A DNA stretch of 64,000 bases from an uncultured Acidobacteriota bacterium. Its GTDB lineage: Bacteria > Acidobacteriota > Terriglobia > Terriglobales > Acidobacteriaceae. Within the stretch, counting starts at the first letter, position 1; each line of letters begins with the position of its first letter. The stretch is from the NCBI GenBank assembly GCA_963844605.1, contig CAWJPE010000014.1, positions 132,707 through 196,706 of the forward strand, written 5' to 3'. The notes below the pieces were generated by a model that was not told the DNA's origin, did not search any database, and saw only the letters and a list, made by a program, of their open reading frames with translations. A program made the translations under genes and the position numbers. Below, in pieces: positions 1-64,000 of this stretch.

Positions 1-1
1 G

Positions 2-400
2 GGCGATGCGGGCTATGAGCTGCAGGTGCTGGACAACTACAACAACAAGACCTATGTGAACGGTGAGGCCGGGTCGATCTACAAGCAGGCGATTCCGCTG
101 GCGACGCCTTCGCGCAAGCCCGGCGAGTGGCAGACATACGACGTGGTGTGGACAGCGCCGCGCTTCGACGGCGACGGCTCGCTGAAGACACCGGCGTTTG
201 TGACAGTCTTCTTCAACGGCGTCATTGTGCAGAACCATTTTCAGGTGGAAGGACAGACCCTGTTCGTGGGCAAGCCGTTCTATAAGGCGTATGACCGCGC
301 GCCGATCAAGCTGCAGGCGCACGGCGACAAAAGCGAGCCGATCAGCTTCCGCAACATCTGGGTGCGCGAGTTGACGTTTGATCCCACCTATAAGAAGTAG
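2..400 (+). CDS. DUF1080 (3-keto-disaccharide hydrolase-like) domain protein, C-terminal part; 5' end lies outside the window
   Basis: The frame is open to the window edge (GDAGYELQVLDNYNNKTY...). YELQVLDN, GEWQTYDVVW and ISFRNIWVREL match typical DUF1080 motifs. Confidence 0.7.
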   Translation, partial: GDAGYELQVLDNYNNKTYVNGEAGSIYKQAIPLATPSRKPGEWQTYDVVWTAPRFDGDGSLKTPAFVTVFFNGVIVQNHFQVEGQTLFVGKPFYKAYDRAPIKLQAHGDKSEPISFRNIWVRELTFDPTYKK

Positions 401-455
401 TCCTCCAGCGAGCAAGTGCCCTTTCGATCGCAGCTAACTAGAAGGTGGTCGCGCT

Positions 456-3185
456 CTATTGCTTCTTCCAGAAGGTAACTCTCAATCCTCCATAAATATT
501 GAAAGGGGCGCCGGGTGCCTGGAAAGAAGATGAGCGGATAGGGACGTTGTCGTCTCCGTACGGTGTGCCAAAGGGCTGCGCGACGAAACGATCGTTGTTA
601 TCGAACGGTGTGGTGCCTAGCTGTGCGGCGGTCGAGTAATGCTTATCGAGAATATTGTTAATCTGCATGAAGAGTTGAAAGTGATCCGTCATCTGGTACC
701 GCGCGCCAATGCCACCGACACCGTATCCGGGAGACTTTCCGGGGCCTAAATAGTAAACGCCGTCCGGTTGATCCAGATTGTTTTCGTTACCGCGCGCGTA
801 GGCGGATCCGACAGCGAGAATGTTCATCTCTACAATCAGCTTGGAAGATGGATGGTACTGGCCGTAAAGCTTGAATATGTTACGTGGAACCTGCGGTATG
901 AAATCGCCGGGTACGATGTGAATGTTGTCATCGATGCCGGGTTGACCCGCCAGCGCACTGTCGTTCGTACTGTTGCTGCCGCCATCGATTGTCTGCTGGC
1001 TTTGATAGGTGGCATTCATGAAGGTGTAGTTGCTGCCCACACTCCAGTGTCGCCAGTCCTCTGAGACCTCTAATTCGATACCATCCCGGCGTGTTTTGCC
1101 GAAATTGAGGAAGTAACCGAATCCAGTCTGTTCGGAGGCGACAAAAAGCAGGTCGTTAGCGTTCTGGCCAAAGAAATAATCGGCGCTCCAGTGGAACTGG
1201 CGGTTCTCGTTGCTGCGGATGCCTATTTCAATCGTGCGCGAGACGACTTGTTTGAGAGGCGGATCGCTGACCAGCGCGTTTGGCAGGTTGCACGGCTCGG
1301 TGGGATCGGAACAACCAAGCTCAATGGATGTCGGAGAGCGGCTTGCCTCGCTGTAATTGAAATAGGTGTTGAAGAGGGGGGAAGGCTTGTAAGTAAAACC
1401 AACCGCCGGGTTGAAGCGCTGAAAGACATTATTGCTGGTCAGGTTGCCACGCGCTGCCGAAACGGGCAGATAATCCAGATTGTCGAGCGAGGTGTGATTG
1501 TAGCGTCCGGACAAAGTAACGGCCCAGGGGCCAGAGGTGAACGTGTCGGTGGCATAAATGCTGGGCGTGTTCACCGTTCCATGAAGGAGCACCTGGGTGT
1601 CGACGGGGTCTCCGTCGTCAAACGTCGTGCCATTCAGGAAGATCGGGACGAGTGTAAACGAAACATTATCGGTGTTCAGATAACCGAGTTGAGTGAGTTG
1701 ATGGTAGGTTGACGTGCCACGATCCCAGCTGGCGCCCACGGAAAGCCGATTATGTTTTGTCTGCCACGTAACCAGACCGGAGAGGCCATAGGCATTCTCT
1801 TTATCAGTAGTTCGCGTAATGACGCCATTGCAAGTCGAGGACGGATCACCGCCAGTGTCGTTTTGAAGTACCTGCGCGAGGCAAAGCCAATAAGGGAACG
1901 GCTCGGTAGTCGGGTCGCCCGTGATCGGGAAGCCGGAGTACCCTGCGGCGGTGAGTGCAGCAACATCGTCGGGGCTTAGATCGTAAAGATTCTCGCCGAA
2001 TGAATCGTCATTCAAGTCGCCATTAGAACTGTCGGTGCGGACGTAACGATAGTATGCATTTGCGGAGAGTGTCAGACTGTCTGTTAAGGCGTGCGTGAAA
2101 TTAAAGGTCAATGAGGGTGAATGGTCCCATGTGATGTCGGGGATCGAATTAACAGAGGTATAGTCAACCGCTAAAAATCGGTAGTCCGAGGTGCCGTTGC
2201 CGGTCATCCAATTATCCGCATAGCCGCCGCTCAGAAACACACTTGTCTTGGTATCCGTCCATCCGACCTTGGCGAAAGCCTGCCGAACCTCCGAAGGAGA
2301 AAATTGCCGCCATCCATCTTCGCGATAGAGATTGCCTGCCATGTAGTAGTTGAAGCCATTGGGCAGCACGCCGCCTAACTCTCCTTCGCCGGCGCGCACA
2401 CCAAACTTGCCTCCGGTGAGCTGCAGTGATGCCCCAGGAGCGGTGATGCCATCCTTGGTATGCACCGCGATTGCTCCGCCCAAGGTGTTTAGGCCATACA
2501 CCGGATCAGAACCGGGGATGAGCGCCATGTCTCTGATAGCAACTTTGGGAATCAAGTCCCACGCGACGATGTCGCCGAAGGGCTGGTTCTGCCGCACCCC
2601 GTCGAGATAGACAGATAGCCCCTCCGGCGTTCCCAACAAGGGAGAAGCGGTGTAACCGCGGTAATTGATGTCCGGCTGATAAGGGTTTTCCGCGTTTTCA
2701 TTGATGTATACGCTGGTCAGGCGTTTATTCATAAGGTCTGCAAGGTCGAGCGCATTGCTGTCTTCCAGCTGTTTTGCGGTTAACCCTTGCACCGGCACCG
2801 GAATTTCATCGAGAGACTGGTTAGCCACCCCGATTGGCGTGGGCGAAAGGACAGTGACGCTGGTCGAGACACCTTGAACGAGGAGGGTAACCTGCTGTGA
2901 AACCGGCGTCGCCGAACTCACATTGATTGTGAGAATCCTGGTGGCAAATCCAGATCTTGAAATCTCCACGCGATAGAGTCCAAACTTTAAGCCGCTCAAA
3001 GAAAACGCACCCTGAGCATCCGTCTGGAATGTGCGGTCGGCTCCGGGGCCAGCTATGCGACCGCTGGCTGGTAAAGCAGCGCCGGTTGGATCGGTGACCT
3101 TCAGGCGAAGCTCGCCTGTGTTTACCTGGCCCAGAGCGGAAAATGAGCAGAATAAGAAGAAAACCATCCATCGGATTGACCGCAT
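456..3185 (-). CDS. TonB-dependent outer-membrane receptor with N-terminal carboxypeptidase-regulatory-like domain
   Basis: 909 aa with a signal peptide (MRSIRWMVFFLFCSFSALGQ). CarboxypepD_reg-like segment ELRLKVTDPTGAALP...YRVEISRSGFAT. Plug-like NYRGYTASPLLGTPEGLSVYLDGVRQNQPFGD. Long beta-barrel with an aromatic C-terminus. Confidence 0.9.
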   Translation of the reverse strand: MRSIRWMVFFLFCSFSALGQVNTGELRLKVTDPTGAALPASGRIAGPGADRTFQTDAQGAFSLSGLKFGLYRVEISRSGFATRILTINVSSATPVSQQVTLLVQGVSTSVTVLSPTPIGVANQSLDEIPVPVQGLTAKQLEDSNALDLADLMNKRLTSVYINENAENPYQPDINYRGYTASPLLGTPEGLSVYLDGVRQNQPFGDIVAWDLIPKVAIRDMALIPGSDPVYGLNTLGGAIAVHTKDGITAPGASLQLTGGKFGVRAGEGELGGVLPNGFNYYMAGNLYREDGWRQFSPSEVRQAFAKVGWTDTKTSVFLSGGYADNWMTGNGTSDYRFLAVDYTSVNSIPDITWDHSPSLTFNFTHALTDSLTLSANAYYRYVRTDSSNGDLNDDSFGENLYDLSPDDVAALTAAGYSGFPITGDPTTEPFPYWLCLAQVLQNDTGGDPSSTCNGVITRTTDKENAYGLSGLVTWQTKHNRLSVGASWDRGTSTYHQLTQLGYLNTDNVSFTLVPIFLNGTTFDDGDPVDTQVLLHGTVNTPSIYATDTFTSGPWAVTLSGRYNHTSLDNLDYLPVSAARGNLTSNNVFQRFNPAVGFTYKPSPLFNTYFNYSEASRSPTSIELGCSDPTEPCNLPNALVSDPPLKQVVSRTIEIGIRSNENRQFHWSADYFFGQNANDLLFVASEQTGFGYFLNFGKTRRDGIELEVSEDWRHWSVGSNYTFMNATYQSQQTIDGGSNSTNDSALAGQPGIDDNIHIVPGDFIPQVPRNIFKLYGQYHPSSKLIVEMNILAVGSAYARGNENNLDQPDGVYYLGPGKSPGYGVGGIGARYQMTDHFQLFMQINNILDKHYSTAAQLGTTPFDNNDRFVAQPFGTPYGDDNVPIRSSSFQAPGAPFNIYGGLRVTFWKKQ

Positions 3186-3322
3186 GCTTCCATATTCCGT
3201 TTTGTGCGATTCTGTTCAGTCTTTTTAGTGAGCCATTGCTCGAACGAGCCAGATTTGTGAAAAGAGTCTGAACAAATAGACGGCACGCGGAATTTAGTAT
3301 GTAGACAAGGCCAGACAGAGCA

Positions 3323-3904
3323 ATGACCGATTCAAACCAGGACTCGACGATGAGTCTGCCTTTGCCCGCGATGGCAAGCGCGACGCTTCCGGTTGTCCGC
3401 TCCGAAATTGAGGATGAGGTCGTTTCTATCTTCGACCAGTTTCAGGATCGGCTCTTCGGCTACGTGCTTTCGTTCGGCCTCACGGTCCACGATGCGGAAG
3501 ATATCGTCCAGGAGACCTTTCTTTCACTCTTCCGGCATCTCCAGCTCGGCCGCTCGCGGAGCAATCTGCGCGGTTGGGTATTTCGGGTGGGACACAATCT
3601 TGCTTTGAAGCGGCGCAGCGCGAATCAGGCGGCTGGGATCACCGTGGCCTATGACAGCATTGCGATTGCACATTCCGATTCCAGCCCCAGCGCGGAAGAA
3701 CAGATTGCCTTCAGCCAGCGGCAGAAGCGTCTGCTCGCAGTCCTGGAGGCTCTCCCGGAACAGGATCAACGCTGCCTGACGCTACGCGCGGAAGGGCTGA
3801 AGTACCGGGAGATTGCGGAGATCCTCGGCATTTCTCTGGGCGGCGTCTCGATGTCTCTGGCGCGATCCCTGGCACGTTTAACGCGCTCCGAAGGGAGGGG
3901 ATGA
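3323..3904 (+). CDS. ECF-type RNA polymerase sigma-70 family factor
   Basis: Region 2 DAEDIVQETFLSLFRHL...WVFRVGHNLA. Region 4 HTH LTLRAEGLKYREIAEILGISLGGVSMSLARS. 4-nt ATGA overlap with the next gene. Confidence 0.9.
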   Translation: MTDSNQDSTMSLPLPAMASATLPVVRSEIEDEVVSIFDQFQDRLFGYVLSFGLTVHDAEDIVQETFLSLFRHLQLGRSRSNLRGWVFRVGHNLALKRRSANQAAGITVAYDSIAIAHSDSSPSAEEQIAFSQRQKRLLAVLEALPEQDQRCLTLRAEGLKYREIAEILGISLGGVSMSLARSLARLTRSEGRG

Positions 3905-4842
3905 CGATGCCCGACAAAAACGTTCATCTACATACCCATTTGTCGGATCAGGATCTGCTGCTGTTTGCCGACGGCGAGCTTTCGTCACAGAGCGCGAACC
4001 GAATGCGGGAACATCTCTCCGCGTGCTGGACGTGCCGGGCGCGCGCCACCGAACTGGAAGGGGCCATCGCCGATTTCGTGCAGATTCAACAGAGCAGAGT
4101 CGAGACGCGGGTACGTCCCGTCGCCGGACTTCGCGCCTCGCTTAGAGCTCAGTTGGAGGAGGCCGCAGCGACGGCGCACAAATCGCGCTTTCGGCTATTT
4201 CCAGCAATATTTTCGTATCAGCTGGTATTCGGCTGCATTGCTCTGCTGATTGTGGCGGCTGGAGTTTGGAGGATGGGTTCCGGGGCGTTCCGCTCGAACG
4301 GAGGCATTGTTCAGGTCCAGGCCAGCGCGCTTCCCGACAGAACGCTGACACCGGGATTTACTCGCGACGTCAAGCTGGCCGAATTGTGCCGCAGGCGCCA
4401 CGCGGGTGCGCCACCTGCGGTCGATATTTCAACCGAGCGGACAGTCTTCAAGGAATACGGGGTGCCGGTTTCGACGAGTAAGTCGTACGAGCTCGATTAC
4501 CTGATCACGCCGGAGCTTGGCGGGGCGGACGATGTACGGAATCTATGGCCGGAACCATACGCGTCGACCGCCTGGAACGCCCACGTCAAGGATGAATTGG
4601 AGAATCGTCTCCACGAAATGGTCTGCGACGGCCAGATCGATTTGTCAACGGCGCAAAACGAGATTGCTACCAACTGGATCGCAGCCTACAAACTGCATTT
4701 TCATACCGACAGTCCGTTGCCGAATGCGGAGAATGTGACGTCATCCGGCCCGGGACGCGACACGGGGGCCTATCCTCGCCGGCAGGTTGTACTCTTGGCA
4801 GGTCGATTTTCGACGTGGTATCTGCCGATGGTTCTTCGGTAG
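3901..4842 (+). CDS. Anti-sigma factor (zf-HC2 type), single-pass membrane protein
   Basis: HLSACWTCRARATELEG matches the HxxxCxxC zinc-finger anti-sigma motif. One TM helix (LVFGCIALLIVAAGVW). Translationally coupled to the ECF sigma gene. Confidence 0.75.
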   Translation: MTMPDKNVHLHTHLSDQDLLLFADGELSSQSANRMREHLSACWTCRARATELEGAIADFVQIQQSRVETRVRPVAGLRASLRAQLEEAAATAHKSRFRLFPAIFSYQLVFGCIALLIVAAGVWRMGSGAFRSNGGIVQVQASALPDRTLTPGFTRDVKLAELCRRRHAGAPPAVDISTERTVFKEYGVPVSTSKSYELDYLITPELGGADDVRNLWPEPYASTAWNAHVKDELENRLHEMVCDGQIDLSTAQNEIATNWIAAYKLHFHTDSPLPNAENVTSSGPGRDTGAYPRRQVVLLAGRFSTWYLPMVLR

Positions 4843-4845
4843 CTT

Positions 4846-7683
4846 TTACTTCGCAGGGCCAGCGGCGTGAGCGCCTGCCTCCGGCGTTCCCAGCGGCATT
4901 GTGTGTACTTTCTGGTCCGCTGTCAGGACGAGAAGGACTTTCGTGGTTGGCTGGAATACAGCCAGTCGAACGGCCGCGTCGAAGCTGTAGTGGACCTGCT
5001 CTTTCGCGGTCGCGGTGTCATAGACGGCAATTTCATTATCGCGGTTGCGAGCGCAGAAGAGGTGCAGGTCGCTGTTCCAGGCAATCGGAGAGCCGAAGAC
5101 CTCTCCGATGCGCGTGGCATCGCTGGCGCGATAGATCACGGTATTGTCGAGCTCTCCTTTGATGAGAATGAAATTGCCTGTGGCCACTCCGCGGCGGGTA
5201 TCAGACCAGCCACCGCTCACGTCGCGGTCCGGCACAACCAGCTCATGCAGGTGCTGACCGGTGTGCTTGTCGACGACTTCCAGGAGCAGGCCTTTCTTCT
5301 TATCCTTGAGCGCGGCGATCTGTGGGGCGAGTGTGGGCAGCCCCTTGATTTCAGTCCGAGCACCAGCCGAGTCGAGATCCCAGGCCAGGATCATCGCAGG
5401 ATCCTCGACGGTAGCCCAACAGGCCGGTGTTTCCTGCGGATAGTTGCGGCTCCAAAGAAGAGCATTGTCTTTAATGCTGTGGATTTCGAGAGTTGCGTTT
5501 CGGTTTATGTCTTTATTTTTTCCTAATGGCTTGAACTGGATGATTTGATCACCGTTTTGCCAGGAGTGGTCGGGGAGCTTGAAGCCCAGTATCTGGCCCT
5601 GGCCCCGGTCGAAATCGTAGCGCACGACTAAGGGATCCATTCCGCGAAATTTGGGGTAGTTGCCGTAGAGCTGATTTGAGGAATCAATGTAGGCACCAGA
5701 ATATGGGCGGAGGAGAGCAACTCTTTGTCCAGTCGCCAGGTTCCATGCAGCAGACCGTGTGCGACTGGAGACGGTCAGGTACTTTCCATCGGGCGAGATG
5801 GCCGCTGCAGTTAGTCTGCCGAGCGCACTGATGGGCAGATCCAACTGCTGCACAGAAGAGGCTGCCCTGGGAGAAAACTCAATGCCGCCTTGCGGGCTTT
5901 CGGACGCAGACTCGTTGTCGTACAAATCTAACGCGTCGGCCTTGGAAACCCCGATGAACTTGTTGGTGTGGATGTTCAGAATGCCAGCTGCATAGTCCTT
6001 GAGTGGCCTGAAGATAATGGCGTCGCCGTGAGTTACGCTCTCCATGTATCCGCTGCCCATCGAAACCGGCTGTACGAGTGAACCGCGCGGAAAGGCGTAG
6101 ACGCCGGATTTCAATGGCTCCAACGTATTGAGGACGGCGATGCGATCCGATCCAATAAAGGTAAAGGGCGCCTGGTTAAGACGCTGGATGGCACCCCCAA
6201 GCGCGACGGGATGGCGTTCAGTGACGTCGTAGCCCATTGTCGAGGATCCGGCTGAGGCAAGCAGATAGCGGCCGTCGGCGGAGAAGGCGAGCGACAAGAC
6301 ATTCTCCCCCAGCAGGCTTTCGTAGTAGAGCTGCAGGAAGGCATAATCTGAAGCCAAACTCCCCGGGGCGTAAAACGAATTGTTTTCGTAGACGCGGGCG
6401 TTGGTTTCGACGTTGAGCAGGTCGAGGTAGACCTTGGGGAAATCTCCGGCCATCTCAATGCCTGCGCACAGAAGAAGTTTACCGTCCGGTGAAAGCGCGG
6501 TCTGCTGGCATCCCCTGGGGAAGACTACTTCGTGCACGGCGAGGCGCTTCTGATCGGCGATGCTCCACTCTTCGACGCGGAGCTTCGCGTCATGGAAGAC
6601 GATGTGCTGGGAATCGGGCGTAAAATGCGCAGGGTCGGTTTCGAAGGCGTCGATCTTGAAGAGGAACTTGAGCGGCGAAATCGAGCTGACGAAGATAGTT
6701 GATTCGTCCTGGGCCAGCAGATATTTTCCATCCGGACTGAAATGGATGCGATCAAGCTCTGCCCTCCGTGGCGGGTTGAGCGCGAGGGTCTTCTCGCCGG
6801 CGGCGAGTGCGGAAGCCTCGGCCGGTTTGCGTTCGATGACGCTTTGACGCCAGGAAATAAAGGCTGGAGACGACGTGGGCGACTGCGCTGCACAGTGCGC
6901 AGGAATCTCAGCTGCCAGCTTGAGATCGGCACGGTAACGCTTCGAGTCAGACTTGGTGATACCGAAGAAATCAGAGAGTGCGCCGCCGGTTTTTCCGTGG
7001 TTGTCGGCGAGCATGTCAAAGAACGTGGCGAAAGAGCGAGGTTGATAGCCAGCCCGCATCATGGCGTATATCGCGACCTGATCGGCAATGTCCTGATTGC
7101 GATCCTCGGCCTTCGAGTCGTCGGAAGCATGCTTTTTGGGCGGAGTAGCGATCAGTTGATGAAAGCGCGCAAAAATGTCCGCCCGATCTGTGACAGCGGT
7201 AACTCCCAGCTGCTGCCGAAAGGCCTGGGTCATCTCGATTGCGGTCTGGTGTGTAAGCAGGTGACCAAGTTCATGCGCGATCACTCCGGCGATATCGTCC
7301 TCATTTTGAGCAGCTGTCACCAGTTTCCGGCTTATATACACCCGGCCGCCCGCGACGCTGAATGCATTGAGCTCTCCAGCGTCATAGAGCCGGAACTGAA
7401 AACGAATGCCGCTGGGAGGGAGCGCCGCGAGGAGCTTTTGACCGATGGCGGCGAGGTAGTCGTTTTCGCCGGAACGAGGCACCAGCTTCAGATCGGGTTC
7501 GAGCCACTCGGCGATCGCGTCACCCAGATACTGCTCCTCCTGATCGTTAAAGATGTTTTGTCCAGCCGGTTTGAGAATGGCGGGAGCGGCGGGACAAGGC
7601 GAAGAGGAAGCGTCGGCCTGTCCAAAGGAACTGGCCGGGATGAGGGAGAGGCAGAGACCAAGAAGGAGACCGGGCTTACACAT
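4846..7683 (-). CDS. Secreted M48-family zinc metalloprotease fused to WD40/TolB-like beta-propeller repeats
   Basis: Signal peptide MCKPGLLLGLCLSLIPASSFGQ. HELGHL zinc motif in GVIAHELGHLLTHQ. Repeated SPDGKYLL-type propeller blades (FSPDGKYLLAQD, LSPDGKLLLCAG, FSADGRYLLASA, ISPDGKYLTVSS). Confidence 0.85.
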   Translation of the reverse strand: MCKPGLLLGLCLSLIPASSFGQADASSSPCPAAPAILKPAGQNIFNDQEEQYLGDAIAEWLEPDLKLVPRSGENDYLAAIGQKLLAALPPSGIRFQFRLYDAGELNAFSVAGGRVYISRKLVTAAQNEDDIAGVIAHELGHLLTHQTAIEMTQAFRQQLGVTAVTDRADIFARFHQLIATPPKKHASDDSKAEDRNQDIADQVAIYAMMRAGYQPRSFATFFDMLADNHGKTGGALSDFFGITKSDSKRYRADLKLAAEIPAHCAAQSPTSSPAFISWRQSVIERKPAEASALAAGEKTLALNPPRRAELDRIHFSPDGKYLLAQDESTIFVSSISPLKFLFKIDAFETDPAHFTPDSQHIVFHDAKLRVEEWSIADQKRLAVHEVVFPRGCQQTALSPDGKLLLCAGIEMAGDFPKVYLDLLNVETNARVYENNSFYAPGSLASDYAFLQLYYESLLGENVLSLAFSADGRYLLASAGSSTMGYDVTERHPVALGGAIQRLNQAPFTFIGSDRIAVLNTLEPLKSGVYAFPRGSLVQPVSMGSGYMESVTHGDAIIFRPLKDYAAGILNIHTNKFIGVSKADALDLYDNESASESPQGGIEFSPRAASSVQQLDLPISALGRLTAAAISPDGKYLTVSSRTRSAAWNLATGQRVALLRPYSGAYIDSSNQLYGNYPKFRGMDPLVVRYDFDRGQGQILGFKLPDHSWQNGDQIIQFKPLGKNKDINRNATLEIHSIKDNALLWSRNYPQETPACWATVEDPAMILAWDLDSAGARTEIKGLPTLAPQIAALKDKKKGLLLEVVDKHTGQHLHELVVPDRDVSGGWSDTRRGVATGNFILIKGELDNTVIYRASDATRIGEVFGSPIAWNSDLHLFCARNRDNEIAVYDTATAKEQVHYSFDAAVRLAVFQPTTKVLLVLTADQKVHTMPLGTPEAGAHAAGPAK

Positions 7684-7827
7684 GAGAATGGTTCGCTGGT
7701 GATGATCGAGACGATAGCACCCGACTTTGCATTTGCTCCAGCAAAAAACTCAGGCGCTTTCAGGTTGAGGCTGGTGTGGGCTCGATAGTCTAATGTTGAC
7801 GCAGCGAGTTTGAGGGTTGAGGAGCGG

Positions 7828-10419
7828 ATGCAGGTGTACAAAGTGGTTGGGTCGATTCTCTCCAGACTTGCTGTATCCCTGCTTTTTGCGTGGGGTGCGA
7901 TGTTACCTTCACTCGTCGGCGCCCAGCAGTCGGGATCCTCGCATGAAGTCGAGGTTGGCATACTCGTAACGGCGACAGCCGAGCGGGCGGCGGATGTCCT
8001 CAGGCAGCTTAAGTCGGGCGCGGACTTTGGCGTGCTGGCGAAAGAAAAATCCATCGACCCGACTTCGAACGACGGAGGCTCGATGGGGCAGCTCGATCCC
8101 GATCAGCTGCGGCCGGAGTTGCGCGATGCCCTGGAGGGATTGAAGGCAGGAGAGTATTCCGCGGTCGTTCATATCCCGGCCGGGTTTGCGGTCCTTACGA
8201 TTTTTCCTGCCCGCAAGAGTGCTGCGCAGCTGAATCCAGAGCGCATTCAGGAGCTGATGTCGTCGGGCGTGGTGCGCTTTGGCATCAAAGTCGCGGGCGA
8301 TGTGGAAGAGAATGCCGCATTCGCCGACTATCCCAAGGAGGAGGGGTGGAATCGCGATTTGCGCGCGGTCTGCTCGATCCGCAAAGACGCCCATGCGGCG
8401 GCGGTCGATCAACTGAACGCGATGATGGCGCAGGCGCAGGCAGCGCCGGCGGGAAAGTACAGCCCGATCGACATGATGCAGGGGCACGGCGCGCTGTCGC
8501 AGTTAAATGCGTTCGTAGGCGACATGGATCAGTCCATCCAGCATGCGAAGGCTGCTTATCAGATTGCCGTGACAAGTGTCCCGGATGCCGTTCCCTATCT
8601 GGCGGAGACGGTGGGAGCGCTCTATCTGCATAAGTCGGAGATGGAGAACGGTGTGTATCGCGATTCAGGCGACCAGGATTTCTTCCCTCCGCTGCGACCC
8701 GGCGCGCACTTCGAGAAGCAGGAGGATTCACGGCTGGCGATCCAGTACTTTCTGAAATATCTCGAACTGAAGCCGGGCGATTACGAGGTGAGGTGGCTGC
8801 TGAATCTCGCGTACATGACCGTGGGCGAGTATCCGGCGGGAGTGCCGGCGGCATACCTGATTCCGCCGAGGGCGTTTGAGTCGAAGCAGAATGTGGGACG
8901 GTTTACAGATGTAGCGAAAGCGGCTGGATTGAATGTGTTTTCCGAGGCGGGCGGGGCGATCGTGGAGGACTTCGACAACGATGGGTTGCTCGATGTGGTG
9001 ACATCGAGCATGGATGTGTGCGAGCCTCTGCATTTCTTCCACAACAACGGAGACGGGACCTTCACGGATCGCGCTGCGCAGGCCGGGTTAGCCGATCAGT
9101 TGGGCGGGTTGAACGTCGTCGCCGCCGATTACAACAATGACGGCTGCATGGACATCCTGGTGCTGCGCGGAGGGTGGGAGTTTCCGGTGCGGAAGTCTCT
9201 GCTGAAGAACAACTGCGATGGCACGTTTACGGACGTGACGCAGGCCAGCGGGCTGGGTGAGACGGTGACCCGGACGCAGACGGCGGCCTGGGCGGACATC
9301 GACAATGATGGGTATCTCGACCTGTTTATCGGCAATGAGAATGCTCCCAGCCAGTTGTTTCGCAACAAAGGCGATGGGACGTTTGAGGATATTTCGCATG
9401 CGGCTGGCGTGGACCGCATAGCGTATACCAAGGGAGTGGCGGCGGCAGATTACGATAACGATGGCTACGTCGACTTCTATGTGTCGAACGTGAACGGAGC
9501 GAATTTTCTTTATCACAATAACCACGACCGCACCTTTGCCGAAGTAGGGAAGCAGGCAGGGGTGCAGGCTCCGTGGTTCAGCTTTGCGACGTGGTTTTTC
9601 GACTACGACAACGATGGCTGGCCGGATCTGTTTGTGACCACCTACTTCAACTCGGTGGATGAGCCGGTCAGGAGCGCGCTCGGACTTTCCTATCACGTGG
9701 AGACGATCAAGCTCTATCGCAACTTGCACAACGGAGCGTTTGAAGACGTCACAGCACAGGTGGGTCTGGACAAGGTGCTCATACCGATGGGCTCGAATTT
9801 TGGCGATGTGGACAACGACGGCTATCTGGATATCTATCTCGGTCAGGGAGGGCCTTCGTTCACGACGATGCTGCCGCATGTTCTGTTCAGGAATGACGCG
9901 GGGACCCGCTTCGTCGACATCACCGCTTCGTCGGGCACGGGCGAGCTGCATAAAGGGCACGGCGTAGCATTTGCCGATCTTGAACGGAGCGGCCATGAGG
10001 ATATTGTTGCCGAGACTGGCGGGGCGATCTTTTCGGACAAACACACGATGCGGGTCTTCGAGAATCCGGGGAACGACAATGACTGGATCAACGTTCGGCT
10101 GGTGGGCGTGAAGAGCAATCGGAGCGCGGTGGGAGCGGAGATCAAGGTCACGGTGGAAGACGATGGCGCTGCGCCGCGCTCCATCTACAGGCGGGTTGGA
10201 GATACGAGTTCGTTCGGCCAGAACCCGCTGGAGCAGCATATCGGGCTGGGGCATGGAGCGCGCATCCAGTCTCTCGATGTGTGGTGGCCTGCGTCGAATA
10301 CGCGGCAACATTTTGCGCGCGTGGACAAGAACGAGTACATAGAGATCAAGGAATTTGCGACTGATTTTGCGAAGCTGGATCGCAAACCGTACAAGCTCGG
10401 CGGCAAGGCGGCGCGGTGA
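7828..10419 (+). CDS. FG-GAP/VCBS-repeat protein with C-terminal ASPIC/UnbV domain (CRTAC1 family) and N-terminal degenerate parvulin-like domain
   Basis: Repeated DxDNDGxxD calcium-type FG-GAP motifs (DFDNDGLLDV, DYNNDGCMDI, DIDNDGYLDL, DYDNDGYVDF, DYDNDGWPDL, DVDNDGYLDI). C-terminal UnbV_ASPIC-like NRSAVGAEIKV...SFGQNPLEQHIGLG. N-terminal PpiC-like GADFGVLAKEKSIDPTSNDGGSMG. The start is uncertain (TTG 7810 or ATG 7828). Confidence 0.85.
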   Translation: MQVYKVVGSILSRLAVSLLFAWGAMLPSLVGAQQSGSSHEVEVGILVTATAERAADVLRQLKSGADFGVLAKEKSIDPTSNDGGSMGQLDPDQLRPELRDALEGLKAGEYSAVVHIPAGFAVLTIFPARKSAAQLNPERIQELMSSGVVRFGIKVAGDVEENAAFADYPKEEGWNRDLRAVCSIRKDAHAAAVDQLNAMMAQAQAAPAGKYSPIDMMQGHGALSQLNAFVGDMDQSIQHAKAAYQIAVTSVPDAVPYLAETVGALYLHKSEMENGVYRDSGDQDFFPPLRPGAHFEKQEDSRLAIQYFLKYLELKPGDYEVRWLLNLAYMTVGEYPAGVPAAYLIPPRAFESKQNVGRFTDVAKAAGLNVFSEAGGAIVEDFDNDGLLDVVTSSMDVCEPLHFFHNNGDGTFTDRAAQAGLADQLGGLNVVAADYNNDGCMDILVLRGGWEFPVRKSLLKNNCDGTFTDVTQASGLGETVTRTQTAAWADIDNDGYLDLFIGNENAPSQLFRNKGDGTFEDISHAAGVDRIAYTKGVAAADYDNDGYVDFYVSNVNGANFLYHNNHDRTFAEVGKQAGVQAPWFSFATWFFDYDNDGWPDLFVTTYFNSVDEPVRSALGLSYHVETIKLYRNLHNGAFEDVTAQVGLDKVLIPMGSNFGDVDNDGYLDIYLGQGGPSFTTMLPHVLFRNDAGTRFVDITASSGTGELHKGHGVAFADLERSGHEDIVAETGGAIFSDKHTMRVFENPGNDNDWINVRLVGVKSNRSAVGAEIKVTVEDDGAAPRSIYRRVGDTSSFGQNPLEQHIGLGHGARIQSLDVWWPASNTRQHFARVDKNEYIEIKEFATDFAKLDRKPYKLGGKAAR

Positions 10420-11279
10420 AACGTGCGATGAGTCTGGCGTTTGTACTTCTGCTGGCCTGGGTTTGGGGCCGGGCGGCAGAGACTCACGCGGCGAAGGGGG
10501 TTGTGCTCAAAGTCGATGCAACGCATCGGACACTCGTCGTCTCGTGCGAGGCGATTCCCAATTACATGGATGCGATGGAGATGCCGTTTGTAGTTCAGGA
10601 CTCGGCGTCGCTCATGGGTTTGAAACCGGGCACGGCGGTGAGCTTTACCATCGTCGCGCGGCGGAAAGATCTGTATGCCGAAAATATCCGCGTGCGAGTT
10701 ACGACCAATCTGGAGTCCGAACCGCTGGAAGCTGGCCAGTTGACCGCTCTGCACAAGGCGATGCATCCAGAGGTAAAGGCTCTGACGGTGGGCGAGCGCG
10801 TTCCGGACTTTGTCCTGACCGACCAGGCTGGCAAGGAAGTTCGTCTTTCAGAATTTTCCGGGAAAGCGATCCTGCTTACGTTTGGCTATTCGCGTTGTCC
10901 GAATCCCAATTATTGTTTTCGGCTCTCGAATAACCTGGCGCGGGTTGAGAAGCGCTTTCATGACCTGGCGGGGCTGGACCTGGTGCTGATGACGATCGTG
11001 ATCGATCCCGAGCACGACCAGGGTGCGGCGCTGGTGAACTATGCCGGCGTGTGGAAAGCTGATCCGGCGGTGTGGCACTTTCTCACCGGGCCGCTGCCGG
11101 AAATTCAGCAGGTTGCGGGAATGTTCGGTATGAACTTCTGGAGCGATGACGGATTCGTTACGCACTCGCTGCACACGGTCATCCTGGATCGCAAGGGACA
11201 GCTTGCGGTGAATCTTGAGGGCAACGCATTCACGGCGGAAGAACTGGGCGATCTGGTGCAGGTGGTGATGAAGAACTAG
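10416..11279 (+). CDS. SCO1/SenC-family thioredoxin-fold protein fused to an N-terminal CusF-like metal-binding domain
   Basis: CusF-like KGVVLKVDATHRTLVVSCEAIPNYMDAMEMPFVV. SCO-like GKAILLTFGYSRCPNPNYC ... THSLHTVILDRKG. 4-nt overlap with the upstream gene. Confidence 0.8.
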   Translation: MKRAMSLAFVLLLAWVWGRAAETHAAKGVVLKVDATHRTLVVSCEAIPNYMDAMEMPFVVQDSASLMGLKPGTAVSFTIVARRKDLYAENIRVRVTTNLESEPLEAGQLTALHKAMHPEVKALTVGERVPDFVLTDQAGKEVRLSEFSGKAILLTFGYSRCPNPNYCFRLSNNLARVEKRFHDLAGLDLVLMTIVIDPEHDQGAALVNYAGVWKADPAVWHFLTGPLPEIQQVAGMFGMNFWSDDGFVTHSLHTVILDRKGQLAVNLEGNAFTAEELGDLVQVVMKN

Positions 11280-12712
11280 CGCCCTGCTTCACCCTTCGGC
11301 AAAAGGATCACGTAGGGAACCTCGGTCGAGGAGAATTGTGCGCGCTCGAAGTCCCTGTCGAATGGGGGCGCGTGGTCTCCGACGACAACAAAGATGGTGG
11401 GACGGTTGAGCGGCTTGAGCGCAAGATCGCGCATGGATTGGCTCATTACGGAGATGAGCTGATACCAGGAGCAAACAGCTGTATCGCTGCGAGTGATCGC
11501 GCTCATAGCACATGAACTGGGCGACTTGAGCTGGACGGGCCTCCAAAGTGGCAAGTGGGAGTTGAGCGTGACCCAGTGCACAAACAGGGGAGCATCGCCT
11601 GGCTGCTGGAGCCTGTCGCCCAGCCATGCGGCGATGGCATCATCGCAGCTTCCCCTGAACGTGCCGTCACAATCGGGCACACCAACAGCTTGCAGACGGT
11701 CGTGAAACCAGCTGTCTTCAAAGCCCATCTTTGAATACCAGTTGTTCCGGTCGTACATCTCGCCACTGAAGCCGTGTACGGCGAGGGTGCGATACCCCAT
11801 CCGGTGCAAACGCAGAGGCAGACAGCGCTGCAACTGCGCGGCGGTGCCCTGCGCGACGTAGGCGCCCATATGGGTCTGGCATAGCTCGCGCGCTTCGCCG
11901 GAAGTTGTCGGCCCCTGGAAAGGCATGGTGCCCTCGAGCACCTCATACTTTGCGTGCAGACGCGGGTCGGAGTAAGGCTCGACCATGGCGCGGCGCAGAG
12001 ACAAGTCGCGAGCCAGTCCCCACGATTCGACGACGACGAGGACGATGTTCGGTTGCTGAGCCCGGTAGTCGGACAAGTGGTTCAGCGCGAGCGCGGTCGC
12101 CGATGCCATCGCGTATTGTCCCCCGAGGCGCAGCCCCCGTTCGTATCGCCGGTAGATCAACTCGCTGTAAAGAAGGCCCGCTGTGGGCGTCCGCGAGAGA
12201 CGCGCGGAGTTGTTCTCATCGCCTGGATGAAGCAGGATGTCACGGGCGCTGCGAATATCCGCCAGCGACAGCAGGAGAAAGGGAACCAGCATGGTTGCGG
12301 ATGCGAGCTTGCGCTGCCGGCCGCTCAGGCGGGGCGAAGTGCAGGCCACACACGCCAGGCAGACGAGCAGCGCAGCGACAAAGGCCGCGACAATCAGTCC
12401 AATGCGCGTGGTCGAGAGCAACCCGCCGTAGCGCATGGTGTTGAAAAATTCAGCGGGTGCGAAGAGATAAGTCACACAGGCCGCGTGAATGAAATCAAGA
12501 ATGATAGCGGCGAGGAGAAGAATAAAAGTAACGACACGCGGCACGAAGAGGGACAGCAGGCCGATGAGGAGATAGTCGAGGTCGATGTATCCGTGGAGCA
12601 GCAGGTTGAGTGGATGGGCAGCGAGCAATAGCGGAAGATTGGGTAGAACGAGAAAGGCCGGGAGAAACAGGTACCAGCGAAACTCAACCCATCCACCCCT
12701 GCGAAGTATCAA
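11276..12712 (-). CDS. Membrane-anchored sulfatase / phosphoglycerol-transferase (LTA-synthase-like, alkaline phosphatase superfamily) protein
   Basis: N-terminal multi-TM region followed by IVLVVVESWG ... FVVVGDHAPP sulfatase-family motifs. The track ORF starts at 12865 but that overlaps the VKOR gene by about 120 nt, so I prefer the in-frame TTG at 12712. The start remains uncertain. Confidence 0.7.
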   Translation of the reverse strand: MILRRGGWVEFRWYLFLPAFLVLPNLPLLLAAHPLNLLLHGYIDLDYLLIGLLSLFVPRVVTFILLLAAIILDFIHAACVTYLFAPAEFFNTMRYGGLLSTTRIGLIVAAFVAALLVCLACVACTSPRLSGRQRKLASATMLVPFLLLSLADIRSARDILLHPGDENNSARLSRTPTAGLLYSELIYRRYERGLRLGGQYAMASATALALNHLSDYRAQQPNIVLVVVESWGLARDLSLRRAMVEPYSDPRLHAKYEVLEGTMPFQGPTTSGEARELCQTHMGAYVAQGTAAQLQRCLPLRLHRMGYRTLAVHGFSGEMYDRNNWYSKMGFEDSWFHDRLQAVGVPDCDGTFRGSCDDAIAAWLGDRLQQPGDAPLFVHWVTLNSHLPLWRPVQLKSPSSCAMSAITRSDTAVCSWYQLISVMSQSMRDLALKPLNRPTIFVVVGDHAPPFDRDFERAQFSSTEVPYVILLPKGEAGR

Positions 12713-12743
12713 GCCGCGACTCCTCCCGTGCGGACGCCTACGT

Positions 12744-13148
12744 CTAGACAGCGGATGCGCGCCGGCCAACGAACATCCAGACCAAGGCGAACAGGGTGAT
12801 GAGAGCGATGATTCCCTGAGAAATGACGCAGTAGAGGCACCAGACCTCGAGCTTGTGGGCTTCAATGTTGGTCAGGTAGAGGGCGAACCCCAGGCCAATC
12901 AGCGCGGCACCCAGCGTGAAGCCGCGGCGGCGCAGCAGCGCAAGGAGGCCCAGAACGAAATAGCCAGCAATTCCGATGGCGGCGACTGGGATGTGATGGA
13001 TCTCGGCATAGCGGCTGTGGTTCACGATGCCGCAGTCCCAGTGGGCGTTGATGTCGCAGGGTTGCACATCGTTCGAGTAGTGGACGTGCAGGGCCAGGGT
13101 GGAAACAACGATGCCCGCAAGGGCGAGGAACGCAATCAGGAATCGCAT
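12744..13148 (-). CDS. Vitamin K epoxide reductase (VKOR) family protein
   Basis: 134 aa with four TM helices. Loop cysteines (VQPCDINAHWDCG) and a redox CxxC (CLYC) in the last helix, which is the VKOR layout. Confidence 0.85.
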   Translation of the reverse strand: MRFLIAFLALAGIVVSTLALHVHYSNDVQPCDINAHWDCGIVNHSRYAEIHHIPVAAIGIAGYFVLGLLALLRRRGFTLGAALIGLGFALYLTNIEAHKLEVWCLYCVISQGIIALITLFALVWMFVGRRASAV

Positions 13149-13272
13149 GAACTTGGTCTTTCTCTCCTTCGGCTTGCGCCGGTTCTTTATTGGCTTACAT
13201 CGATTCTATGTTGACGAGTCTGTGTGTGCTCTGGGCAGCACTCGCCCACGAGCGCGCAGAAGCGATAAAATT

Positions 13273-13896
13273 ATGTCATTCACTATGCTACGCAACGTTT
13301 TGCTCTCTTTTACCGGTATCGTTCTCGCGCTCGGCGCTCAGGTAAGTCAGGCCCAGCATGATATGTCAACGCTGAAACCCCCCGCGGGCTCGCACGTGGC
13401 TCTCATTGAGTTTGCTGACATGGAGTGTCCGATGTGCGCGCGCCAGAATCCGACGATTAAAGATGCCGCGGCCAAATACCGCGTTCCCTGGCTGAGGCAC
13501 GATTTTCCCCTGCAGATGCACGTCTGGAGTTTCCAGGCGGCAGTGAACGCGCGGTGGTTCGATTCGAAGAAGCTGGGGAACGAATATCGCGACTACATAT
13601 TCGCCAACCAGATCAGCATCGAAACCAAGGACGACCTGCGGTCGTTTACGGAAAAGTTCGCGCAACAGCATGGCGTAGCGTTGCCCTTTGTGATCGATCC
13701 GCAGGGGAAGCTCGCCGATGAGGTGAAGGCTGACTATGCGCTGGGCGAGCGGTTGGGTGTACACCAGACACCTACCGTATGGGTGGTGACCGATCGGACA
13801 GGCGGCGCTCCTCCGTACGTCGAGGTGACCGACTATAACAAGCTGTACACGATACTGGACCAGGCGACGGCGGCGACCGGGCACGGGAAGAAATAG
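13273..13896 (+). CDS. DsbA-family thiol:disulfide oxidoreductase (secreted)
   Basis: Signal peptide MSFTMLRNVLLSFTGIVLALGAQVSQA. CxxC active site in FADMECPMCARQ. Divergent from the VKOR gene. I chose the ATG at 13273 rather than the track start at 13099, which overlaps VKOR. Confidence 0.8.
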   Translation: MSFTMLRNVLLSFTGIVLALGAQVSQAQHDMSTLKPPAGSHVALIEFADMECPMCARQNPTIKDAAAKYRVPWLRHDFPLQMHVWSFQAAVNARWFDSKKLGNEYRDYIFANQISIETKDDLRSFTEKFAQQHGVALPFVIDPQGKLADEVKADYALGERLGVHQTPTVWVVTDRTGGAPPYVEVTDYNKLYTILDQATAATGHGKK

Positions 13897-13897
13897 C

Positions 13898-14074
13898 CTA
13901 AACGGCTCTTCGCCCTCGCGCCGCCATCACAATCGCGATGCCGAAGCACATCCCGCTTGCGACCAGTTGGATCGTGTCCACTGAGCGGATGTGCTCCAGG
14001 CGATGCGACGCCACCATGGTCGAAATGCCGGCAAGGCCTATTAGAAAAGCAATGAACGCTGTACCCATCCTCAT
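13898..14074 (-). CDS. Small two-TM membrane protein (hypothetical)
   Basis: MRMGTAFIAFLIGLAGISTMV...GMCFGIAIVMAARG. The only support is the hydrophobic pattern. Confidence 0.35.
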   Translation of the reverse strand: MRMGTAFIAFLIGLAGISTMVASHRLEHIRSVDTIQLVASGMCFGIAIVMAARGRRAV

Positions 14075-14223
14075 GAAAAAGCCTCGTGTTGATTTGTCCC
14101 CGGGAGCGAGCGAGAGGTTGAGTCTATAACATTGGCTCAGCGAACCAAAGCGATTTGCAGCCCGCTGGCTGTGTGAGGTCAACACCCTTCGGGTAGACTT
14201 GTGGTTCTAACAGGAGGCTTCGC

Positions 14224-15405
14224 ATGCAGATTGACGCGATTCAGGCCGCTCTCCGCGAACAGGCGCTCGACGCCTGGCTTTTCTACGATCATCACCATCG
14301 CGATCCCATCGCTTATTCCATCCTCGGGTTGCCGGAAAGCGCGCACGTGACGCGGCGCTGGTACTACGCAATTCCCGCTGCGGGCGAGCCGCGCAAGCTG
14401 GTGCATCGCATCGAATCCGGTCGCCTGGACACGCTGCCGGGGTCGAAGGGCGTGTACTCGTCATGGCAGGAGTTGGAGGGCGGGCTGGATGCGATGCTGG
14501 CTCCCTACGAGACGATTGCAATGCAATACTCACCGCGCAACGCAATCATGTATGTCTCCATGCTGGATGCGGGAACAATGGAAGTGCTGCGCGAGATGGG
14601 CAAGACAGTGGTGAGCTCGGCGGACCTGGTGAGTCGGTTCGAGGCCGTCCTGACAGAGGCGCAGATCGCCAGCCATTACGAAGCACAGAAGGCCATTGAC
14701 GAGATCCTGGCGGAGGGTTTCCGCGAGATCGGGCGACGGGTTCGTCCCGCCAACGGCGCGCCGGCGCGGGTGACGGAATATGACATCGTGCAGTGGCTGC
14801 AGGAGGCAATGCGGCGCGCTGACCTTGTGTGGGAGAACGGGCCGAATGTGTCAGTGAACGAGAACAGCGCGGATTCACATTACGAACCCACGGAAGCAAG
14901 CGCCAGGGAGATTAAGGACGGCGATTTCGTGCTGATCGACATCTGGGCGCGCAAGAACCGTCCGGGCACCTGTTATTACGACATCACCTGGACGGGTGTG
15001 GTGGGTCGCGAGCCATCGGAAAAGGAGCAACAGGTCTTCCATGTTGTGAAGGACGCGCGCGATGCAGCGGTGCAGGTGGTTAAGGAGGCGTTCTACAGCA
15101 GGCAGCCCATTGCCGGATGGCAGGCGGACGATGCGGCTCGGGCGGTGATCAACGAGGCTGGCTACGGCAAATTCTTCACGCACCGCACGGGACACAATAT
15201 CAGCAACACCCTGCACGGCAATGGCGCACATCTCGACAACCTGGAGACGCATGACGAGCGGCTGATTCTGTCCAACACGTGCTTCTCGGTCGAGCCGGGG
15301 ATTTATCTCAAGAAGTTCGGCATACGTAGCGAACTGAACATGATTACCTCTCCGGAGCGGGCCGTTGCGACGGGACGGGTACAGCAGGAGTTGGTGAGGA
15401 TTTAG
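14224..15405 (+). CDS. M24-family Xaa-Pro aminopeptidase/dipeptidase
   Basis: Pita-bread fold metal ligands: DFVLIDIWA, HRTGHNIS, FSVEPGIY. Confidence 0.9.
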   Translation: MQIDAIQAALREQALDAWLFYDHHHRDPIAYSILGLPESAHVTRRWYYAIPAAGEPRKLVHRIESGRLDTLPGSKGVYSSWQELEGGLDAMLAPYETIAMQYSPRNAIMYVSMLDAGTMEVLREMGKTVVSSADLVSRFEAVLTEAQIASHYEAQKAIDEILAEGFREIGRRVRPANGAPARVTEYDIVQWLQEAMRRADLVWENGPNVSVNENSADSHYEPTEASAREIKDGDFVLIDIWARKNRPGTCYYDITWTGVVGREPSEKEQQVFHVVKDARDAAVQVVKEAFYSRQPIAGWQADDAARAVINEAGYGKFFTHRTGHNISNTLHGNGAHLDNLETHDERLILSNTCFSVEPGIYLKKFGIRSELNMITSPERAVATGRVQQELVRI

Positions 15406-15408
15406 CGA

Positions 15409-15954
15409 TCAGCCTTTCGCACCGTGGCCGTCGCAGTGCATCACGCCTAGGAATTTGCTCCACGGGCCTACGGATTCGCGGGATTGGTGGGCCATAATCC
15501 GCGATATCTGGTGCAGGTGGGTTAAGTCGTGTGCCGCCCAGGTTGCGAGCAACTCTGATAGGGTCACAACTCCGAATGCAGGGTGCCGTCCGCGCTTCGC
15601 GAGATCCTCCGGCTGGAAATCTAACACGCTCAGTATGCCGAGATTTTCCAGCCGCAATCGTGCAAATTCGTCCAGCAGTTGTCCGAGCGACTTGCCTTGA
15701 GTCTGATGGATATGACCTCCGCGATCAAAGGGTCGAAACGGCTGGGTCTCGCCGTACTGCATGATCCACTCGGCTCGCGGAATCCAGTTCGTGTGTTCGC
15801 AATCGATCAGGTGCCCGATGACGTCGAAGGCACTCCATGTGCCTTCACCTTCATTGCAGGACGTCCAGGTCTCCGGCAGATCGCGCAGAAGGGCATTGAG
15901 GGCAGCGGGGGTGCGGTTCAGGAGCAACATTGTATCTTCCAGATCAGGTTTCAT
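15409..15954 (-). CDS. DinB-family (four-helix-bundle) protein
   Basis: WSAFDVIGHLIDCEHTNW...WAAHDLTHLHQI gives the His triad spacing of the DinB_2 fold. Confidence 0.8.
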   Translation of the reverse strand: MKPDLEDTMLLLNRTPAALNALLRDLPETWTSCNEGEGTWSAFDVIGHLIDCEHTNWIPRAEWIMQYGETQPFRPFDRGGHIHQTQGKSLGQLLDEFARLRLENLGILSVLDFQPEDLAKRGRHPAFGVVTLSELLATWAAHDLTHLHQISRIMAHQSRESVGPWSKFLGVMHCDGHGAKG

Positions 15955-15999
15955 CGTTCGCCTCGCTTTCCATTATGCTCGCCAGTCGGTTAATTCCTG

Positions 16000-16452
16000 A
16001 TGGATGATCGCCGCCCTCAAGCTGTTATATTCAAGAGAGAAATGGCTTCCAAAGTTCAAGTGCCCGCGAAGACGCAAACGACCTCGCAGGGCTTCCTCTA
16101 TTCGGCTCTTATTTTAGGCTGGCTGATTCCGGGCGCGGGTCACGTGTTGACCGGCCGCTGGGTGCGCGGCCTTCTGCTTTTTGCCTCGATCGCTTCGATG
16201 TTCTGGCTGGGACTGGCGATGCAGGGTAAATTGTACGTGCCGAATACGGGCGACGTGCTCGACATGCTCGGCTTCGCCGGCGATCTGGGCAACGGCCTCT
16301 TCTACGCGCTGGGTCGGATCTTCGATCTGGGACATGGCGCGGTGCAGATCGCGACCGCGGACTATGGAACGAAGTTCGTGGTTGTGGCGGGCCTGCTGAA
16401 TTTCATCTCCGCCGTAGACGCGCACAACCTGCGCATTGGCAGGAAGGCTTAA
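16000..16452 (+). CDS. Hypothetical membrane protein
   Basis: 150-aa ORF with 3-4 hydrophobic helices (GWLIPGAGHVLTGRWVRGLLLFASIASMFWLGLAM). The start could instead be the internal MASKVQ. Confidence 0.5.
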   Translation: MDDRRPQAVIFKREMASKVQVPAKTQTTSQGFLYSALILGWLIPGAGHVLTGRWVRGLLLFASIASMFWLGLAMQGKLYVPNTGDVLDMLGFAGDLGNGLFYALGRIFDLGHGAVQIATADYGTKFVVVAGLLNFISAVDAHNLRIGRKA

Positions 16453-16631
16453 TGTTCGCTCCCTCCCATTTTTCCGCTGTTTTGCTCTTCGCCACCTTTG
16501 CCTCCGTAGTTTTTGGGATCACACAACGGTCGACGACGCGAGCCATGGTTAAATATGGTCTCTATTGCTGGAGCATGTTCGTCGGCGTGGTGATCGTGGC
16601 GAGCTGGGTGATGTGGCTGATCAGAAGATAG
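16452..16631 (+). CDS. 59-aa two-TM membrane protein (below the track cutoff), TAATG-coupled to the upstream gene
   Basis: My own translation: MFAPSHFSAVLLFATFASVVFGITQRSTTRAMVKYGLYCWSMFVGVVIVASWVMWLIRR*. The ATG overlaps the upstream TAA stop. Confidence 0.45.
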   Translation: MFAPSHFSAVLLFATFASVVFGITQRSTTRAMVKYGLYCWSMFVGVVIVASWVMWLIRR

Positions 16632-16830
16632 CTAAGGTCCGGTCAGCTAAGAAGCGGGCAGCTAAGGTCCGGTTAGCTAAAAACCGGTTAGCGGTGAAGC
16701 ACTCGGTTGCACTAATAACCCATGCAAGGTTCTTGGGCGGGCGCAGGAAGACTGTTAACGAGACTGTCTTTGCTATCCTCTTTTTACCTACCCGGTTCTT
16801 AGCTGACCTCAGCTACCCGCCTTCTAGCTG
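16630..16830. repeat. AGCTAA hexamer array with exact 15-bp phasing plus an inverted copy (about 40-bp imperfect inverted repeat flanking about 100 bp)
   Basis: AGCTAA at 16630, 16645, 16660 and 16675 (degenerate AGCG at 16690). The reverse complement of 16791-16830 (CAGCTAGAAGGCGGGTAGCTGAGGTCAGCTAAGAACCGGG) aligns with 16644-16690. Confidence 0.7.
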
Positions 16831-17802
16831 ATTCCTCTCCCAGAGCATGGCGTCGAAATTGTGGGTCACGCCAAAGCCTTCGCGCCTGTAGAGTCCTACC
16901 GCGTTTTGATTGGCCTCCGTCACTGTTAGGGTGAGAGCACGGAATCCCTGGGCCTTCAGATGCGCGGCGCAGTCCTCGATAAGGATGGCGCCAAGCCCGT
17001 GACTGCGGCTATCCTTCGCAACGCAGAGCTGCGTGATGTGGGCGATGTCTTCACGCACACGCGAGCAAAGCAGAATGGCGGCAATCTCATGGTTGCCCGA
17101 ATGCACCAGCACGCGGGATGCTGCTGCGTCGAACAATCCGCAACCCGGAAAGCGGACGATGTTGTGCAGGAATCGGAGCGAGCCGGCAACCGTCCGGTAC
17201 TGATCGTTGATGTGGCTGTCGAGGTGGCCCTCGTATGCGCCCGAGATCAGATGGGCGGCGGCGTTGAAGTCGTCCTCCTTCCAGGCGCGCATGGCGAGAC
17301 CTTCGGGCAAAGAGTGCCGAGCAGGCGCAGGAGAAAGTCCCGACAGGTCGAGTCGCATGAAAAGGCGGTTGTAAACCTGAAAGCCCGCAGTACGGAAGGC
17401 CTCGGCGTGCAGGCCATGCGGGTGCAGAAGCAGTTGCGACTCAATGCGTTCGACGCCAGGAGAATTCTGCAGCAGTTCGATCAGGCTCTCAAGCAGTCGC
17501 AACTCGATATCGGTGGGCGTGGCCTCGGAGTTTTGAGGCTGGATGGCGAAGACGTCGCCGATCACGGCTTTGCGCTCTTCGTAGACGCAGAAGAGGTAGC
17601 CGGCGACGCGGCCATTCTCAATGGCTACGTAGCCGGGCAGCAAACGCGAATCGAGATACTGCAGCAGCAGATCGGCGGAGGCGCGGTAATCCCACTCGAG
17701 GCGCTCGCTCCACAGACGGGATTCGGCCTCGAGCAGCGGGCGGAGGCTGGCTGCCGAAAAGTGCCGGAGGTCGAGGATCTCGAGTTGGAGCGCCGGTGTC
17801 AT
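16813..17802 (-). CDS. GNAT-family N-acetyltransferase (two acetyltransferase-like halves)
   Basis: C-terminal GNAT core HGLGAILIEDCAAHLKAQGFRALTLTVTEANQNAVGLYRREGFGV. An N-terminal second GNAT-like half (VAGYLFCVYEERKAVIGDVF). Confidence 0.8.
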   Translation of the reverse strand: MTPALQLEILDLRHFSAASLRPLLEAESRLWSERLEWDYRASADLLLQYLDSRLLPGYVAIENGRVAGYLFCVYEERKAVIGDVFAIQPQNSEATPTDIELRLLESLIELLQNSPGVERIESQLLLHPHGLHAEAFRTAGFQVYNRLFMRLDLSGLSPAPARHSLPEGLAMRAWKEDDFNAAAHLISGAYEGHLDSHINDQYRTVAGSLRFLHNIVRFPGCGLFDAAASRVLVHSGNHEIAAILLCSRVREDIAHITQLCVAKDSRSHGLGAILIEDCAAHLKAQGFRALTLTVTEANQNAVGLYRREGFGVTHNFDAMLWERNQLEGG

Positions 17803-18059
17803 GGTGTTCCTAGCATGGGGTAAGAATTTACGCGCAGGAAATCAACGGCAGCCAGCGCAACGAACTCTGAGAAACTTACTGGATATTCCCGCCTGAGCTG
17901 AGAGCCCTCGTTCAGGTGGAGATATCGATAAATGGGCAAAACCCGGAATATTCGCACCGGCCAAAGCCGCGCCCGTTCAAACCAGCGATCTGCTCCGGCT
18001 ATCGAAACCGATTCTCAAGGATCGGCTAAGTCTTAATGTCCCCGCCGGAATGCATCACG

Positions 18060-19805
18060 CTACTGGCTCGCGGAAACAGCGTACACGACCAGGTTCTGAG
18101 CAGGATACGTGAAAAGGGGCTCGTATGTCCTTCCCTGGAGCAAAGGGCGTAACTGGTCGATGTAGGATTCGCGCACCACAAGGATGTGCTGCTGTTGTGG
18201 AACCCCATCCTTCTCATAATTTACAACACGGCTGTTGCGATAGAAGGAAAGGCCGTATTCGAGATCGCGGCGAACCTGAAAAACGGCCACCGTTCCATCG
18301 GGAGGCGTGATCCGTGCCAGGATCTGGGCCAGGGGGCGGGCCGAGTAGGTGAGATCGATGAGAGCGATGTTGCGCTTGGTGTTTGCAAAGGCGTGAATGC
18401 CAAAAAAAGGGCCGATCCCGAAGAGGAACAGCAGCATGATGACCATGGGGGCCATGGTGGCGATGCGCAAACGCTTTAAGCCGAAGCGGTAGACGGTAAT
18501 CAGAATGAAGATCGCGGAGGCAAATCCGGTCATGCCTCCAGCGAGCATCGCATTGAAAGGCGGCATAGCCTCCGGACGCTGGAGATGCAGGGGCAGGAGA
18601 ACGACGAATGCTGTCAGTACCCCAGTAAGCAGAGCATGAGTGATAAGCAGCCACGGTTTCAACCCGCGCTCCCGCATGCGGTTGAGGTAATCGCCGGTGA
18701 GGATGGTAAGCGGCGGGATTGAGGGAAGAATGTAGCCGGGAAGTTTGGACTCGGAGAGCGAAAAAAAGATGATGGGGACGAGCGCCCAGAGGACGAGAAA
18801 CTCCGGAAAGGCGTCGCCCGCGCGAAAATTTCCCATGTAGTGGTATTTGGCGCGACGGGCCTTCCATTCGGCGATGGATTGACGGACAGCGTCGATAAAG
18901 GCGGCTATAGCGATGACGGCCCAGGGGGTAAGCGCCAGAAGAACGATGGGGAAATAGAACCAGAACTCCTGTTCGTGCTGGAAACGGCTGGTGGCGAAGC
19001 GCTCGAGGTTGTGTTCCAGGAAAAAGATCTTCAGAAAATTGGGGTTGCGGTGTTGCACGGCGATAAACCAGGGCAGCACCATGGCGAGATAAAGGGCAAG
19101 TCCAGGCCACCAGATGGTACGGCGCAGGATAGCCCACTCTCTTCGCAGGGCGGCAAAGGCCACAATGATAACAATCGCCAGAAAGGGCGCCACCGGGCCC
19201 TTGGCTAGGGTTGCCGCTCCAACAAAGAAGTATAGATCGAAGAGCCAGAACTTGCTGTCGGTTTCATACCAGGCATACCAGCCCAGCATGCCGATGCAGA
19301 AGGGGGCGGCAAGCTGCATGTCCGTGGATGCTCCGCGGGCGAAGGCGATGATACCGGCGCAGGATGCGGTGATGAGTGCGGCGTCAAGCTGGCCTCCGCG
19401 ACGGAAGCGGCGAATGTGCAGGTAGATGAGCGTGACGAGGATGAAGGCAAAGCTGGCCGAGGGTAGGCGCGCAGACCAGTCGTGGACGCCGAACTCGCGG
19501 AAGGAGAACATGGCCCGCCAGTAATAGAGGGCGGGCTTTTCCAGCCATGGCTTGCTCCACAAAATGGGCGTGATGTAGTCGCGACGGGCGAGCATTTCCC
19601 GCGCGACTTGTGCATAGCGAGGCTCATCCGCGCCTACCAGGCCGATCCCCGGCCCTCCGAAGATGGGAATCAGTCCATAAAAAAGGAAAAACGCTGTGAG
19701 AACGAACAGCGTTGTCGCTTCGAGCATCGTTCCGAGGATAGGGAAGCGCACGAGCAAACTCGTGGGACCATCGGACAATGCTTTGATTCTGGGAGGAATG
19801 CCCAC
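18060..19805 (-). CDS. GT39/GT83 (ArnT / PMT_2-like) membrane glycosyltransferase
   Basis: 581 aa, polytopic. N-terminal loop motif DEPRYAQVAREMLARRDYITPILWSKPWLEKPALYYW is typical of ArnT/PMT-family enzymes. Confidence 0.8.
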   Translation of the reverse strand: MGIPPRIKALSDGPTSLLVRFPILGTMLEATTLFVLTAFFLFYGLIPIFGGPGIGLVGADEPRYAQVAREMLARRDYITPILWSKPWLEKPALYYWRAMFSFREFGVHDWSARLPSASFAFILVTLIYLHIRRFRRGGQLDAALITASCAGIIAFARGASTDMQLAAPFCIGMLGWYAWYETDSKFWLFDLYFFVGAATLAKGPVAPFLAIVIIVAFAALRREWAILRRTIWWPGLALYLAMVLPWFIAVQHRNPNFLKIFFLEHNLERFATSRFQHEQEFWFYFPIVLLALTPWAVIAIAAFIDAVRQSIAEWKARRAKYHYMGNFRAGDAFPEFLVLWALVPIIFFSLSESKLPGYILPSIPPLTILTGDYLNRMRERGLKPWLLITHALLTGVLTAFVVLLPLHLQRPEAMPPFNAMLAGGMTGFASAIFILITVYRFGLKRLRIATMAPMVIMLLFLFGIGPFFGIHAFANTKRNIALIDLTYSARPLAQILARITPPDGTVAVFQVRRDLEYGLSFYRNSRVVNYEKDGVPQQQHILVVRESYIDQLRPLLQGRTYEPLFTYPAQNLVVYAVSASQ

Positions 19806-19907
19806 AGTTTATCAGGAAGTTCCGGGACAAGGCTAACAGATCGAGCACGGAAAATCGCAAAGGCGCCCGCTCGTGTCGTCAGAATTCGGACGTAGATGCA
19901 GGATGCA

Positions 19908-20909
19908 TCAGGCAAATTCGTGCAGGGAGCTCTGCAGGCATTCGCGGAGATGGTCGAGGATATGATCTGCCGCGGCGGGCAGGGGGCCATCAATCGTGCA
20001 GCCGCTGGCGTGCAGATGTCCTCCTCCGCCAAAGCGCTCGGCAATGCGCGCAACATTAAGTTCTCCCTTGCTTCGTATAGAGAGCCTGACGCGATGGTTG
20101 GGAAGCTCGCGCAGGAATACGGCGACCTGGACACCCGCGATGCCGATGGCGTAGTTCACAAGGCCCTCGCAGTCTTCCTCAGCCGCGCGGGTGCGCTCCA
20201 TATCGTCATGCGAGACCCACATCCAGGCGAGACGGCCTTCGCGGTGCAGGTTGGAAAGGGCTGCGCCGAGCAGCAGCATCTTGGATGTAGGGTTCGAGAA
20301 ATAGGTGTGTTGAGCAATGAGCGTGGGATTGGCGCCATGACGCACCAGGTCGCTGGCCAGATCGAACGTATGCGCATCGGTGCCTGCGTAGCAGAATGAA
20401 CCAGTGTCGGTCAGCACGGCGGTGTAGAGGCAGGTGGCCATGTCAGGTGTGATGTCCACACCGGCGAGGATGGCCAGGTCGTAGACCATCTCGGCGACAG
20501 CGCACGAGCCGGTATCAATCCAGTTGACGCTGCCGAAAGCGCGGCCGCTGGCATGGTGATCGATGTTGACGATCACGCGGCCTTCGAGCCCCTTCAGGCG
20601 CGAGCGCTCGATGCTGTCGCATTCGAGCAGGATCACGGCGTCATAGCTGCCTTCGACGCGCGTGACGTGGCGAATTGCACTGGAGCAGGGAAGTCCCTGG
20701 TAGATGAGCGGAACGCGGTCGCAGGAGATCAAGTCTACCTGCTTGCCGAGCTGGTCGAGAATCATGCCGCAAGCCAGGATCGACCCAACCGCGTCGCCGT
20801 CGGGTCGGGCGTGCGCGGAAACCAGAAAGCGCTCGCCGCGCTCGATGGCATGCAGAACAGCATGGATGTCGTCACGTCGCTGCATAGATAATTCGCCGGG
20901 TCCGTTCAC
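19908..20909 (-). CDS. nrnA: DHH-family phosphoesterase (NrnA-like oligoribonuclease/pAp phosphatase)
   Basis: HARPDGDAVGS, NIDHHAS (DHH) and the DHHA1 GGGH motif (FGGGGHLHASG). 4-nt overlap with rbfA. Confidence 0.85.
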   Translation of the reverse strand: MNGPGELSMQRRDDIHAVLHAIERGERFLVSAHARPDGDAVGSILACGMILDQLGKQVDLISCDRVPLIYQGLPCSSAIRHVTRVEGSYDAVILLECDSIERSRLKGLEGRVIVNIDHHASGRAFGSVNWIDTGSCAVAEMVYDLAILAGVDITPDMATCLYTAVLTDTGSFCYAGTDAHTFDLASDLVRHGANPTLIAQHTYFSNPTSKMLLLGAALSNLHREGRLAWMWVSHDDMERTRAAEEDCEGLVNYAIGIAGVQVAVFLRELPNHRVRLSIRSKGELNVARIAERFGGGGHLHASGCTIDGPLPAAADHILDHLRECLQSSLHEFA

Positions 20910-21295
20910 TGGCCCTGGCTGTTGGGGACGTCCTTCTGCCGATTGCGCTTTCGGCCAAGCAGTTCGTCAATGCGCGCCTTCATCTTGTCGGAGCGATCGA
21001 TGTGAAAGGTGAGATCGGGGACGCGGCGCGTTCCCAGTCGCTCAAGCAGAGTGTGTCGAATGTGCCCGCGTGCGGCCATAAGTCCTTCGATGGTCTGCGC
21101 CTCTTCCTCCGGGCCGCCGTCGACTGCGACGTAGATGAGCCCGGATTTGCCACCCGGATTCAGAACAACCTGGGTTACATATGCAAAACTGATCCGCGGA
21201 TCGGAGAGTTCACCCTCGATCATCGCGCCGATTTCTTCACGCAGGGTTTCGGCAACCCGGTCTCTGTGGTATTGACGTGCCCTTGGCTCCGGCAT
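20906..21295 (-). CDS. rbfA: Ribosome-binding factor A
   Basis: RVAETLREEIGAMIEGELSDPRI...AYVTQVVLNPGGKSGLIYV matches the RbfA KH-like pattern. The position downstream of infB fits. Confidence 0.9.
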   Translation of the reverse strand: MPEPRARQYHRDRVAETLREEIGAMIEGELSDPRISFAYVTQVVLNPGGKSGLIYVAVDGGPEEEAQTIEGLMAARGHIRHTLLERLGTRRVPDLTFHIDRSDKMKARIDELLGRKRNRQKDVPNSQGQ

Positions 21296-21369
21296 CTTTT
21301 TGTCCTTTGGTTAAACGTTTGAGAATATCAGAAAGCAACCGGGGAGAGGATAGCTAAAAAGGGGCAGCG

Positions 21370-21675
21370 TTATGCGTCCAGGAATTCCCACCAGATATCG
21401 ACTGCCTGCGCGCCCAGATCGTTAGCGATGCGGTTGGTGGCGTCTTCCACCTGGCGCATGAGTCCCGCGAGATAGTCACGTGAGCCGGAGATTGCCGCAA
21501 CTCCGACAGTGGCTGATTGCCACGTGACTGCCTCATCCATTTCTGCGACGGAGATGTTGAAACCGTGGCCGAGCTTTTCTTTGAGGCTACGGACGACCTG
21601 GCGGCGGTCTTTGAGCGATTGCGCGTGCTCGATGCGCAGCTCAATAGTCATGCAGGCGACGGGCATGGTCCCCAT
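21370..21675 (-). CDS. DUF503 (YlxP-like) protein
   Basis: CMTIELRIEHAQSLKDRRQVVRSLKEKL...WQSATVGVAAISG matches the DUF503 pattern. This family classically sits between infB and rbfA. Confidence 0.8.
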   Translation of the reverse strand: MGTMPVACMTIELRIEHAQSLKDRRQVVRSLKEKLGHGFNISVAEMDEAVTWQSATVGVAAISGSRDYLAGLMRQVEDATNRIANDLGAQAVDIWWEFLDA

Positions 21676-21857
21676 CGTAGCCCCTTACCGGAACGGATAG
21701 GGGTCCGAGTATGGTTTTCGATGATTCTGGTAGAGATTACGAAGCGTGAGCCGGGGCGGAACACGAAATCAGCCTCAACAGCGTCCCGGCTCGTTGACTC
21801 AGGACAAACATCAAATGCTCTTATTTCGATTTCTCTTTCTTGCACGGGTCGGAGTGC

Positions 21858-22028
21858 TCAACATTCGGTCCCGAAAGACCCTCCTTGCAGTACCTCGCAG
21901 CCTTTTCTGCCACTGACAAAATCCCAACCTGGCACCTGTAGTTCGCACTGTTCGCGGTCCTGGCAGTCCACCAATATGTAGGGACGGCCCTCGTTGTCTA
22001 TCCTTGAATACTTGCAGCAGACTGACAT
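21858..22028 (-). CDS. 56-aa cysteine-rich small protein (hypothetical)
   Basis: MSVCCKYSRIDNEGRPYILVDCQDREQCELQVPGWDFVSGRKGCEVLQGGSFGTEC has 6 Cys. AAGGAG lies 9 nt upstream of this internal ATG (22028), whereas the track start at 22109 has no such site. Confidence 0.45.
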   Translation of the reverse strand: MSVCCKYSRIDNEGRPYILVDCQDREQCELQVPGWDFVSGRKGCEVLQGGSFGTEC

Positions 22029-22196
22029 TTCTTTGATCTCCTTTTTTGCGTTTGAGATACTCGCAGACGAGTGCCCATAGGGAAGCGTGGCAGCTCCTGT
22101 TTTGTTCACCTGTTGTGGGCGAATATCTGCGGGGATAGTGGTATCCGCTTAGGGAACGTTTCAAATGCGATCGGATTTCGGTAAGGCGGGAAACGC

Positions 22197-22994
22197 TTAG
22201 CGCTGAATTTGAATGCCGGCCCCTGCGACCACGATGAAGAACAGCGCGAGCACGATCGCGATTGTGATCCAGGCATAGCTTCGCTGAACGGGCTGGTTGT
22301 TCGAGCCGGGTACGGTTGATTTCGGAACGTAATAGATAAGAAAAAGCAGCGCGCAGTTCGCTCCGGCGGTGGCCGGAAGAGCCGACTCGAACACCAGTGG
22401 GAGGCCGAGCGGATTTCGTAGTCCGGCAATGACTTCGATGATGACCGCAGCAAAATAAGCCGTCCACATCAGCCTGCGAAAGCGCGCGTGATCGGTGCGC
22501 GGGACGCCGAGATATCGCACCAGGCTTGCCGCGATCACCCGCATCGCTTCGAAGTAGGCCGCCATGCCGCCAAGGATGAGGAGCATACGCAACAGCCAAT
22601 AGGGATGCATGCCGGCGATGACCTGGGCCCAATCGCCGAAGTTGGTGACGCCGGAAAAGAAGAAGTATCCAGTGCCCGTGAAGAGATTGAAGGCGCCTGC
22701 GATCAGGAGAAAGAAACGCGTCGCGGCGGACGCGTTGCGTGCGCTCTTGAGTGCAAACAAGAAAATGACCCCGGCCGCGAGATTGACGAGCGTGCCTCCC
22801 GCAGCGACCAGCCGCGAATCGTAGACGCTCGACCAGGCGACGGTGGAGAGTGTGCCCGAGGTTGCTCCGGTGAGAAGCGCCAACGCGCAGTGGCCCAGGC
22901 CCTCATGCAGCATCGTCCCGATCATCGACGCGACCACACTGATGGCGCAGATGGTGGGAATGTCGTCTTTTGTTGAATCCGCGACGTTCGTCAT
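22197..22994 (-). CDS. Polytopic membrane protein with an HEGLGH motif (Peptidase_M50B-like, degenerate)
   Basis: 265 aa with about 7 TM helices. TM1 carries MLHEGLGHCALALLTGA, which resembles the M50B HExGH helix but has one extra residue (HExxxH). Confidence 0.6.
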   Translation of the reverse strand: MTNVADSTKDDIPTICAISVVASMIGTMLHEGLGHCALALLTGATSGTLSTVAWSSVYDSRLVAAGGTLVNLAAGVIFLFALKSARNASAATRFFLLIAGAFNLFTGTGYFFFSGVTNFGDWAQVIAGMHPYWLLRMLLILGGMAAYFEAMRVIAASLVRYLGVPRTDHARFRRLMWTAYFAAVIIEVIAGLRNPLGLPLVFESALPATAGANCALLFLIYYVPKSTVPGSNNQPVQRSYAWITIAIVLALFFIVVAGAGIQIQR

Positions 22995-23063
22995 ACCGAG
23001 TTCATCGTCGGCGATGATAGGCGCAGACGCAAGTGAGAAATGTTATGCCGCGACGATCACGGG

Positions 23064-23561
23064 TTAGTTCTCTGGAAATCGATTTTCGTAGATTCGCCCG
23101 GTGCGACTCTCAGAGGCCTTCCGAATAGCGTCTACATCCGCGATGTCCTGGGGTCTTGACGACGCAAGTTTCGCAGTCATCAGATCATCAGCGGAAATAA
23201 AGTTCGCTTTGAGGCCGGTCGCGGCGTCGATCACACTCTCAACCCGTCGTTCCCACGCCGCATCAAAATCGATGCCCTGGATGTCGGGAAGAATGTCGAT
23301 GCCATACGGGTCGTTTCCAAAGCGAAAGAAACTACTGTGATCTGCAAAGTCTTCCGGGCGAATATCCTGGAGCGGTGCGCCAAAGTCTTCTAGCGCCGCA
23401 TGTACAGCTCGCGCATTCGCGGCGTCCCTTTTTATGAAAAGGTCGATGTCCTTGGTAAAGCGGGGCTGTGCGTGAAAAATGACGGCGTAGCCGCCCACAA
23501 TGAGATACTTAACCCCATGGGCATGGAATGCGGACAAAAGGTCTTTGTAGTCTTGGTACAT
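23064..23561 (-). CDS. Minimal nucleotidyltransferase-fold protein (AbiEii/DUF6036-like)
   Basis: LLSAFHAHGVKYLIVGGYAVIFHAQPRFTKDIDLFI shows the hGGxA...R.TxDIDh pol-beta-type NTase signature seen in AbiEii-like toxins. Confidence 0.75.
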   Translation of the reverse strand: MYQDYKDLLSAFHAHGVKYLIVGGYAVIFHAQPRFTKDIDLFIKRDAANARAVHAALEDFGAPLQDIRPEDFADHSSFFRFGNDPYGIDILPDIQGIDFDAAWERRVESVIDAATGLKANFISADDLMTAKLASSRPQDIADVDAIRKASESRTGRIYENRFPEN

Positions 23562-23715
23562 CCGGCCCCATCTTCCAGCCTTTAAGTGCGTACGCCGCCT
23601 GGATCATTTCCTCAACCGCGTCCATCCGCTCGTACGCAGGCCGACTCTGCCAATAGCGGTATTCGTCGGCCTTCATCTCGTCAAAGCTGGTGTATTTGCG
23701 GATGGTCTTGTTCAT
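23509..23715 (-). CDS. 68-aa partner protein of the nucleotidyltransferase (putative antitoxin-like; hypothetical)
   Basis: MNKTIRKYTSFDEMKADEYRYWQSRPAYERMDAVEEMIQAAY. It starts 15 nt after the infB stop and overlaps the NTase gene by 53 nt. Confidence 0.55.
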   Translation of the reverse strand: MNKTIRKYTSFDEMKADEYRYWQSRPAYERMDAVEEMIQAAYALKGWKMGPDVPRLQRPFVRIPCPWG

Positions 23716-23730
23716 TGGTTGCGCCGGTTC

Positions 23731-26700
23731 CTAGCTTGTTGTCAACTCCGCCGCAATCTTCTCGGTGACAAATGCTTCGATGGTGTCCCCCACCTGAATG
23801 TCGTTGAAGTTGGAGATACCCACACCGCATTCCATGCCGCTGGTGACCTCGCGAGCGTCGTCCTTGAAGCGCTTGAGCGAGGTGAGCTTGCCCTTGTAGA
23901 CCTGTTCGCCGTCGCGCATGAGGCGTACTTCGGCGTCGCGCTTGAGCACGCCGTCGCTCACACGGCAACCGGCGATGGTGCCCACCTTCGGAATTCTGAA
24001 GACGTTGAGAACTTCCGCGCGTCCCAGATAGCTCTCCTTGAAGACAGGATCGAGCAGTCCGAGCATAGCTTTGCGAATCTCGTCCTGAAGCTCGTAAATG
24101 ATCGAGTGCAGGCGAATCTCAACACCTTCCTGCTCGGCGAGTTCGGCGGTCTTGCGTTCAGGCCGCACATTAAAGCCGATGATGATGGCGTTCGATGCCG
24201 AGGCCAGAAGCACGTCGCTTTCGGTGATGGCGCCTGCGCCAGAGTGGATCACCTTGATACGCACCTGATCGGTGGACATCTTCTGAAGCGAATCGGCGAG
24301 GACCTGGACCGATCCCTGCACATCGCCCTTGAGGATCAGGGGCAAATCCTTGACACCGGCCTGTTTGATCTGTTCTGCCAGGCCTTCGAGCGAGACGCGA
24401 GAGCTCTTGGCGAGCTGCGCCTCGCGTTCCTTCATCTTGCGGTAGGTCGCAATGTTCTTGGCCTTGTCGCGATCAGCGACGACGAGGAAGGTGTCCCCGG
24501 CGTCGGGAATGCTCTCAAGACCCAGAATTTCGACCGGTGTGGACGGGCCAGCCTCCTGGATCGCGCGTCCGCGATCGTCGAACATGGCGCGGATCTTACC
24601 GAAGGTGTTGCCCATGATGAAGCTGTCCTGATTGCGCAGCGTTCCGTTCTGCACCAGCACAGAGGCGACAGCGCCACGTCCGCGATCGAGCTTGGCTTCG
24701 ATCACCGTACCGACGGCGGAGCGTCCTGGCGTGGCCTTGAGATCGCCAAGATCGGCGACCAGGCAGATCATTTCGAGCAACAAATCGAGGTTCTGCTTCT
24801 TCTTCGCAGAGACATCGACGAACACCGTCGACCCGCCCCAGGCTTCGGGGACAAGGCCGCGGTCGCCCAGTTGCTGCTTTACCCGATCCGGCTGCGCATC
24901 GGGCTTATCGATCTTGTTCACGGCGACGATGATCGGTACGTTGGCTGCCTTGGCGTGGTCGATGGCTTCGAGAGTCTGAGGCATCACGCCATCATCGGCG
25001 GCAACCACGACTACGACGATGTCGGTCACCTTGGCCCCGCGTGCACGCATGCGCGTGAAGGCTTCGTGACCAGGCGTATCGAGGAAGACAATTTCGCGAC
25101 CAAAGGCGGGCGAGTCTGCCTTGCTGATTCGCACCTTGTACGCGCCGATATGCTGGGTTATGCCACCAGCTTCGCCACTCGCAACGTCGGTCTCGCGGAT
25201 GGCGTCGAGCAGCGACGTCTTGCCATGATCGACGTGGCCCATGACCGTGACAACCGGCGGACGCGGAACTTCGTGCTCGTCGGGATTCTCCTGCGAGAGA
25301 ATGTTTTCGATGGCTTCGTTAGCCATCTGATCCTCAAAGGTGATGACCTCGGTGTCGGCGCCGAACTGGCGCGCGACATCCTTGACGAGTTCGCCATCGA
25401 GCGACTGGTTGACTGTGACGAAGACGCCGCGCAACAGCAGCACCGCAATCAGATCCTTGCCGCGGACTCCGAGCTTCTCAGCAAGATCCTTGACGCTGAT
25501 TCCTTCCGTCACCGTGATCGTGCGGGTGATGGGCAACGGCTCCGAGGGAACCTGGGCCCCACCGAAACGCGACGGCGGAGCGAAGCCCTTCATCGGGCCT
25601 TCTTTGGACTTGGGGTACTGCTGGCGGCCACGGCGCGCGTGTCCACCTGCAGCACGCTGCGGACGCGGCGCTTCGCCCGGAGGCGGTACCAGGCCTGGAG
25701 CTCCGCCGGGTCCGGGACGCTGGCCAAATCCGGGGCGAGGACCCATGCCGGGGCGCTGGCCGAAGCCGGGGCGTGCGCCGGGTGCTCCGCCAGCAGGCGC
25801 GCTGCGGGTCGGGTGCATAGGACGGCGTGCGCCGGGGGCTCCCGGAGCTCCGCCGGGTGCTCCACCCATGCCGGGGCGCTGGCCGGGGCCACCGCCAGGA
25901 CGGCGATCGAAAATCGGCCGACCGCGTTGAATGCCTGCGGGTCCGGTTGCGCCCTGTGGCGCGATTGGAACGGGCGGGGCAGGCGGGGCGATTGGCGCGG
26001 TATAGACCGGACGCGGGCCGGTTTGCGGCATGATCACACGGCGCGGCGCGGGTGCGGCTTCTACTGGGGCAGCAGCGACAGGCTGAGCAGCGACAGGTGC
26101 AGAAACCGGAGCGGCCGCGGTCGGAGCTGGAGGCGTGGTGACCGGTGGCTTCGCAACCGGCGGCGCTGCGACAACTACATCGCGCGGGACGGAGGTTTGC
26201 GTTGCTCCATGTGGGGCACCGGCAGCGCTGACAGCGCCAACCGGAGGCTTTGCCACTACAGGGCCGGCGGGCGGTTTTGCTGCAATGGCCGGTGTTTGCG
26301 GCGGAGGCGCAACGATCGGAGCAGCCTGACGCGGCTGGGGCATAATTCTGCGTGGAGCCGGCTGAGCCGCAATCGGTGGCGCCGGCGTGACTTGTGCCGG
26401 GCGCTCTCCGGCTGGAGCCTGTGCCGTCGCTACAGGAGAAGTCGCAACCGGAGCCGCCGGCTTGGTGACAGCAACCGGTTGCGCGGGTGTGACCACCGGA
26501 GCAGCGGGACGCGGCGGAGGTGCGGCAGCTTCTTCCTTCTTTTGCTGGATCGCCTTGATCACGTCGCCGGGCTTTGAAACGCGCGACCAGTCGATCTTCG
26601 GTTTGGGGGAAGCGGCCTCGACGCGCTGACTGCTGGCTGCGCCACTCTTGCCGCGTTGGAAGTGAGCGCGCACACGCTCGGCTTCGTCGAGCTCTAGCGA

Positions 26701-26811
26701 ACTGGAGTGCGTCTTTTTCTCGGTGACGCCGACAATATCTAAAACATCCAGAATAGCCCTGCTCTTCACTTCCAGTTCACGTGCTAAATCGTTGATTCGA
26801 ACTTTACTCAT
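23731..26811 (-). CDS. infB: Translation initiation factor IF-2
   Basis: G domain [12 protein letters not shown] / DTPGHEAF / NKIDK. N-terminal [17 protein letters not shown]. Long Pro/Ala/Gly-rich linker. C-terminal IF-2 domains. Confidence 0.98.
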
Positions 26812-26957
26812 CCGCCCCTTTTATACTTGCTCCCACGGCCTCTAGCTGTACATGGCAACCTCTTGGCAGTGGGTCGTGAAGCTATTTCTATTATGGCCCG
26901 AAATGGCACGATTTGCGCTGCTCATCTGGGGCCGATGTATGGGAGAACGGCGCATGA

Positions 26958-28610
26958 CTACGCGCCGCCCTCTTGCTTCTTGTCGTCTTCTTCGCGAAAC
27001 TCACCCGGTTCGGCGATATCTTCGTCGACCTTCGTCTCCCGGAGCTTCTCGCTGACATCGTGTTCGCCGGGAGCGACAGAGTCAGCGCCCTCGGTATCGA
27101 GTTCTTCGCCTGTTTCGGTGATTTCGGCCAGCTGCTCCTCGGCGAGTTCATCGTCGATGACCCCGGTCCCGTCCTCGCTGGGCGGCTCTTCGCCATCCTG
27201 GGTCAGATCGAGCCGGAGCGCATCTTCTTCCTCAGCCAGACTGGCGTCGGAAGCGGCTTGTGCGGCTTCGGCAGCAGCTTCTTCGCTCGGATCAGTAGAA
27301 GCCGCAACCTCGACCGGCGCAGGACGCTCTTCGCCCGGCTCGTATTCGCCGAAGTAATGGCGCACCGCGACACTGATCTTCTCCAGCGTCTTCTCGCCGA
27401 TCCCGGGGATCTCCTCTAGTTGTTCGGGCGTCATATCGGCCAGTGCTTCTACCGTGGTGATGCCCGCAGCGACCAGCTTCTGGATGATCGACTCGCCCAG
27501 CTCACTGACCTGCTCGATGGCTGTCGCGGGGCTGCCGACTCCCTGCATCTGCTGCTCAACTTCCTGCCGCTTCTCCTCTTCGCTCTTGATGTCGATCTTC
27601 CACGCGAGAAGCTTGGCGGCCAGACGCACGTTCTGTCCCTTCTTGCCGATAGCCAGCGAAAGCTGTGTGTCGTCGACGATCACTTCCAGTTGCTTTTCGC
27701 TCAGGTCGGTGATGCTCACGCGGCTGACCTTCGCCGGCTGCAGAGCCTTCTCGGCGAAGGTGGTGATCTCTTCGCTGAACTCGATGATGTCGATCTTTTC
27801 GCCGCGCAGCTCGCGGATAATCGACTGCACGCGCATGCCCTTCATTCCAACGCAAGCGCCGACCGGATCGACGTCTTTATCGCGGGACATCACCGCAATC
27901 TTGGTGCGCTCACCCGCTTCGCGCGCGATGGCGCGAATGACGACGGTGCCATCGTAGATTTCGGGAACCTCGCTCTGGAAGAGGTTCTGCACCAGTTCCG
28001 GCGCTGCACGTGAGACGATCACCTGGGGTCCCTTGGCGGCGCGATCGACGCGCAGCAGTACCACTCGGACGCGCTCGCCCACGGCGAACTGCTCCAGTCG
28101 CGACTGTTCGCGGCGCGGCATGCGGGCTTCGGCTTTGCCCAGGTCGAAGATCACATCCTGGGGCTCAATCCGCTTCACGGTGGCATTCAGCACTTCGTTG
28201 GTGCGGTGGTTGTATTCGTTGAAGACCGTGTCGCGCTCAGCCTCGCGCACCTTCTGGAAGATGACCTGCTTGGCCATCTGCGCGGCGATGCGGCCAAGCA
28301 CGTCCGTCGGCTTGTAGTAGCGGATTTCGCCGCCTACTTCGACTTCAGGCGCGAGCTCGCGCGCTTCGTCCAGGCCGATCTGGTTCACCGGATCTTCGAT
28401 CAGCTCAGGTGTTTCGACCACCGTCTTGTAGACGTATGCGCGAATCTCGCCGGAGTCCTTGTCCAGCTCGGCGCGCATGTTTTCCTGCGTCTTGTAATAC
28501 TTGCGCGTGGCGAGGGCGATGGCGTCCTCGACGGCGGTGACCACGATGCCGGGATCGATGCCCTTATCGCGGCTTAAAGCTTCAATGCTCTGGTAAAGCA
28601 CACTTGCCAT
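26958..28610 (-). CDS. nusA: Transcription termination/antitermination factor NusA with a long acidic C-terminal tail
   Basis: N-terminal LYQSIEALSRDKGID, S1 and KH domains (GACVGMKGMRVQSIIRELRGEKIDII), HhH (EEIPGIGEKT). I chose the start at MASVLYQ (28610). Confidence 0.97.
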   Translation of the reverse strand: MASVLYQSIEALSRDKGIDPGIVVTAVEDAIALATRKYYKTQENMRAELDKDSGEIRAYVYKTVVETPELIEDPVNQIGLDEARELAPEVEVGGEIRYYKPTDVLGRIAAQMAKQVIFQKVREAERDTVFNEYNHRTNEVLNATVKRIEPQDVIFDLGKAEARMPRREQSRLEQFAVGERVRVVLLRVDRAAKGPQVIVSRAAPELVQNLFQSEVPEIYDGTVVIRAIAREAGERTKIAVMSRDKDVDPVGACVGMKGMRVQSIIRELRGEKIDIIEFSEEITTFAEKALQPAKVSRVSITDLSEKQLEVIVDDTQLSLAIGKKGQNVRLAAKLLAWKIDIKSEEEKRQEVEQQMQGVGSPATAIEQVSELGESIIQKLVAAGITTVEALADMTPEQLEEIPGIGEKTLEKISVAVRHYFGEYEPGEERPAPVEVAASTDPSEEAAAEAAQAASDASLAEEEDALRLDLTQDGEEPPSEDGTGVIDDELAEEQLAEITETGEELDTEGADSVAPGEHDVSEKLRETKVDEDIAEPGEFREEDDKKQEGGA

Positions 28611-28707
28611 AGTTCTCTCTCGATTGCATTTCGGCGGCACTGTAAGACGCAGCCGAGGGTTCGGGTCCGCGCCGAGATATTATCCGGGCGCAGACGGGGA
28701 ACTAGCC

Positions 28708-29289
28708 TTAGATTTCGGGAATCAGGTTAGCCTTCTCAACGTTGGAGACTTCGATTTCGGTTGTTTCCTGATTCACTTTCTTGCTTTTGCCCTTCTGTTT
28801 CAGGGCGCTGAGGTCAAGGGTGATGGCGCGATCGCTCACCTGTGTGAGCCTGCCTTGCCAATGGCGGTTGCCCGCTACCGGCTCAAATGTCTGGAGTTTG
28901 ACCAGGCTTCCGGAAAAGCGTTGGAAGTCAGAGACGCCGTGCAGTTTGCGGTCCAGTCCCGGCGATGAAACCTCGAGCGTGTAGTTGTCGCCCGGAACGA
29001 GTTCCTCGACGTCAAGGAGGGTCCCGAAATCCCGACTGAAGGCCTGGCAATCTTCGTGCGTCACGCCGGAGAGATGCTCGCGGTGAATCGGGTGAGAGTG
29101 GTCCTCGGCGCTAGCAGCCGCTTCCGCCGGAATCGCCAGCCGTGCGCGCTCTTCGGCGTTCTTCTCGATAAAGACTCGCAAGGTCCGGTCTTTCGCAGCG
29201 CCCACATACTCCACCTCAACCACGTCAAGGCCATGCGAGGCGGCGACGCGCTGCGCGGTGGTACGAATTTGGTCGAGACTCAGGGCCAT
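28708..29289 (-). CDS. rimP: Ribosome maturation factor RimP
   Basis: HGLDVVEVEYVGAAKDRTLRVFI...YTLEVSSPGLDRKL matches the RimP pattern and sits directly upstream of nusA. I chose the start at MALSLDQ (29289). Confidence 0.9.
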   Translation of the reverse strand: MALSLDQIRTTAQRVAASHGLDVVEVEYVGAAKDRTLRVFIEKNAEERARLAIPAEAAASAEDHSHPIHREHLSGVTHEDCQAFSRDFGTLLDVEELVPGDNYTLEVSSPGLDRKLHGVSDFQRFSGSLVKLQTFEPVAGNRHWQGRLTQVSDRAITLDLSALKQKGKSKKVNQETTEIEVSNVEKANLIPEI

Positions 29290-29329
29290 AGCCGGTTTTG
29301 CGGACGAATTTGCAACACTCTTTCTGCGC

Positions 29330-29356
29330 AAATAAAAAGTGGGCCATAAGCCCACT
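29330..29356 (-). terminator. Intrinsic terminator-like hairpin in the rimP-nusA-infB leader (candidate attenuator)
   Basis: Minus strand reads AGTGGGC-ttatg-GCCCACT followed by TTTTTATTT: a 7-bp GC-rich stem, a 5-nt loop and a T tract. It ends about 40-50 nt upstream of the rimP ATG. Confidence 0.5.
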
Positions 29357-29747
29357 CATCTCTCCGTGCCTGCCGGAAGTACACGGTCCAGGCGCGGACA
29401 AACTCGTCTGCTTCATTAGAATACGCCGATTCGGGAAGGAGTTCAATCGGGGCGATCTCGTTGCCCTGACTTTCCGAATCCGCTTGGTAGTGGGTCAGAT
29501 TGAATCCACACGGCTGAGATGGAACTCTCAAACTTGCATTCCGTCTGTCAGGATCGATGGGCAGTTGTCCGATTAGCTAACTACACAGACAAGTGGATTA
29601 CCTCGGGAGGGCAACAATCCGCCCGCGACCGTATCGTCGGCGTGCAGACCGCTTCTTGGCAGGTAGTATTTAGCGATTTCTGGGACTGGTCGACTAATTG
29701 TTTGAACAGGCGCAGCTTGTATCCTCATAATGATCTTGAGGTTATCT

Positions 29748-30536
29748 ATGGAACACTCTTTGTCCGCCCGCGATTTGATAGAGCGCGCGTTTGCTCTAGC
29801 CAGGCAATCCGGCAAACCTGAATGGTGGGTGATGGCAATTCCCGTCCTGAAGAACCGGTTGCTGCAGATTACCGCGCAGGCGTTCAAAGAATCCGATTTC
29901 GGCGCGTTAACCTTCCGCGAGTTCCTACAGAACAACGCTAACGTGTTGGAAATCGACAACAGCTTTCTGCCTGGTGCAGTTACCCTAAAGTCGGCTCAGA
30001 GCATACCCAGAGTTCCGAGCACAAGCACACCTCAACGAAACCGCGTTCGCGAGGATCTCTGGCGAGCCATTTTGGATTACTCGAGTGGCAATAAATATGT
30101 TTGGGATACCGAATCCTCCGCTGCGATCATTGCACCCGAAGGGACTGAGAGCCCGTTCTTGCCTACGATCTCACCTGAGACGATGACGGAATGGAAGACG
30201 GCGTTCCTCGCAGGCCTGCCTGACACTCCTGACGATGGTCGTCTCAAGGCTTGGCAGACACAGAGCCTTCCCACAGACGCCTTGCCTCCAGCGTTGCGCG
30301 TGCAGTGGAATCGGTTCCTAAAGCACAAAGTTCAGTCAACGCTAAGAGAGTGGTTCGACAGCCATCAGATCCCACAACCCCCTATCGTCCACCCGGCGAT
30401 CCCAGCTGAGAAGCGAGATGACACCGAGTTGTTCCGTGAATTCGTAATCAAGTGCATCGCGCAAATGTCAAAAGAGGAACTCGAAAAACTCTCGATTCCA
30501 TCGAGCGTAGCCTTTCGCGTAAATTCGTGCCGCTGA
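29748..30536 (+). CDS. Hypothetical protein with an OST-HTH/LOTUS-like N-terminal domain (islet gene A)
   Basis: GAGG lies 6 nt before the ATG at 29748. GKPEWWVMAIPVLKNRLLQITAQAFKESDFGALTFREFLQNNANVLEID fits the OST-HTH pattern. I cannot assign the remaining ~190 aa. Confidence 0.7.
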   Translation: MEHSLSARDLIERAFALARQSGKPEWWVMAIPVLKNRLLQITAQAFKESDFGALTFREFLQNNANVLEIDNSFLPGAVTLKSAQSIPRVPSTSTPQRNRVREDLWRAILDYSSGNKYVWDTESSAAIIAPEGTESPFLPTISPETMTEWKTAFLAGLPDTPDDGRLKAWQTQSLPTDALPPALRVQWNRFLKHKVQSTLREWFDSHQIPQPPIVHPAIPAEKRDDTELFREFVIKCIAQMSKEELEKLSIPSSVAFRVNSCR

Positions 30537-30553
30537 GAAGGAAACTCATTCCG

Positions 30554-31303
30554 TTGCCGGATGTTTATTTTTTTACTTCTCAGCGCGATTTGAATTCCAC
30601 CAAGCATCTTCGCGATAGCTATCAACGTGCCTGTGCGCAAAAAGGATGGAACTTCCAGTCGAGAGTTCTGACCCCAATGAAAACGCCAGCGGGGCGACCT
30701 ATCCTTCCCATCACCATCTCAGACGCAAAGGGACTCTATCCAAGAACTCACCGCGCCCGCGTGGCGACTTTGGTTTTCGGGACAGACCCAGCCGTTCCGC
30801 TTCGCCCGGACCTGATGGAATCAATCCGATTTCAGCGAACCGTTCCGTTGCGCCAATACCTCGACTACAAATCTTGCTGGGTTCGCGTGCCAAACGATCC
30901 AGCGAACCTCACTTGGGTTGGAGTCTTCGAAGGGTGGTGCGCGACTATCGATTGCGAAGACGAGCACGACCCTCGCTCTCTACCCTTCCATGTGTTCACG
31001 GGCGACGGCGCTCATCTTCACTTCGTAGAACGTCGTCAGGCGTTCAATGAACGATACGGAGCAGGTGCGAGTCGGACGGATGATTCCTCGCTGTTTTGGG
31101 AATTGGAGCCGCATAACTTTCACGGAACCGAGGCTCTGACTATCGCCGGCTACACTTGCCGTCCCGGTTTCCATTGGGACGTTTCTGGCAATCAATGGAG
31201 GCTGGCTACGCCTGTGGGAGTATGGGAGGGCAAGGGGCATGTGAACGTCTACCCTGACGCACATATCCGGTCGAAAGGCACCAATGTTCGGAAGATTTCG
31301 TGA
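30554..31303 (+). CDS. Hypothetical protein with His-rich motifs, no recognisable family (islet gene B)
   Basis: The frame is open from 30452 to 31303. Candidate starts are ATG 30452 (85-nt overlap with gene A), TTG 30554 (AAGGA about 11 nt upstream) and ATG 30677. Motifs: FHVFTGDGAHLHF, GFHWDV, GHVNVYPDAHIR. Confidence 0.65.
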   Translation: MPDVYFFTSQRDLNSTKHLRDSYQRACAQKGWNFQSRVLTPMKTPAGRPILPITISDAKGLYPRTHRARVATLVFGTDPAVPLRPDLMESIRFQRTVPLRQYLDYKSCWVRVPNDPANLTWVGVFEGWCATIDCEDEHDPRSLPFHVFTGDGAHLHFVERRQAFNERYGAGASRTDDSSLFWELEPHNFHGTEALTIAGYTCRPGFHWDVSGNQWRLATPVGVWEGKGHVNVYPDAHIRSKGTNVRKIS

Positions 31304-31312
31304 TAAGAAAGG

Positions 31313-31346
31313 AAAAACCCCCAGCACAACTTCGTGTGGGGGTTTT
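31313..31346 (+). terminator. Rho-independent terminator closing the two-gene islet
   Basis: CCCCCA(g)CAC-aacttc-GTGTGGGGG gives a 9-bp stem with one bulge. It is followed by TTTT and preceded by AAAAA, and starts about 15 nt after the gene B stop. Confidence 0.75.
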
Positions 31347-31712
31347 CAGAAACCGGTGCGAGCCCACCTATGCTATCGGGCGGTACGGCCGAGGGACCTG
31401 TTCGGGCGATGGAGAATGGCATCATTCTCAGGCTCGCAAGAGCGCGACACAGGCACACAAGGCTACTTCATCCCGGAGCTGAACTCCTCGGTAGCTACCC
31501 GAGGATGTTCCATGCAGGACTACTAAGCCCTGCATCCCCTTTAGAATATCTAAAAGCGCAGACTTTCGCAATGGATAAAAGACTCGAGTAGTGGTCAGTT
31601 GGACCCACTACCCGAAAACTCGCAATTGCCCCATAATTGACACCCCCGCCGAACCCGCAATAGCATTGGCCAGCCCCACCATTATGTTCCACGCAGCGGG
31701 ACAACCTCAGGC

Positions 31713-33347
31713 ATGACATGGTCGCAATCGTATCTCCTGTTTGGTAGGGGTCTGGGCTTTTCCGCTCTCATTGCTGCGGCTCCCATCTTTACCCTGTTGA
31801 TCCTGCTCGGCGTCCTTCGCAAGCCGGCGTGGCTTGCCGGACTTTCCGGGCTCGCCGTCACCTTTGTCCTTGCCATTGGGGCGTATCACATGCCCGCTGT
31901 AACGGCGGTGAGTGCGGCCCTTCATGGAGCTGCCTTCGGGCTCTTTCCCATCTCGTGGATCGTCTTCTGGGCGATCGTGCTCTTTCGTGTGACCGAGGTG
32001 ACCGGCAAGTTCGAAATCATCAAGCACTCCGTCGGGAGATTGACGCCGGACCATCGCCTGCAGGCCCTCCTGATTGCATTCGCATTCGGAGCTTTCCTTG
32101 AAGGCGCAGCGGGTTTCGGCACTCCCGTCGCTGTCGCTGCGACGATGCTAACGGGACTGGGCTTCACCGCATTCAGTGCGGCGGCCATCTGCCTCCTCGC
32201 AAACACCGCACCGGTTGCGTTCGGCTCTATTGCGATTCCGCTTGTAACCATGACAGGAACAACGGGCTTGCCCCTGGACAGGCTAAGCGCTGCAGTGGGC
32301 AGTCTCTGCGCTCCCGTTTCTCTCATTCTTCCTACATATCTGATCCTCGCCATGTGGGGTCTGAGGGGTCTGAACGGGATATGGTTTCCGGCGGCGGTTG
32401 CAGGACTGGCCTTCGCCTCGGTGCAGTTTGTTGTTTCGAATTTCATTGGCCCGCAGCTTACTGACATTCTGGCCTCGATCACAGCCGTCATTGCCTTGGT
32501 TGCTGTGCTGCGCTTTTGGCGTCCGGCAAAGCAAGCCAGCGAACACGTGCAGGAAACTCGTGCGGGTGCCAGTGCGGTTCCTGAGTACAGCACTGGGGAA
32601 GTACTATTTGCGTGGCTGCCGTACGGATTGCTCGTGGTATGCGTTTTGCTATGGGGTTATAAACCCATTCACGCGTTGTTGGACTCCGCCAGCATACCCA
32701 TTCGATGGCCATTTCTGCACAACGTAGTCCGGCGTGTACCCCCAATTGTTGCCCGGACCGCTCCCTATCCCGCGATCTTCAACCTGAATTGGTTCGCGGC
32801 TGCGGGCACCTCCTGCATGATCGCCACCTTTCTGTCTGCAATTTGCCTGAGGATGAGCCTGCGGCAGTTCTTTCGGGTATTACTTTCCGTGGCGCGCACG
32901 CTCATGCTGCCAACCGTAACCGTCGCCTCCGTACTCGCTATTGCTTTTCTGATGAACTACTGCGGAGCGACCGCCACTCTGGGACTGACTTTCTCCGCCA
33001 CCGGCGTAATGTTTCCTTTCTTCAGCGCTTTTCTCGGCTGGCTCGGAGTGTTCCTGACGGGTTCGGATACGTCTTCGAACGCACTCTTCGGCGGCCTGCA
33101 GATCATCACAGCCAACCGGCTGGGCCTGGATCCGGTGCTCATGGCTGCGACCAACTCCGCCGGCGGCGTTATGGGCAAGATGATCAGTTTGCAGACGATC
33201 GCAGTCGCTGCGGCCGCGACAGGCATGTCGGCCGCTGACCAGTCAAAGCTCTTTCGCTTCACACTCAAGCACAGTGTTCTGCTGGCGAGCGTCATCGGCG
33301 GCCTCGCGTTGCTCTATGTGTATGGGTTTCATTTCCGCTGGAGCTAA
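31713..33347 (+). CDS. lctP: L-lactate permease (LctP family)
   Basis: 544 aa, polytopic. FGLFPISWIVFWAIVLF, AFAFGAFLEGAAGFGTPVAV and FLTGSDTSSNALFG are LctP-family signatures. Confidence 0.9.
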   Translation: MTWSQSYLLFGRGLGFSALIAAAPIFTLLILLGVLRKPAWLAGLSGLAVTFVLAIGAYHMPAVTAVSAALHGAAFGLFPISWIVFWAIVLFRVTEVTGKFEIIKHSVGRLTPDHRLQALLIAFAFGAFLEGAAGFGTPVAVAATMLTGLGFTAFSAAAICLLANTAPVAFGSIAIPLVTMTGTTGLPLDRLSAAVGSLCAPVSLILPTYLILAMWGLRGLNGIWFPAAVAGLAFASVQFVVSNFIGPQLTDILASITAVIALVAVLRFWRPAKQASEHVQETRAGASAVPEYSTGEVLFAWLPYGLLVVCVLLWGYKPIHALLDSASIPIRWPFLHNVVRRVPPIVARTAPYPAIFNLNWFAAAGTSCMIATFLSAICLRMSLRQFFRVLLSVARTLMLPTVTVASVLAIAFLMNYCGATATLGLTFSATGVMFPFFSAFLGWLGVFLTGSDTSSNALFGGLQIITANRLGLDPVLMAATNSAGGVMGKMISLQTIAVAAAATGMSAADQSKLFRFTLKHSVLLASVIGGLALLYVYGFHFRWS

Positions 33348-33389
33348 GGAGTTTGCGCGAGACCGTCAATCCAGAGTAAACACAGAGCG

Positions 33390-34055
33390 TTGGAGGCTTT
33401 GCCCTTGGAGGGTGGAAGAGTGTCGAAAAACGGACTCCGGCGGGATGGACACGAGACCTATGGCCTATCGCGGCAGAATTTTCGCACGTTGTGCGCGCTG
33501 AAGACGCCGGCGCAAATCCAGCGGTTTGTTGACTCGCTGCCGTACCAGTACGGGAACACGGCATGGTCTCCGCAGCGCGCGCTGCGTGAGCGCAAAGGAC
33601 ATTGCCTGGAAGGAGCACTGCTCGGGGCCGCCGCTCTACGCGCCAACGGCCTTCCGCCGCTGCTGATGGATCTGGAGGCCGTGCACGACGACGATCATGT
33701 GGTGGCCATCTATCGCCAAGACGGCCTGTGGGGCAGCATTGCCAAGTCAAACTTCGCAGGTTTACGCTTCCGCGCGCCCATCTACCGCAATCTGCGCGAG
33801 TTGGCGCTCAGCTACTTTGAGCACTACTACAACCTGCGCGGTGAGCGGACTCTGCGCGCTTACTCCAGGCCCGTGAATCTGGAGCGTTTGGACGGTCTCC
33901 ACTGGATGACCTCCGAGGAAGATGTTTGGTGCGTCGCAGAGTACCTCATCGCGGCGAGGCATTACCCGCTCTTTCCCGACAAGGTGGCGCGCTCTCTCCC
34001 CCGGCTCGACCGCCGCAGCTTCGAAGCAGGGATGCACGGCTGGGTCAAGCACTGA
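33390..34055 (+). CDS. Transglutaminase-like / papain-fold putative cysteine peptidase (hypothetical)
   Basis: Candidate Cys-His-Asp arrangement: RKGHCLEGALLGAAALR ... HDDDHVVAIY. The start is non-ATG (TTG 33390 or GTG 33420). Confidence 0.5.
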   Translation: MEALPLEGGRVSKNGLRRDGHETYGLSRQNFRTLCALKTPAQIQRFVDSLPYQYGNTAWSPQRALRERKGHCLEGALLGAAALRANGLPPLLMDLEAVHDDDHVVAIYRQDGLWGSIAKSNFAGLRFRAPIYRNLRELALSYFEHYYNLRGERTLRAYSRPVNLERLDGLHWMTSEEDVWCVAEYLIAARHYPLFPDKVARSLPRLDRRSFEAGMHGWVKH

Positions 34056-34085
34056 AGAGATTCGCAAGCAACAGGGAAGCGATCT

Positions 34086-34520
34086 CTAGTCCGGAAGCAG
34101 AATCCTTCCATCCTCCGCGATCTCGAAGTAGGGATTCCAGGCGACCTCCCACGCAAAGCCGTCCGGATCGGCAAAGTATCCGGAGTACCCGCCCCAGGAT
34201 GCATTCTTCGCGCGCTTCAGCACTTTCGCTCCTGCTGCCTCGGCCTCCGCAAGCACCGAGTCAACTTCTTTGCGGCTCCGCGTGTTGTACGCGAGAGAGA
34301 ATCCTTTGAATCCGCGGCCATCGTCAGCAAGGTTTGCATCTTCTGCAAGCGCGTGTCGCGGATACAGGGCGAGGATTGCGCCTCCTGCCTGGAAGAAGAC
34401 GATGCCGTCGGATTTCATCGCGCTTCGCTGCCAGCCAAGGCGCTCGTAGAAGCCCTTGCTGCGCTCCAGATCCTCCACACCCAACGTGATGATGCTCAGG
34501 CGTTGCTCCACCTCAGACAC
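34086..34520 (-). CDS. VOC-family (glyoxalase/bleomycin-resistance fold) protein
   Basis: LSIITLGVEDLERSKGFYERLGW ... GYFADPDGFAWEVAWNP. Confidence 0.8.
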   Translation of the reverse strand: MSEVEQRLSIITLGVEDLERSKGFYERLGWQRSAMKSDGIVFFQAGGAILALYPRHALAEDANLADDGRGFKGFSLAYNTRSRKEVDSVLAEAEAAGAKVLKRAKNASWGGYSGYFADPDGFAWEVAWNPYFEIAEDGRILLPD

Positions 34521-34613
34521 CTCCTCAGAACAGGATAGACATTGACCGTACTTGCGGCTTCTTCAAGTAAACCTCCAGCTTCTGTGGGATACTTGGCCAA
34601 AGAGTGTCCCCCA

Positions 34614-35132
34614 ATGAGCAAAGAGAATCCTTACGCAGACTATCTTGGCGACCAGGAGCCACTGAAAGTGCTCTCCCTGACCGCGCGAAAAATTGAGGCC
34701 ATCCTCGAAGACCTTGGTTCGGTGCGTGTGAACCAGGCTCCGGCGCCGGGCAAGTGGAGCGCGCGGGAAATCGTATCTCATCTGGCCGATTGCGAGTTGG
34801 TCTTCGCCTTTCGCCTGCGGCAGACGCTGAGCGAGGACCACCATGTCATCCAACCTTTCGATCAGGACAAATGGGCCGCAAAATATGCTGGCTATGACGC
34901 GCGAGAAGCGCTCTCAGCATTTCATTCCGTGCGGAACTGGAACCTGGCCTTCATCCGCTCGCTCGCTCCCGAAGAGCACACGAAGTCTGTCACACATCCG
35001 GAGCGCGGCACGATGACCTTCCAGAACATCGTCGAGACCATGGCCGGGCACGACGTCAATCATCTGCGTCAGCTCGAAGGCATGGTGAAGAAGTTTGCGC
35101 CGGAGCAGTCGGCGCTTGCCGCCACCGATTAG
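34614..35132 (+). CDS. DinB-family protein
   Basis: WSAREIVSHLADCELVFAFRL ... MAGHDVNHLRQL gives the His triad. I chose the ATG at 34614 (MSKENPYADYLG). Confidence 0.8.
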   Translation: MSKENPYADYLGDQEPLKVLSLTARKIEAILEDLGSVRVNQAPAPGKWSAREIVSHLADCELVFAFRLRQTLSEDHHVIQPFDQDKWAAKYAGYDAREALSAFHSVRNWNLAFIRSLAPEEHTKSVTHPERGTMTFQNIVETMAGHDVNHLRQLEGMVKKFAPEQSALAATD

Positions 35133-35866
35133 TGCGATGGGGCCGCGATATTTTTGCCGAAGCGGTACGTCACGCCTACAGAGGCACGCACCGTCCAGTC
35201 GCCGTTCTGTAATAGATCGTTGAAGAGGTGCCAGTAGACGTAGTCGCTTTGCAAGCGCACGCCGAGATGGTGCGTGACATACCAGTCAAACCCTCCGCCA
35301 AAGCCATAGAAACCCTGCCAGTCGAGCTTGCTGCCCGATGGAACCAGCTGCGCGACCACCGCGGTCGCAAACGGGTCCGTGGGATGTGGCGTGACCCTCT
35401 GTCGAATTGCGCCGAGAGACGGCCGGGCGAAAAGTGTCACATTTTTGAAGTGCCGGTATTCGAACTGCGGACCGAGAGCGAAGGTCTGTGAGAAGGCATC
35501 GGTAGGCACGACAAGCTGGTAGCCGGGGGGAAGCTGGCCGACCGAGATGAGGTATTCAATTTCCTGATTCAGTTGCTGCTGCAGCGAGGTCTTCAGGACA
35601 CTCGTGGTCAGTGAGTTGTGCCCCGTGACGACCGAATAATCGAAGCCCAGGGCATACCAGGTCTTCATATTGCGCCCTATCTGCAGGTGATAGCCGCGCT
35701 CGGCAAGGTTTAGATTGGGTGTTTCAAAGTAGGTGAATCCGTTGTAGATGTTGTACTGGCGCACGTCGGTTTGTTGTGCGAAAACCGAACGTGAGAGGAG
35801 CGGGGGGAGTAACAGCGCGGCCGTAAAAAAAGCCGTCCCCACGGTTTTCAAACCGCGCAGGATCAT
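35129..35866 (-). CDS. Outer-membrane beta-barrel protein (OMP_b-brl/porin-like)
   Basis: Only the last 245 aa of the 561-aa track ORF look real. AGGAG lies 6 nt upstream of the ATG at 35866. Signal peptide MILRGLKTVGTAFFTAALLLPPLLSRSVFAQ. Alternating aromatic beta-strand pattern with a C-terminal ...VGVTYRF. Confidence 0.7.
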   Translation of the reverse strand: MILRGLKTVGTAFFTAALLLPPLLSRSVFAQQTDVRQYNIYNGFTYFETPNLNLAERGYHLQIGRNMKTWYALGFDYSVVTGHNSLTTSVLKTSLQQQLNQEIEYLISVGQLPPGYQLVVPTDAFSQTFALGPQFEYRHFKNVTLFARPSLGAIRQRVTPHPTDPFATAVVAQLVPSGSKLDWQGFYGFGGGFDWYVTHHLGVRLQSDYVYWHLFNDLLQNGDWTVRASVGVTYRFGKNIAAPSH

Positions 35867-36058
35867 CGACTTCTCCTTGTTTATCGAACCGCCGTATGAA
35901 ACGCGCCGAGGCCATCGATTGTCAACAGTGACGACCTGCATTTTCGTCGAGGAGTAACGGGCGCCGGCCCAATTTGCTCTACAATACCGGGAAGCCTTTG
36001 CGTGCCAGTCTGCGTCGATGAGTCCTTGCCGGCACCCGCGCATCTGCTCTACTAAATC

Positions 36059-37582
36059 ATGATTGAACATCCTCTTCCCGAAGCCCTGACTTTTGACGAT
36101 GTACTTTTGGTGCCTGCTTACAGCGATGTAGTTCCCGCGCAGGTAAGCACGCAGACCAGCCTGACAAAAAGGATTCTGCTCAACACTCCCTTGCTGAGCG
36201 CGGCCATGGATACGGTGACCGAGTCCCGGCTGGCCATCGCCATGGCGCAACAGGGCGGGCTCGGCATCGTCCACCGGAATCTCACGCCCGACCAGCAGGC
36301 GAGCGAAGTGGACAAGGTAAAGCGCTCGGAGAGCGGGATGATTGTCGATCCGGTCACCATTACGCCCGATCAGCTCATCTCCGACGCGCTCGAAGTGATG
36401 CGCCGCTACAAGATTTCCGGCGTGCCGGTCACCAAGAACAAGCGGCTCGTCGGCATCCTCACCAATCGCGATCTGCGTTTTGAAACGCGCACCGATATTC
36501 CCATCGGGGATGTGATGACGAAAGATAACCTCATCACCGTGCCTGTCGGGACCACGCTCGAAGAAGCCGAGTTGATCCTCCACAAGCATCGCGTGGAGAA
36601 GTTGCTGGTCGTCAATGGCGACTATGAATTGAAGGGCCTGATTACCGTCAAAGACATCCAGAAAAAGCTGAAGTATCCCAACGCCTCGAAGGACGAGAAG
36701 GGACGGCTGCGTGTGGGTGCGGCCATTGGCGCGACCGGCGACTTCCTTGAACGGGCCGCCGATCTGGTCAGGAGTCGCGTCGATGTTCTGTCGATCGACT
36801 CGGCGCACGGACACTCGTCACGTGTGCTCGAAGCGGTGCGGTTGGTGAAGAAGCAGTTTCCGGATGTGGATCTGCTCGCCGGCAATGTGGCTACGTATGA
36901 GGGTGCCAAGGCTTTGATCGAGGCGGGCGCAGATGCGGTCAAGGTAGGCATCGGGCCGGGCTCGATCTGCACCACGCGCATGGTGACTGGCGCGGGCATG
37001 CCGCAGATTACTGCCGTCAGCGAGGCATTTCGCGCGGGCCGCGAGTACGGCATTCCGGTCATCGCCGACGGAGGCATCAAGTATTCGGGAGATGTGGCGA
37101 AGGCCATTGCAGCGGGCGCAAACGCCGTGATGATCGGCTCGCTCTTCGCGGGCGTCGACGAGAGCCCCGGCGAGACGATTCTCTACCAGGGGCGGTCGTT
37201 CAAAGCCTATCGCGGCATGGGGTCGCTTAGCGCGATGTCGCAAGGTTCGGGCGAACGATATTTCCAGGGCTCACAGGATTTCCGCGACGAGCCAGCGCGT
37301 CCCGAAAGTGTGGTTTCGCGCGAGCAAAGCGGGCAGAATCGCCTGGCGAAGTATGTGCCGGAAGGCATTGAAGGGCGCGTGCCGCATCGTGGTCCCCTCG
37401 AAGCCATGGTCTACCAGCTTGTCGGCGGATTGCGCTCGGGCATGGGCTATCTGGGTTGCGGGACGATCGAAGAGCTGCAGACCCGGTCGCGCTTCGTGCG
37501 CATCTCCAACGCCGGCCTGCGCGAGAGCCACGTTCACGACGTGATCATCACCCGCGAAGCCCCGAACTACCACGTCGAATAG
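36059..37582 (+). CDS. guaB: IMP dehydrogenase
   Basis: [15 protein letters not shown], a CBS pair, the catalytic loop [14 protein letters not shown], and GGIKYSGD. Confidence 0.98.
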
Positions 37583-37619
37583 GACTGGCCGCCCAGGCAC
37601 ACGCGGCTTCGCCGCATTC

Positions 37620-39188
37620 TCAGCCTGCCACAGGAGCCAGCGCCCGCTTGCGCAGGATCACCTTTCGGCGCTTCCGCCAGTCCTCGTTCAGGCCGATCAA
37701 TTCCCATGGAATCTCCGGCGAGAGATGCCGCAGGACTGAGTCGCTGGATGGATGGATGCGTAGCGCCGGCGCGACCAGGTACAGCAACGGCGGCTGATCG
37801 GAAAGCTCGATGCCCGGAAAGTAGCCATGCTCCTCGAAGGCGTTCTCGCGTTGCAGTTGGCGCACGCGCGACCAGTAGTCGAGGGCTTGCAGCGGCAGTT
37901 GCAGATCGTCGTCCGCCTTAAGCTCGATTACGGCCAGTCGTCCGCTGTGCGTGACGGTGAGCAGATCGAGCATGCCGCGATCTCCCGCCGAAAATGCCGG
38001 AACCTGCGAATACAGAATGTCGGCGCGGATGGCTGGTTCGATATCGACAATGTCGCGGCGCATCTCGGACTCGAGCCACCTCTCGGGTTGAAGACGGAAG
38101 AGAGGATTGCGCAATGAGCCGCTGGCATGGCGGTTCTCAAAGAGCCGCCCGGTAAGGTCGCGGAATAGCTCCTCGGTCTCGGGAGTGAGCGGCGTCTCAT
38201 TCGCCCCCGCGCCGAAGGTGATCTCGTCCTGCCGCGCGAACGAACCGGCTGCGAGGCCATGCCGGATACGGGCGAATTCAAGGCCATGCAGTACGAAAGC
38301 GATCTCGGTGGCGCTGCGCGGGCGGACCTCCGTCGCCGCACGCAGTCCGGGGCGCATCAACCCCAGAACGTGGTCGACTGTGGAGCGGAAACGTTCCAGC
38401 GCAGCCTTCGGGTTGAAAGCATGCACGAGTTGGCAGTGGAGATTGCCCGAGTTGCGCAAATCGACCGGTTCAAGTTGCTCAGTGCGCTCGTCGAGTTCGT
38501 ACAGCTCCCACTTGGCAACTGCAGAATTGAGCCACCGCATCCTGGCGCACGTGGTCCGGGCGGTTCCCTGCGGAACGATAACCTTCAGCCCCTCAAACAG
38601 CCGCCGTCCGCCGCCGTGCTCACGGCAGTAGGCCAGCCACAGAATGCCAAGCGTGAGAATTCCGTCGATCGTGGGCTGGGGCTCTTCCGCGTTGACAGCG
38701 ATCACGCTCCATGCCGCTGTCCCCCGCGTCAGGACTCCGCGCGCGTAGGCGGGCCCAAAGCTGTTCTCAAGGTCGGCAGCGGTGCGGAAGCCCTCGGCGG
38801 TCCAATCGGGAAAGCCGCGCACCAGCACGCGATCCAGAACCCGGAGATACTTCGCGCGCGTCGCCTCACGCGAGGAAGGCGTCCGGCGGTCACGATTAGG
38901 AACCAGTTCCAGCACCTGCGGGCGAGTCTGGCCGAAACGCCGCGTCTCCAGGCGGAGCGAGTCTTTCCGCACCTGCAAGCCCCGAATAGTGCGGACGAGA
39001 TTCCGCTCCTCAGACCACAGATGCAGCAGGCAACGGCCGTGCTCTGCGGAAAGGGAGTAGCGCGCCGAACACATGTCGAAAATCACGCGGCCGTCTTCCA
39101 AAATGGCCGCGTGCGGATGCTCGACAAAGAAGTCTTCGAGCTCGCGGGCCAGTTCCGCGGTGGGGATTTCAGCAGTGGCGACGGGCAT
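37620..39188 (-). CDS. Hypothetical protein with a C-terminal RecB-type PD-(D/E)xK nuclease motif
   Basis: GMLDLLTVTHSGRLAVIELKADDDLQLPLQALDYW reads as D-x13-E-x-K followed by QxxxY. I cannot assign the N-terminal ~400 aa. Confidence 0.65.
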   Translation of the reverse strand: MPVATAEIPTAELARELEDFFVEHPHAAILEDGRVIFDMCSARYSLSAEHGRCLLHLWSEERNLVRTIRGLQVRKDSLRLETRRFGQTRPQVLELVPNRDRRTPSSREATRAKYLRVLDRVLVRGFPDWTAEGFRTAADLENSFGPAYARGVLTRGTAAWSVIAVNAEEPQPTIDGILTLGILWLAYCREHGGGRRLFEGLKVIVPQGTARTTCARMRWLNSAVAKWELYELDERTEQLEPVDLRNSGNLHCQLVHAFNPKAALERFRSTVDHVLGLMRPGLRAATEVRPRSATEIAFVLHGLEFARIRHGLAAGSFARQDEITFGAGANETPLTPETEELFRDLTGRLFENRHASGSLRNPLFRLQPERWLESEMRRDIVDIEPAIRADILYSQVPAFSAGDRGMLDLLTVTHSGRLAVIELKADDDLQLPLQALDYWSRVRQLQRENAFEEHGYFPGIELSDQPPLLYLVAPALRIHPSSDSVLRHLSPEIPWELIGLNEDWRKRRKVILRKRALAPVAG

Positions 39189-39233
39189 TGCGACGATGAT
39201 GCGTGGCCGCCAAGCCGCGCATCAAGCGAATTG

Positions 39234-39773
39234 CTACCAACCTCTACTCTTTCGTAATGCGACGATATGGGCGACGTGGTGGCGCGAGTGCCAGTCGTAC
39301 AGAGCAATCGCCTCGACCAGAGGAGTACGGCCATCCTCGGAGTGGTTATAGCCGCGTTGCCACTGCTCTTCGGAAAGCGATTCAAACAGCGCCACCCAGC
39401 GACGGTGCAGCGATTCAAGCAGGTCAAGCGACACGTCGATGGGCAGCGTACGTGCGTCGGCGAGTTTCGCCCATGACTTCTCGTCGTAGGCCTTTACGGT
39501 CGGCCAGTCTTCGGTGAGTGCCAGACGCGTGCGCACATACGCATTCATGTGGCTGTCGGCGACATGGTGCACGAGCTGACGAATCGTCCAGCCGCCTTCG
39601 CGGTAGGGCGTGTCGATCTGGGCTTCGTTCAGGCCGTAGACCGCTGCACGTAGGTTCTCCGGCAGCGCAGACAGCGTAGCAATGTAGCCGTGCAGATGGG
39701 CCGCGTCGATAACGGCAGGGCGGGTGAAATCACCAATGGGGTAACGCGGGTCAGAAACTGGATGGCTTGCCAT
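39234..39773 (-). CDS. YfiT/DinB-family metal-dependent hydrolase (bacillithiol-transferase-like)
   Basis: YPIGDF...[27 protein letters not shown]...[13 protein letters not shown] closely follows the YfiT pattern, including the His triad. Confidence 0.85.
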
Positions 39774-39860
39774 GTCATTAGAAATAGCACGCGCGGGCCG
39801 AATTGTGGTTGGGTGTGCTGGACTCGATCAAAACGCCGGAGCCCGGCACACCCGCCGAGC

Positions 39861-39968
39861 TTACGCGTGGTGGTGGTAGTGATGGTGATGATTGTGGTGA
39901 TGGTGCGGCTGTGCATAGGCCGAAGCCGAAAACACCAGCGCCAGGGAGAGCAACAGAAGCTTTTTCAT
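39861..39968 (-). CDS. 35-aa secreted histidine-rich micropeptide (not in the ORF track)
   Basis: My own translation: MKKLLLLSLALVFSASAYA|QPHHHHNHHHHYHHHA*. It has a canonical signal peptide with an AYA-Q cleavage context. The mature 16-mer has 11 His. It lies 87 nt upstream of, and co-oriented with, the YfiT-like gene. Confidence 0.55.
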   Translation of the reverse strand: MKKLLLLSLALVFSASAYAQPHHHHNHHHHYHHHA

Positions 39969-40109
39969 GCCGAGATATTAGCAAGGGATTGGGGCGCGAA
40001 AACGCGGAAACTCCAGGGCGGAATACGCGGAGTTACCTTCAACCGGACGTTTACCAGAATCCGCGATGAGCCTAGAATCATGACTAGCTCATCCAAACTA
40101 TAGGACCCC

Positions 40110-41570
40110 ATGACTCTTCCGCCATCGCCGGCAGTCGCCGGACCGCAGCACAAGAAGTATTTCTTCGAAAAGTTTGGCATCACGGAGCGGCTTCTTGAGC
40201 GCTGCCTGGGTGAGGCTCTTTCCGCGGGCGGCGACTATGCCGACCTCTACTTTGAGTCGATTGCCTCAACCTCGATCGGAGTGGACGAGTCGCTCGTGAA
40301 GTCGGCGAGCCAGGGCGTGAGCGCCGGCTGCGGCGTTCGCGTGGTGAGCGGCGAGCGCACCGGATACGCCTACACCGATGACCTCTCTCCCGACCGCCTG
40401 CTACGCGCCGCGCGTACCGCGGCCCTGATCGCGAGCGGCCCCGCCAAGCAGCCGGTGCAGGGCTTCACGGAGACGAAGACGCCCAGCCTGTATCCTGCTC
40501 CGGCCGTCGATCTCGACAGCGATCTCTCCGCCAAGCTGGATCTCGTGAGACGCGCGGACCTCGCCGCGCGAGCCTATGACCCACGGATTACTCAGGTGCG
40601 GGCCGGCTATTCTGATGAGCTGCGGCGCATCCTCATCGCCGCGTCCGACGGCACCTTTGCCAGCGACACCCAACCCTTGGCGCGCCTGAATGTGTTTGTG
40701 CTGGCCAAGGAAGAAGACCGCACAGCGCGCGGAACCTCAGGCGGCGGCGGACGAGTCGAGATCGATTTCTTCCAGATAGAGAAAACGCCGGAGCATTTTG
40801 CTCGCGAGGCCGCCCGTCAGGCCATTCTGCAGTTAGGCGCGGTCGCCGCTCCGGCCGGCGAGATGGAAGTCGTCCTCGGTCCCGGATGGCCCGGCGTTCT
40901 GCTGCACGAGGCCGTTGGGCACGGACTCGAGGCGGACTTTAACCGCAAGAAGACCTCGGCCTTTGCAGGCATGATCGGCCGTCAGGTCGCAAGCTCGAAG
41001 GTGACCGTCGTTGATAACGGCACCATGCCCGGCCGGCGCGGTTCTCTGAACGTGGACGACGAGGGCTCAGCGACTCAGGAGACTGTGCTGATCGAGAACG
41101 GCATCCTCAAAACCTATCTGAGCGACAAGCTTTCTTCGCGCCTGATGGACATGCCGCACACTGGCAACGGGCGGCGCGAAAGCTATCAACAGATTCCCAT
41201 GCCGCGCATGACCAATACGTATATGCTGGCCGGCGAAGACGCACCAGAAGATATTATCCGCAGCGTGAAGCGCGGGCTCTATGCTGTGAATTTCGGCGGT
41301 GGCTCGGTCGATATCACCAGCGGCAAATTTGTCTTCTCGGCGTCAGAAGCCTATCTCATCGAAGACGGCAAGATCACCGCTCCGGTTCGGGACGCCACGC
41401 TGATCGGCAACGGACCCGAGGCGCTCAAATACGTCTCCATGGTCGGCAACGATCTCGAGCTCGACGAAGGCGTGGGCACCTGCGGGAAAGAAGGGCAGAG
41501 CGTGCCGGTAGGCGTAGGCATGCCGACGGTAAAACTCGACCGCATGACAGTCGGCGGCACGGGAAGGTAA
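40110..41570 (+). CDS. tldD: Metalloprotease TldD
   Basis: TldD/PmbA (peptidase U62) fold with the TldD-specific HExxxH zinc motif in LLHEAVGHGLEAD. Confidence 0.95.
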   Translation: MTLPPSPAVAGPQHKKYFFEKFGITERLLERCLGEALSAGGDYADLYFESIASTSIGVDESLVKSASQGVSAGCGVRVVSGERTGYAYTDDLSPDRLLRAARTAALIASGPAKQPVQGFTETKTPSLYPAPAVDLDSDLSAKLDLVRRADLAARAYDPRITQVRAGYSDELRRILIAASDGTFASDTQPLARLNVFVLAKEEDRTARGTSGGGGRVEIDFFQIEKTPEHFAREAARQAILQLGAVAAPAGEMEVVLGPGWPGVLLHEAVGHGLEADFNRKKTSAFAGMIGRQVASSKVTVVDNGTMPGRRGSLNVDDEGSATQETVLIENGILKTYLSDKLSSRLMDMPHTGNGRRESYQQIPMPRMTNTYMLAGEDAPEDIIRSVKRGLYAVNFGGGSVDITSGKFVFSASEAYLIEDGKITAPVRDATLIGNGPEALKYVSMVGNDLELDEGVGTCGKEGQSVPVGVGMPTVKLDRMTVGGTGR

Positions 41571-41591
41571 GAGACGGGAAGGAAGTTTCAA

Positions 41592-41882
41592 TTGGAAATA
41601 GTAGATGTGAAACAGTTTGTTTCGACGGCCGATGGATCGCGCCGTTATGCATGGAAGACCATTCCAGTCGGCGAGGCGTTGAAAATCGCGGAGCCGCGCC
41701 TGCGGTGCCCCGAGTGCAAGGGGATCATCGCCTTGCGTCGGAGAACAGAAGACGGCGCAATGCCGAATCGCGGAGAGCACCGTGCCAAGAACCGCGGCTG
41801 CTCGCTTGGCGACTGCTTCGACGGCGTGAAGCGCCTGGCGGCGAACCCGATCGAACCGGATGAGGAAAGCATTGGTGAGTAG
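41592..41882 (+). CDS. Small hypothetical protein with a Cys-pair (zinc-ribbon-like) motif
   Basis: 96-aa ORF with a non-ATG start. RLRCPECKG ... GCSLGDC. It fills the tldD-pmbA spacer and overlaps the pmbA ORF start. Confidence 0.4.
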   Translation: MEIVDVKQFVSTADGSRRYAWKTIPVGEALKIAEPRLRCPECKGIIALRRRTEDGAMPNRGEHRAKNRGCSLGDCFDGVKRLAANPIEPDEESIGE

Positions 41883-43260
41883 CGTATCCCAGCTTGCCGC
41901 GAACGACCTTCAGCAACTGGCTGCAGACATTGTTACAAGAGCCGTAAAGGCAGGCGCGACCGACGCCGAGGTGACGATTCGAGAGGGCGACGAATTCTCG
42001 ACCGTCGTGCGCATGGGCGAGGTCGAGACGCTGAAGGAATCGGGCTCGCGGGGCATGGGACTGCGCGTGCTCGTCGCCTCAGAGAACGGCCATCGCGTAG
42101 CCAGCACGTCGACCAGCGATTTCTCGGCGGAAGGCGTCGAGCACCTGGTGCGCGGGGCGCTGGCGTTGGCGCAGGTCACATCGGAAGACCCATTCGCCGG
42201 ACTTGCCGACACCAGCGAGTTCGGCAAGCTTGAGAACGATCTCGAGCTCTATCACGAAGACGTCTATTCTCTCGAGACTGCGCAGCGCATCGAATACGCG
42301 CACCGTGCCGAGTCGGCGGCTCTGGCTGCTGACACGCGCATCACTAACAGCGATGGCGGCAGCTTCGACGCGGCAACCGGGCGCAAGATATTCGCCAATT
42401 CACGCGGGTTTACCGGCCAATATCGTGCCTCGTCCTGCTCCATCTCCGCCAGCCCCATTGCTCTGGGGAAAAACAACGAGATGCAGCGCGACTACTGGTA
42501 CACCTATGCGCGCTCGCTCAAGAAGCTCGACACGCCTGAGTCGGTCGGCGTGGAAGCAGCGCGGCGCACCCTGCGCAGGCTGGATGCGCGTCGCGTAAAG
42601 ACGCAGCAGGTGCCCATTATCTTCGCGCCCGAGATTGCCCGATCCCTGATCGGAGCGATCTTCGACGCAGCCAGCGGAGACAGCATCTATCGCGGCGCGT
42701 CCTTCTTCGCCGGCAAGCTGGGCGAGCAGGTGGCCGATAAATCCGTCACAGTCATCGACGATCACACCATCGTTGGCGGCTTTGGAACCTCACCCTTCGA
42801 TGGCGAGGGCCTGCCATCACGGCGCACGGTCATCGTTGAGCGAGGCGTGCTCACCAACTACCTGTTGAATACTTACACCGGCCGCAAGCTGGGCATGAAG
42901 AGCACCGGCAACGCAGCGCGCGGCCTCGCAGGAAATCCCGGCATTGGCGCAGGCAATCTCTTTCTTGTCGCGGGCGCCGCGACGCCGCAGGAGATTCTGG
43001 GCGGCGTGCCGTCGGGTCTCTATGTCACGGAGTTGATGGGGCAGGGCGTGAACATGGTCACCGGCGATTACTCGCGCGGCGCATCCGGCCAGTGGATCGA
43101 GAACGGCGAGTTGGCCTACCCTGTACAGGAGATCACCATCGCGGGAAATCTGAAGGACATCTTCCGGAACATCACGGCCATCGGCAACGACCTCGAGTTC
43201 CGTGGCTCGGTCGCCTCTCCAACCCTGCGCGTGGACGGCATGACCATCGCCGGGGAGTAA
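41860..43260 (+). CDS. pmbA: Metalloprotease PmbA (TldE)
   Basis: PmbA/TldD family, with the C-terminal GDYSRGASGQWIENGELAYPVQEITIAGNL pattern. The true start may be TTG 41872 or GTG 41875. Confidence 0.95.
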   Translation: MRKALVSSVSQLAANDLQQLAADIVTRAVKAGATDAEVTIREGDEFSTVVRMGEVETLKESGSRGMGLRVLVASENGHRVASTSTSDFSAEGVEHLVRGALALAQVTSEDPFAGLADTSEFGKLENDLELYHEDVYSLETAQRIEYAHRAESAALAADTRITNSDGGSFDAATGRKIFANSRGFTGQYRASSCSISASPIALGKNNEMQRDYWYTYARSLKKLDTPESVGVEAARRTLRRLDARRVKTQQVPIIFAPEIARSLIGAIFDAASGDSIYRGASFFAGKLGEQVADKSVTVIDDHTIVGGFGTSPFDGEGLPSRRTVIVERGVLTNYLLNTYTGRKLGMKSTGNAARGLAGNPGIGAGNLFLVAGAATPQEILGGVPSGLYVTELMGQGVNMVTGDYSRGASGQWIENGELAYPVQEITIAGNLKDIFRNITAIGNDLEFRGSVASPTLRVDGMTIAGE

Positions 43261-43281
43261 TCTTCTGAGTGGTGATATTGC

Positions 43282-44550
43282 TTGCTCTCCTCGCAGATAG
43301 CGTTTGATCCGCAGAACCCTCAATGGGCGCAGATTCCCGCTCGGGCCGGGGTCTTCGCCCTCTTTGCCGCTGACGAGCGTGCCGAACCCTACATAAGCCG
43401 AACGCCTAATCTGCGCAATCGTCTGCGGCGACTGCTGGCCGCGAGGCCCAACGAACAGCCCGGCCAGTCGAAGCGCCTTCGTCTTACGCAAAGCGTCGCT
43501 CGCATCGAGTACACCCTCACCGGATCGGACTTCGAATCGTGGCTGCTGCTCTATCAGGCCTCCGCGGCGGCCTTCGGAGAAAGAGCGCGCAAGCGGCTGC
43601 ATCTCAAGCCGCCGACCTTTCTGCGCATGACGATGGACAATGCGTATCCCCGCGTATATGTAACCAATCGAATTACAAAATCGGCCGCGAACGACTCTTT
43701 CGGCCCTTTCCCCTCGCGCGTAAGTGCCGAGATTTTCCTTGAAAGCATGCTGAACCTCTTTGAGTTGCGCCGCTGCCACGAGGATCTTCATCCCGACCCG
43801 GCATTTCCTGGCTGCGTCTACTCCGAGATGAAGAAGTGCATGGCCCCCTGCTTCAAGGGCTGCACCGACGAACGCTATGCGCAGGAAGCTGCGGCCGTGC
43901 ACGCATTTCTCGCAACGCGGGGCCAAAGCCTTACCGGGGATCTGACCCGTCAGCGTGCACAGGCCTCTGAGGATCTTGATTTTGAGCGGGCAGCAGAGAT
44001 TCACACCCGGCTCACCAAAGTGGAAAGCGCCGTGACGGGCGTCTCACCGGCTGTCCGTGCGCTGGCGGAATTGAACGGTGTGATCGTGCAACCGGCAAGC
44101 GAACCCGGCCACGTAGCGCTCTTTCTATTGAGCAAAGGATCGCTCGCCGGACCGGCCCTCTATTCCGTGGCCGGTATGCGGCACCCGAACGAGCAGTCAG
44201 GATCGTCCTCGCTCTTCCCGCATCCGGCGGCCCTTGCGCCAGTGCCCCTCGAAGAGTCTCCGCTGGTTCGGCTGGCCGCGCGCGACGAACTCGAATCGCG
44301 CCTTGACGACGCGCTCAACACGCTCGCCGTCCGGTCGGCAAAAAGCACGCAACAGATGGCGGACCATCTCTGCCTGTTCACCCGCTGGTACTATCGCCCA
44401 CAGGCGCGACGCGTTGGCGAAGCAATTTTCACCGAAGCCCACGAGGTCCCCAAAAAGCCGCTGATGCGCGCGATCTCCCGTGTTTACCAGCAAGGACAGC
44501 CCGGCCAGCAGCCTGAAGACCCGCCCGCTGCCGGGCAGCCAGCTGGCTAG
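43282..44550 (+). CDS. UvrC-N-terminal-like protein (degenerate GIY-YIG + Cys-rich + UVR domain), lacking the UvrC C-terminal nuclease/HhH half
   Basis: GVFALF...PYISRTPNLRNRLRRLL (GIY-YIG-like). CHEDLHPDPAFPGCVYSEMKKCMAPCFKGCTDERY (UvrC Cys cluster). LDFERAAEIHTRL (UVR motif). TTG start. Confidence 0.7.
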   Translation: MLSSQIAFDPQNPQWAQIPARAGVFALFAADERAEPYISRTPNLRNRLRRLLAARPNEQPGQSKRLRLTQSVARIEYTLTGSDFESWLLLYQASAAAFGERARKRLHLKPPTFLRMTMDNAYPRVYVTNRITKSAANDSFGPFPSRVSAEIFLESMLNLFELRRCHEDLHPDPAFPGCVYSEMKKCMAPCFKGCTDERYAQEAAAVHAFLATRGQSLTGDLTRQRAQASEDLDFERAAEIHTRLTKVESAVTGVSPAVRALAELNGVIVQPASEPGHVALFLLSKGSLAGPALYSVAGMRHPNEQSGSSSLFPHPAALAPVPLEESPLVRLAARDELESRLDDALNTLAVRSAKSTQQMADHLCLFTRWYYRPQARRVGEAIFTEAHEVPKKPLMRAISRVYQQGQPGQQPEDPPAAGQPAG

Positions 44551-44683
44551 GCGCAGGCGATAATATCTACCTAAAGCTTTTCGGAACCAACGGCCGGAAG
44601 GAATGCGTACAAAAGTTCAAAATGGCATTCTCCGTTCTTGCCGCGATTGTTACCGACCTCGACCACTTCTTGGAGCCAGACGC

Positions 44684-47224
44684 ATGATTCTTGAGGACAT
44701 CCGCTACGCACTACGGCAGTTTGCCAAGGCTCCCGGGTTTACCGCGACAGCGGTTCTGACGCTCGCCCTGGGGATAGGCGCGACGACGGCGATCTTCACT
44801 CTCGTCTACGCGGTGCTGCTCAAGTCGCTGCCGGTGTCGAACCCGAGCGAGTTGATCCGCGTCGGCGACAACGAGAATTGCTGCATCAACGGCGGCATGC
44901 AGGACAATTGGTCGCTCTTCTCCTATGAGCAGTACAAGCAGTTTCGCGACAACACGCCGGGATTCTCGCAACTGGCAGCCTTCCAGGCTGGTCACAACCA
45001 GATTGGCGTGCGCCGCGAGGGCAGCAATCATCCGGCGGAGTCGCTGATCGGAGATTTTGTTTCGGGCAATGCCTTCGACACGCTGGGCCTCAGGGCCTAT
45101 GCGGGACGTCTGCTGAAGCAGTCCGACGATGACAAGGGTGCGCCTTCAGTGGCGGTAATCAGCTATCGCACTTGGCAGCAAAAGTACGGGGAAGATTCGT
45201 CGGTCGTCGGCGCGAGCTTTCAGATCAATGGCCAGCCGTTCACGATTGTCGGCATCACTCCGCCCGGATTTTTTGGCGAGCGGCTCGAAGGCGATCCGGC
45301 GTCGTTCTGGATACCGCTGAACAAAGAGCCGCTAGTCTTGGGCACCAACAGCGTGCTCGACGCGCCGGACCTCGACTGGCTCAACTTGATTGGCCGCATT
45401 CAACCGGGGGCCAACCAGAAGGAGATGGAGGCGCGGATGCAAGTGGGACTGCGCCAGTTTTTGCAAAGCCCAATACGCAAGCTTGACTCGCGCAGCACTG
45501 GGCTGATTCCGAAGCAGACGCTTCATCTTTCGCCGGGTGGCGGCGGCGTGCAGCGCATGCAGGAGCAGTTCAAGGATGCTCTGCACCTCCTGATGTGGAT
45601 CTCGGGGGCAGTCCTGCTGATTGCCTGCGCAAACCTGGCCAACCTGATGTTGGTGCGCGCCACCGCCAACAGGCAGAAGATTTCGATACAGGCAGCTTTG
45701 GGCGCGCCCAGGTCCAGGCTGGTCGGCCAGGCCCTGACCGAGAGTATTGTTCTCGCCGTGCTCGGAGGCATAGCCAGCCTGATCGTGGCCTACGGCGGAG
45801 CGCGGCTGATCGTGTATCTGGCTGCGGGCAAGAGTTACGTACCGATCGACGCTACGCCCTCACCGGCAGTGCTGGCATTTGCCTTTGCTGTGTCCATGGT
45901 GACGGGGATACTCTTCGGCGTAGCGCCGGCATGGGTGACGGCGCATGCTGATCCGATCGATGCGCTGCGCGATGCAAACCGCACGATGAAGCACAGCGGT
46001 CTGTGGACACAGAAGGCCCTTGTGGTAGTGCAGGCGGCGTTCTCCCTGATGCTGCTGTGTGCGGCGGCCTTGCTCATCCAGAGCCTGCGCAATCTGCATC
46101 ATCAGGACTTCGGATTCGACACGACGAACCGGTATATTCTGCACATCGATCCGCAGATGGCTGGCTATAAGGTAGAGCAGATTGACGCGTTGGATCGCCA
46201 ACTTCACGATTCTCTGGCAGCGATTCCCGGCGTGAAGTCGGTGGCCTGGTCGACCTACAGTCCCATGGAAGGCGACAACTGGGGCACCGGCGTTTACTTT
46301 GAAGGCAGGCAGCCTCCACCGCCCGGCAGCAACGAAAATGGCGCATCGTGGGTGCGAGCGAGCGCCGGATATTTCGATGCGGTGGGCACGCGCATCATTG
46401 GCGGCCGACCAATTACTGAACAGGACACGGCTTCCACGCGCAACATCGCCGTGGTCAACCAGGAATTCGTGAAGAAGTTCTACAAGGATCAAAATCCGAT
46501 CGGACAACACTTTGGCACTGACGACCAGAAATATGCCGGCATGTATGAGATCGTAGGTGTCACCGAGAACACCAACTACTGGCAGCCGACGAGCAAGATG
46601 CGCCCCATGTTTTTCGTCTCAGCGACCCAGCATTTGCATATCGACGATCCCGATGTAAAGCTTGGCGACACTTTCTCCCACATGCACCTCAACGCGTGGG
46701 AGCTGCGTACCAATCGGACGGTTCCTGGACTGGAGTCTCAGGTACGTGAAGCTCTGGCCCAGGTCAATCCGAACCTGACGGTGATCGACTTCCAGACGTT
46801 CGACGAGCAGGTGCAGGAGAACTTCAACCAGCAGGCGATGGTCGCAGACCTGACCTCCGTATTTGGACTGCTGGCCCTCGTGCTGGCTTCGATCGGTCTT
46901 TATGGCGTGACGGCGTACGCCGTGGCACGGCGCACGGGCGAAATCGGTATCCGCATGGCGCTGGGCGCGGATCGGACGGATGTCCTGCGTCTGGTGTTGC
47001 GGGGCGCGTTTCTCCTTGTGGGGATAGGGCTGGCCCTCGGCATCGTCTTCACCATGCTGGTCGGCCGGTTCATGGCGAGCCAGCTGTTTGGCGTCAAAGC
47101 CTACGACCCTGCCATTCTGCTGATCACAACAGTGATCCTCGGAGCGGCGGCGCTGATTGCATCGGTCATCCCGGCGCAGCGCGCGGCCAGCATCGAGCCC
47201 ATGGAGGCGTTGAGAACGGAGTAA
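44684..47224 (+). CDS. ADOP-family duplicated MacB/FtsX-type ABC transporter permease
   Basis: ILEDIRYALRQFAKAPGFTATAVLTLALGIGATTAIF is the classic ADOP N-terminus. Two MacB_PCD + FtsX modules. C-terminal RAASIEPMEALRTE. Confidence 0.9.
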   Translation: MILEDIRYALRQFAKAPGFTATAVLTLALGIGATTAIFTLVYAVLLKSLPVSNPSELIRVGDNENCCINGGMQDNWSLFSYEQYKQFRDNTPGFSQLAAFQAGHNQIGVRREGSNHPAESLIGDFVSGNAFDTLGLRAYAGRLLKQSDDDKGAPSVAVISYRTWQQKYGEDSSVVGASFQINGQPFTIVGITPPGFFGERLEGDPASFWIPLNKEPLVLGTNSVLDAPDLDWLNLIGRIQPGANQKEMEARMQVGLRQFLQSPIRKLDSRSTGLIPKQTLHLSPGGGGVQRMQEQFKDALHLLMWISGAVLLIACANLANLMLVRATANRQKISIQAALGAPRSRLVGQALTESIVLAVLGGIASLIVAYGGARLIVYLAAGKSYVPIDATPSPAVLAFAFAVSMVTGILFGVAPAWVTAHADPIDALRDANRTMKHSGLWTQKALVVVQAAFSLMLLCAAALLIQSLRNLHHQDFGFDTTNRYILHIDPQMAGYKVEQIDALDRQLHDSLAAIPGVKSVAWSTYSPMEGDNWGTGVYFEGRQPPPPGSNENGASWVRASAGYFDAVGTRIIGGRPITEQDTASTRNIAVVNQEFVKKFYKDQNPIGQHFGTDDQKYAGMYEIVGVTENTNYWQPTSKMRPMFFVSATQHLHIDDPDVKLGDTFSHMHLNAWELRTNRTVPGLESQVREALAQVNPNLTVIDFQTFDEQVQENFNQQAMVADLTSVFGLLALVLASIGLYGVTAYAVARRTGEIGIRMALGADRTDVLRLVLRGAFLLVGIGLALGIVFTMLVGRFMASQLFGVKAYDPAILLITTVILGAAALIASVIPAQRAASIEPMEALRTE

Positions 47225-47233
47225 GCGCTGCGT

Positions 47234-47545
47234 CTAACTCGGTCGCTCTTTCAAAATTCGCCGGAGATCGCGCGCTGAATGAAGCACAGCGTGAATGACG
47301 ATTCGTTCCGGAGTGCATTGATAGACAATCATGTATTTCTGAACAGGGAAGAAGAGGACCGAACGCGGGGTTAGATCCACTCGCGGATGTCCCGCTCTCG
47401 GAAACTGCTCAAGAAGGTCGAATGTCTTGAAGAATTCTTCTTCGATCTGGTCTGCGATTGACGAACTAGACTGAGCCGTGAGGTACTGCCAAACTTCGTT
47501 CAGATCGTCGACCGCTTGGGGTGAAAGAATGTAGCGCTTTGTCAC
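47234..47545 (-). CDS. parE: Type II toxin, ParE/RelE superfamily
   Basis: YILSPQAVDDLNEVWQYL...FPRAGHPRVDL...FFPVQKYMIVYQCTPERIVIHAVLHSARDL matches the ParE pattern. 4-nt overlap with the upstream antitoxin gene. Confidence 0.85.
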   Translation of the reverse strand: MTKRYILSPQAVDDLNEVWQYLTAQSSSSIADQIEEEFFKTFDLLEQFPRAGHPRVDLTPRSVLFFPVQKYMIVYQCTPERIVIHAVLHSARDLRRILKERPS

Positions 47546-47796
47546 GAGCGGCGCTGTTTCCTCGCTTGAAGGATGCGGCGTGCTTCATTGCCTGGAATTC
47601 CTTCGCCCCGCTCGATCTGAGAAAAGCTGTGTTCTATCTTGAGCCTGATCAATTCCCGATTGTCGTGAAGCCAGGTTTCCTGGGCGTCAAGCAATTCGAG
47701 CGCATGAGCGATCACTTCTTCAGGGTTTTTGAAGTGGCCCAGTTCGATTTCGCGCTTAATCCGCTGTTCGCTGGTTTCATCAACAGAGACATTCAT
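47542..47796 (-). CDS. parD: Type II antitoxin (ParD-like)
   Basis: 84-aa ORF overlapping parE by 4 nt. Helical, with a C-terminal toxin-binding-like tail. Confidence 0.7.
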   Translation of the reverse strand: MNVSVDETSEQRIKREIELGHFKNPEEVIAHALELLDAQETWLHDNRELIRLKIEHSFSQIERGEGIPGNEARRILQARKQRRS

Positions 47797-47849
47797 ACCA
47801 AGAGTCTACGACAGGTCTGCGATCTGCAAAACAGGACCAAAATTCAGTC

Positions 47850-49319
47850 CTACTTCTTCCTTGCTTTCACCTTGAACCAGATCGGCGAGCCTTCAAACCC
47901 GAAGGCTTCGCGAATCTGATTCCCAAGAAAGCGCTCGAAAGAGAAGTGCAGCTTCACGTCCCGGTCGGTGAAAAGGACAAACGTAGGCGGCGCGACCGCG
48001 GCTTGGGTCATGTAGAGAATTCGAACCCGCTTCGACAGCGGCACGCCTGCCTTTTGAAAATCGACCCGCTCCAGAAACCTGTTCATCTGCCCGGTGGTTA
48101 CGCGCTTGCGCCGCTCCTGCGCGACACGAATCGCCGTGTCGAGCACGCGGTTAAGGCTCCGGCTGTCCTTTTGCGCCTTGGCCGCAGAGATGAAGACAAT
48201 CGGTGCGTAGTCGAGATATTTGAGTTGATCGCGAACCTGGCTCTCGAAAATCTTCATGTCCGCCGGAGGCTTGCCGTCCGTGCGTCCCGTTGTCACCAGG
48301 TCCCACTTGTTGACGACAATCACCACCGACCGTCCGCTCTCGTGCGCATAGCCGCCAATCGTCGCGTCCGATGCCGTCACGCCTTCCGTCGCGTCAATCA
48401 TCAGGAGAGAAACATCGGCAGCCTCGAGATGGCGGCGGGCCATAATGACCGAGAGTTTTTCTGCCATTAGTTCAGTCTTGCCCTTGCGGCGAATACCCGC
48501 CGTATCGATGATGCGAAGCTGCTGGCCCTGGTAGTCAATCACCTCGTCAACGGCGTCGCGCGTCGTCCCCGCAATCGGCGAAACAATGGCGCGCGAGGTG
48601 CCGGTCAGCGCGTTCAGCAGGGTTGATTTCCCGACATTCGGGCGTCCAATGATGGCCAGCCGAGTCTCGTGTTGCTGATATTCGCCATGCGTCCGGTGCA
48701 CGGACTCTTGGGTCTCGTCTTCAGCACTAGATTCCTCTTCCACTGCGTCTTCCACCGGCCTGTCGTTGAAGGGCAGGACAGCGAAGACCTCGTCCAGCAG
48801 CTCGCCGATATTGTGCCCGTGCTCCGCGGAGATGGCGATGAGATTCCTGATCCCAAGCTGGCGGAAGTTCTCCGCTGCAGCGTCGAGCGCCTCAACATCG
48901 ATCTTGTTCACCGCAAGAAAAAGCGGCTTGCCGGAGCGGATCAGCAGACGGGCGAGATCGAGGTCGGGCGAAGCGAGTTCGGTGCGCCCATCGACCACCA
49001 TCACAATCGCGTCAGCTTCCTGTACGGCGACCTGGGCCTGGCGAAAAATCTCTGCCGGAATCAGCGCCACATCGTCGGGGATGATGCCCCCCGTATCCAC
49101 AATGCGCGCCGTGCGTCCGGACCACTCGACCTCGCCGTAGATGCGGTCGCGCGTGATTCCCGGTTCATCTCCCACAATCGAACGGCGCGAGCCGGTGAGG
49201 CGATTAAAGAGCGTCGACTTCCCAACGTTCGGGCGCCCAACGATTACAAACACGGGCTGGCCATCTCCGGTTTGCCCGGAGTTCTTGATTCGCGACTTCC
49301 TGCTATTGGATTTCTTCAA
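47850..49319 (-). CDS. der: Ribosome-biogenesis GTPase Der (EngA)
   Basis: Two tandem G domains (GRPNVGKSTLFN / DTGG / NKID, then GRPNVGKSTLLN / DTAG / NKWD) plus a KH-like C-terminus. Confidence 0.97.
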   Translation of the reverse strand: MKKSNSRKSRIKNSGQTGDGQPVFVIVGRPNVGKSTLFNRLTGSRRSIVGDEPGITRDRIYGEVEWSGRTARIVDTGGIIPDDVALIPAEIFRQAQVAVQEADAIVMVVDGRTELASPDLDLARLLIRSGKPLFLAVNKIDVEALDAAAENFRQLGIRNLIAISAEHGHNIGELLDEVFAVLPFNDRPVEDAVEEESSAEDETQESVHRTHGEYQQHETRLAIIGRPNVGKSTLLNALTGTSRAIVSPIAGTTRDAVDEVIDYQGQQLRIIDTAGIRRKGKTELMAEKLSVIMARRHLEAADVSLLMIDATEGVTASDATIGGYAHESGRSVVIVVNKWDLVTTGRTDGKPPADMKIFESQVRDQLKYLDYAPIVFISAAKAQKDSRSLNRVLDTAIRVAQERRKRVTTGQMNRFLERVDFQKAGVPLSKRVRILYMTQAAVAPPTFVLFTDRDVKLHFSFERFLGNQIREAFGFEGSPIWFKVKARKK

Positions 49320-49553
49320 CGTGCTTGCCGACCTGACAGGGATGAGATTCGTCCCTCAACGGCAAATGCCGCGAATGTGGACTGAGTTCGGCGCGATGGT
49401 ATGCCCTTCATGATTCTATCGTGCAACAGTCTTGACGGCCCGTTAACTGACTCAGTGCGGAGAACGGTACTCCCGGGCTGAACCTGGGCTACAATCGAAC
49501 TTTTTCACAGCGCACCGGATATCCTTAAGAAATCTACTACCGAGAATTCCGCC

Positions 49554-51542
49554 TTGTCCTCCACTACCCAAACCTCGCCCGCGCTACCTTCGCTTTACGA
49601 CTTCTTCGCTCCCGGTGGAGTCCTCTCGCGGTCGCAGCTGCCCTATGAGTTTCGCCGCGGTCAACTGGAGATGGCGCAGGCCGTCGAGCGAGCACTCGAC
49701 GAAAACCGCCACCTGATCGTGGAAGCCGGGACGGGCACCGGCAAGACGCTGGCCTATCTTCTGCCCGCGCTGCGCTCCGGACGACGCGTGATCATCTCCA
49801 CCGGCACGAAAAATCTCCAGGAGCAGCTGTTCTTCAAAGACATTCCTTTCCTCGAATCGTTGCTAGGTCCGCTGCGCGTCTGCTACATGAAGGGCCGCGC
49901 GAATTACGTCTGCCGCCACAAGCTGTACGCGCTGCGCAGCCAGCCCATTCTTTCCGGCCTCGAAGAAATCTCGCAATATCACACCATCGCCGAGTGGGAG
50001 AAAACCACCGAGACCGGCGACCGCGCCGAGATTGACGATCTGCCCGAAACCAGCCAGCTCTGGGCCAAGCTCGACGCGCGCAGCGATGCCTGCCTTGGCC
50101 AGAGTTGTCCCGACTACGAGCGCTGTTTCATCACGGAAATGCGGCGCAAGGCGGCGGAGAGCGATGTGATCATCGTGAACCACCACCTGTTCTTCGCCGA
50201 TCTCGCCATCAAGCAGCAGGCCGGATCCGCGCCCGACGGAGGCGTGCTGCCCGATGCAGGCATCGTCATCTTCGACGAGGCGCATGAGTTGGAAGACGTG
50301 GCGTCGAGCTACTTCGGCATCAGCCTGAGCAACATTCGCTTTGAGGAACTGGCCCGCGATCTGGAGACGATGCTGCGTGCCAAGCAGGCGCTCAACTCAA
50401 GCATTACGAGTGCGGCGCAGACCGCGCGCGAGCGGGCGCGGATGTTCTTCGCGGCATTGCCGCGCGGAGCGGCTAAGTCCGGCGCCGATGGCCGCATGCC
50501 CTTTCTCAATCGCGAGGAGTTTCTGGAGACACAGGGCGATCTCTATCTCGGCCTGCTGAATGCACTGCATCGTCTGGAAGGCGAGTTGGAGCGGGTGCGC
50601 GGCGTGGAGGAGGCTCCGCCCTTGAGAAAGCGCGCCGCCGATATTCGCGAGCAGTTGAAGTTCTTGCTGGAGGCGAATGAGCGTAATACCGTCTTCTGGC
50701 TGGAGCGTCGCGGGGGCAGAGGACACGGCTCGGCTCCGGTCACTTATCTACAGGCCACGCCCATCGACGTGTCGGAGCTGCTCGGTGAGCTGCTCTTCGA
50801 GAATTTCCCCAGCATCGTGCTCACCTCGGCCACGCTCACCGTGCAGGGAGGCTTCGCCCATATCCGCAAGCGCCTTGGCATGAGTGACGCACGCGAGTTG
50901 GTCGTGCCCTCGCACTTCCGTTACGGCGAGCAGGCGCTGCTCTATCTGCCACCTGATATGCCCGACCCGCGCCACGCGAATTTCCAGGAAGAAGCCGCGA
51001 AGCGCATTCGCCGCATGCTCGACATCACTCAGGGCCGCGCCTTCTGCCTCTTCACCAGCTATCAGCAGATGCACGATCTGTACGAGCGCCTCCTGGTCGA
51101 GGTGGGCTACCCGCTGCTGTTGCAGGGCACGGCTCCGCGCAAGGCGCTGCTTGAGGAGTTTCGCGAGACGCCGAACGCCGTTCTCTTCGGCACGTCGAGC
51201 TTCTGGCAAGGCGTCGACGTGCAGGGAGAAGCGCTGAGCTGCGTCATCGTCGACCGCCTGCCCTTTGCCGTTCCCACTGACCCGGTAGTGCAGGCGCGCA
51301 TGCGCGCAATTGAAGAAGGCGGCGGCAATCCCTTCTTCGAATACCAGGTGCCCTCGGCCGTCATCACGCTCAAGCAAGGCTTTGGCCGGCTCATTCGCTC
51401 GCTCGAAGATCGCGGCGTGCTCATGCTCCTCGATCCGCGTATCCAGCAGAAACGCTACGGGCGCGTCTTTATCGAGAGCCTGCCGCCTTACCGCATCACG
51501 CAGGACATCGCCGCTGTCGAGACCTTCTTTGAGCGGAACTAA
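49554..51542 (+). CDS. dinG: DinG/XPD-family ATP-dependent DNA helicase
   Basis: Walker A EAGTGTGKTLAYLLPA. DEAH box (IFDEAHEL). Candidate Fe-S cysteines (C..C...DACLGQSCPDYERC). C-terminal helicase motifs SFWQGVDV and LKQGFGRLIR. TTG start. Confidence 0.9.
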   Translation: MSSTTQTSPALPSLYDFFAPGGVLSRSQLPYEFRRGQLEMAQAVERALDENRHLIVEAGTGTGKTLAYLLPALRSGRRVIISTGTKNLQEQLFFKDIPFLESLLGPLRVCYMKGRANYVCRHKLYALRSQPILSGLEEISQYHTIAEWEKTTETGDRAEIDDLPETSQLWAKLDARSDACLGQSCPDYERCFITEMRRKAAESDVIIVNHHLFFADLAIKQQAGSAPDGGVLPDAGIVIFDEAHELEDVASSYFGISLSNIRFEELARDLETMLRAKQALNSSITSAAQTARERARMFFAALPRGAAKSGADGRMPFLNREEFLETQGDLYLGLLNALHRLEGELERVRGVEEAPPLRKRAADIREQLKFLLEANERNTVFWLERRGGRGHGSAPVTYLQATPIDVSELLGELLFENFPSIVLTSATLTVQGGFAHIRKRLGMSDARELVVPSHFRYGEQALLYLPPDMPDPRHANFQEEAAKRIRRMLDITQGRAFCLFTSYQQMHDLYERLLVEVGYPLLLQGTAPRKALLEEFRETPNAVLFGTSSFWQGVDVQGEALSCVIVDRLPFAVPTDPVVQARMRAIEEGGGNPFFEYQVPSAVITLKQGFGRLIRSLEDRGVLMLLDPRIQQKRYGRVFIESLPPYRITQDIAAVETFFERN

Positions 51543-51613
51543 ATCGCGCTTGACCATCCTCGCGCGCTTGCCTCAGAGTTGGTCTGCTTCCTCATTTTCC
51601 TGAAGGACAAGAT

Positions 51614-53068
51614 ATGCGAACGATCCACAGGATCTTTGCGGCTATTTTGTCGTGTGCCTTGATCACCCTTGCACACGCCCAATCGCCCGACCCTCTGAAG
51701 CCGTTTGTGACCGAAGATGCCCCCATCCTGGTGCTGAACAACGTCCGCCTCATCGACGGCACAGGCGCGCCGGCGCGTGAGATGATGCGCGTCGATATCG
51801 ATCATGGCAAGATCACGAATGTGCAGAGCGCGCTGCTGCGCAATGCCTTTCCCCCCAACGCCAAGGTGCTCGACATGACCGGCAAGACCGTCTTTCCCGG
51901 ACTCGTCGGCATGCATGAGCATCTTTTTTATCCCTTGCCCGACGGCGGCCCCGGCCTGCTCCCGCTCTATGGAGAGATGGCCGACAGCGCACCTCGCCTC
52001 TACCTCGCCGGCGGAGTCACGTCTGCACGCACTGCCGGAAGCCTGGAGCCTTACACTGACATTTCAGTGAAGAATGCAATCGATGGCGGGCAGATCCCCG
52101 GCCCGAAACTCTTTCTCACCGGCCCGTATCTTGAGGGTTCGCCCTCTATCGGCCCTCAACTGCACACGCTTACCGGCCCCGACGACGCGGCGCGCCTCGT
52201 CGACTATTGGGCGGCGGAAGGCATCACCTCGTTCAAGGCTTACATGAACATCACGCCGGATGAGCTTAAGGCCGCCATCGAGCACGCGCATGCGAAAGGT
52301 TTGAAAGTAACCGGACACTTGTGCGCCGTGGGCTTCAAAGAGGCCGCAGCGCTGGGCATCGACAATCTGGAGCATGGCCTTGCCGTGGACACAGAGTTCT
52401 ATCCGGACAAGAAGCCCGGAGTCTGTCCCGGTATGCACCCGCCGCAGGTCGCGCTTTCGAGGCTGGACGTCGAGGGGCCGGAGATCCAGGCAACCATCCA
52501 GGATCTTATAGCCCATCACGTCGCGGTCACCTCCACGCTCGCCATCTTCGAAAGCTTTGTGCCCAACCGTCCCCCCATGAGCGAAGCCATGCGCGTACGC
52601 GAATCGCTGCTGCCTCAGGCCTGGGGAGACTACGTCACTGTGCGCGCTCGCATCGCGGGCTCAACCGAGCCGTCCCTTTGGGCGACACTCTTCAAGCAGG
52701 AGCTCCAGTTTGAGCGCGACTTCGTCAAGCGGGGTGGCCTGCTGATGGCCGGTTGCGATCCCACCGGGTACGGCGGAGTGCTGCCGGGCTTTGGCGACCA
52801 ACGCAATATCGAGCTTCTTGTCGAGGCCGGGTTCACTCCGGAAGAGGCCATCCACATCGCCACCGAGAACGGCGCAGTGTGGCTCGGCGAAGATCAGCAC
52901 TTCGGAACCATCGCTGCGGGCAAGGCCGCCGACCTCGTTGTGGTGAACGGCAACCCGTCCAAAGATATCCACGACGTCGAAAAGGTGGAGACGGTTTTCA
53001 AGGACGGCGTCGGCTATTCGCCCGACAAACTAGTCTCTTCCGTGCGAGGTCTGGTCGGAATCCGCTAG
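51614..53068 (+). CDS. Secreted amidohydrolase-family protein
   Basis: Signal peptide, then LIDGTG...PGLVGMHEHL (metal-binding HxH), a TIM-barrel amidohydrolase pattern and C-terminal DLVVVNGNP. Confidence 0.85.
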   Translation: MRTIHRIFAAILSCALITLAHAQSPDPLKPFVTEDAPILVLNNVRLIDGTGAPAREMMRVDIDHGKITNVQSALLRNAFPPNAKVLDMTGKTVFPGLVGMHEHLFYPLPDGGPGLLPLYGEMADSAPRLYLAGGVTSARTAGSLEPYTDISVKNAIDGGQIPGPKLFLTGPYLEGSPSIGPQLHTLTGPDDAARLVDYWAAEGITSFKAYMNITPDELKAAIEHAHAKGLKVTGHLCAVGFKEAAALGIDNLEHGLAVDTEFYPDKKPGVCPGMHPPQVALSRLDVEGPEIQATIQDLIAHHVAVTSTLAIFESFVPNRPPMSEAMRVRESLLPQAWGDYVTVRARIAGSTEPSLWATLFKQELQFERDFVKRGGLLMAGCDPTGYGGVLPGFGDQRNIELLVEAGFTPEEAIHIATENGAVWLGEDQHFGTIAAGKAADLVVVNGNPSKDIHDVEKVETVFKDGVGYSPDKLVSSVRGLVGIR

Positions 53069-53083
53069 CATGAGTTCTGACGG

Positions 53084-53344
53084 ATGGCTCGCAACCTCTA
53101 CATTCTGGCCGCAACCTTGCTGCTCTTCGCGCTTGTCTCCTGCGGCATGACTCTACGAAGCCCGACCCTTCAGCCCGGCCTCCCCGGAAACGGCTCGCTG
53201 TGGAAGACGACGGGTCTTTTCCTCTTGCTCGGAGGGCTGATCGTCGCGCTCATGGGCGTGATGACGGCGATGTTCGAGCAGGTCGACCGCCGCGCCGACG
53301 AGCGTCGCCAGCGCGAGCGCGCCAGGCGCAAGCCGGGCTATTGA
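53084..53344 (+). CDS. Small membrane/lipoprotein-like hypothetical protein
   Basis: LAATLLLFALVSCG looks like a lipobox, with a second TM helix and a basic tail. Support is ORF plus hydrophobicity only. Confidence 0.45.
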   Translation: MARNLYILAATLLLFALVSCGMTLRSPTLQPGLPGNGSLWKTTGLFLLLGGLIVALMGVMTAMFEQVDRRADERRQRERARRKPGY

Positions 53345-53402
53345 TCCTTACAAAAGCTACAATAGACACAGGGCCTTTTGCCCGAGAGAGCTTACCGAAG
53401 AA

Positions 53403-53780
53403 ATGTATGAAGTTACCGTGGAGCGCGATTTTTCCTCCGGACACTTTTTGAGGAATTATCGCGGCAAGTGCGAGAATCCGCATGGGCACAACTACAAGGT
53501 CCGCATCACCTTGCGTGGCGAAACTCTGGACGTCTCTGGATTGCTTCTCGATTTCAAAGATCTGAAGCATGTGATGCGACCTGTCATCGAGCGCCTCGAC
53601 CACCAGATGCTGAACGATATTGATCCCTTTACCGAAATCAATCCGTCAGCCGAAAACCTGGCCCGCTATTTTTACGACGAGACCAATCAGCAGCTCAGTG
53701 AGATGACCAGCGGCCGTGTCCATGTGAAGGACTGCACCATCTACGAGACCGATACCACGACCGCAACCTACTACGAGTAA
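53403..53780 (+). CDS. queD: 6-carboxy-5,6,7,8-tetrahydropterin synthase
   Basis: FSSGHFLRNYRGKCENPHGHNYKV matches the QueD/PTPS zinc and catalytic motif. Adjacent to queE. Confidence 0.95.
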   Translation: MYEVTVERDFSSGHFLRNYRGKCENPHGHNYKVRITLRGETLDVSGLLLDFKDLKHVMRPVIERLDHQMLNDIDPFTEINPSAENLARYFYDETNQQLSEMTSGRVHVKDCTIYETDTTTATYYE

Positions 53781-53784
53781 GTTC

Positions 53785-54465
53785 TTGTATCTCATCGAAA
53801 TCTATAAATCCGTCCAGGGCGAGTCGAGCTTTGCCGGTGTGCCATGCATCTTCGTGCGTCTTGCCGGCTGCAATCTGCGCTGTTCGTGGTGTGATTCCGA
53901 ATACACCTTCACCGGCGGCTACAAGCTCAGCGAAGACGAGGTTGTAGCCGAGGTCGCGAAGCTCGCGCCAGTCAAACTCGTTGAGTTCACCGGCGGAGAA
54001 CCCCTGCTCCAGGAGCGCGAACTGATTCCGCTGATGGAGCGGCTGCTGGCTCTCGGCTATGAGCTGATGATCGAGACCAGCGGAGAGCGCCCGGTGGAGA
54101 ACGTTCCCAATGCAGTCCACAAGATCGTGGACGTGAAGTGTCCGGGCTCGGGCGAAGCCGGACGCTTTCGTGTGACAAATCTGGCGTCCCTGACGGAGCG
54201 CGACGAGCTAAAGTTCGTCATTACCAATCGCGACGACTATGAATTTGCCCGCGATTTTATTCGAGCCAACGTGCTCGAAGGGCGCGTCGGACAGATCCTG
54301 CTCTCGCCCGCGTTCTCCAAGACTCCGACGCCCGACCGCAGCACAGCGAACTGCCTGCTTGATCCCCGCGAGCTTGTAGAGTGGATGCTCGCCGACGGCC
54401 TAAACGCACGCCTGAGCCTCCAAATTCACAAATATGTTTGGGAGCCGCAGAAAAAGGGCGTCTAG
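53785..54465 (+). CDS. queE: 7-carboxy-7-deazaguanine synthase (radical SAM)
   Basis: IEIYKSVQGES...FVRLAGCNLRCSWCDS (CxxxCxxC radical-SAM cluster). TTG start. Confidence 0.9.
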   Translation: MYLIEIYKSVQGESSFAGVPCIFVRLAGCNLRCSWCDSEYTFTGGYKLSEDEVVAEVAKLAPVKLVEFTGGEPLLQERELIPLMERLLALGYELMIETSGERPVENVPNAVHKIVDVKCPGSGEAGRFRVTNLASLTERDELKFVITNRDDYEFARDFIRANVLEGRVGQILLSPAFSKTPTPDRSTANCLLDPRELVEWMLADGLNARLSLQIHKYVWEPQKKGV

Positions 54466-55109
54466 TGCTGGCTCTCCAAATACTTATCGAACGAAATCTC
54501 GAAGTAGAACATTTCTTTGCCTGCCGCGTCGCGTAGCTCGCGCAGGTTCAGCTTGGCTCCGCGGAGAGGATTGCCGCCCAACCCATCCATGTCGTAAAAA
54601 AGAAAGCCGGCACGCGTCGTGTGCGGTTCGACGGCAATCGCCGAGTATTCAAACTCTGAAAAATCCTGCTCGATCTTCGAGTCCGGAGTCTTCACTTTCC
54701 CGCCCATCGGAGGCAGCGGTGCGGGCATGGGAATCTTTTTGCCCGCATTGCTGACGTGCGTCATGCGGCGTTCTACGTCCTCCGGTTCGGCTGCAGGAAT
54801 CTTGTCACCCGCGGCGCTGATGAAGTTAATACGAGCGTCATTCAAGGATACGGGCCGGTCCCCGTTGTTCGTCACGATGAGCCGAATCGGCATGAAGCCG
54901 TTTTTCAGGTAGTCAACTCGAAAGATGCTCTCCTTTTCTTTTGTATCGAAGGGCTCGGCTGCAATCACCACGTGGTCATCCGGGTGTGCATCGAAGGCCG
55001 CATAGGTCGAGGCGTCTTTTGCGGGCGGCGGAGCGTGGTCGGAAGCCGGAAGCGCCGCCGTCGCGAACGGGAGAGCGAGGGCGAGAGAAAACAGGGAAGG
55101 CAAGCGCAT
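54462..55109 (-). CDS. Secreted hypothetical protein
   Basis: Signal peptide MRLPSLFSLALALPFATAALPA. No family recognised. Start taken at the internal ATG 55109. Confidence 0.6.
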   Translation of the reverse strand: MRLPSLFSLALALPFATAALPASDHAPPPAKDASTYAAFDAHPDDHVVIAAEPFDTKEKESIFRVDYLKNGFMPIRLIVTNNGDRPVSLNDARINFISAAGDKIPAAEPEDVERRMTHVSNAGKKIPMPAPLPPMGGKVKTPDSKIEQDFSEFEYSAIAVEPHTTRAGFLFYDMDGLGGNPLRGAKLNLRELRDAAGKEMFYFEISFDKYLESQH

Positions 55110-55169
55110 GTTCTTCCACACGATTATCATCTTCGGTTAAGACCTGCGTAAAGTGAGATTCGTAAGCGG

Positions 55170-56441
55170 ATGCTCGTTCTCTACAGCCTCGCCTTGTTCC
55201 TTGTCCTGTTGGTCGGCGCCCCGTGGTGGCTCTTCAGGATGGCGACCAGCGGCAAGTATCGCGAAGGCCTCGCGGAACGCCTCGGCAGCGTGCCGCACCG
55301 GGTACTGTCCACCGGGAACGAGCCAGTGATCTGGGTGCATGCTGTGTCGGTGGGTGAGGTGCTTGCCGCAAGCCGGCTGATCGATGAACTGAGCGCTCGT
55401 GCTTCCGATTGGCGTGTTGTCGTCTCAACCACTACGCGAACGGGGCAGAAGGTCGCGCGAGAGCGTTTTGGCGCTCATAGGGTCTTCTATTTTCCTCTGG
55501 ATTTTGCCTTTGCCGTGCGTGCCTGGCTGCGTGCCCTGCAGCCCCGCATGGTGGTGCTGTTGGAGACGGAGTTCTGGCCGCGTATGCTCTCCGAGTGCCG
55601 CCAGATGAAAATCCCAGTTGCCGTGGTGAATGCGCGCATCTCCGATCGCTCCTGGCCTCGCTATCAGGGGCTGCGCTTTCTCTGGAAGCGGCTGCTGAAC
55701 AGCTTTGCCCTGGTCCTGGCGCAGAGTGAGCTAGACGCTGAGAGGCTGACTGCACTTGGCGCGAGCAATGTGCGCGTGGGCGGAAATCTGAAATTTGGCA
55801 TCCGCGTGGAGAAAGCGGCGGCAGTAACTGAGGCTCTGCGAAAGAACCTGCCGCCCGGCTTGAAAGTGGTTGTCTGCGGGTCGACTCTCGAGGACGAGGA
55901 ATCGTTGATCCTCAATTCACTGCCGCCGGATATCGTCACCATCCTCGCCCCTCGTCACCCCGAGCGATTCAGGTCGATCGAGAAGCTGGTCTCGCAACGC
56001 AAGTCTACGTTCCTCCTGCGTTCGCGATGGATGGAGTCACCCTCCCCCATCGCCGCAGGCACAATCTTTTTGCTCGATTCGATCGGTGAGCTGGCCTCAG
56101 TCTATTCGCTCTCCGACCTTGCCGTTGTGGGCGGCGGTTTCCTCTGGCCGGGAGGCCACAACCCGCTGGAACCAGCGCAATTCGGCGTACCTGTAGTGAT
56201 GGGACCGCACTATGAGAATTTCCGCGACATCGTAGGCCGGCTATCCGACGCGGACGCGATTGCCGTGGTCGATCTCGACGAATTGCAGGACACGTTCAAC
56301 CGTCTTTTGACCGACGAGCGTGCCGCGCGTGAGATGGGCGAACGGGCGCGCAGGGCTTTCGAGAGCGAAGCCGGAGCGACCGAAGATGCGGTCGACGCGT
56401 TGCTCGAAATCGTTGGATTGCGCGAGGCAGCGCGCCGATGA
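55170..56441 (+). CDS. waaA: 3-deoxy-D-manno-octulosonic acid (Kdo) transferase
   Basis: N-terminal anchor, then IWVHAVSVGEV is the typical KdtA/WaaA motif. GT-B C-terminus GGSF-like (VVGGGFLWPGGHNPLEPA). Confidence 0.9.
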   Translation: MLVLYSLALFLVLLVGAPWWLFRMATSGKYREGLAERLGSVPHRVLSTGNEPVIWVHAVSVGEVLAASRLIDELSARASDWRVVVSTTTRTGQKVARERFGAHRVFYFPLDFAFAVRAWLRALQPRMVVLLETEFWPRMLSECRQMKIPVAVVNARISDRSWPRYQGLRFLWKRLLNSFALVLAQSELDAERLTALGASNVRVGGNLKFGIRVEKAAAVTEALRKNLPPGLKVVVCGSTLEDEESLILNSLPPDIVTILAPRHPERFRSIEKLVSQRKSTFLLRSRWMESPSPIAAGTIFLLDSIGELASVYSLSDLAVVGGGFLWPGGHNPLEPAQFGVPVVMGPHYENFRDIVGRLSDADAIAVVDLDELQDTFNRLLTDERAAREMGERARRAFESEAGATEDAVDALLEIVGLREAARR

Positions 56442-57400
56442 GTAGGGCCATCCTAGCTTCGCTCGTGCCACTCTACGCAGCGGCCGTGGGAGTAAAGAAT
56501 CATGCCTACGATCACGGCTGGTTGAAGCCAAAGCATCTCGAATCGCCCGTGATTAGCGTGGGCAATCTTTCCGTGGGCGGAGCAGGGAAGACGCCTGTCG
56601 TGATCCGTCTCGCGCAGTTACTTACTGAGCAGGGCCGAAGTGTCGATGTGCTCTCCCGTGGCTATGGCCGCAGCGCAGAGAACACGGCACGGGCGGACGC
56701 AGAGGGCTCCGCCGAGCAGTATGGTGACGAACCCATTCTCATTGTGCGCAACGCGGGTGTGCCCGTCTATGTGGGCCCTGACCGATATGAAGCGGGATTG
56801 CTCGCAGAGCGTGAACAACTCAAACCCCACCTGCATCTCCTCGACGACGGATTCCAGCATCGCCAGCTTGCTCGCGACCTGGACCTCGTCGTCCTTCACC
56901 GCAGCGATTTCGATGAGCGTTTGCTGCCGGCCGGGCAGTTGCGCGAATCGTTGTCAGCCCTCAAACGCGCGTCTGTCATAGTTCTGCGCACCGAAGACCG
57001 GTACCTCGAAGACGAGTTGCAAAGACGCGGCATCGACGCACCCATCTGGATTCAGCACCGCCGCCTCATGGTTGAACCTTCGGCGCGGAGCATCGCGTTT
57101 TGCGGCATCGCCCGCCCCGACGAGTTTTTTACCGCCCTCCGCGCAAGCGGAGTTGAGATAGCGGCGACATCTCAGTATCGCGATCACCACGTTTACACCG
57201 ATTCTGACCTCAAGCACCTCATCGAGCTTCGCGACACGCACCAGGCAACCTGCCTCGTCACGACGGAAAAAGACTGGGTGCGTCTGACCCCGGCACACAG
57301 AGCGCGACTAGCTCCCCTGAACGTAGCCCGCCTCGATGTCGTGTTCGAAAATGAGACAGCCGTCACTGCCCAATTACTCAGCCTGCTTGTGAGAAAATAA
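56438..57400 (+). CDS. lpxK: Tetraacyldisaccharide 4'-kinase
   Basis: P-loop VISVGNLSVGGAGKTPVV, plus SRGYG and LLDDGFQH. ATGA overlap with waaA. Confidence 0.9.
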   Translation: MSRAILASLVPLYAAAVGVKNHAYDHGWLKPKHLESPVISVGNLSVGGAGKTPVVIRLAQLLTEQGRSVDVLSRGYGRSAENTARADAEGSAEQYGDEPILIVRNAGVPVYVGPDRYEAGLLAEREQLKPHLHLLDDGFQHRQLARDLDLVVLHRSDFDERLLPAGQLRESLSALKRASVIVLRTEDRYLEDELQRRGIDAPIWIQHRRLMVEPSARSIAFCGIARPDEFFTALRASGVEIAATSQYRDHHVYTDSDLKHLIELRDTHQATCLVTTEKDWVRLTPAHRARLAPLNVARLDVVFENETAVTAQLLSLLVRK

Positions 57401-57404
57401 GGAA

Positions 57405-58451
57405 TTGTCTCCAGCAGAAAAGCAGTTCCGTGTACTCATCGTGCGGCTTGGCGCGATGGGGGATATTCTCCATGCCTTGCCAGCCATCACAGCCCTCCGC
57501 GCAGCGCATCCGGAGTGGTTTCTGGGTTGGGCGGTCGAGCCTCAGTGGCGCGACCTGCTCTGCGCCGGCGAGTGCGATCAGCGCGGCCCGTGCATGCCTG
57601 TGGTCGACGCAATTCATGTCGTGGCCGCCAAACAATGGGCACGCTCACCGTTCAGCGTGGGGACGCTACGCGATATCCAGCGAGTGCGCCGCGAACTCCG
57701 CGAGACCCGCTACGACATCTGCATCGATTTGCAGGGAGCTGTCCGCTCAGCTGTCATCGGCAAATGGGCGCGTGCGTCACGGTTGATCGGCGAAGACAAG
57801 CCACGGGAGCACGCTGCGCGGTGGCTCTTCGGCGAGCGTGTTGAAACGAGGGGAGTGCACGTCATCGAACAGGCCGTTGAAGTGGCGAACGCCGTCGCAG
57901 GTGAATCACTCCCGTTGATGTTGCCCTCGCTACCGACAGATGTATCGGCGGAGACGGAGGCTGATAGCATCGCAAAGCCCTTCGTCCTCATCAGCCCTGG
58001 AGCAGGCTGGGGCGCAAAGCGCTGGCCTACCGAGCGTTACGCGACGGTCGCGCGTCGCTTTCATGAGGCTGGATACAGAGTCGTTGTCAACACCGGACCG
58101 GGCGAGGAAGCGATTACGCGGGAACTTGTCTCCCTCAGCGGTGGTACGGCGACGGCTCTTCAGCTCACAATTACGGAACTCATCGCAGTCACGCGCCGCG
58201 CCTCTATCGCGATTGCCGGCGACACGGGGCCGTTGCACCTCGCCTCCGCATTGAGCAAGCCGGTCGTAGGCATCTTCGGCCCCACCGATCCCGCGCGCAA
58301 CGGACCCTTCTGGGGTAGCTTCAAAGCATTGCGCCATCCGGATAGCCGTCGCGACCACGCTCGCCATGCGGCGCCGGAGGCGGGCCTGTTGACCATCACG
58401 CCCGAAGACGTGTTCGAAGCCGCGATGGAATTGCTCGAGGAGGCGAAGTAG
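57405..58451 (+). CDS. GT9-family LPS heptosyltransferase
   Basis: VLIVRLGAMGDILHALPA and C-terminal GDTGPLHLASAL match the RfaC/RfaF family. I did not resolve which one. Confidence 0.85.
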   Translation: MSPAEKQFRVLIVRLGAMGDILHALPAITALRAAHPEWFLGWAVEPQWRDLLCAGECDQRGPCMPVVDAIHVVAAKQWARSPFSVGTLRDIQRVRRELRETRYDICIDLQGAVRSAVIGKWARASRLIGEDKPREHAARWLFGERVETRGVHVIEQAVEVANAVAGESLPLMLPSLPTDVSAETEADSIAKPFVLISPGAGWGAKRWPTERYATVARRFHEAGYRVVVNTGPGEEAITRELVSLSGGTATALQLTITELIAVTRRASIAIAGDTGPLHLASALSKPVVGIFGPTDPARNGPFWGSFKALRHPDSRRDHARHAAPEAGLLTITPEDVFEAAMELLEEAK

Positions 58452-59006
58452 ATGGCGGGCAGCTGGAGCAAAATCGCCAAGCGTATCCGCGTCCCCATGG
58501 GCTTCGCCTTCGCGCTGCTCTATCTTTGGCTGGCCCGGCCTACGCCCATGTTCATTGCACTAAGCCTGATCCTCGTCATTCCCGGAATTTGGCTGCGCGC
58601 TTACGCCTCCGGATACGTCAAAAAGAATATGGAGCTCACCGTAACCGGGCCCTACGCATTCACGCGCAATCCGCTGTATCTGGGTTCCATGCTCATCGCG
58701 TTTGGCTTCGCCCTGGCTTCTCGCAGTATCTGGATCGCGCTTGCGCTGGCCGCGCTCTTCGCCCTCATCTACATCCCGGTGATCCGCTCGGAAGAAGCAT
58801 TTTTGCGATCGAAGTTTGACGGCTTCGAGGCTTACGCTGCGCGCGTTCCACGACTACTGCCGCGCCTGGTTCCGGCAATGGCAGACAATGACGAGCGAGG
58901 CGCCTTTTCAGCGACTTTGTATCGAAAGCACCGCGAGTACAATGCACTGATAGGTGCGATGGCGATCTATGCGGCTCTCGCGCTGCGAATCTATTTCTCC
59001 AGATGA
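58452..59006 (+). CDS. Isoprenylcysteine carboxyl methyltransferase (ICMT)/phospholipid methyltransferase-family membrane protein
   Basis: LTVTGPYAFTRNPLYLGSML ... EEAFLRSKFDGFEAYAARVPRLLP matches the ICMT/PEMT pattern. Confidence 0.75.
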   Translation: MAGSWSKIAKRIRVPMGFAFALLYLWLARPTPMFIALSLILVIPGIWLRAYASGYVKKNMELTVTGPYAFTRNPLYLGSMLIAFGFALASRSIWIALALAALFALIYIPVIRSEEAFLRSKFDGFEAYAARVPRLLPRLVPAMADNDERGAFSATLYRKHREYNALIGAMAIYAALALRIYFSR

Positions 59007-59055
59007 ACGCATTCTTGGATAGAGCGCGGCAGCCTCGCGCAGGTGAGTATTTGAT

Positions 59056-59853
59056 TTGATTTGGCGTCCCGGATTCTTACGTATTTATAGAGTGTTTCCC
59101 ATCTTTACCTGCCTGCTGTTGCTGGCAACGCTTAACGCGGAGACACCCCAATTGCCTCCGTCGCTGCACGCTCCGCGTGCGGGCTTCACTTTTCCCGCAA
59201 AACAAACCCTGAACTATGCCGTTGACTGGCGGGTCTTCCCGGCGGGCATTGTCGCGTTTCATCTCGAAGCGGACGGCGATCAGCAGCGCGTCTCCGTTAC
59301 CGCGGACACCGTGGGCGCAGTTAATCTGCTGTTTCGTGTCAGTGACCGCTTTCAGTCTTCGTTCAATCGAGGCACCGGCTGTTCTGCGGGTTTCTCGAAG
59401 CAGATCATCGAAGGACGGCGGCAGGTGAACAGCGATCTGAAGTTCAACTACGCCGAGAGCAAGGGCGAATACACCGAGAAGAATCTCGTCTCCGGAATCA
59501 GTAAGCGTCAGGAAGTAACCATTCCGTCGTGCGTAACAGATTCGCTCTCCGCGATTTTCTACGCGGCCTCGCAGCCTATGACCGTCGGCCAGACTTTTGA
59601 AATGCCGCTCGGCGATACCATGAAAACCATCCCCGTAACCATGAAGGTGGAAGGCCGCGAAGAGGTGCGTACGCCTGCGGGAACCTTTCAGACGCTCCGC
59701 GTTGAACCGACTGCGGACGCGGGTGTCGTGAAGAACCGCGGCTACATCTGGCTCTGGTACACCGACGACGACCGGCACATGCCGGTGCAAATGCGCGCTC
59801 GATTTTTCTGGGGCACCATCACCTTCCGTCTGACTTCTGTCGAACAAAAGTAA
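59056..59853 (+). CDS. DUF3108 domain protein (secreted)
   Basis: LNYAVDWRVFPAGIVAFHLE ... GTFQTLRVEP ... IWLWYTDDDRHMPVQM matches the DUF3108 pattern. Confidence 0.8.
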   Translation: MIWRPGFLRIYRVFPIFTCLLLLATLNAETPQLPPSLHAPRAGFTFPAKQTLNYAVDWRVFPAGIVAFHLEADGDQQRVSVTADTVGAVNLLFRVSDRFQSSFNRGTGCSAGFSKQIIEGRRQVNSDLKFNYAESKGEYTEKNLVSGISKRQEVTIPSCVTDSLSAIFYAASQPMTVGQTFEMPLGDTMKTIPVTMKVEGREEVRTPAGTFQTLRVEPTADAGVVKNRGYIWLWYTDDDRHMPVQMRARFFWGTITFRLTSVEQK

Positions 59854-59856
59854 GTT

Positions 59857-60174
59857 CTACTGGATTCGATACCGTTCGCGCATCAGCCGCTGCAGGCGCG
59901 GCTTGTAGATGAGGTCGTAGGCGAGTTCCTTGTCGGGAAACATGGCGAGCGCGGCACGTCGGCTGTCGGCGACCATCTCCGACGCTTCATCGATGGTGAG
60001 CGTACTATCCTGCCCGATGACCGACATCACCATGTCCATCATCATTTGCAGGCGGCGCAGCTTGCGCTGCTCCTCTTTCAATTCTTCGGAGCTTTGTATC
60101 GGAGTTGCTTCTGAAGCGGGGTTAAAAGATGGATGGGGAAGATCCGCGGAACCTGCCGAGTCGTGTGAGCCCAT
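59857..60174 (-). CDS. Hypothetical protein
   Basis: 105-aa ORF filling the gap between convergent genes. Helical C-terminal half. No family recognised. Confidence 0.45.
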   Translation of the reverse strand: MGSHDSAGSADLPHPSFNPASEATPIQSSEELKEEQRKLRRLQMMMDMVMSVIGQDSTLTIDEASEMVADSRRAALAMFPDKELAYDLIYKPRLQRLMRERYRIQ

Positions 60175-60285
60175 GTACTCAAATTCCTCCCTTGCGAGGC
60201 ATCGTACAACGGTATGGACGCTCGCGGACGGAAAAAGATTCCTGCGCCTGTGGATCGCGCGGTGGGTGCGTCAAGTCAGTACACA

Positions 60286-62961
60286 TCACCGTCGTGTCGC
60301 CGCCCAGGGCTGCGCATCCACATGCTCGCCGTCGAGATAGAAGCTGGTGAGGCCGAGCATGTCCGTGCGATAAGTGGCTACGTGCGCAGCCTGAAGTTCT
60401 TCCAGAACCTCATGCCGGGGATGTCCATAAAAATTGCGCCTGCCCACCGAAATTTCGGAAAAAGAAGGAGAGACGGCAGCAAGAAACGCAGGTGTAGTCG
60501 ACGTTTTGCTGCCGTGGTGTCCCACTTTCAGCAGATCGGACTTGAGGCCGCCTGCAGCGACCATGCGCGCTTCGCTAGGCGCTTCCGCATCGCCCTCGAG
60601 CAGAGCAGAAGTCTTGCCATAGCTCACTCGCAGCACCAGTGAGTCGTTGTTGGCCGGAACGCTGCCGGGCTGATAATTGTTCTCCGGCGCGAGTACTCGG
60701 ATCTCAGTACCTCCAAACGGAAACGCATCCCCCGCACTGTGCCGCACGATCCGAGTCCTAATCTCTCTGGCTTCGACCAGCAGTCGATCGTACGCCGGTA
60801 CGTCGGGATTTCTCCCCACCCAAAGTTCGCGCGGACGGAAGTTGGCAAGAATCGCAGCCATTCCGCCGATGTGATCCGCGTGCGCGTGGGTGATAGCGAC
60901 CGCATCCAGACGTCGGATGCCGCGCGACCACAGCACCGGCGAGACAACGTCCTCGCCGACATCAAAATTCGATTCCGGTGAAGCCCCCGCAAGGCCTCCC
61001 GCATCGATCAGCAGTGTCCTGCCGTCGGGAGTCACCACCAGCAGCGAATCTCCTTGCCCAACATCGATTGCTGTTACCTCAAGCTGCCCCATGCGGCGCG
61101 TGATTGGACGCGGAACGAGTATCATAGCCGCGCCGAACGCCAGAGAGGCGACCGCAACACTGAGCCCGAAACGCCGCCTCCTCACCGCACAGATCGCGAA
61201 GATCGCCAGCAGAATCCATAAGGCAATGGTCCCGATGCCCGGCATGGGAATACGCATATCTCCTCCGTGCATCCCGGAGAAGATGGAAACGATTCGCAGC
61301 ACCGTGTGCAGGGTCGCCGCTGTGGCCGCTCCCGGAAAGAACGCTACCGAAGGCCAAAGCAGGAGCACAACGAACGTAAGCAGAGCACAGGGCAACAGCA
61401 CTCCCAGAAACGGCACGATCAGTAGGTTGACCGGCAATGCCAGCAACGTGACGCGATGGAAATAAACAGCCATCGGCAGCATCATGAACAGCTCAATCGA
61501 GAGCGAGACCACGAGCAGCTCTGCAAGGCGCAGACCCAGCCGGACTGCAAAGGGAAAGACTTTCCAGGCAAAGAACTTGCCGGTCAGAGGCCGCAGGTGC
61601 TGCGCCAGCATTCGAATGCTCACGCGAAACTGCGCCAGCCGCGGTGGCAGAGCCGGATCGATGCGCAGTACACTCAGATTTCGCATCGCGCGCAGGTACG
61701 GGCCGAAGGTCTGTTCCGCCACCGGAGCCGCAACCCCGGCGATGGCGAGGACCGAAAGCAGCGTCATCTGCAGTCCGGAATCGAAGAGGGAACTCGGGTC
61801 AGCCGCCAGCATCACCAGCGCCACCATGCCGATGGTATTCAGCGCCACCCGCTCGCGCCACAGCAGGCGGCCGATCAGATAAAGAGTCACCATCCAGAAA
61901 GCGCGCTCCACCGGCTGGCCAAACCCGGTGAACACGGCATAGCCAAACGAACCCGCGATCGTCACAAACGAGGCCCACATTCGTGAAAGCCTCAACCGCC
62001 GCGCGAGCCAGAAGATGATGCTCGAAAAAATCGCGAGATGCAGCCCCGAAACCACCAGCAGGTGAAACGATCCTGTTCGTTCAAAGCCAACGCGCACCCG
62101 ATGCTGCAGATAGCTGCGGTCGCCGGTCAGAATCGCGGTCAACATGGCGGCGTCGTCATGGTCGATCCGTAGGAATTCAGGCATGCGTAAGTTGGCGGCG
62201 CTGTCGGCTAATCCGATGAGTTGCGAACTGGCCGCCAGTTGGAGAGAATGCAGCCGGCATCCAACCTTGCTACGAGGGTCTGCCGCGAACACCGCGAAAT
62301 TCTCTGCCTTCACGCTGGCCAGCGCGCCGATCCCCTGACGCCGCAAATATTCGCCCGCGTCCCACACTCCCGGGTCGAGGTACCTTTCCTCGGGATGCAT
62401 GGCCAGCGTAGCGCCCACGCTGTCTCCGCAGGCGATACGTGGGAAAGCCTCATCGACAGGTGCGTAGAGGGTGGCACGCACGGTCGAGTCAGCGATGGAT
62501 CGCAGACGCATGTCGATCTGCTGGCTATGTTCTTCGTGCGTCTTCGTCGAGAAGGGCGTCGTAGAGATCACGCTGCGTACCGGACAAAGCCGCACAACCT
62601 CGCCCTCCACTATGCGCGGCGTGTTGTCGGCCAACAGGGTCAACTGCTTTTGCGGATTCACCACAGGTGCAATTTCGAAACACAGTATGCCCAGCAGTAC
62701 ATAAACCAGACCCGCCGATAGCCACGCCAGGCGGGAGACCCACGCACACGCGCAAGCCGCCACGGCAGACGCCGCCACCAGTGATAGCAGTATCCATCCC
62801 GGCAGAAACCAGAAGAAATGCGCGCAAAGAATTCCGATCGCGAAGCAGGCCGCCGCGAAGAGAGCTGGAGAGGCGATAGATCGCGACGTCGCAGCGGCAT
62901 TCCCTACGGGCGCCTGAGCCACGCCAGTCTGTGAATTCGCCGGAATGGTCGCGGTCGCCAT
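60286..62961 (-). CDS. comEC: DNA internalisation competence protein ComEC/Rec2
   Basis: Polytopic competence domain (LLVVSGLHLAIF), DUF4131-like N-terminus, and a C-terminal metallo-beta-lactamase domain (IDVGQGDS, THAHADHIGG, GHHGS). Confidence 0.9.
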   Translation of the reverse strand: MATATIPANSQTGVAQAPVGNAAATSRSIASPALFAAACFAIGILCAHFFWFLPGWILLSLVAASAVAACACAWVSRLAWLSAGLVYVLLGILCFEIAPVVNPQKQLTLLADNTPRIVEGEVVRLCPVRSVISTTPFSTKTHEEHSQQIDMRLRSIADSTVRATLYAPVDEAFPRIACGDSVGATLAMHPEERYLDPGVWDAGEYLRRQGIGALASVKAENFAVFAADPRSKVGCRLHSLQLAASSQLIGLADSAANLRMPEFLRIDHDDAAMLTAILTGDRSYLQHRVRVGFERTGSFHLLVVSGLHLAIFSSIIFWLARRLRLSRMWASFVTIAGSFGYAVFTGFGQPVERAFWMVTLYLIGRLLWRERVALNTIGMVALVMLAADPSSLFDSGLQMTLLSVLAIAGVAAPVAEQTFGPYLRAMRNLSVLRIDPALPPRLAQFRVSIRMLAQHLRPLTGKFFAWKVFPFAVRLGLRLAELLVVSLSIELFMMLPMAVYFHRVTLLALPVNLLIVPFLGVLLPCALLTFVVLLLWPSVAFFPGAATAATLHTVLRIVSIFSGMHGGDMRIPMPGIGTIALWILLAIFAICAVRRRRFGLSVAVASLAFGAAMILVPRPITRRMGQLEVTAIDVGQGDSLLVVTPDGRTLLIDAGGLAGASPESNFDVGEDVVSPVLWSRGIRRLDAVAITHAHADHIGGMAAILANFRPRELWVGRNPDVPAYDRLLVEAREIRTRIVRHSAGDAFPFGGTEIRVLAPENNYQPGSVPANNDSLVLRVSYGKTSALLEGDAEAPSEARMVAAGGLKSDLLKVGHHGSKTSTTPAFLAAVSPSFSEISVGRRNFYGHPRHEVLEELQAAHVATYRTDMLGLTSFYLDGEHVDAQPWAATRR

Positions 62962-62995
62962 CTGAAACCATCACCGCAAACGGCGCGCGACAGAA

Positions 62996-64000
62996 CTAGC
63001 CCAGCGACAGCATCGCAACGCTTTCCAGGTGGAAAGTCTGCGGAAACAGATCCACCAAGTACATGTTCTTGAGGTGATAGCCAGAGTCTAGCAGCGATTT
63101 TAGATCGCGCGACAAAGTCGCCGGATCGCACGAAACGTAAGTAATGTACTCAGGGCGAATCCCCCCCAGAAGCGCCGTGACCTCCTTGCCCAGTCCGGCG
63201 CGGGGCGGATCGACAACTACGAGATCAGGCCTCGCCTGTCTCCCCGCCCCGCGCAGAAAATCAAGTGTGCTCGAAGCCAACACGCGGTGCGGGTTGCCAC
63301 TGAGGTTTCGTCGCAAATCGCGAACTAAGCGTGCAGCCGATTCGACAGCAACGACTTGCCCGAAACGCGAGGCCAGTGCGTGCGCAAACAGACCCACTCC
63401 GGCATAGAGATCCCACGCGAGCGTTCCCGACTGGCCCCCAACCACCAACTCGACGAGCGCATCGATCAGGAAACGATTCACCTGAAAGAACGACCCCAGG
63501 CTCACGCGATAATCATGACCGGCCGCGTTGTAGGTAAGCGCCTGCTCGCCCGTCTGTGCGAGCAATCTTTGCTGCTTGCTGTGCTCGGAAGATAGAACAG
63601 CAGCGCCGCCGATTTGCGGGATCGCTTCAACTAGCTGCGGCCAGAGCCGTTGAAGATCCTCCTTGGCCACCTTCACTCCGCGGCTGCTCCAAAGCGTAAC
63701 CAGAACCTCACTCTGTTCCGCATTCGTAAAGAGCTCGACTTCATCAAAACCCTCGCCGAGCCATTGTCTCCCGTTGCTCTGGATAGTTCTGAGAGCGTCT
63801 TCGAGAACCGGCGCGGCAATGGGGCATGCATCGACCGGCAGATTCGCATGCGATCCGCGTTTTTTGTAGCACAGCATCGAGGAGGTGCGATCTACATGCA
63901 GCCGGATGCGGTTCCGGTAGCCCAGCGGCTCGCCCTGCACCAGCGTGATCGCGGGAATCTCCTTCAGATGAGCGCGTTCCAGGCTCTCGCTTAGAATCTG
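62996..64000 (-). CDS. RumA/TrmA-family 23S rRNA (uracil-C5)-methyltransferase-like, 5' end outside the window
   Basis: LGYRNRIRL, the SAM motif AWDLYAGVGLFA, DPPRAG, and the catalytic Cys in ITYVSCDPATLSRDL. The frame stays open to position 64000. Confidence 0.85.
   Translation of the reverse strand, partial: QILSESLERAHLKEIPAITLVQGEPLGYRNRIRLHVDRTSSMLCYKKRGSHANLPVDACPIAAPVLEDALRTIQSNGRQWLGEGFDEVELFTNAEQSEVLVTLWSSRGVKVAKEDLQRLWPQLVEAIPQIGGAAVLSSEHSKQQRLLAQTGEQALTYNAAGHDYRVSLGSFFQVNRFLIDALVELVVGGQSGTLAWDLYAGVGLFAHALASRFGQVVAVESAARLVRDLRRNLSGNPHRVLASSTLDFLRGAGRQARPDLVVVDPPRAGLGKEVTALLGGIRPEYITYVSCDPATLSRDLKSLLDSGYHLKNMYLVDLFPQTFHLESVAMLSLG

Follow-up and report, generated by a model that had tools for sequence, protein, structure and literature searches.

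The window analysed here, a stretch of 64,000 nucleotides from an uncultured Acidobacteriota bacterium, carries a copy of a cassette that spans about 1.9 kb (positions 29702-31572), spreads horizontally and consists of two protein genes, A and B, and a gene for a structured RNA (Table 1). Minus-strand genes of RimP, NusA and IF-2 and a plus-strand gene of a lactate permease flank it, as described (rimP-nusA-infB and lctP) in an earlier note on this DNA. The note had called the region a compositionally foreign two-gene islet; both protein genes are real, and the third gene, that of the RNA, had been overlooked. The A-B pair and the RNA gene are found together across phyla; among the three parts, the strongest constraint is on the RNA. 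In blastn comparisons, the left edge of the DNA block common with the copies L008 and L009 is at 29702, marked by the promoter-like site of A-B, and the right edge of the block common with relatives is at 31572, marked by the RNA promoter. The G+C content of the islet (29360-31612) is 54.0%, against 59.3% for the whole window (1-kb windows, standard deviation 2.8%), and the minimum of the window, 53.0%, falls within the islet at 29501-30500, with the region at 0.5-3 kb a close second. The compositional contrast is thus a real but modest dip, far smaller than the hand counts of the note (45% and 51% versus 68%). A further dip is seen at about 47 kb. In 21 of 22 loci the G+C content of the cassette is below that of its flanks, by 5.7 points on average, which speaks for a role in genetic conflict; the dip belongs to the cassette itself.

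Table 1. Features of the cassette (positions in the window).
Feature	Position	Strand	Basis or remark
Promoter-like site for A-B: TTGAAC, 18 nt, CATAAT	29702..29731	+	Consensus scan
Palindrome CCTCA-n9-TGAGG	29721..29743	+	Overlaps -10 box and ribosome-binding site of A
Gene A, 262 aa	29748-30536	+	64 homologues
mRNA hairpin, 14-bp stem, 93% complementary	30531..30585	+	Inverted-repeat search
Gene B, 249 aa, TTG start	30554-31303	+	Frame shared with ORF 30452-31303
Bidirectional intrinsic terminator	31313..31346	both	A-run 31313-31317, hairpin 31318-31342, T-run 31343-31346
Structured non-coding RNA gene, ~225 nt	31310..31538	-	Conserved block and covariance model
RNA pseudoknot P1	31431-31437 with 31358-31364	-	
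RNA long interrupted helix	31442-31479 with 31372-31407	-	
RNA helix P2	31411-31428	-	
RNA helix H2	31481-31510	-	
RNA helix H1	31515-31531	-	
Sigma-70-type RNA promoter	31543..31571	-	-35 TTGCGA 31571-31566, 17-nt spacer, -10 TATTCT 31548-31543

Both co-directional reading frames are present as described, and their dN/dS values (0.12-0.15 for A, 0.06-0.09 for B) argue against chance; the two are under purifying selection and are therefore real genes. A protein 100% identical to A is already on record. At its N-terminus protein A has an OST-HTH/LOTUS-like winged helix; a small domain lies in the middle, and the C-terminus is helical and bears an HTH-like motif (MSKEELEKLSIPSSVAFRV). The Pfam profile PF12872 is matched below threshold by 30 of 40 members of the A family (best E 1.6e-4), and A of the window itself gives no match at E<=1 in this profile search. 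In the AF2 model (pLDDT 78.7) the winged-helix LOTUS fold of ~80 residues is found, and the best structural matches in the PDB (Foldseek) are the LOTUS domains of TDRD7, Tejas and TDRD5 (probability 0.87-0.97, target TM 0.54-0.71). Residues 1-85 match the TDRD7 LOTUS domain (3rco, 2lh9) with a probability of 0.96-0.97 and a target TM of 0.54-0.57, and that of Tejas with a target TM of 0.64-0.71. As the whole protein served as the query, Foldseek gives weak E-values, from 0.16 upwards. The OST-HTH/LOTUS assignment that had been proposed for the N-terminus holds at the family level. The LOTUS domain is an established RNA binder (PMC2848206, PMC7498356). The promoter-like site upstream of A is kept in a close clade (the window, L008, L009 and L151), and the palindrome, conserved only in the close clade, may function as an operator or form a hairpin in the 5'-UTR.

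For gene B two starts had been considered, 30554 and 30677. The N-terminus MPDVYFF... is kept in 25 homologues of ~250 aa and AAGGA is found 9 nt upstream of TTG 30554, which point to this TTG, and not ATG 30677, as the start. B belongs to no described family, in agreement with the note: it has no assignment in Pfam, NCBIfam, PADLOC, PHROGs or PDB sequences, and Foldseek comparison of its structure with PDB and BFVD gives nothing at E<=0.001. In public data the B family, which lacks a Pfam model, falls into at least 331 clusters when grouped at 50% identity. The note was right to refuse the name EndoU, as neither B nor its relatives match the EndoU Pfam profile at E<=1 and no structural match is found. 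In the AF2 model (pLDDT 85.5, pTM 0.80), a flavodoxin-like alpha/beta domain (residues 1-131) leads, via a loop with the conserved sequence DPR(C)LP(F)H, to an all-beta C-terminal domain that is rich in conserved His, Asp and Arg and bears GFHWD and NVxPDAxxR; H207-W-D209 is nearly invariant in the family alignment. The N-terminal domain gives weak Foldseek matches to resolvase-type alpha/beta domains, all with TM <0.3. A serine recombinase was rejected, since the residue after beta-1 is not fixed (S, P, L, H or G) and PF00239 is not matched.

The C-terminal domain of B appears to resemble, weakly, the polymorphic-toxin domain Ntox37. Ntox37 is matched at E<=1 by 15 of 127 C-terminal halves of the family (best E 0.003) and Ntox17 by six of the 127, which would favour a toxin. 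Against this, B of the window itself has no Ntox37 match, all the family matches are sub-threshold, and the window protein has Ser where Cys142 is nearly invariant. The best example alignment of a family member with Ntox37 (PF15535; 16.8 bits, E 0.01, Pfam gathering score 27.8) spans the H190-G...GFH207WD209 core at profile positions 36-72. Ntox37 has been described as an all-beta fold with conserved E, [KR] and Hx[DH] (Zhang et al., 2012; PMC3482391). The GFHWD core is compatible with Hx[DH], the residue equivalence resting on one weak alignment and the motif list of that paper (PMC3482391).

Translation of B is probably coupled to that of A. A hairpin at the junction encloses the stop codon of A as well as the TTG start of B, whose ribosome-binding site it sequesters; it folds in the window, where the gap between the genes is 18 nt, as well as in L008, L009 and L049. 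In the distant loci L001, L002, L006, L153, L155, L157 and L159, the gene calls give an overlap of 4-11 nt between the stop of A and the start of B. The hairpin over the B start suggests coupling, and either arrangement, hairpin or stop-start overlap, implies that translation of B would be limited by, or coupled to, that of A. The terminator hairpin downstream of B is present as described in the note; it does not close the cassette, however, but is internal and bidirectional, and its G+C-rich stem serves the A-B mRNA and the convergent RNA alike. A hairpin is located directly 3' of the B stop codon in every aligned locus, and the A-rich side, that is, the minus-strand U-tract, is the more consistent side across them.

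The block past the terminator (31347-31572, ~270 bp) is not a spacer but the best-conserved part of the islet. It contains the core of an RNA covariance model (31357-31538, ~185 nt), which the window matches at 160.6 bits. Transcription of this RNA probably starts near 31536, and its 3' end would be at the terminator. Covariation lends support to five helices and a pseudoknot, with double-sided changes in 35 of 54 pairs where shuffles give 19.9 +/- 2.0; slid controls likewise speak for the RNA. RNAalifold on MAFFT-only alignments gives the same structural picture. The minus strand is favoured over the other both by the alifold energy (-51.4 versus -36.7 kcal/mol) and by the ratio of G-U to A-C pairs (72:15 versus 36:19). 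The unpaired bases are strongly conserved or invariant, and the internal loops are conserved too. The distance of the RNA between the window and close relatives is 0.06-0.16, and the dS of the neighbouring genes is 0.6-2.4. In the promoter, the TAnnnT -10 box is kept in 13 of 14 seed loci, and the TTG-type -35 box, at a spacing of 17-18 nt, is weak in three. Within 29200-31800, no Rfam 15 family is matched on either strand at E<=1 and no tandem repeats are found.

With an RNA-only pattern and the covariance model, 26 metagenomic copies of the RNA were found. In 24 of them B is adjacent and convergent, and A is present too where the contig reaches it; the remaining two copies are at the ends of contigs. 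The covariance model also detects the RNA in distant cassettes absent from the seed, at 42 bits in L016 and L017 and at 23 and 16 bits in L157 and L159, respectively. These distant RNAs show compensatory changes in the pseudoknot (CGGGC:GCCCG in L159), and L159 has an RNA promoter of the form TTGACA-17-TACAGT. The RNA is detected at all A-B loci but one actinobacterial locus, and weakly in the other actinobacteria; it is an obligatory third part of the cassette with this one exception.

According to HMM scans and gene maps, wherever a full-length A is present, B follows it co-directionally, the exception being a degraded actinobacterial copy (L018). The co-occurrence check that the note had proposed yields near-universal pairing, and one protein of 569 aa (P0219) is a fusion of A and B. 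The pair is distributed among Acidobacteriota, Actinobacteria and one gammaproteobacterial MAG, patchily and in unrelated neighbourhoods; this occurrence in three phyla agrees with the notion of a foreign cassette and speaks for a role in conflict. So do the diverged copies L008 and L009, which are both carried by one genome, and the location of the cassette, which in L151 comes directly after a tyrosine integrase that belongs to an ICE, in L155 and L002 after restriction-modification genes of Type III and Type ISP, respectively, and in L004 after a TacA-GNAT toxin-antitoxin pair. It is also found inside a trp operon (L152), and genes of GmrSD, AbiEii, IS110 and IS21 are near it in other loci. 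On the other hand, in 14 further loci most of the 134 ORFs next to the cassette are metabolic, sequenced plasmids and phages lack the family, and A and B match none of the PADLOC-DB 2.0 models at E<=1, so that the PADLOC check suggested in the note recovered no known defence system; these observations count against conflict. The enrichment of defence or mobile genes in the neighbourhood is only moderate.

No component of the cassette, nor its architecture, matches a described system. Like type III toxin-antitoxin systems (ToxIN, CptIN, TenpIN), which are associated with phage defence, the cassette is a small mobile unit of a protein effector and a dedicated pseudoknot-forming RNA, with a terminator between the RNA and protein genes. 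Type III systems have tandem repeats of ~36 nt upstream of the toxin, whereas the RNA of the cassette is a single non-repetitive element of ~185 nt plus terminator, which lies downstream, is usually convergent and has its own promoter; furthermore, a second protein, A, is obligatory. A ToxIN-like system was rejected for the lack of a tandem repeat array and of a ToxN/AbiQ/CptN toxin, for which neither B nor 130 relatives give any match in Pfam, NCBIfam or PADLOC. Retrons, DRT2 and DRT9 likewise are mobile units of three parts, in which an effector goes together with a protein that handles nucleic acids and with a structured non-coding RNA, and in modules of this type a nucleic acid keeps the effector in check. 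This class was also rejected, as Pfam finds neither a reverse transcriptase nor any domain typical of known defence systems in A or B, and PADLOC no match; unlike the retron/DRT RNAs, the RNA of the cassette is not upstream on the same strand. The LOTUS fold at the N-terminus of A is shared with OST-HTH/LOTUS proteins (bacterial LabA/NYN-OST-HTH, MARF1, TDRD5/7, Oskar). As in NYN-LOTUS proteins, LOTUS is coupled to a putative nuclease-like effector, although here the effector is a separate gene and not NYN/PIN, and A differs from the LOTUS proteins in having two extra unassigned domains and an RNA partner encoded next door. The likeness of B to Ntox37/Ntox17 lies in the all-beta fold and, in some family members, in an aligned ..HG..GFHWD.. 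motif; B differs in being cytoplasmic, outside any secretion or RHS context and without an Imm32-type immunity gene. To our knowledge, Ntox37 is a toxin domain without an established biochemical activity.

The reading that we favour, tentatively and with less than even confidence, is a tripartite conflict module with an RNA component, of the toxin-antitoxin or abortive-infection type, that acts as a ribonucleoprotein. The evidence for such a function is circumstantial and comes from the neighbours, the coupling of A and B and the Ntox37 likeness of B. B would be the effector (toxin), working via its Ntox37-like C-terminal domain. The LOTUS domain of A would bind the dedicated RNA, while A also contacts B, and the RNA, abundant and transcribed on its own, would join A in keeping B inactive or in setting its specificity. 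B might then be freed by loss, cleavage or displacement of the RNA, possible triggers being cassette loss, transcription shut-off or a phage factor. A may in addition repress its own operon, as suggested by the C-terminal HTH-like motif and the palindrome at the A promoter. We know of no RNA antitoxin as large or complex as this RNA, which counts against a conflict module; given its size, its complexity and the lack of repeats, an active role as cofactor or guide is as conceivable as an inhibitory one. A bolder idea, which we consider rather doubtful, is that prokaryotes have a new class of immune or conflict systems centred on RNA, with this cassette as its first example. A LOTUS protein would load its dedicated pseudoknotted RNA onto an orphan effector, with the RNA as a sensor, guide or allosteric switch rather than a passive antitoxin. 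If this were true, LOTUS would gain a native bacterial RNA partner and the LOTUS-organised ribonucleoproteins of the animal germline an evolutionary antecedent.

The cassette may instead encode a ribonucleoprotein enzyme outside conflict, a possibility that we consider unlikely. The RNA would then be a scaffold, cofactor or substrate of RNA processing or modification by B, and A an RNA chaperone, in an accessory particle of conditional physiological benefit like Ro60/Rsr with Y RNA. In Rsr systems with Y RNA/YrlA, too, proteins are encoded beside a dedicated, separately transcribed structured RNA, and the accessory ribonucleoprotein spreads horizontally; the cassette, however, has no TROVE or vWA domains, and its RNA has no Y-RNA or tRNA-like Rfam match. 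The RNA, with its five helices, pseudoknot and invariant unpaired bases, exceeds in conservation and complexity the needs of known RNA antitoxins and has an independent promoter, many loci lie among housekeeping genes, and purifying selection on A and B is strong, all as expected of such an enzyme. It fits poorly with the patchy, phylum-spanning distribution, the foreign composition in 21 of 22 loci, the frequent vicinity of restriction-modification, toxin-antitoxin, integrase or IS genes, the degraded remnants (truncated A alone in L020, L021, L023 and L028, frameshifted A in L025) and the toxin-domain likeness of B. Alternatively, A and B are an ordinary type II-like protein toxin-antitoxin pair, and the RNA, outside the effector complex, regulates expression (e.g., via convergent transcription or 3'-end overlap) or is a hitch-hiker. 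As in type II systems, the genes form an adjacent, apparently co-transcribed and translationally coupled pair in the classic order, that of the nucleic-acid-binding protein first and that of the putative toxin second, and they are patchily inserted between housekeeping genes. The A-B fusion, the HTH-like C-terminus of A with the palindrome at its promoter, and the terminator as the sole element common to RNA and mRNA are in line with this. Unlike the proteins of type II systems, A and B, with 262 and 249 aa, are large and fall in no toxin-antitoxin family, and the unit includes a conserved RNA gene, which is more conserved than A or B and accompanies both. In Microbacteriaceae the RNA is flipped in orientation while its internal architecture is kept, which makes a role dependent on convergent transcription unlikely; the RNA has no significant complementarity to the translation start regions of A and B, and A carries a domain known to bind RNA. 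We regard a plain protein pair as rather improbable.

A self-mobilising element, in which B is a new recombinase or nuclease and the terminal RNA guides or assists insertion in the manner of IS110 bridge RNA or TnpB/IscB omega-RNA, would account for many unrelated insertion sites without an integrase of the cassette's own, for the RNA gene as one boundary of the conserved block and for the resolvase-like matches of the B N-terminus. It is nevertheless very unlikely: near-identical multiple copies are not found (L008 and L009 have only ~80% DNA identity with the window), nine loci show no consistent terminal inverted or direct repeats, B has no conserved serine at the resolvase nucleophile position and its fold matches are all poor, and the internal loops of the RNA are conserved, unlike variable guide segments. 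Hardly credible is a DNA recombination site after B, such as an integron attC site folding as single-stranded DNA, in place of an RNA gene. A conserved structured element at the 3' end of a promoter-proximal mobile gene cassette, including a long imperfect hairpin, recalls attC; but the element has ~185 nt with five helices and a pseudoknot instead of a single hairpin of 57-141 nt, its unpaired bases are strongly sequence-conserved, a terminator and a conserved promoter with -35 and -10 boxes go with it, and its excess of G-U over A-C is strand-specific. The gene maps show no attC array context, and the sole adjacent integrase is co-directional and from the ICE.

The RNA (~185 nt plus terminator, pseudoknotted) represents a new structured family absent from Rfam 15 and tied to two uncharacterised protein families, A and B, and a dedicated structured RNA as the third part changes what mechanism is likely for the module. 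Mobile protein-RNA modules such as CRISPR, retrons, type III toxin-antitoxin systems, omega/bridge RNAs and DRT2 have often been mechanistically new and useful as tools. The cassette has no reverse transcriptase, Cas-like protein, transposase or repeat array, and hence is unlikely to repeat a known mechanism. A would be the first bacterial OST-HTH/LOTUS protein encoded beside a candidate cognate RNA, which makes the long-debated RNA-binding role of this domain directly testable. With its 1.9 kb, its own promoters and its terminator, the cassette is compact and self-contained, and synthesis and testing of the intact unit are feasible.

The two co-directional genes proposed in the earlier note were recovered by ORF calling on the window and have homologues on record (Table). 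Protein A is 100% identical to a protein on record, and a protein search returned 63 further homologues. Gene B lies in the frame of an ORF at 30452-31303, and its homologues are about 250 aa long with the N-terminus MPDVYFF in common, so that its start is placed at TTG 30554, upstream of which AAGGA is found; of the two starts left open in that note, ATG 30677 is thus dropped. The terminator reported after B is present as an A-run, a G+C-rich hairpin and a T-run directly 3' of the stop codon. The flanks are likewise as described, with the genes for RimP, NusA and IF-2 on the minus strand on one side and the lactate permease gene (lctP) on the plus strand on the other; an exact-protein look-up of LctP led to the same organism only. 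Purifying selection acts on both genes, with dN/dS against three relatives of 0.12-0.15 (A) and 0.06-0.09 (B). In the window and close relatives, an mRNA hairpin encloses the ribosome-binding site and start codon of B, and in distant loci an overlap of the A stop and B start codons is found in its place. Translation of B appears to be tied to that of A, by the hairpin or by the codon overlap.

Table. Positions of the features of the cassette (A, B and the RNA gene) and of other segments, with the sites of the cassette in other loci (L numbers)
Feature	Sequence	Position	Strand	Remarks
Gene A	window	29748-30536	+	262 aa
Gene B	window	30554-31303	+	249 aa; stop codon 31301-31303
Codon of B residue 142	window	30977-30979	+	Ser
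Hairpin after B	window	31318-31342		
RNA gene (predicted)	window	~31536 to ~31310	-	terminator common with A-B, bidirectional
RNA promoter	window		-	TTGCGA, 17 nt, TATTCT
Cassette	window	29702-31572		between rimP and lctP
18-nt inverted repeat	window	29486-29503 / 31595-31612		83% complementary; brackets islet
Terminator-like hairpin	window	29337-29357	-	GAGTGGGCTTATGGCCCACTT, then TTTATTT
A start region / RNA match	L008	10000-10026 / 11746-11772		AUGGAACA
Equivalents of L008 match	window	29747-29757 / 31505-31517		
Low-G+C stretches	window	~500-3000; ~47000-48000		53.9-54.8% G+C
G+C peak	window	~25400-26400		up to ~76% in a 400-nt window
Full-length A / A fragment	L018	9938-10804 / 11082-11342		fragment 87 aa
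RNA-like element	L022, L024	~11680-12000		then own plus-strand terminator
Cassette and 336-aa ORF	L152-L154	9300-13500		inside trp operon, between trpA and trpB-trpF-trpC
Perfect 38-nt inverted repeat	L002	9018-9121		28-nt spacer
Truncated A relative	L020, L021, L023, L028	~9950-10530 each		
Split A	L025	9911-10770		two frames
Cassette	L005			after serA
Cassette	L001			adjoining NRPS/PKS genes
Cassette	L151			in ICE: directly after tyrosine integrase, before type IV secretion cluster
Cassette	L155			directly after Type III restriction-modification genes
Cassette	L002			directly after Type ISP restriction-modification genes
Cassette	L004			after TacA-GNAT toxin-antitoxin pair
Cassette	some loci			GmrSD, AbiEii, IS110, IS21 genes nearby

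The islet (29360-31612) had been described as a pair of genes; the pair stands, but not the two-part composition, since a conserved structured RNA gene forms a third component. In a blastn comparison of the window with related loci, similarity to L008 and L009 spans the whole cassette, ending 270 bp past the B stop codon, and loci in which A is only ~45% identical still match 31377-31537 at 67-77% DNA identity. When the sequences 3' of B from 12 loci are aligned, the hairpin is seen first and then ~190 nt of conserved sequence, in which some motifs are invariant and hairpins carry visible compensatory changes. Rfam 15 contains no match to the RNA at E<=1. The alignment folds as a minus-strand RNA with -51.4 kcal/mol, 53 pairs and a G-U:A-C ratio of 72:15, compared with -36.7 kcal/mol, 39 pairs and 36:19 as a plus-strand RNA. 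A sigma-70-type promoter is located on the minus strand at a fixed distance from the RNA in most of 14 loci; its TAnnnT -10 element is kept in 13 of them and its -35 element is weak in three, while the distant locus L159 has TTGACA-17-TACAGT. Of the two sides of the common hairpin, the one with the A-run (a U-tract when read on the minus strand) is kept more consistently among loci. Because of the folding energy and G-U asymmetry, the promoter and the U-tract side of the terminator, the RNA is assigned to the minus strand, where it is predicted to be convergent with A and B; a 3'-UTR element or an RNA on the plus strand was rejected on the same grounds.

The RNA was also detected outside the 14-sequence seed of a covariance model, in Vicinamibacterales (L016 and L017, 42 bits), in L151, L152 and L155 and, weakly, in the distant cassettes L157 and L159. 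Among 33 distinct RNA sequences in a model-fitted alignment, 91.8% of cells are paired versus 79.9% in shuffles, none of 500 shuffles reaching 91.8%, and both sides have changed in 35 of 54 pairs versus 19.9 +/- 2.0. Slid controls drop to 33-47% paired, and MAFFT-only alignments agree, with double changes in 20 of 37 pairs. The pseudoknot P1 is absent from the model, yet it covaries: its loop CGAGCC pairs with the tail GGCUCG, 16 sequences have G-C and 12 have U-A as the flanking pair, and variants are CGAAC:GUUCG in L155, CGGGC:GCCCG in L159 and GUGGGGC:GCCCCAC in L016/L017. The RNA distance between the window and close relatives is 0.06-0.16, and dS of the adjacent genes is 0.6-2.4. As far as sequence comparison reaches, the RNA is shown to be real, strongly constrained and structured.

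The RNA is also specific to the cassette. An RNA-only pattern was scanned over metagenome contigs and the matches were filtered by the covariance model, which confirmed 26 of the 82 pattern-matching loci examined (80 metagenomic, 2 viral) and removed 56 as chance matches in G+C-rich coding sequence; both matches from the viral contigs were chance ones in coding sequence. B is adjacent and convergent in 24 of the 26 copies, A being there too where the contig is long enough, and the remaining two lie at contig ends. In Microbacteriaceae, a diverged RNA-like element with its own terminator lies on the A-B strand and keeps the internal order CGAGCC, GAAU/AUUC hairpin, GGCUCG; in L022 and L024 (Microbacterium, Curtobacterium) the covariance model gives it 17 bits only. 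An independent RNA gene would be free to change orientation in this way, and the flip speaks against any RNA function tied to convergent transcription. The idea that the RNA is an antisense regulator at the translation start of A or B was rejected, duplex energies being no better than those of shuffles (z -1.9 to +1.4). In L008 and the rest of the close clade, a stretch of the RNA is identical in sequence to the region around the start codon in the A mRNA, which the RNA could mimic; the match is limited to this clade and is not kept elsewhere.

The co-occurrence of A and B homologues, a check proposed in the earlier note, was found in an HMM scan of all fetched loci: B lies directly 3' of A on the same strand wherever full-length A is present, except in L018 (Rugosimonospora africana). 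There, no B is detectable and a fragment matching the A C-terminus lies downstream of full-length A, which looks like a degraded cassette. The A stop and B start codons often overlap, and in one database protein (569 aa) A and B are fused. The pair is present in Acidobacteriaceae (one MAG has two diverged copies), Bryobacteraceae, Solibacter, other Terriglobia and Vicinamibacterales, in the actinobacteria Herbidospora, Microbacterium and Curtobacterium, and in one gammaproteobacterial MAG. Gene maps show mutually unrelated neighbourhoods, and in 21 of 22 loci the G+C content of the cassette is below that of its flanks (mean difference 5.7 points); the term 'foreign cassette' is therefore correct. 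The compositional dip in the window is real but modest (54.0% G+C in the islet region versus 59.3% in the window, with an sd of 2.8% for 1-kb windows), and the previous hand counts made it too large. The cassette is a mobile three-gene unit, in which the A-B linkage extends to fusion. Neighbours in 14 further loci are mostly metabolic genes, among which a few PIN, DDE transposase, AriA/GajA-like, PtuB and type IV restriction genes are scattered, and any association of the cassette with defence islands is suggestive rather than strong. B was not found in PLSDB plasmids or INPHARED phages by tblastn.

Neither protein has a match at standard thresholds in Pfam, NCBIfam, PHROGs or PADLOC, the last a search suggested before. 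The N-terminal domain of A, called OST-HTH/LOTUS by eye, is indeed shown by modelling to have a LOTUS fold: Foldseek of the AF2 model (pLDDT 78.7) gives the LOTUS domains of TDRD7, Tejas and TDRD5 as top PDB matches, and PF12872 matches, at sub-threshold level, in 30 of 40 family members. The remainder, a small middle domain rich in beta structure and a helical C-terminus that has an HTH-like motif, could not be placed in any family.

The AF2 model of B (pLDDT 85.5, pTM 0.80) has a flavodoxin-like alpha/beta domain (1-131), a conserved loop DPR(C)LPxH of low model confidence and an all-beta C-terminal domain. At 50% identity the family comprises 331 representatives. Residues that are nearly invariant in it include H66, K106, D139, R141, D176, H190, H207, W208, D209, N231 and R239. 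Residue 142 is Cys in >90% of close homologues (EHDPRC, versus EHDPRS in the window), and Val, Ala and Ile also occur there in the wider family. That B belongs to no nameable family agrees with all searches: 130 diverse members have no consistent Pfam match at E<=0.01, HMM searches of PDB sequences with three profiles gave nothing meaningful, and Foldseek against PDB and BFVD gave nothing at E<=0.001. Matches to flavodoxin, LacI, PIWI-MID, vWA and resolvase all have TM <0.3 and were taken only as a sign that the N-terminal domain is a generic alpha/beta fold. In the PDB-sequence search, a beta-trefoil-repeat-like match to 'YxNVyPDaxvrG' (E 0.011) and one to RelF (E 0.26) were taken as chance. 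A CHCH zinc site in the loop (C134, H138, C142, H146) is not conserved in the wider family. Conservation is also lacking for the residues required by PD-(D/E)xK, HNH, PIN or serine-recombinase motifs. At relaxed thresholds, 15 of 127 C-terminal halves match Ntox37 and 6 match Ntox17; one Ntox37 alignment spans the HG...GFHWD core, in agreement with the motif Hx[DH] published for Ntox37 (PMC3482391). The similarity is to be regarded as a lead, not a membership.

Our preferred reading, held tentatively, is that B is an effector or toxin restrained or licensed by the RNA together with A. A would serve as an RNA-binding adaptor, possibly also repressing its own operon, and the RNA, transcribed from its own promoter, would with A form the component that restrains or licenses B, following the logic of type III TA and of retron-type tripartite modules. 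It is rather unlikely that the three genes specify an accessory ribonucleoprotein enzyme. Still more doubtful is an ordinary protein-protein TA pair for which the RNA is merely regulatory. An RNA-assisted mobile element seems improbable, and we give hardly any credence to an attC-like DNA site. In comparisons with named systems, clear agreement was confined to A's LOTUS fold and to a gene layout of the general TA kind. No published description of the cassette or the RNA was found in the literature searched; in our judgement, two orphan protein families and a new RNA family, in an architecture without counterpart, constitute a new kind of module with a putative function.

Several loci show further peculiarities. 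In L152-L154, which represent one species from many samples, the trp gene cluster is interrupted by the cassette, and an AbiEii gene lies 7 kb off. In L002, an IS21-type transposase pair follows the inverted repeat, which itself comes just after the RNA gene and probably represents the end of an IS or MITE. In L020, L021, L023 and L028 (Vicinamibacterales), a truncated A relative without the LOTUS domain (192 aa, HMM positions 89-262 in L020) stands alone, with no B or RNA match beside it, and could be a domesticated or decaying remnant; in L020 it adjoins a convergent GGCT/AIG2-like ORF. In L025, the gammaproteobacterial MAG, A is split by a frameshift or an assembly error, the B match ends at HMM position 219 and the RNA is intact (154 bits); the A segments are 54% identical to acidobacterial A, which suggests a recent cross-phylum transfer.

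Elsewhere in the window, two more stretches have a G+C content at about the islet level. The G+C peak falls on the part of the IF-2 gene that encodes its N-terminal, low-complexity stretch rich in Pro and Ala, and is no foreign segment. The 18-nt inverted repeat was considered as terminal inverted repeats and rejected: it is not part of the conserved block, nothing equivalent was found in 8 other loci, and it is probably due to chance. On the minus strand, the terminator-like hairpin and the first in-frame start of the rimP ORF overlap. The hairpin may belong to a leader or act as an attenuator of the rimP-nusA-infB operon, with rimP itself probably starting further downstream.
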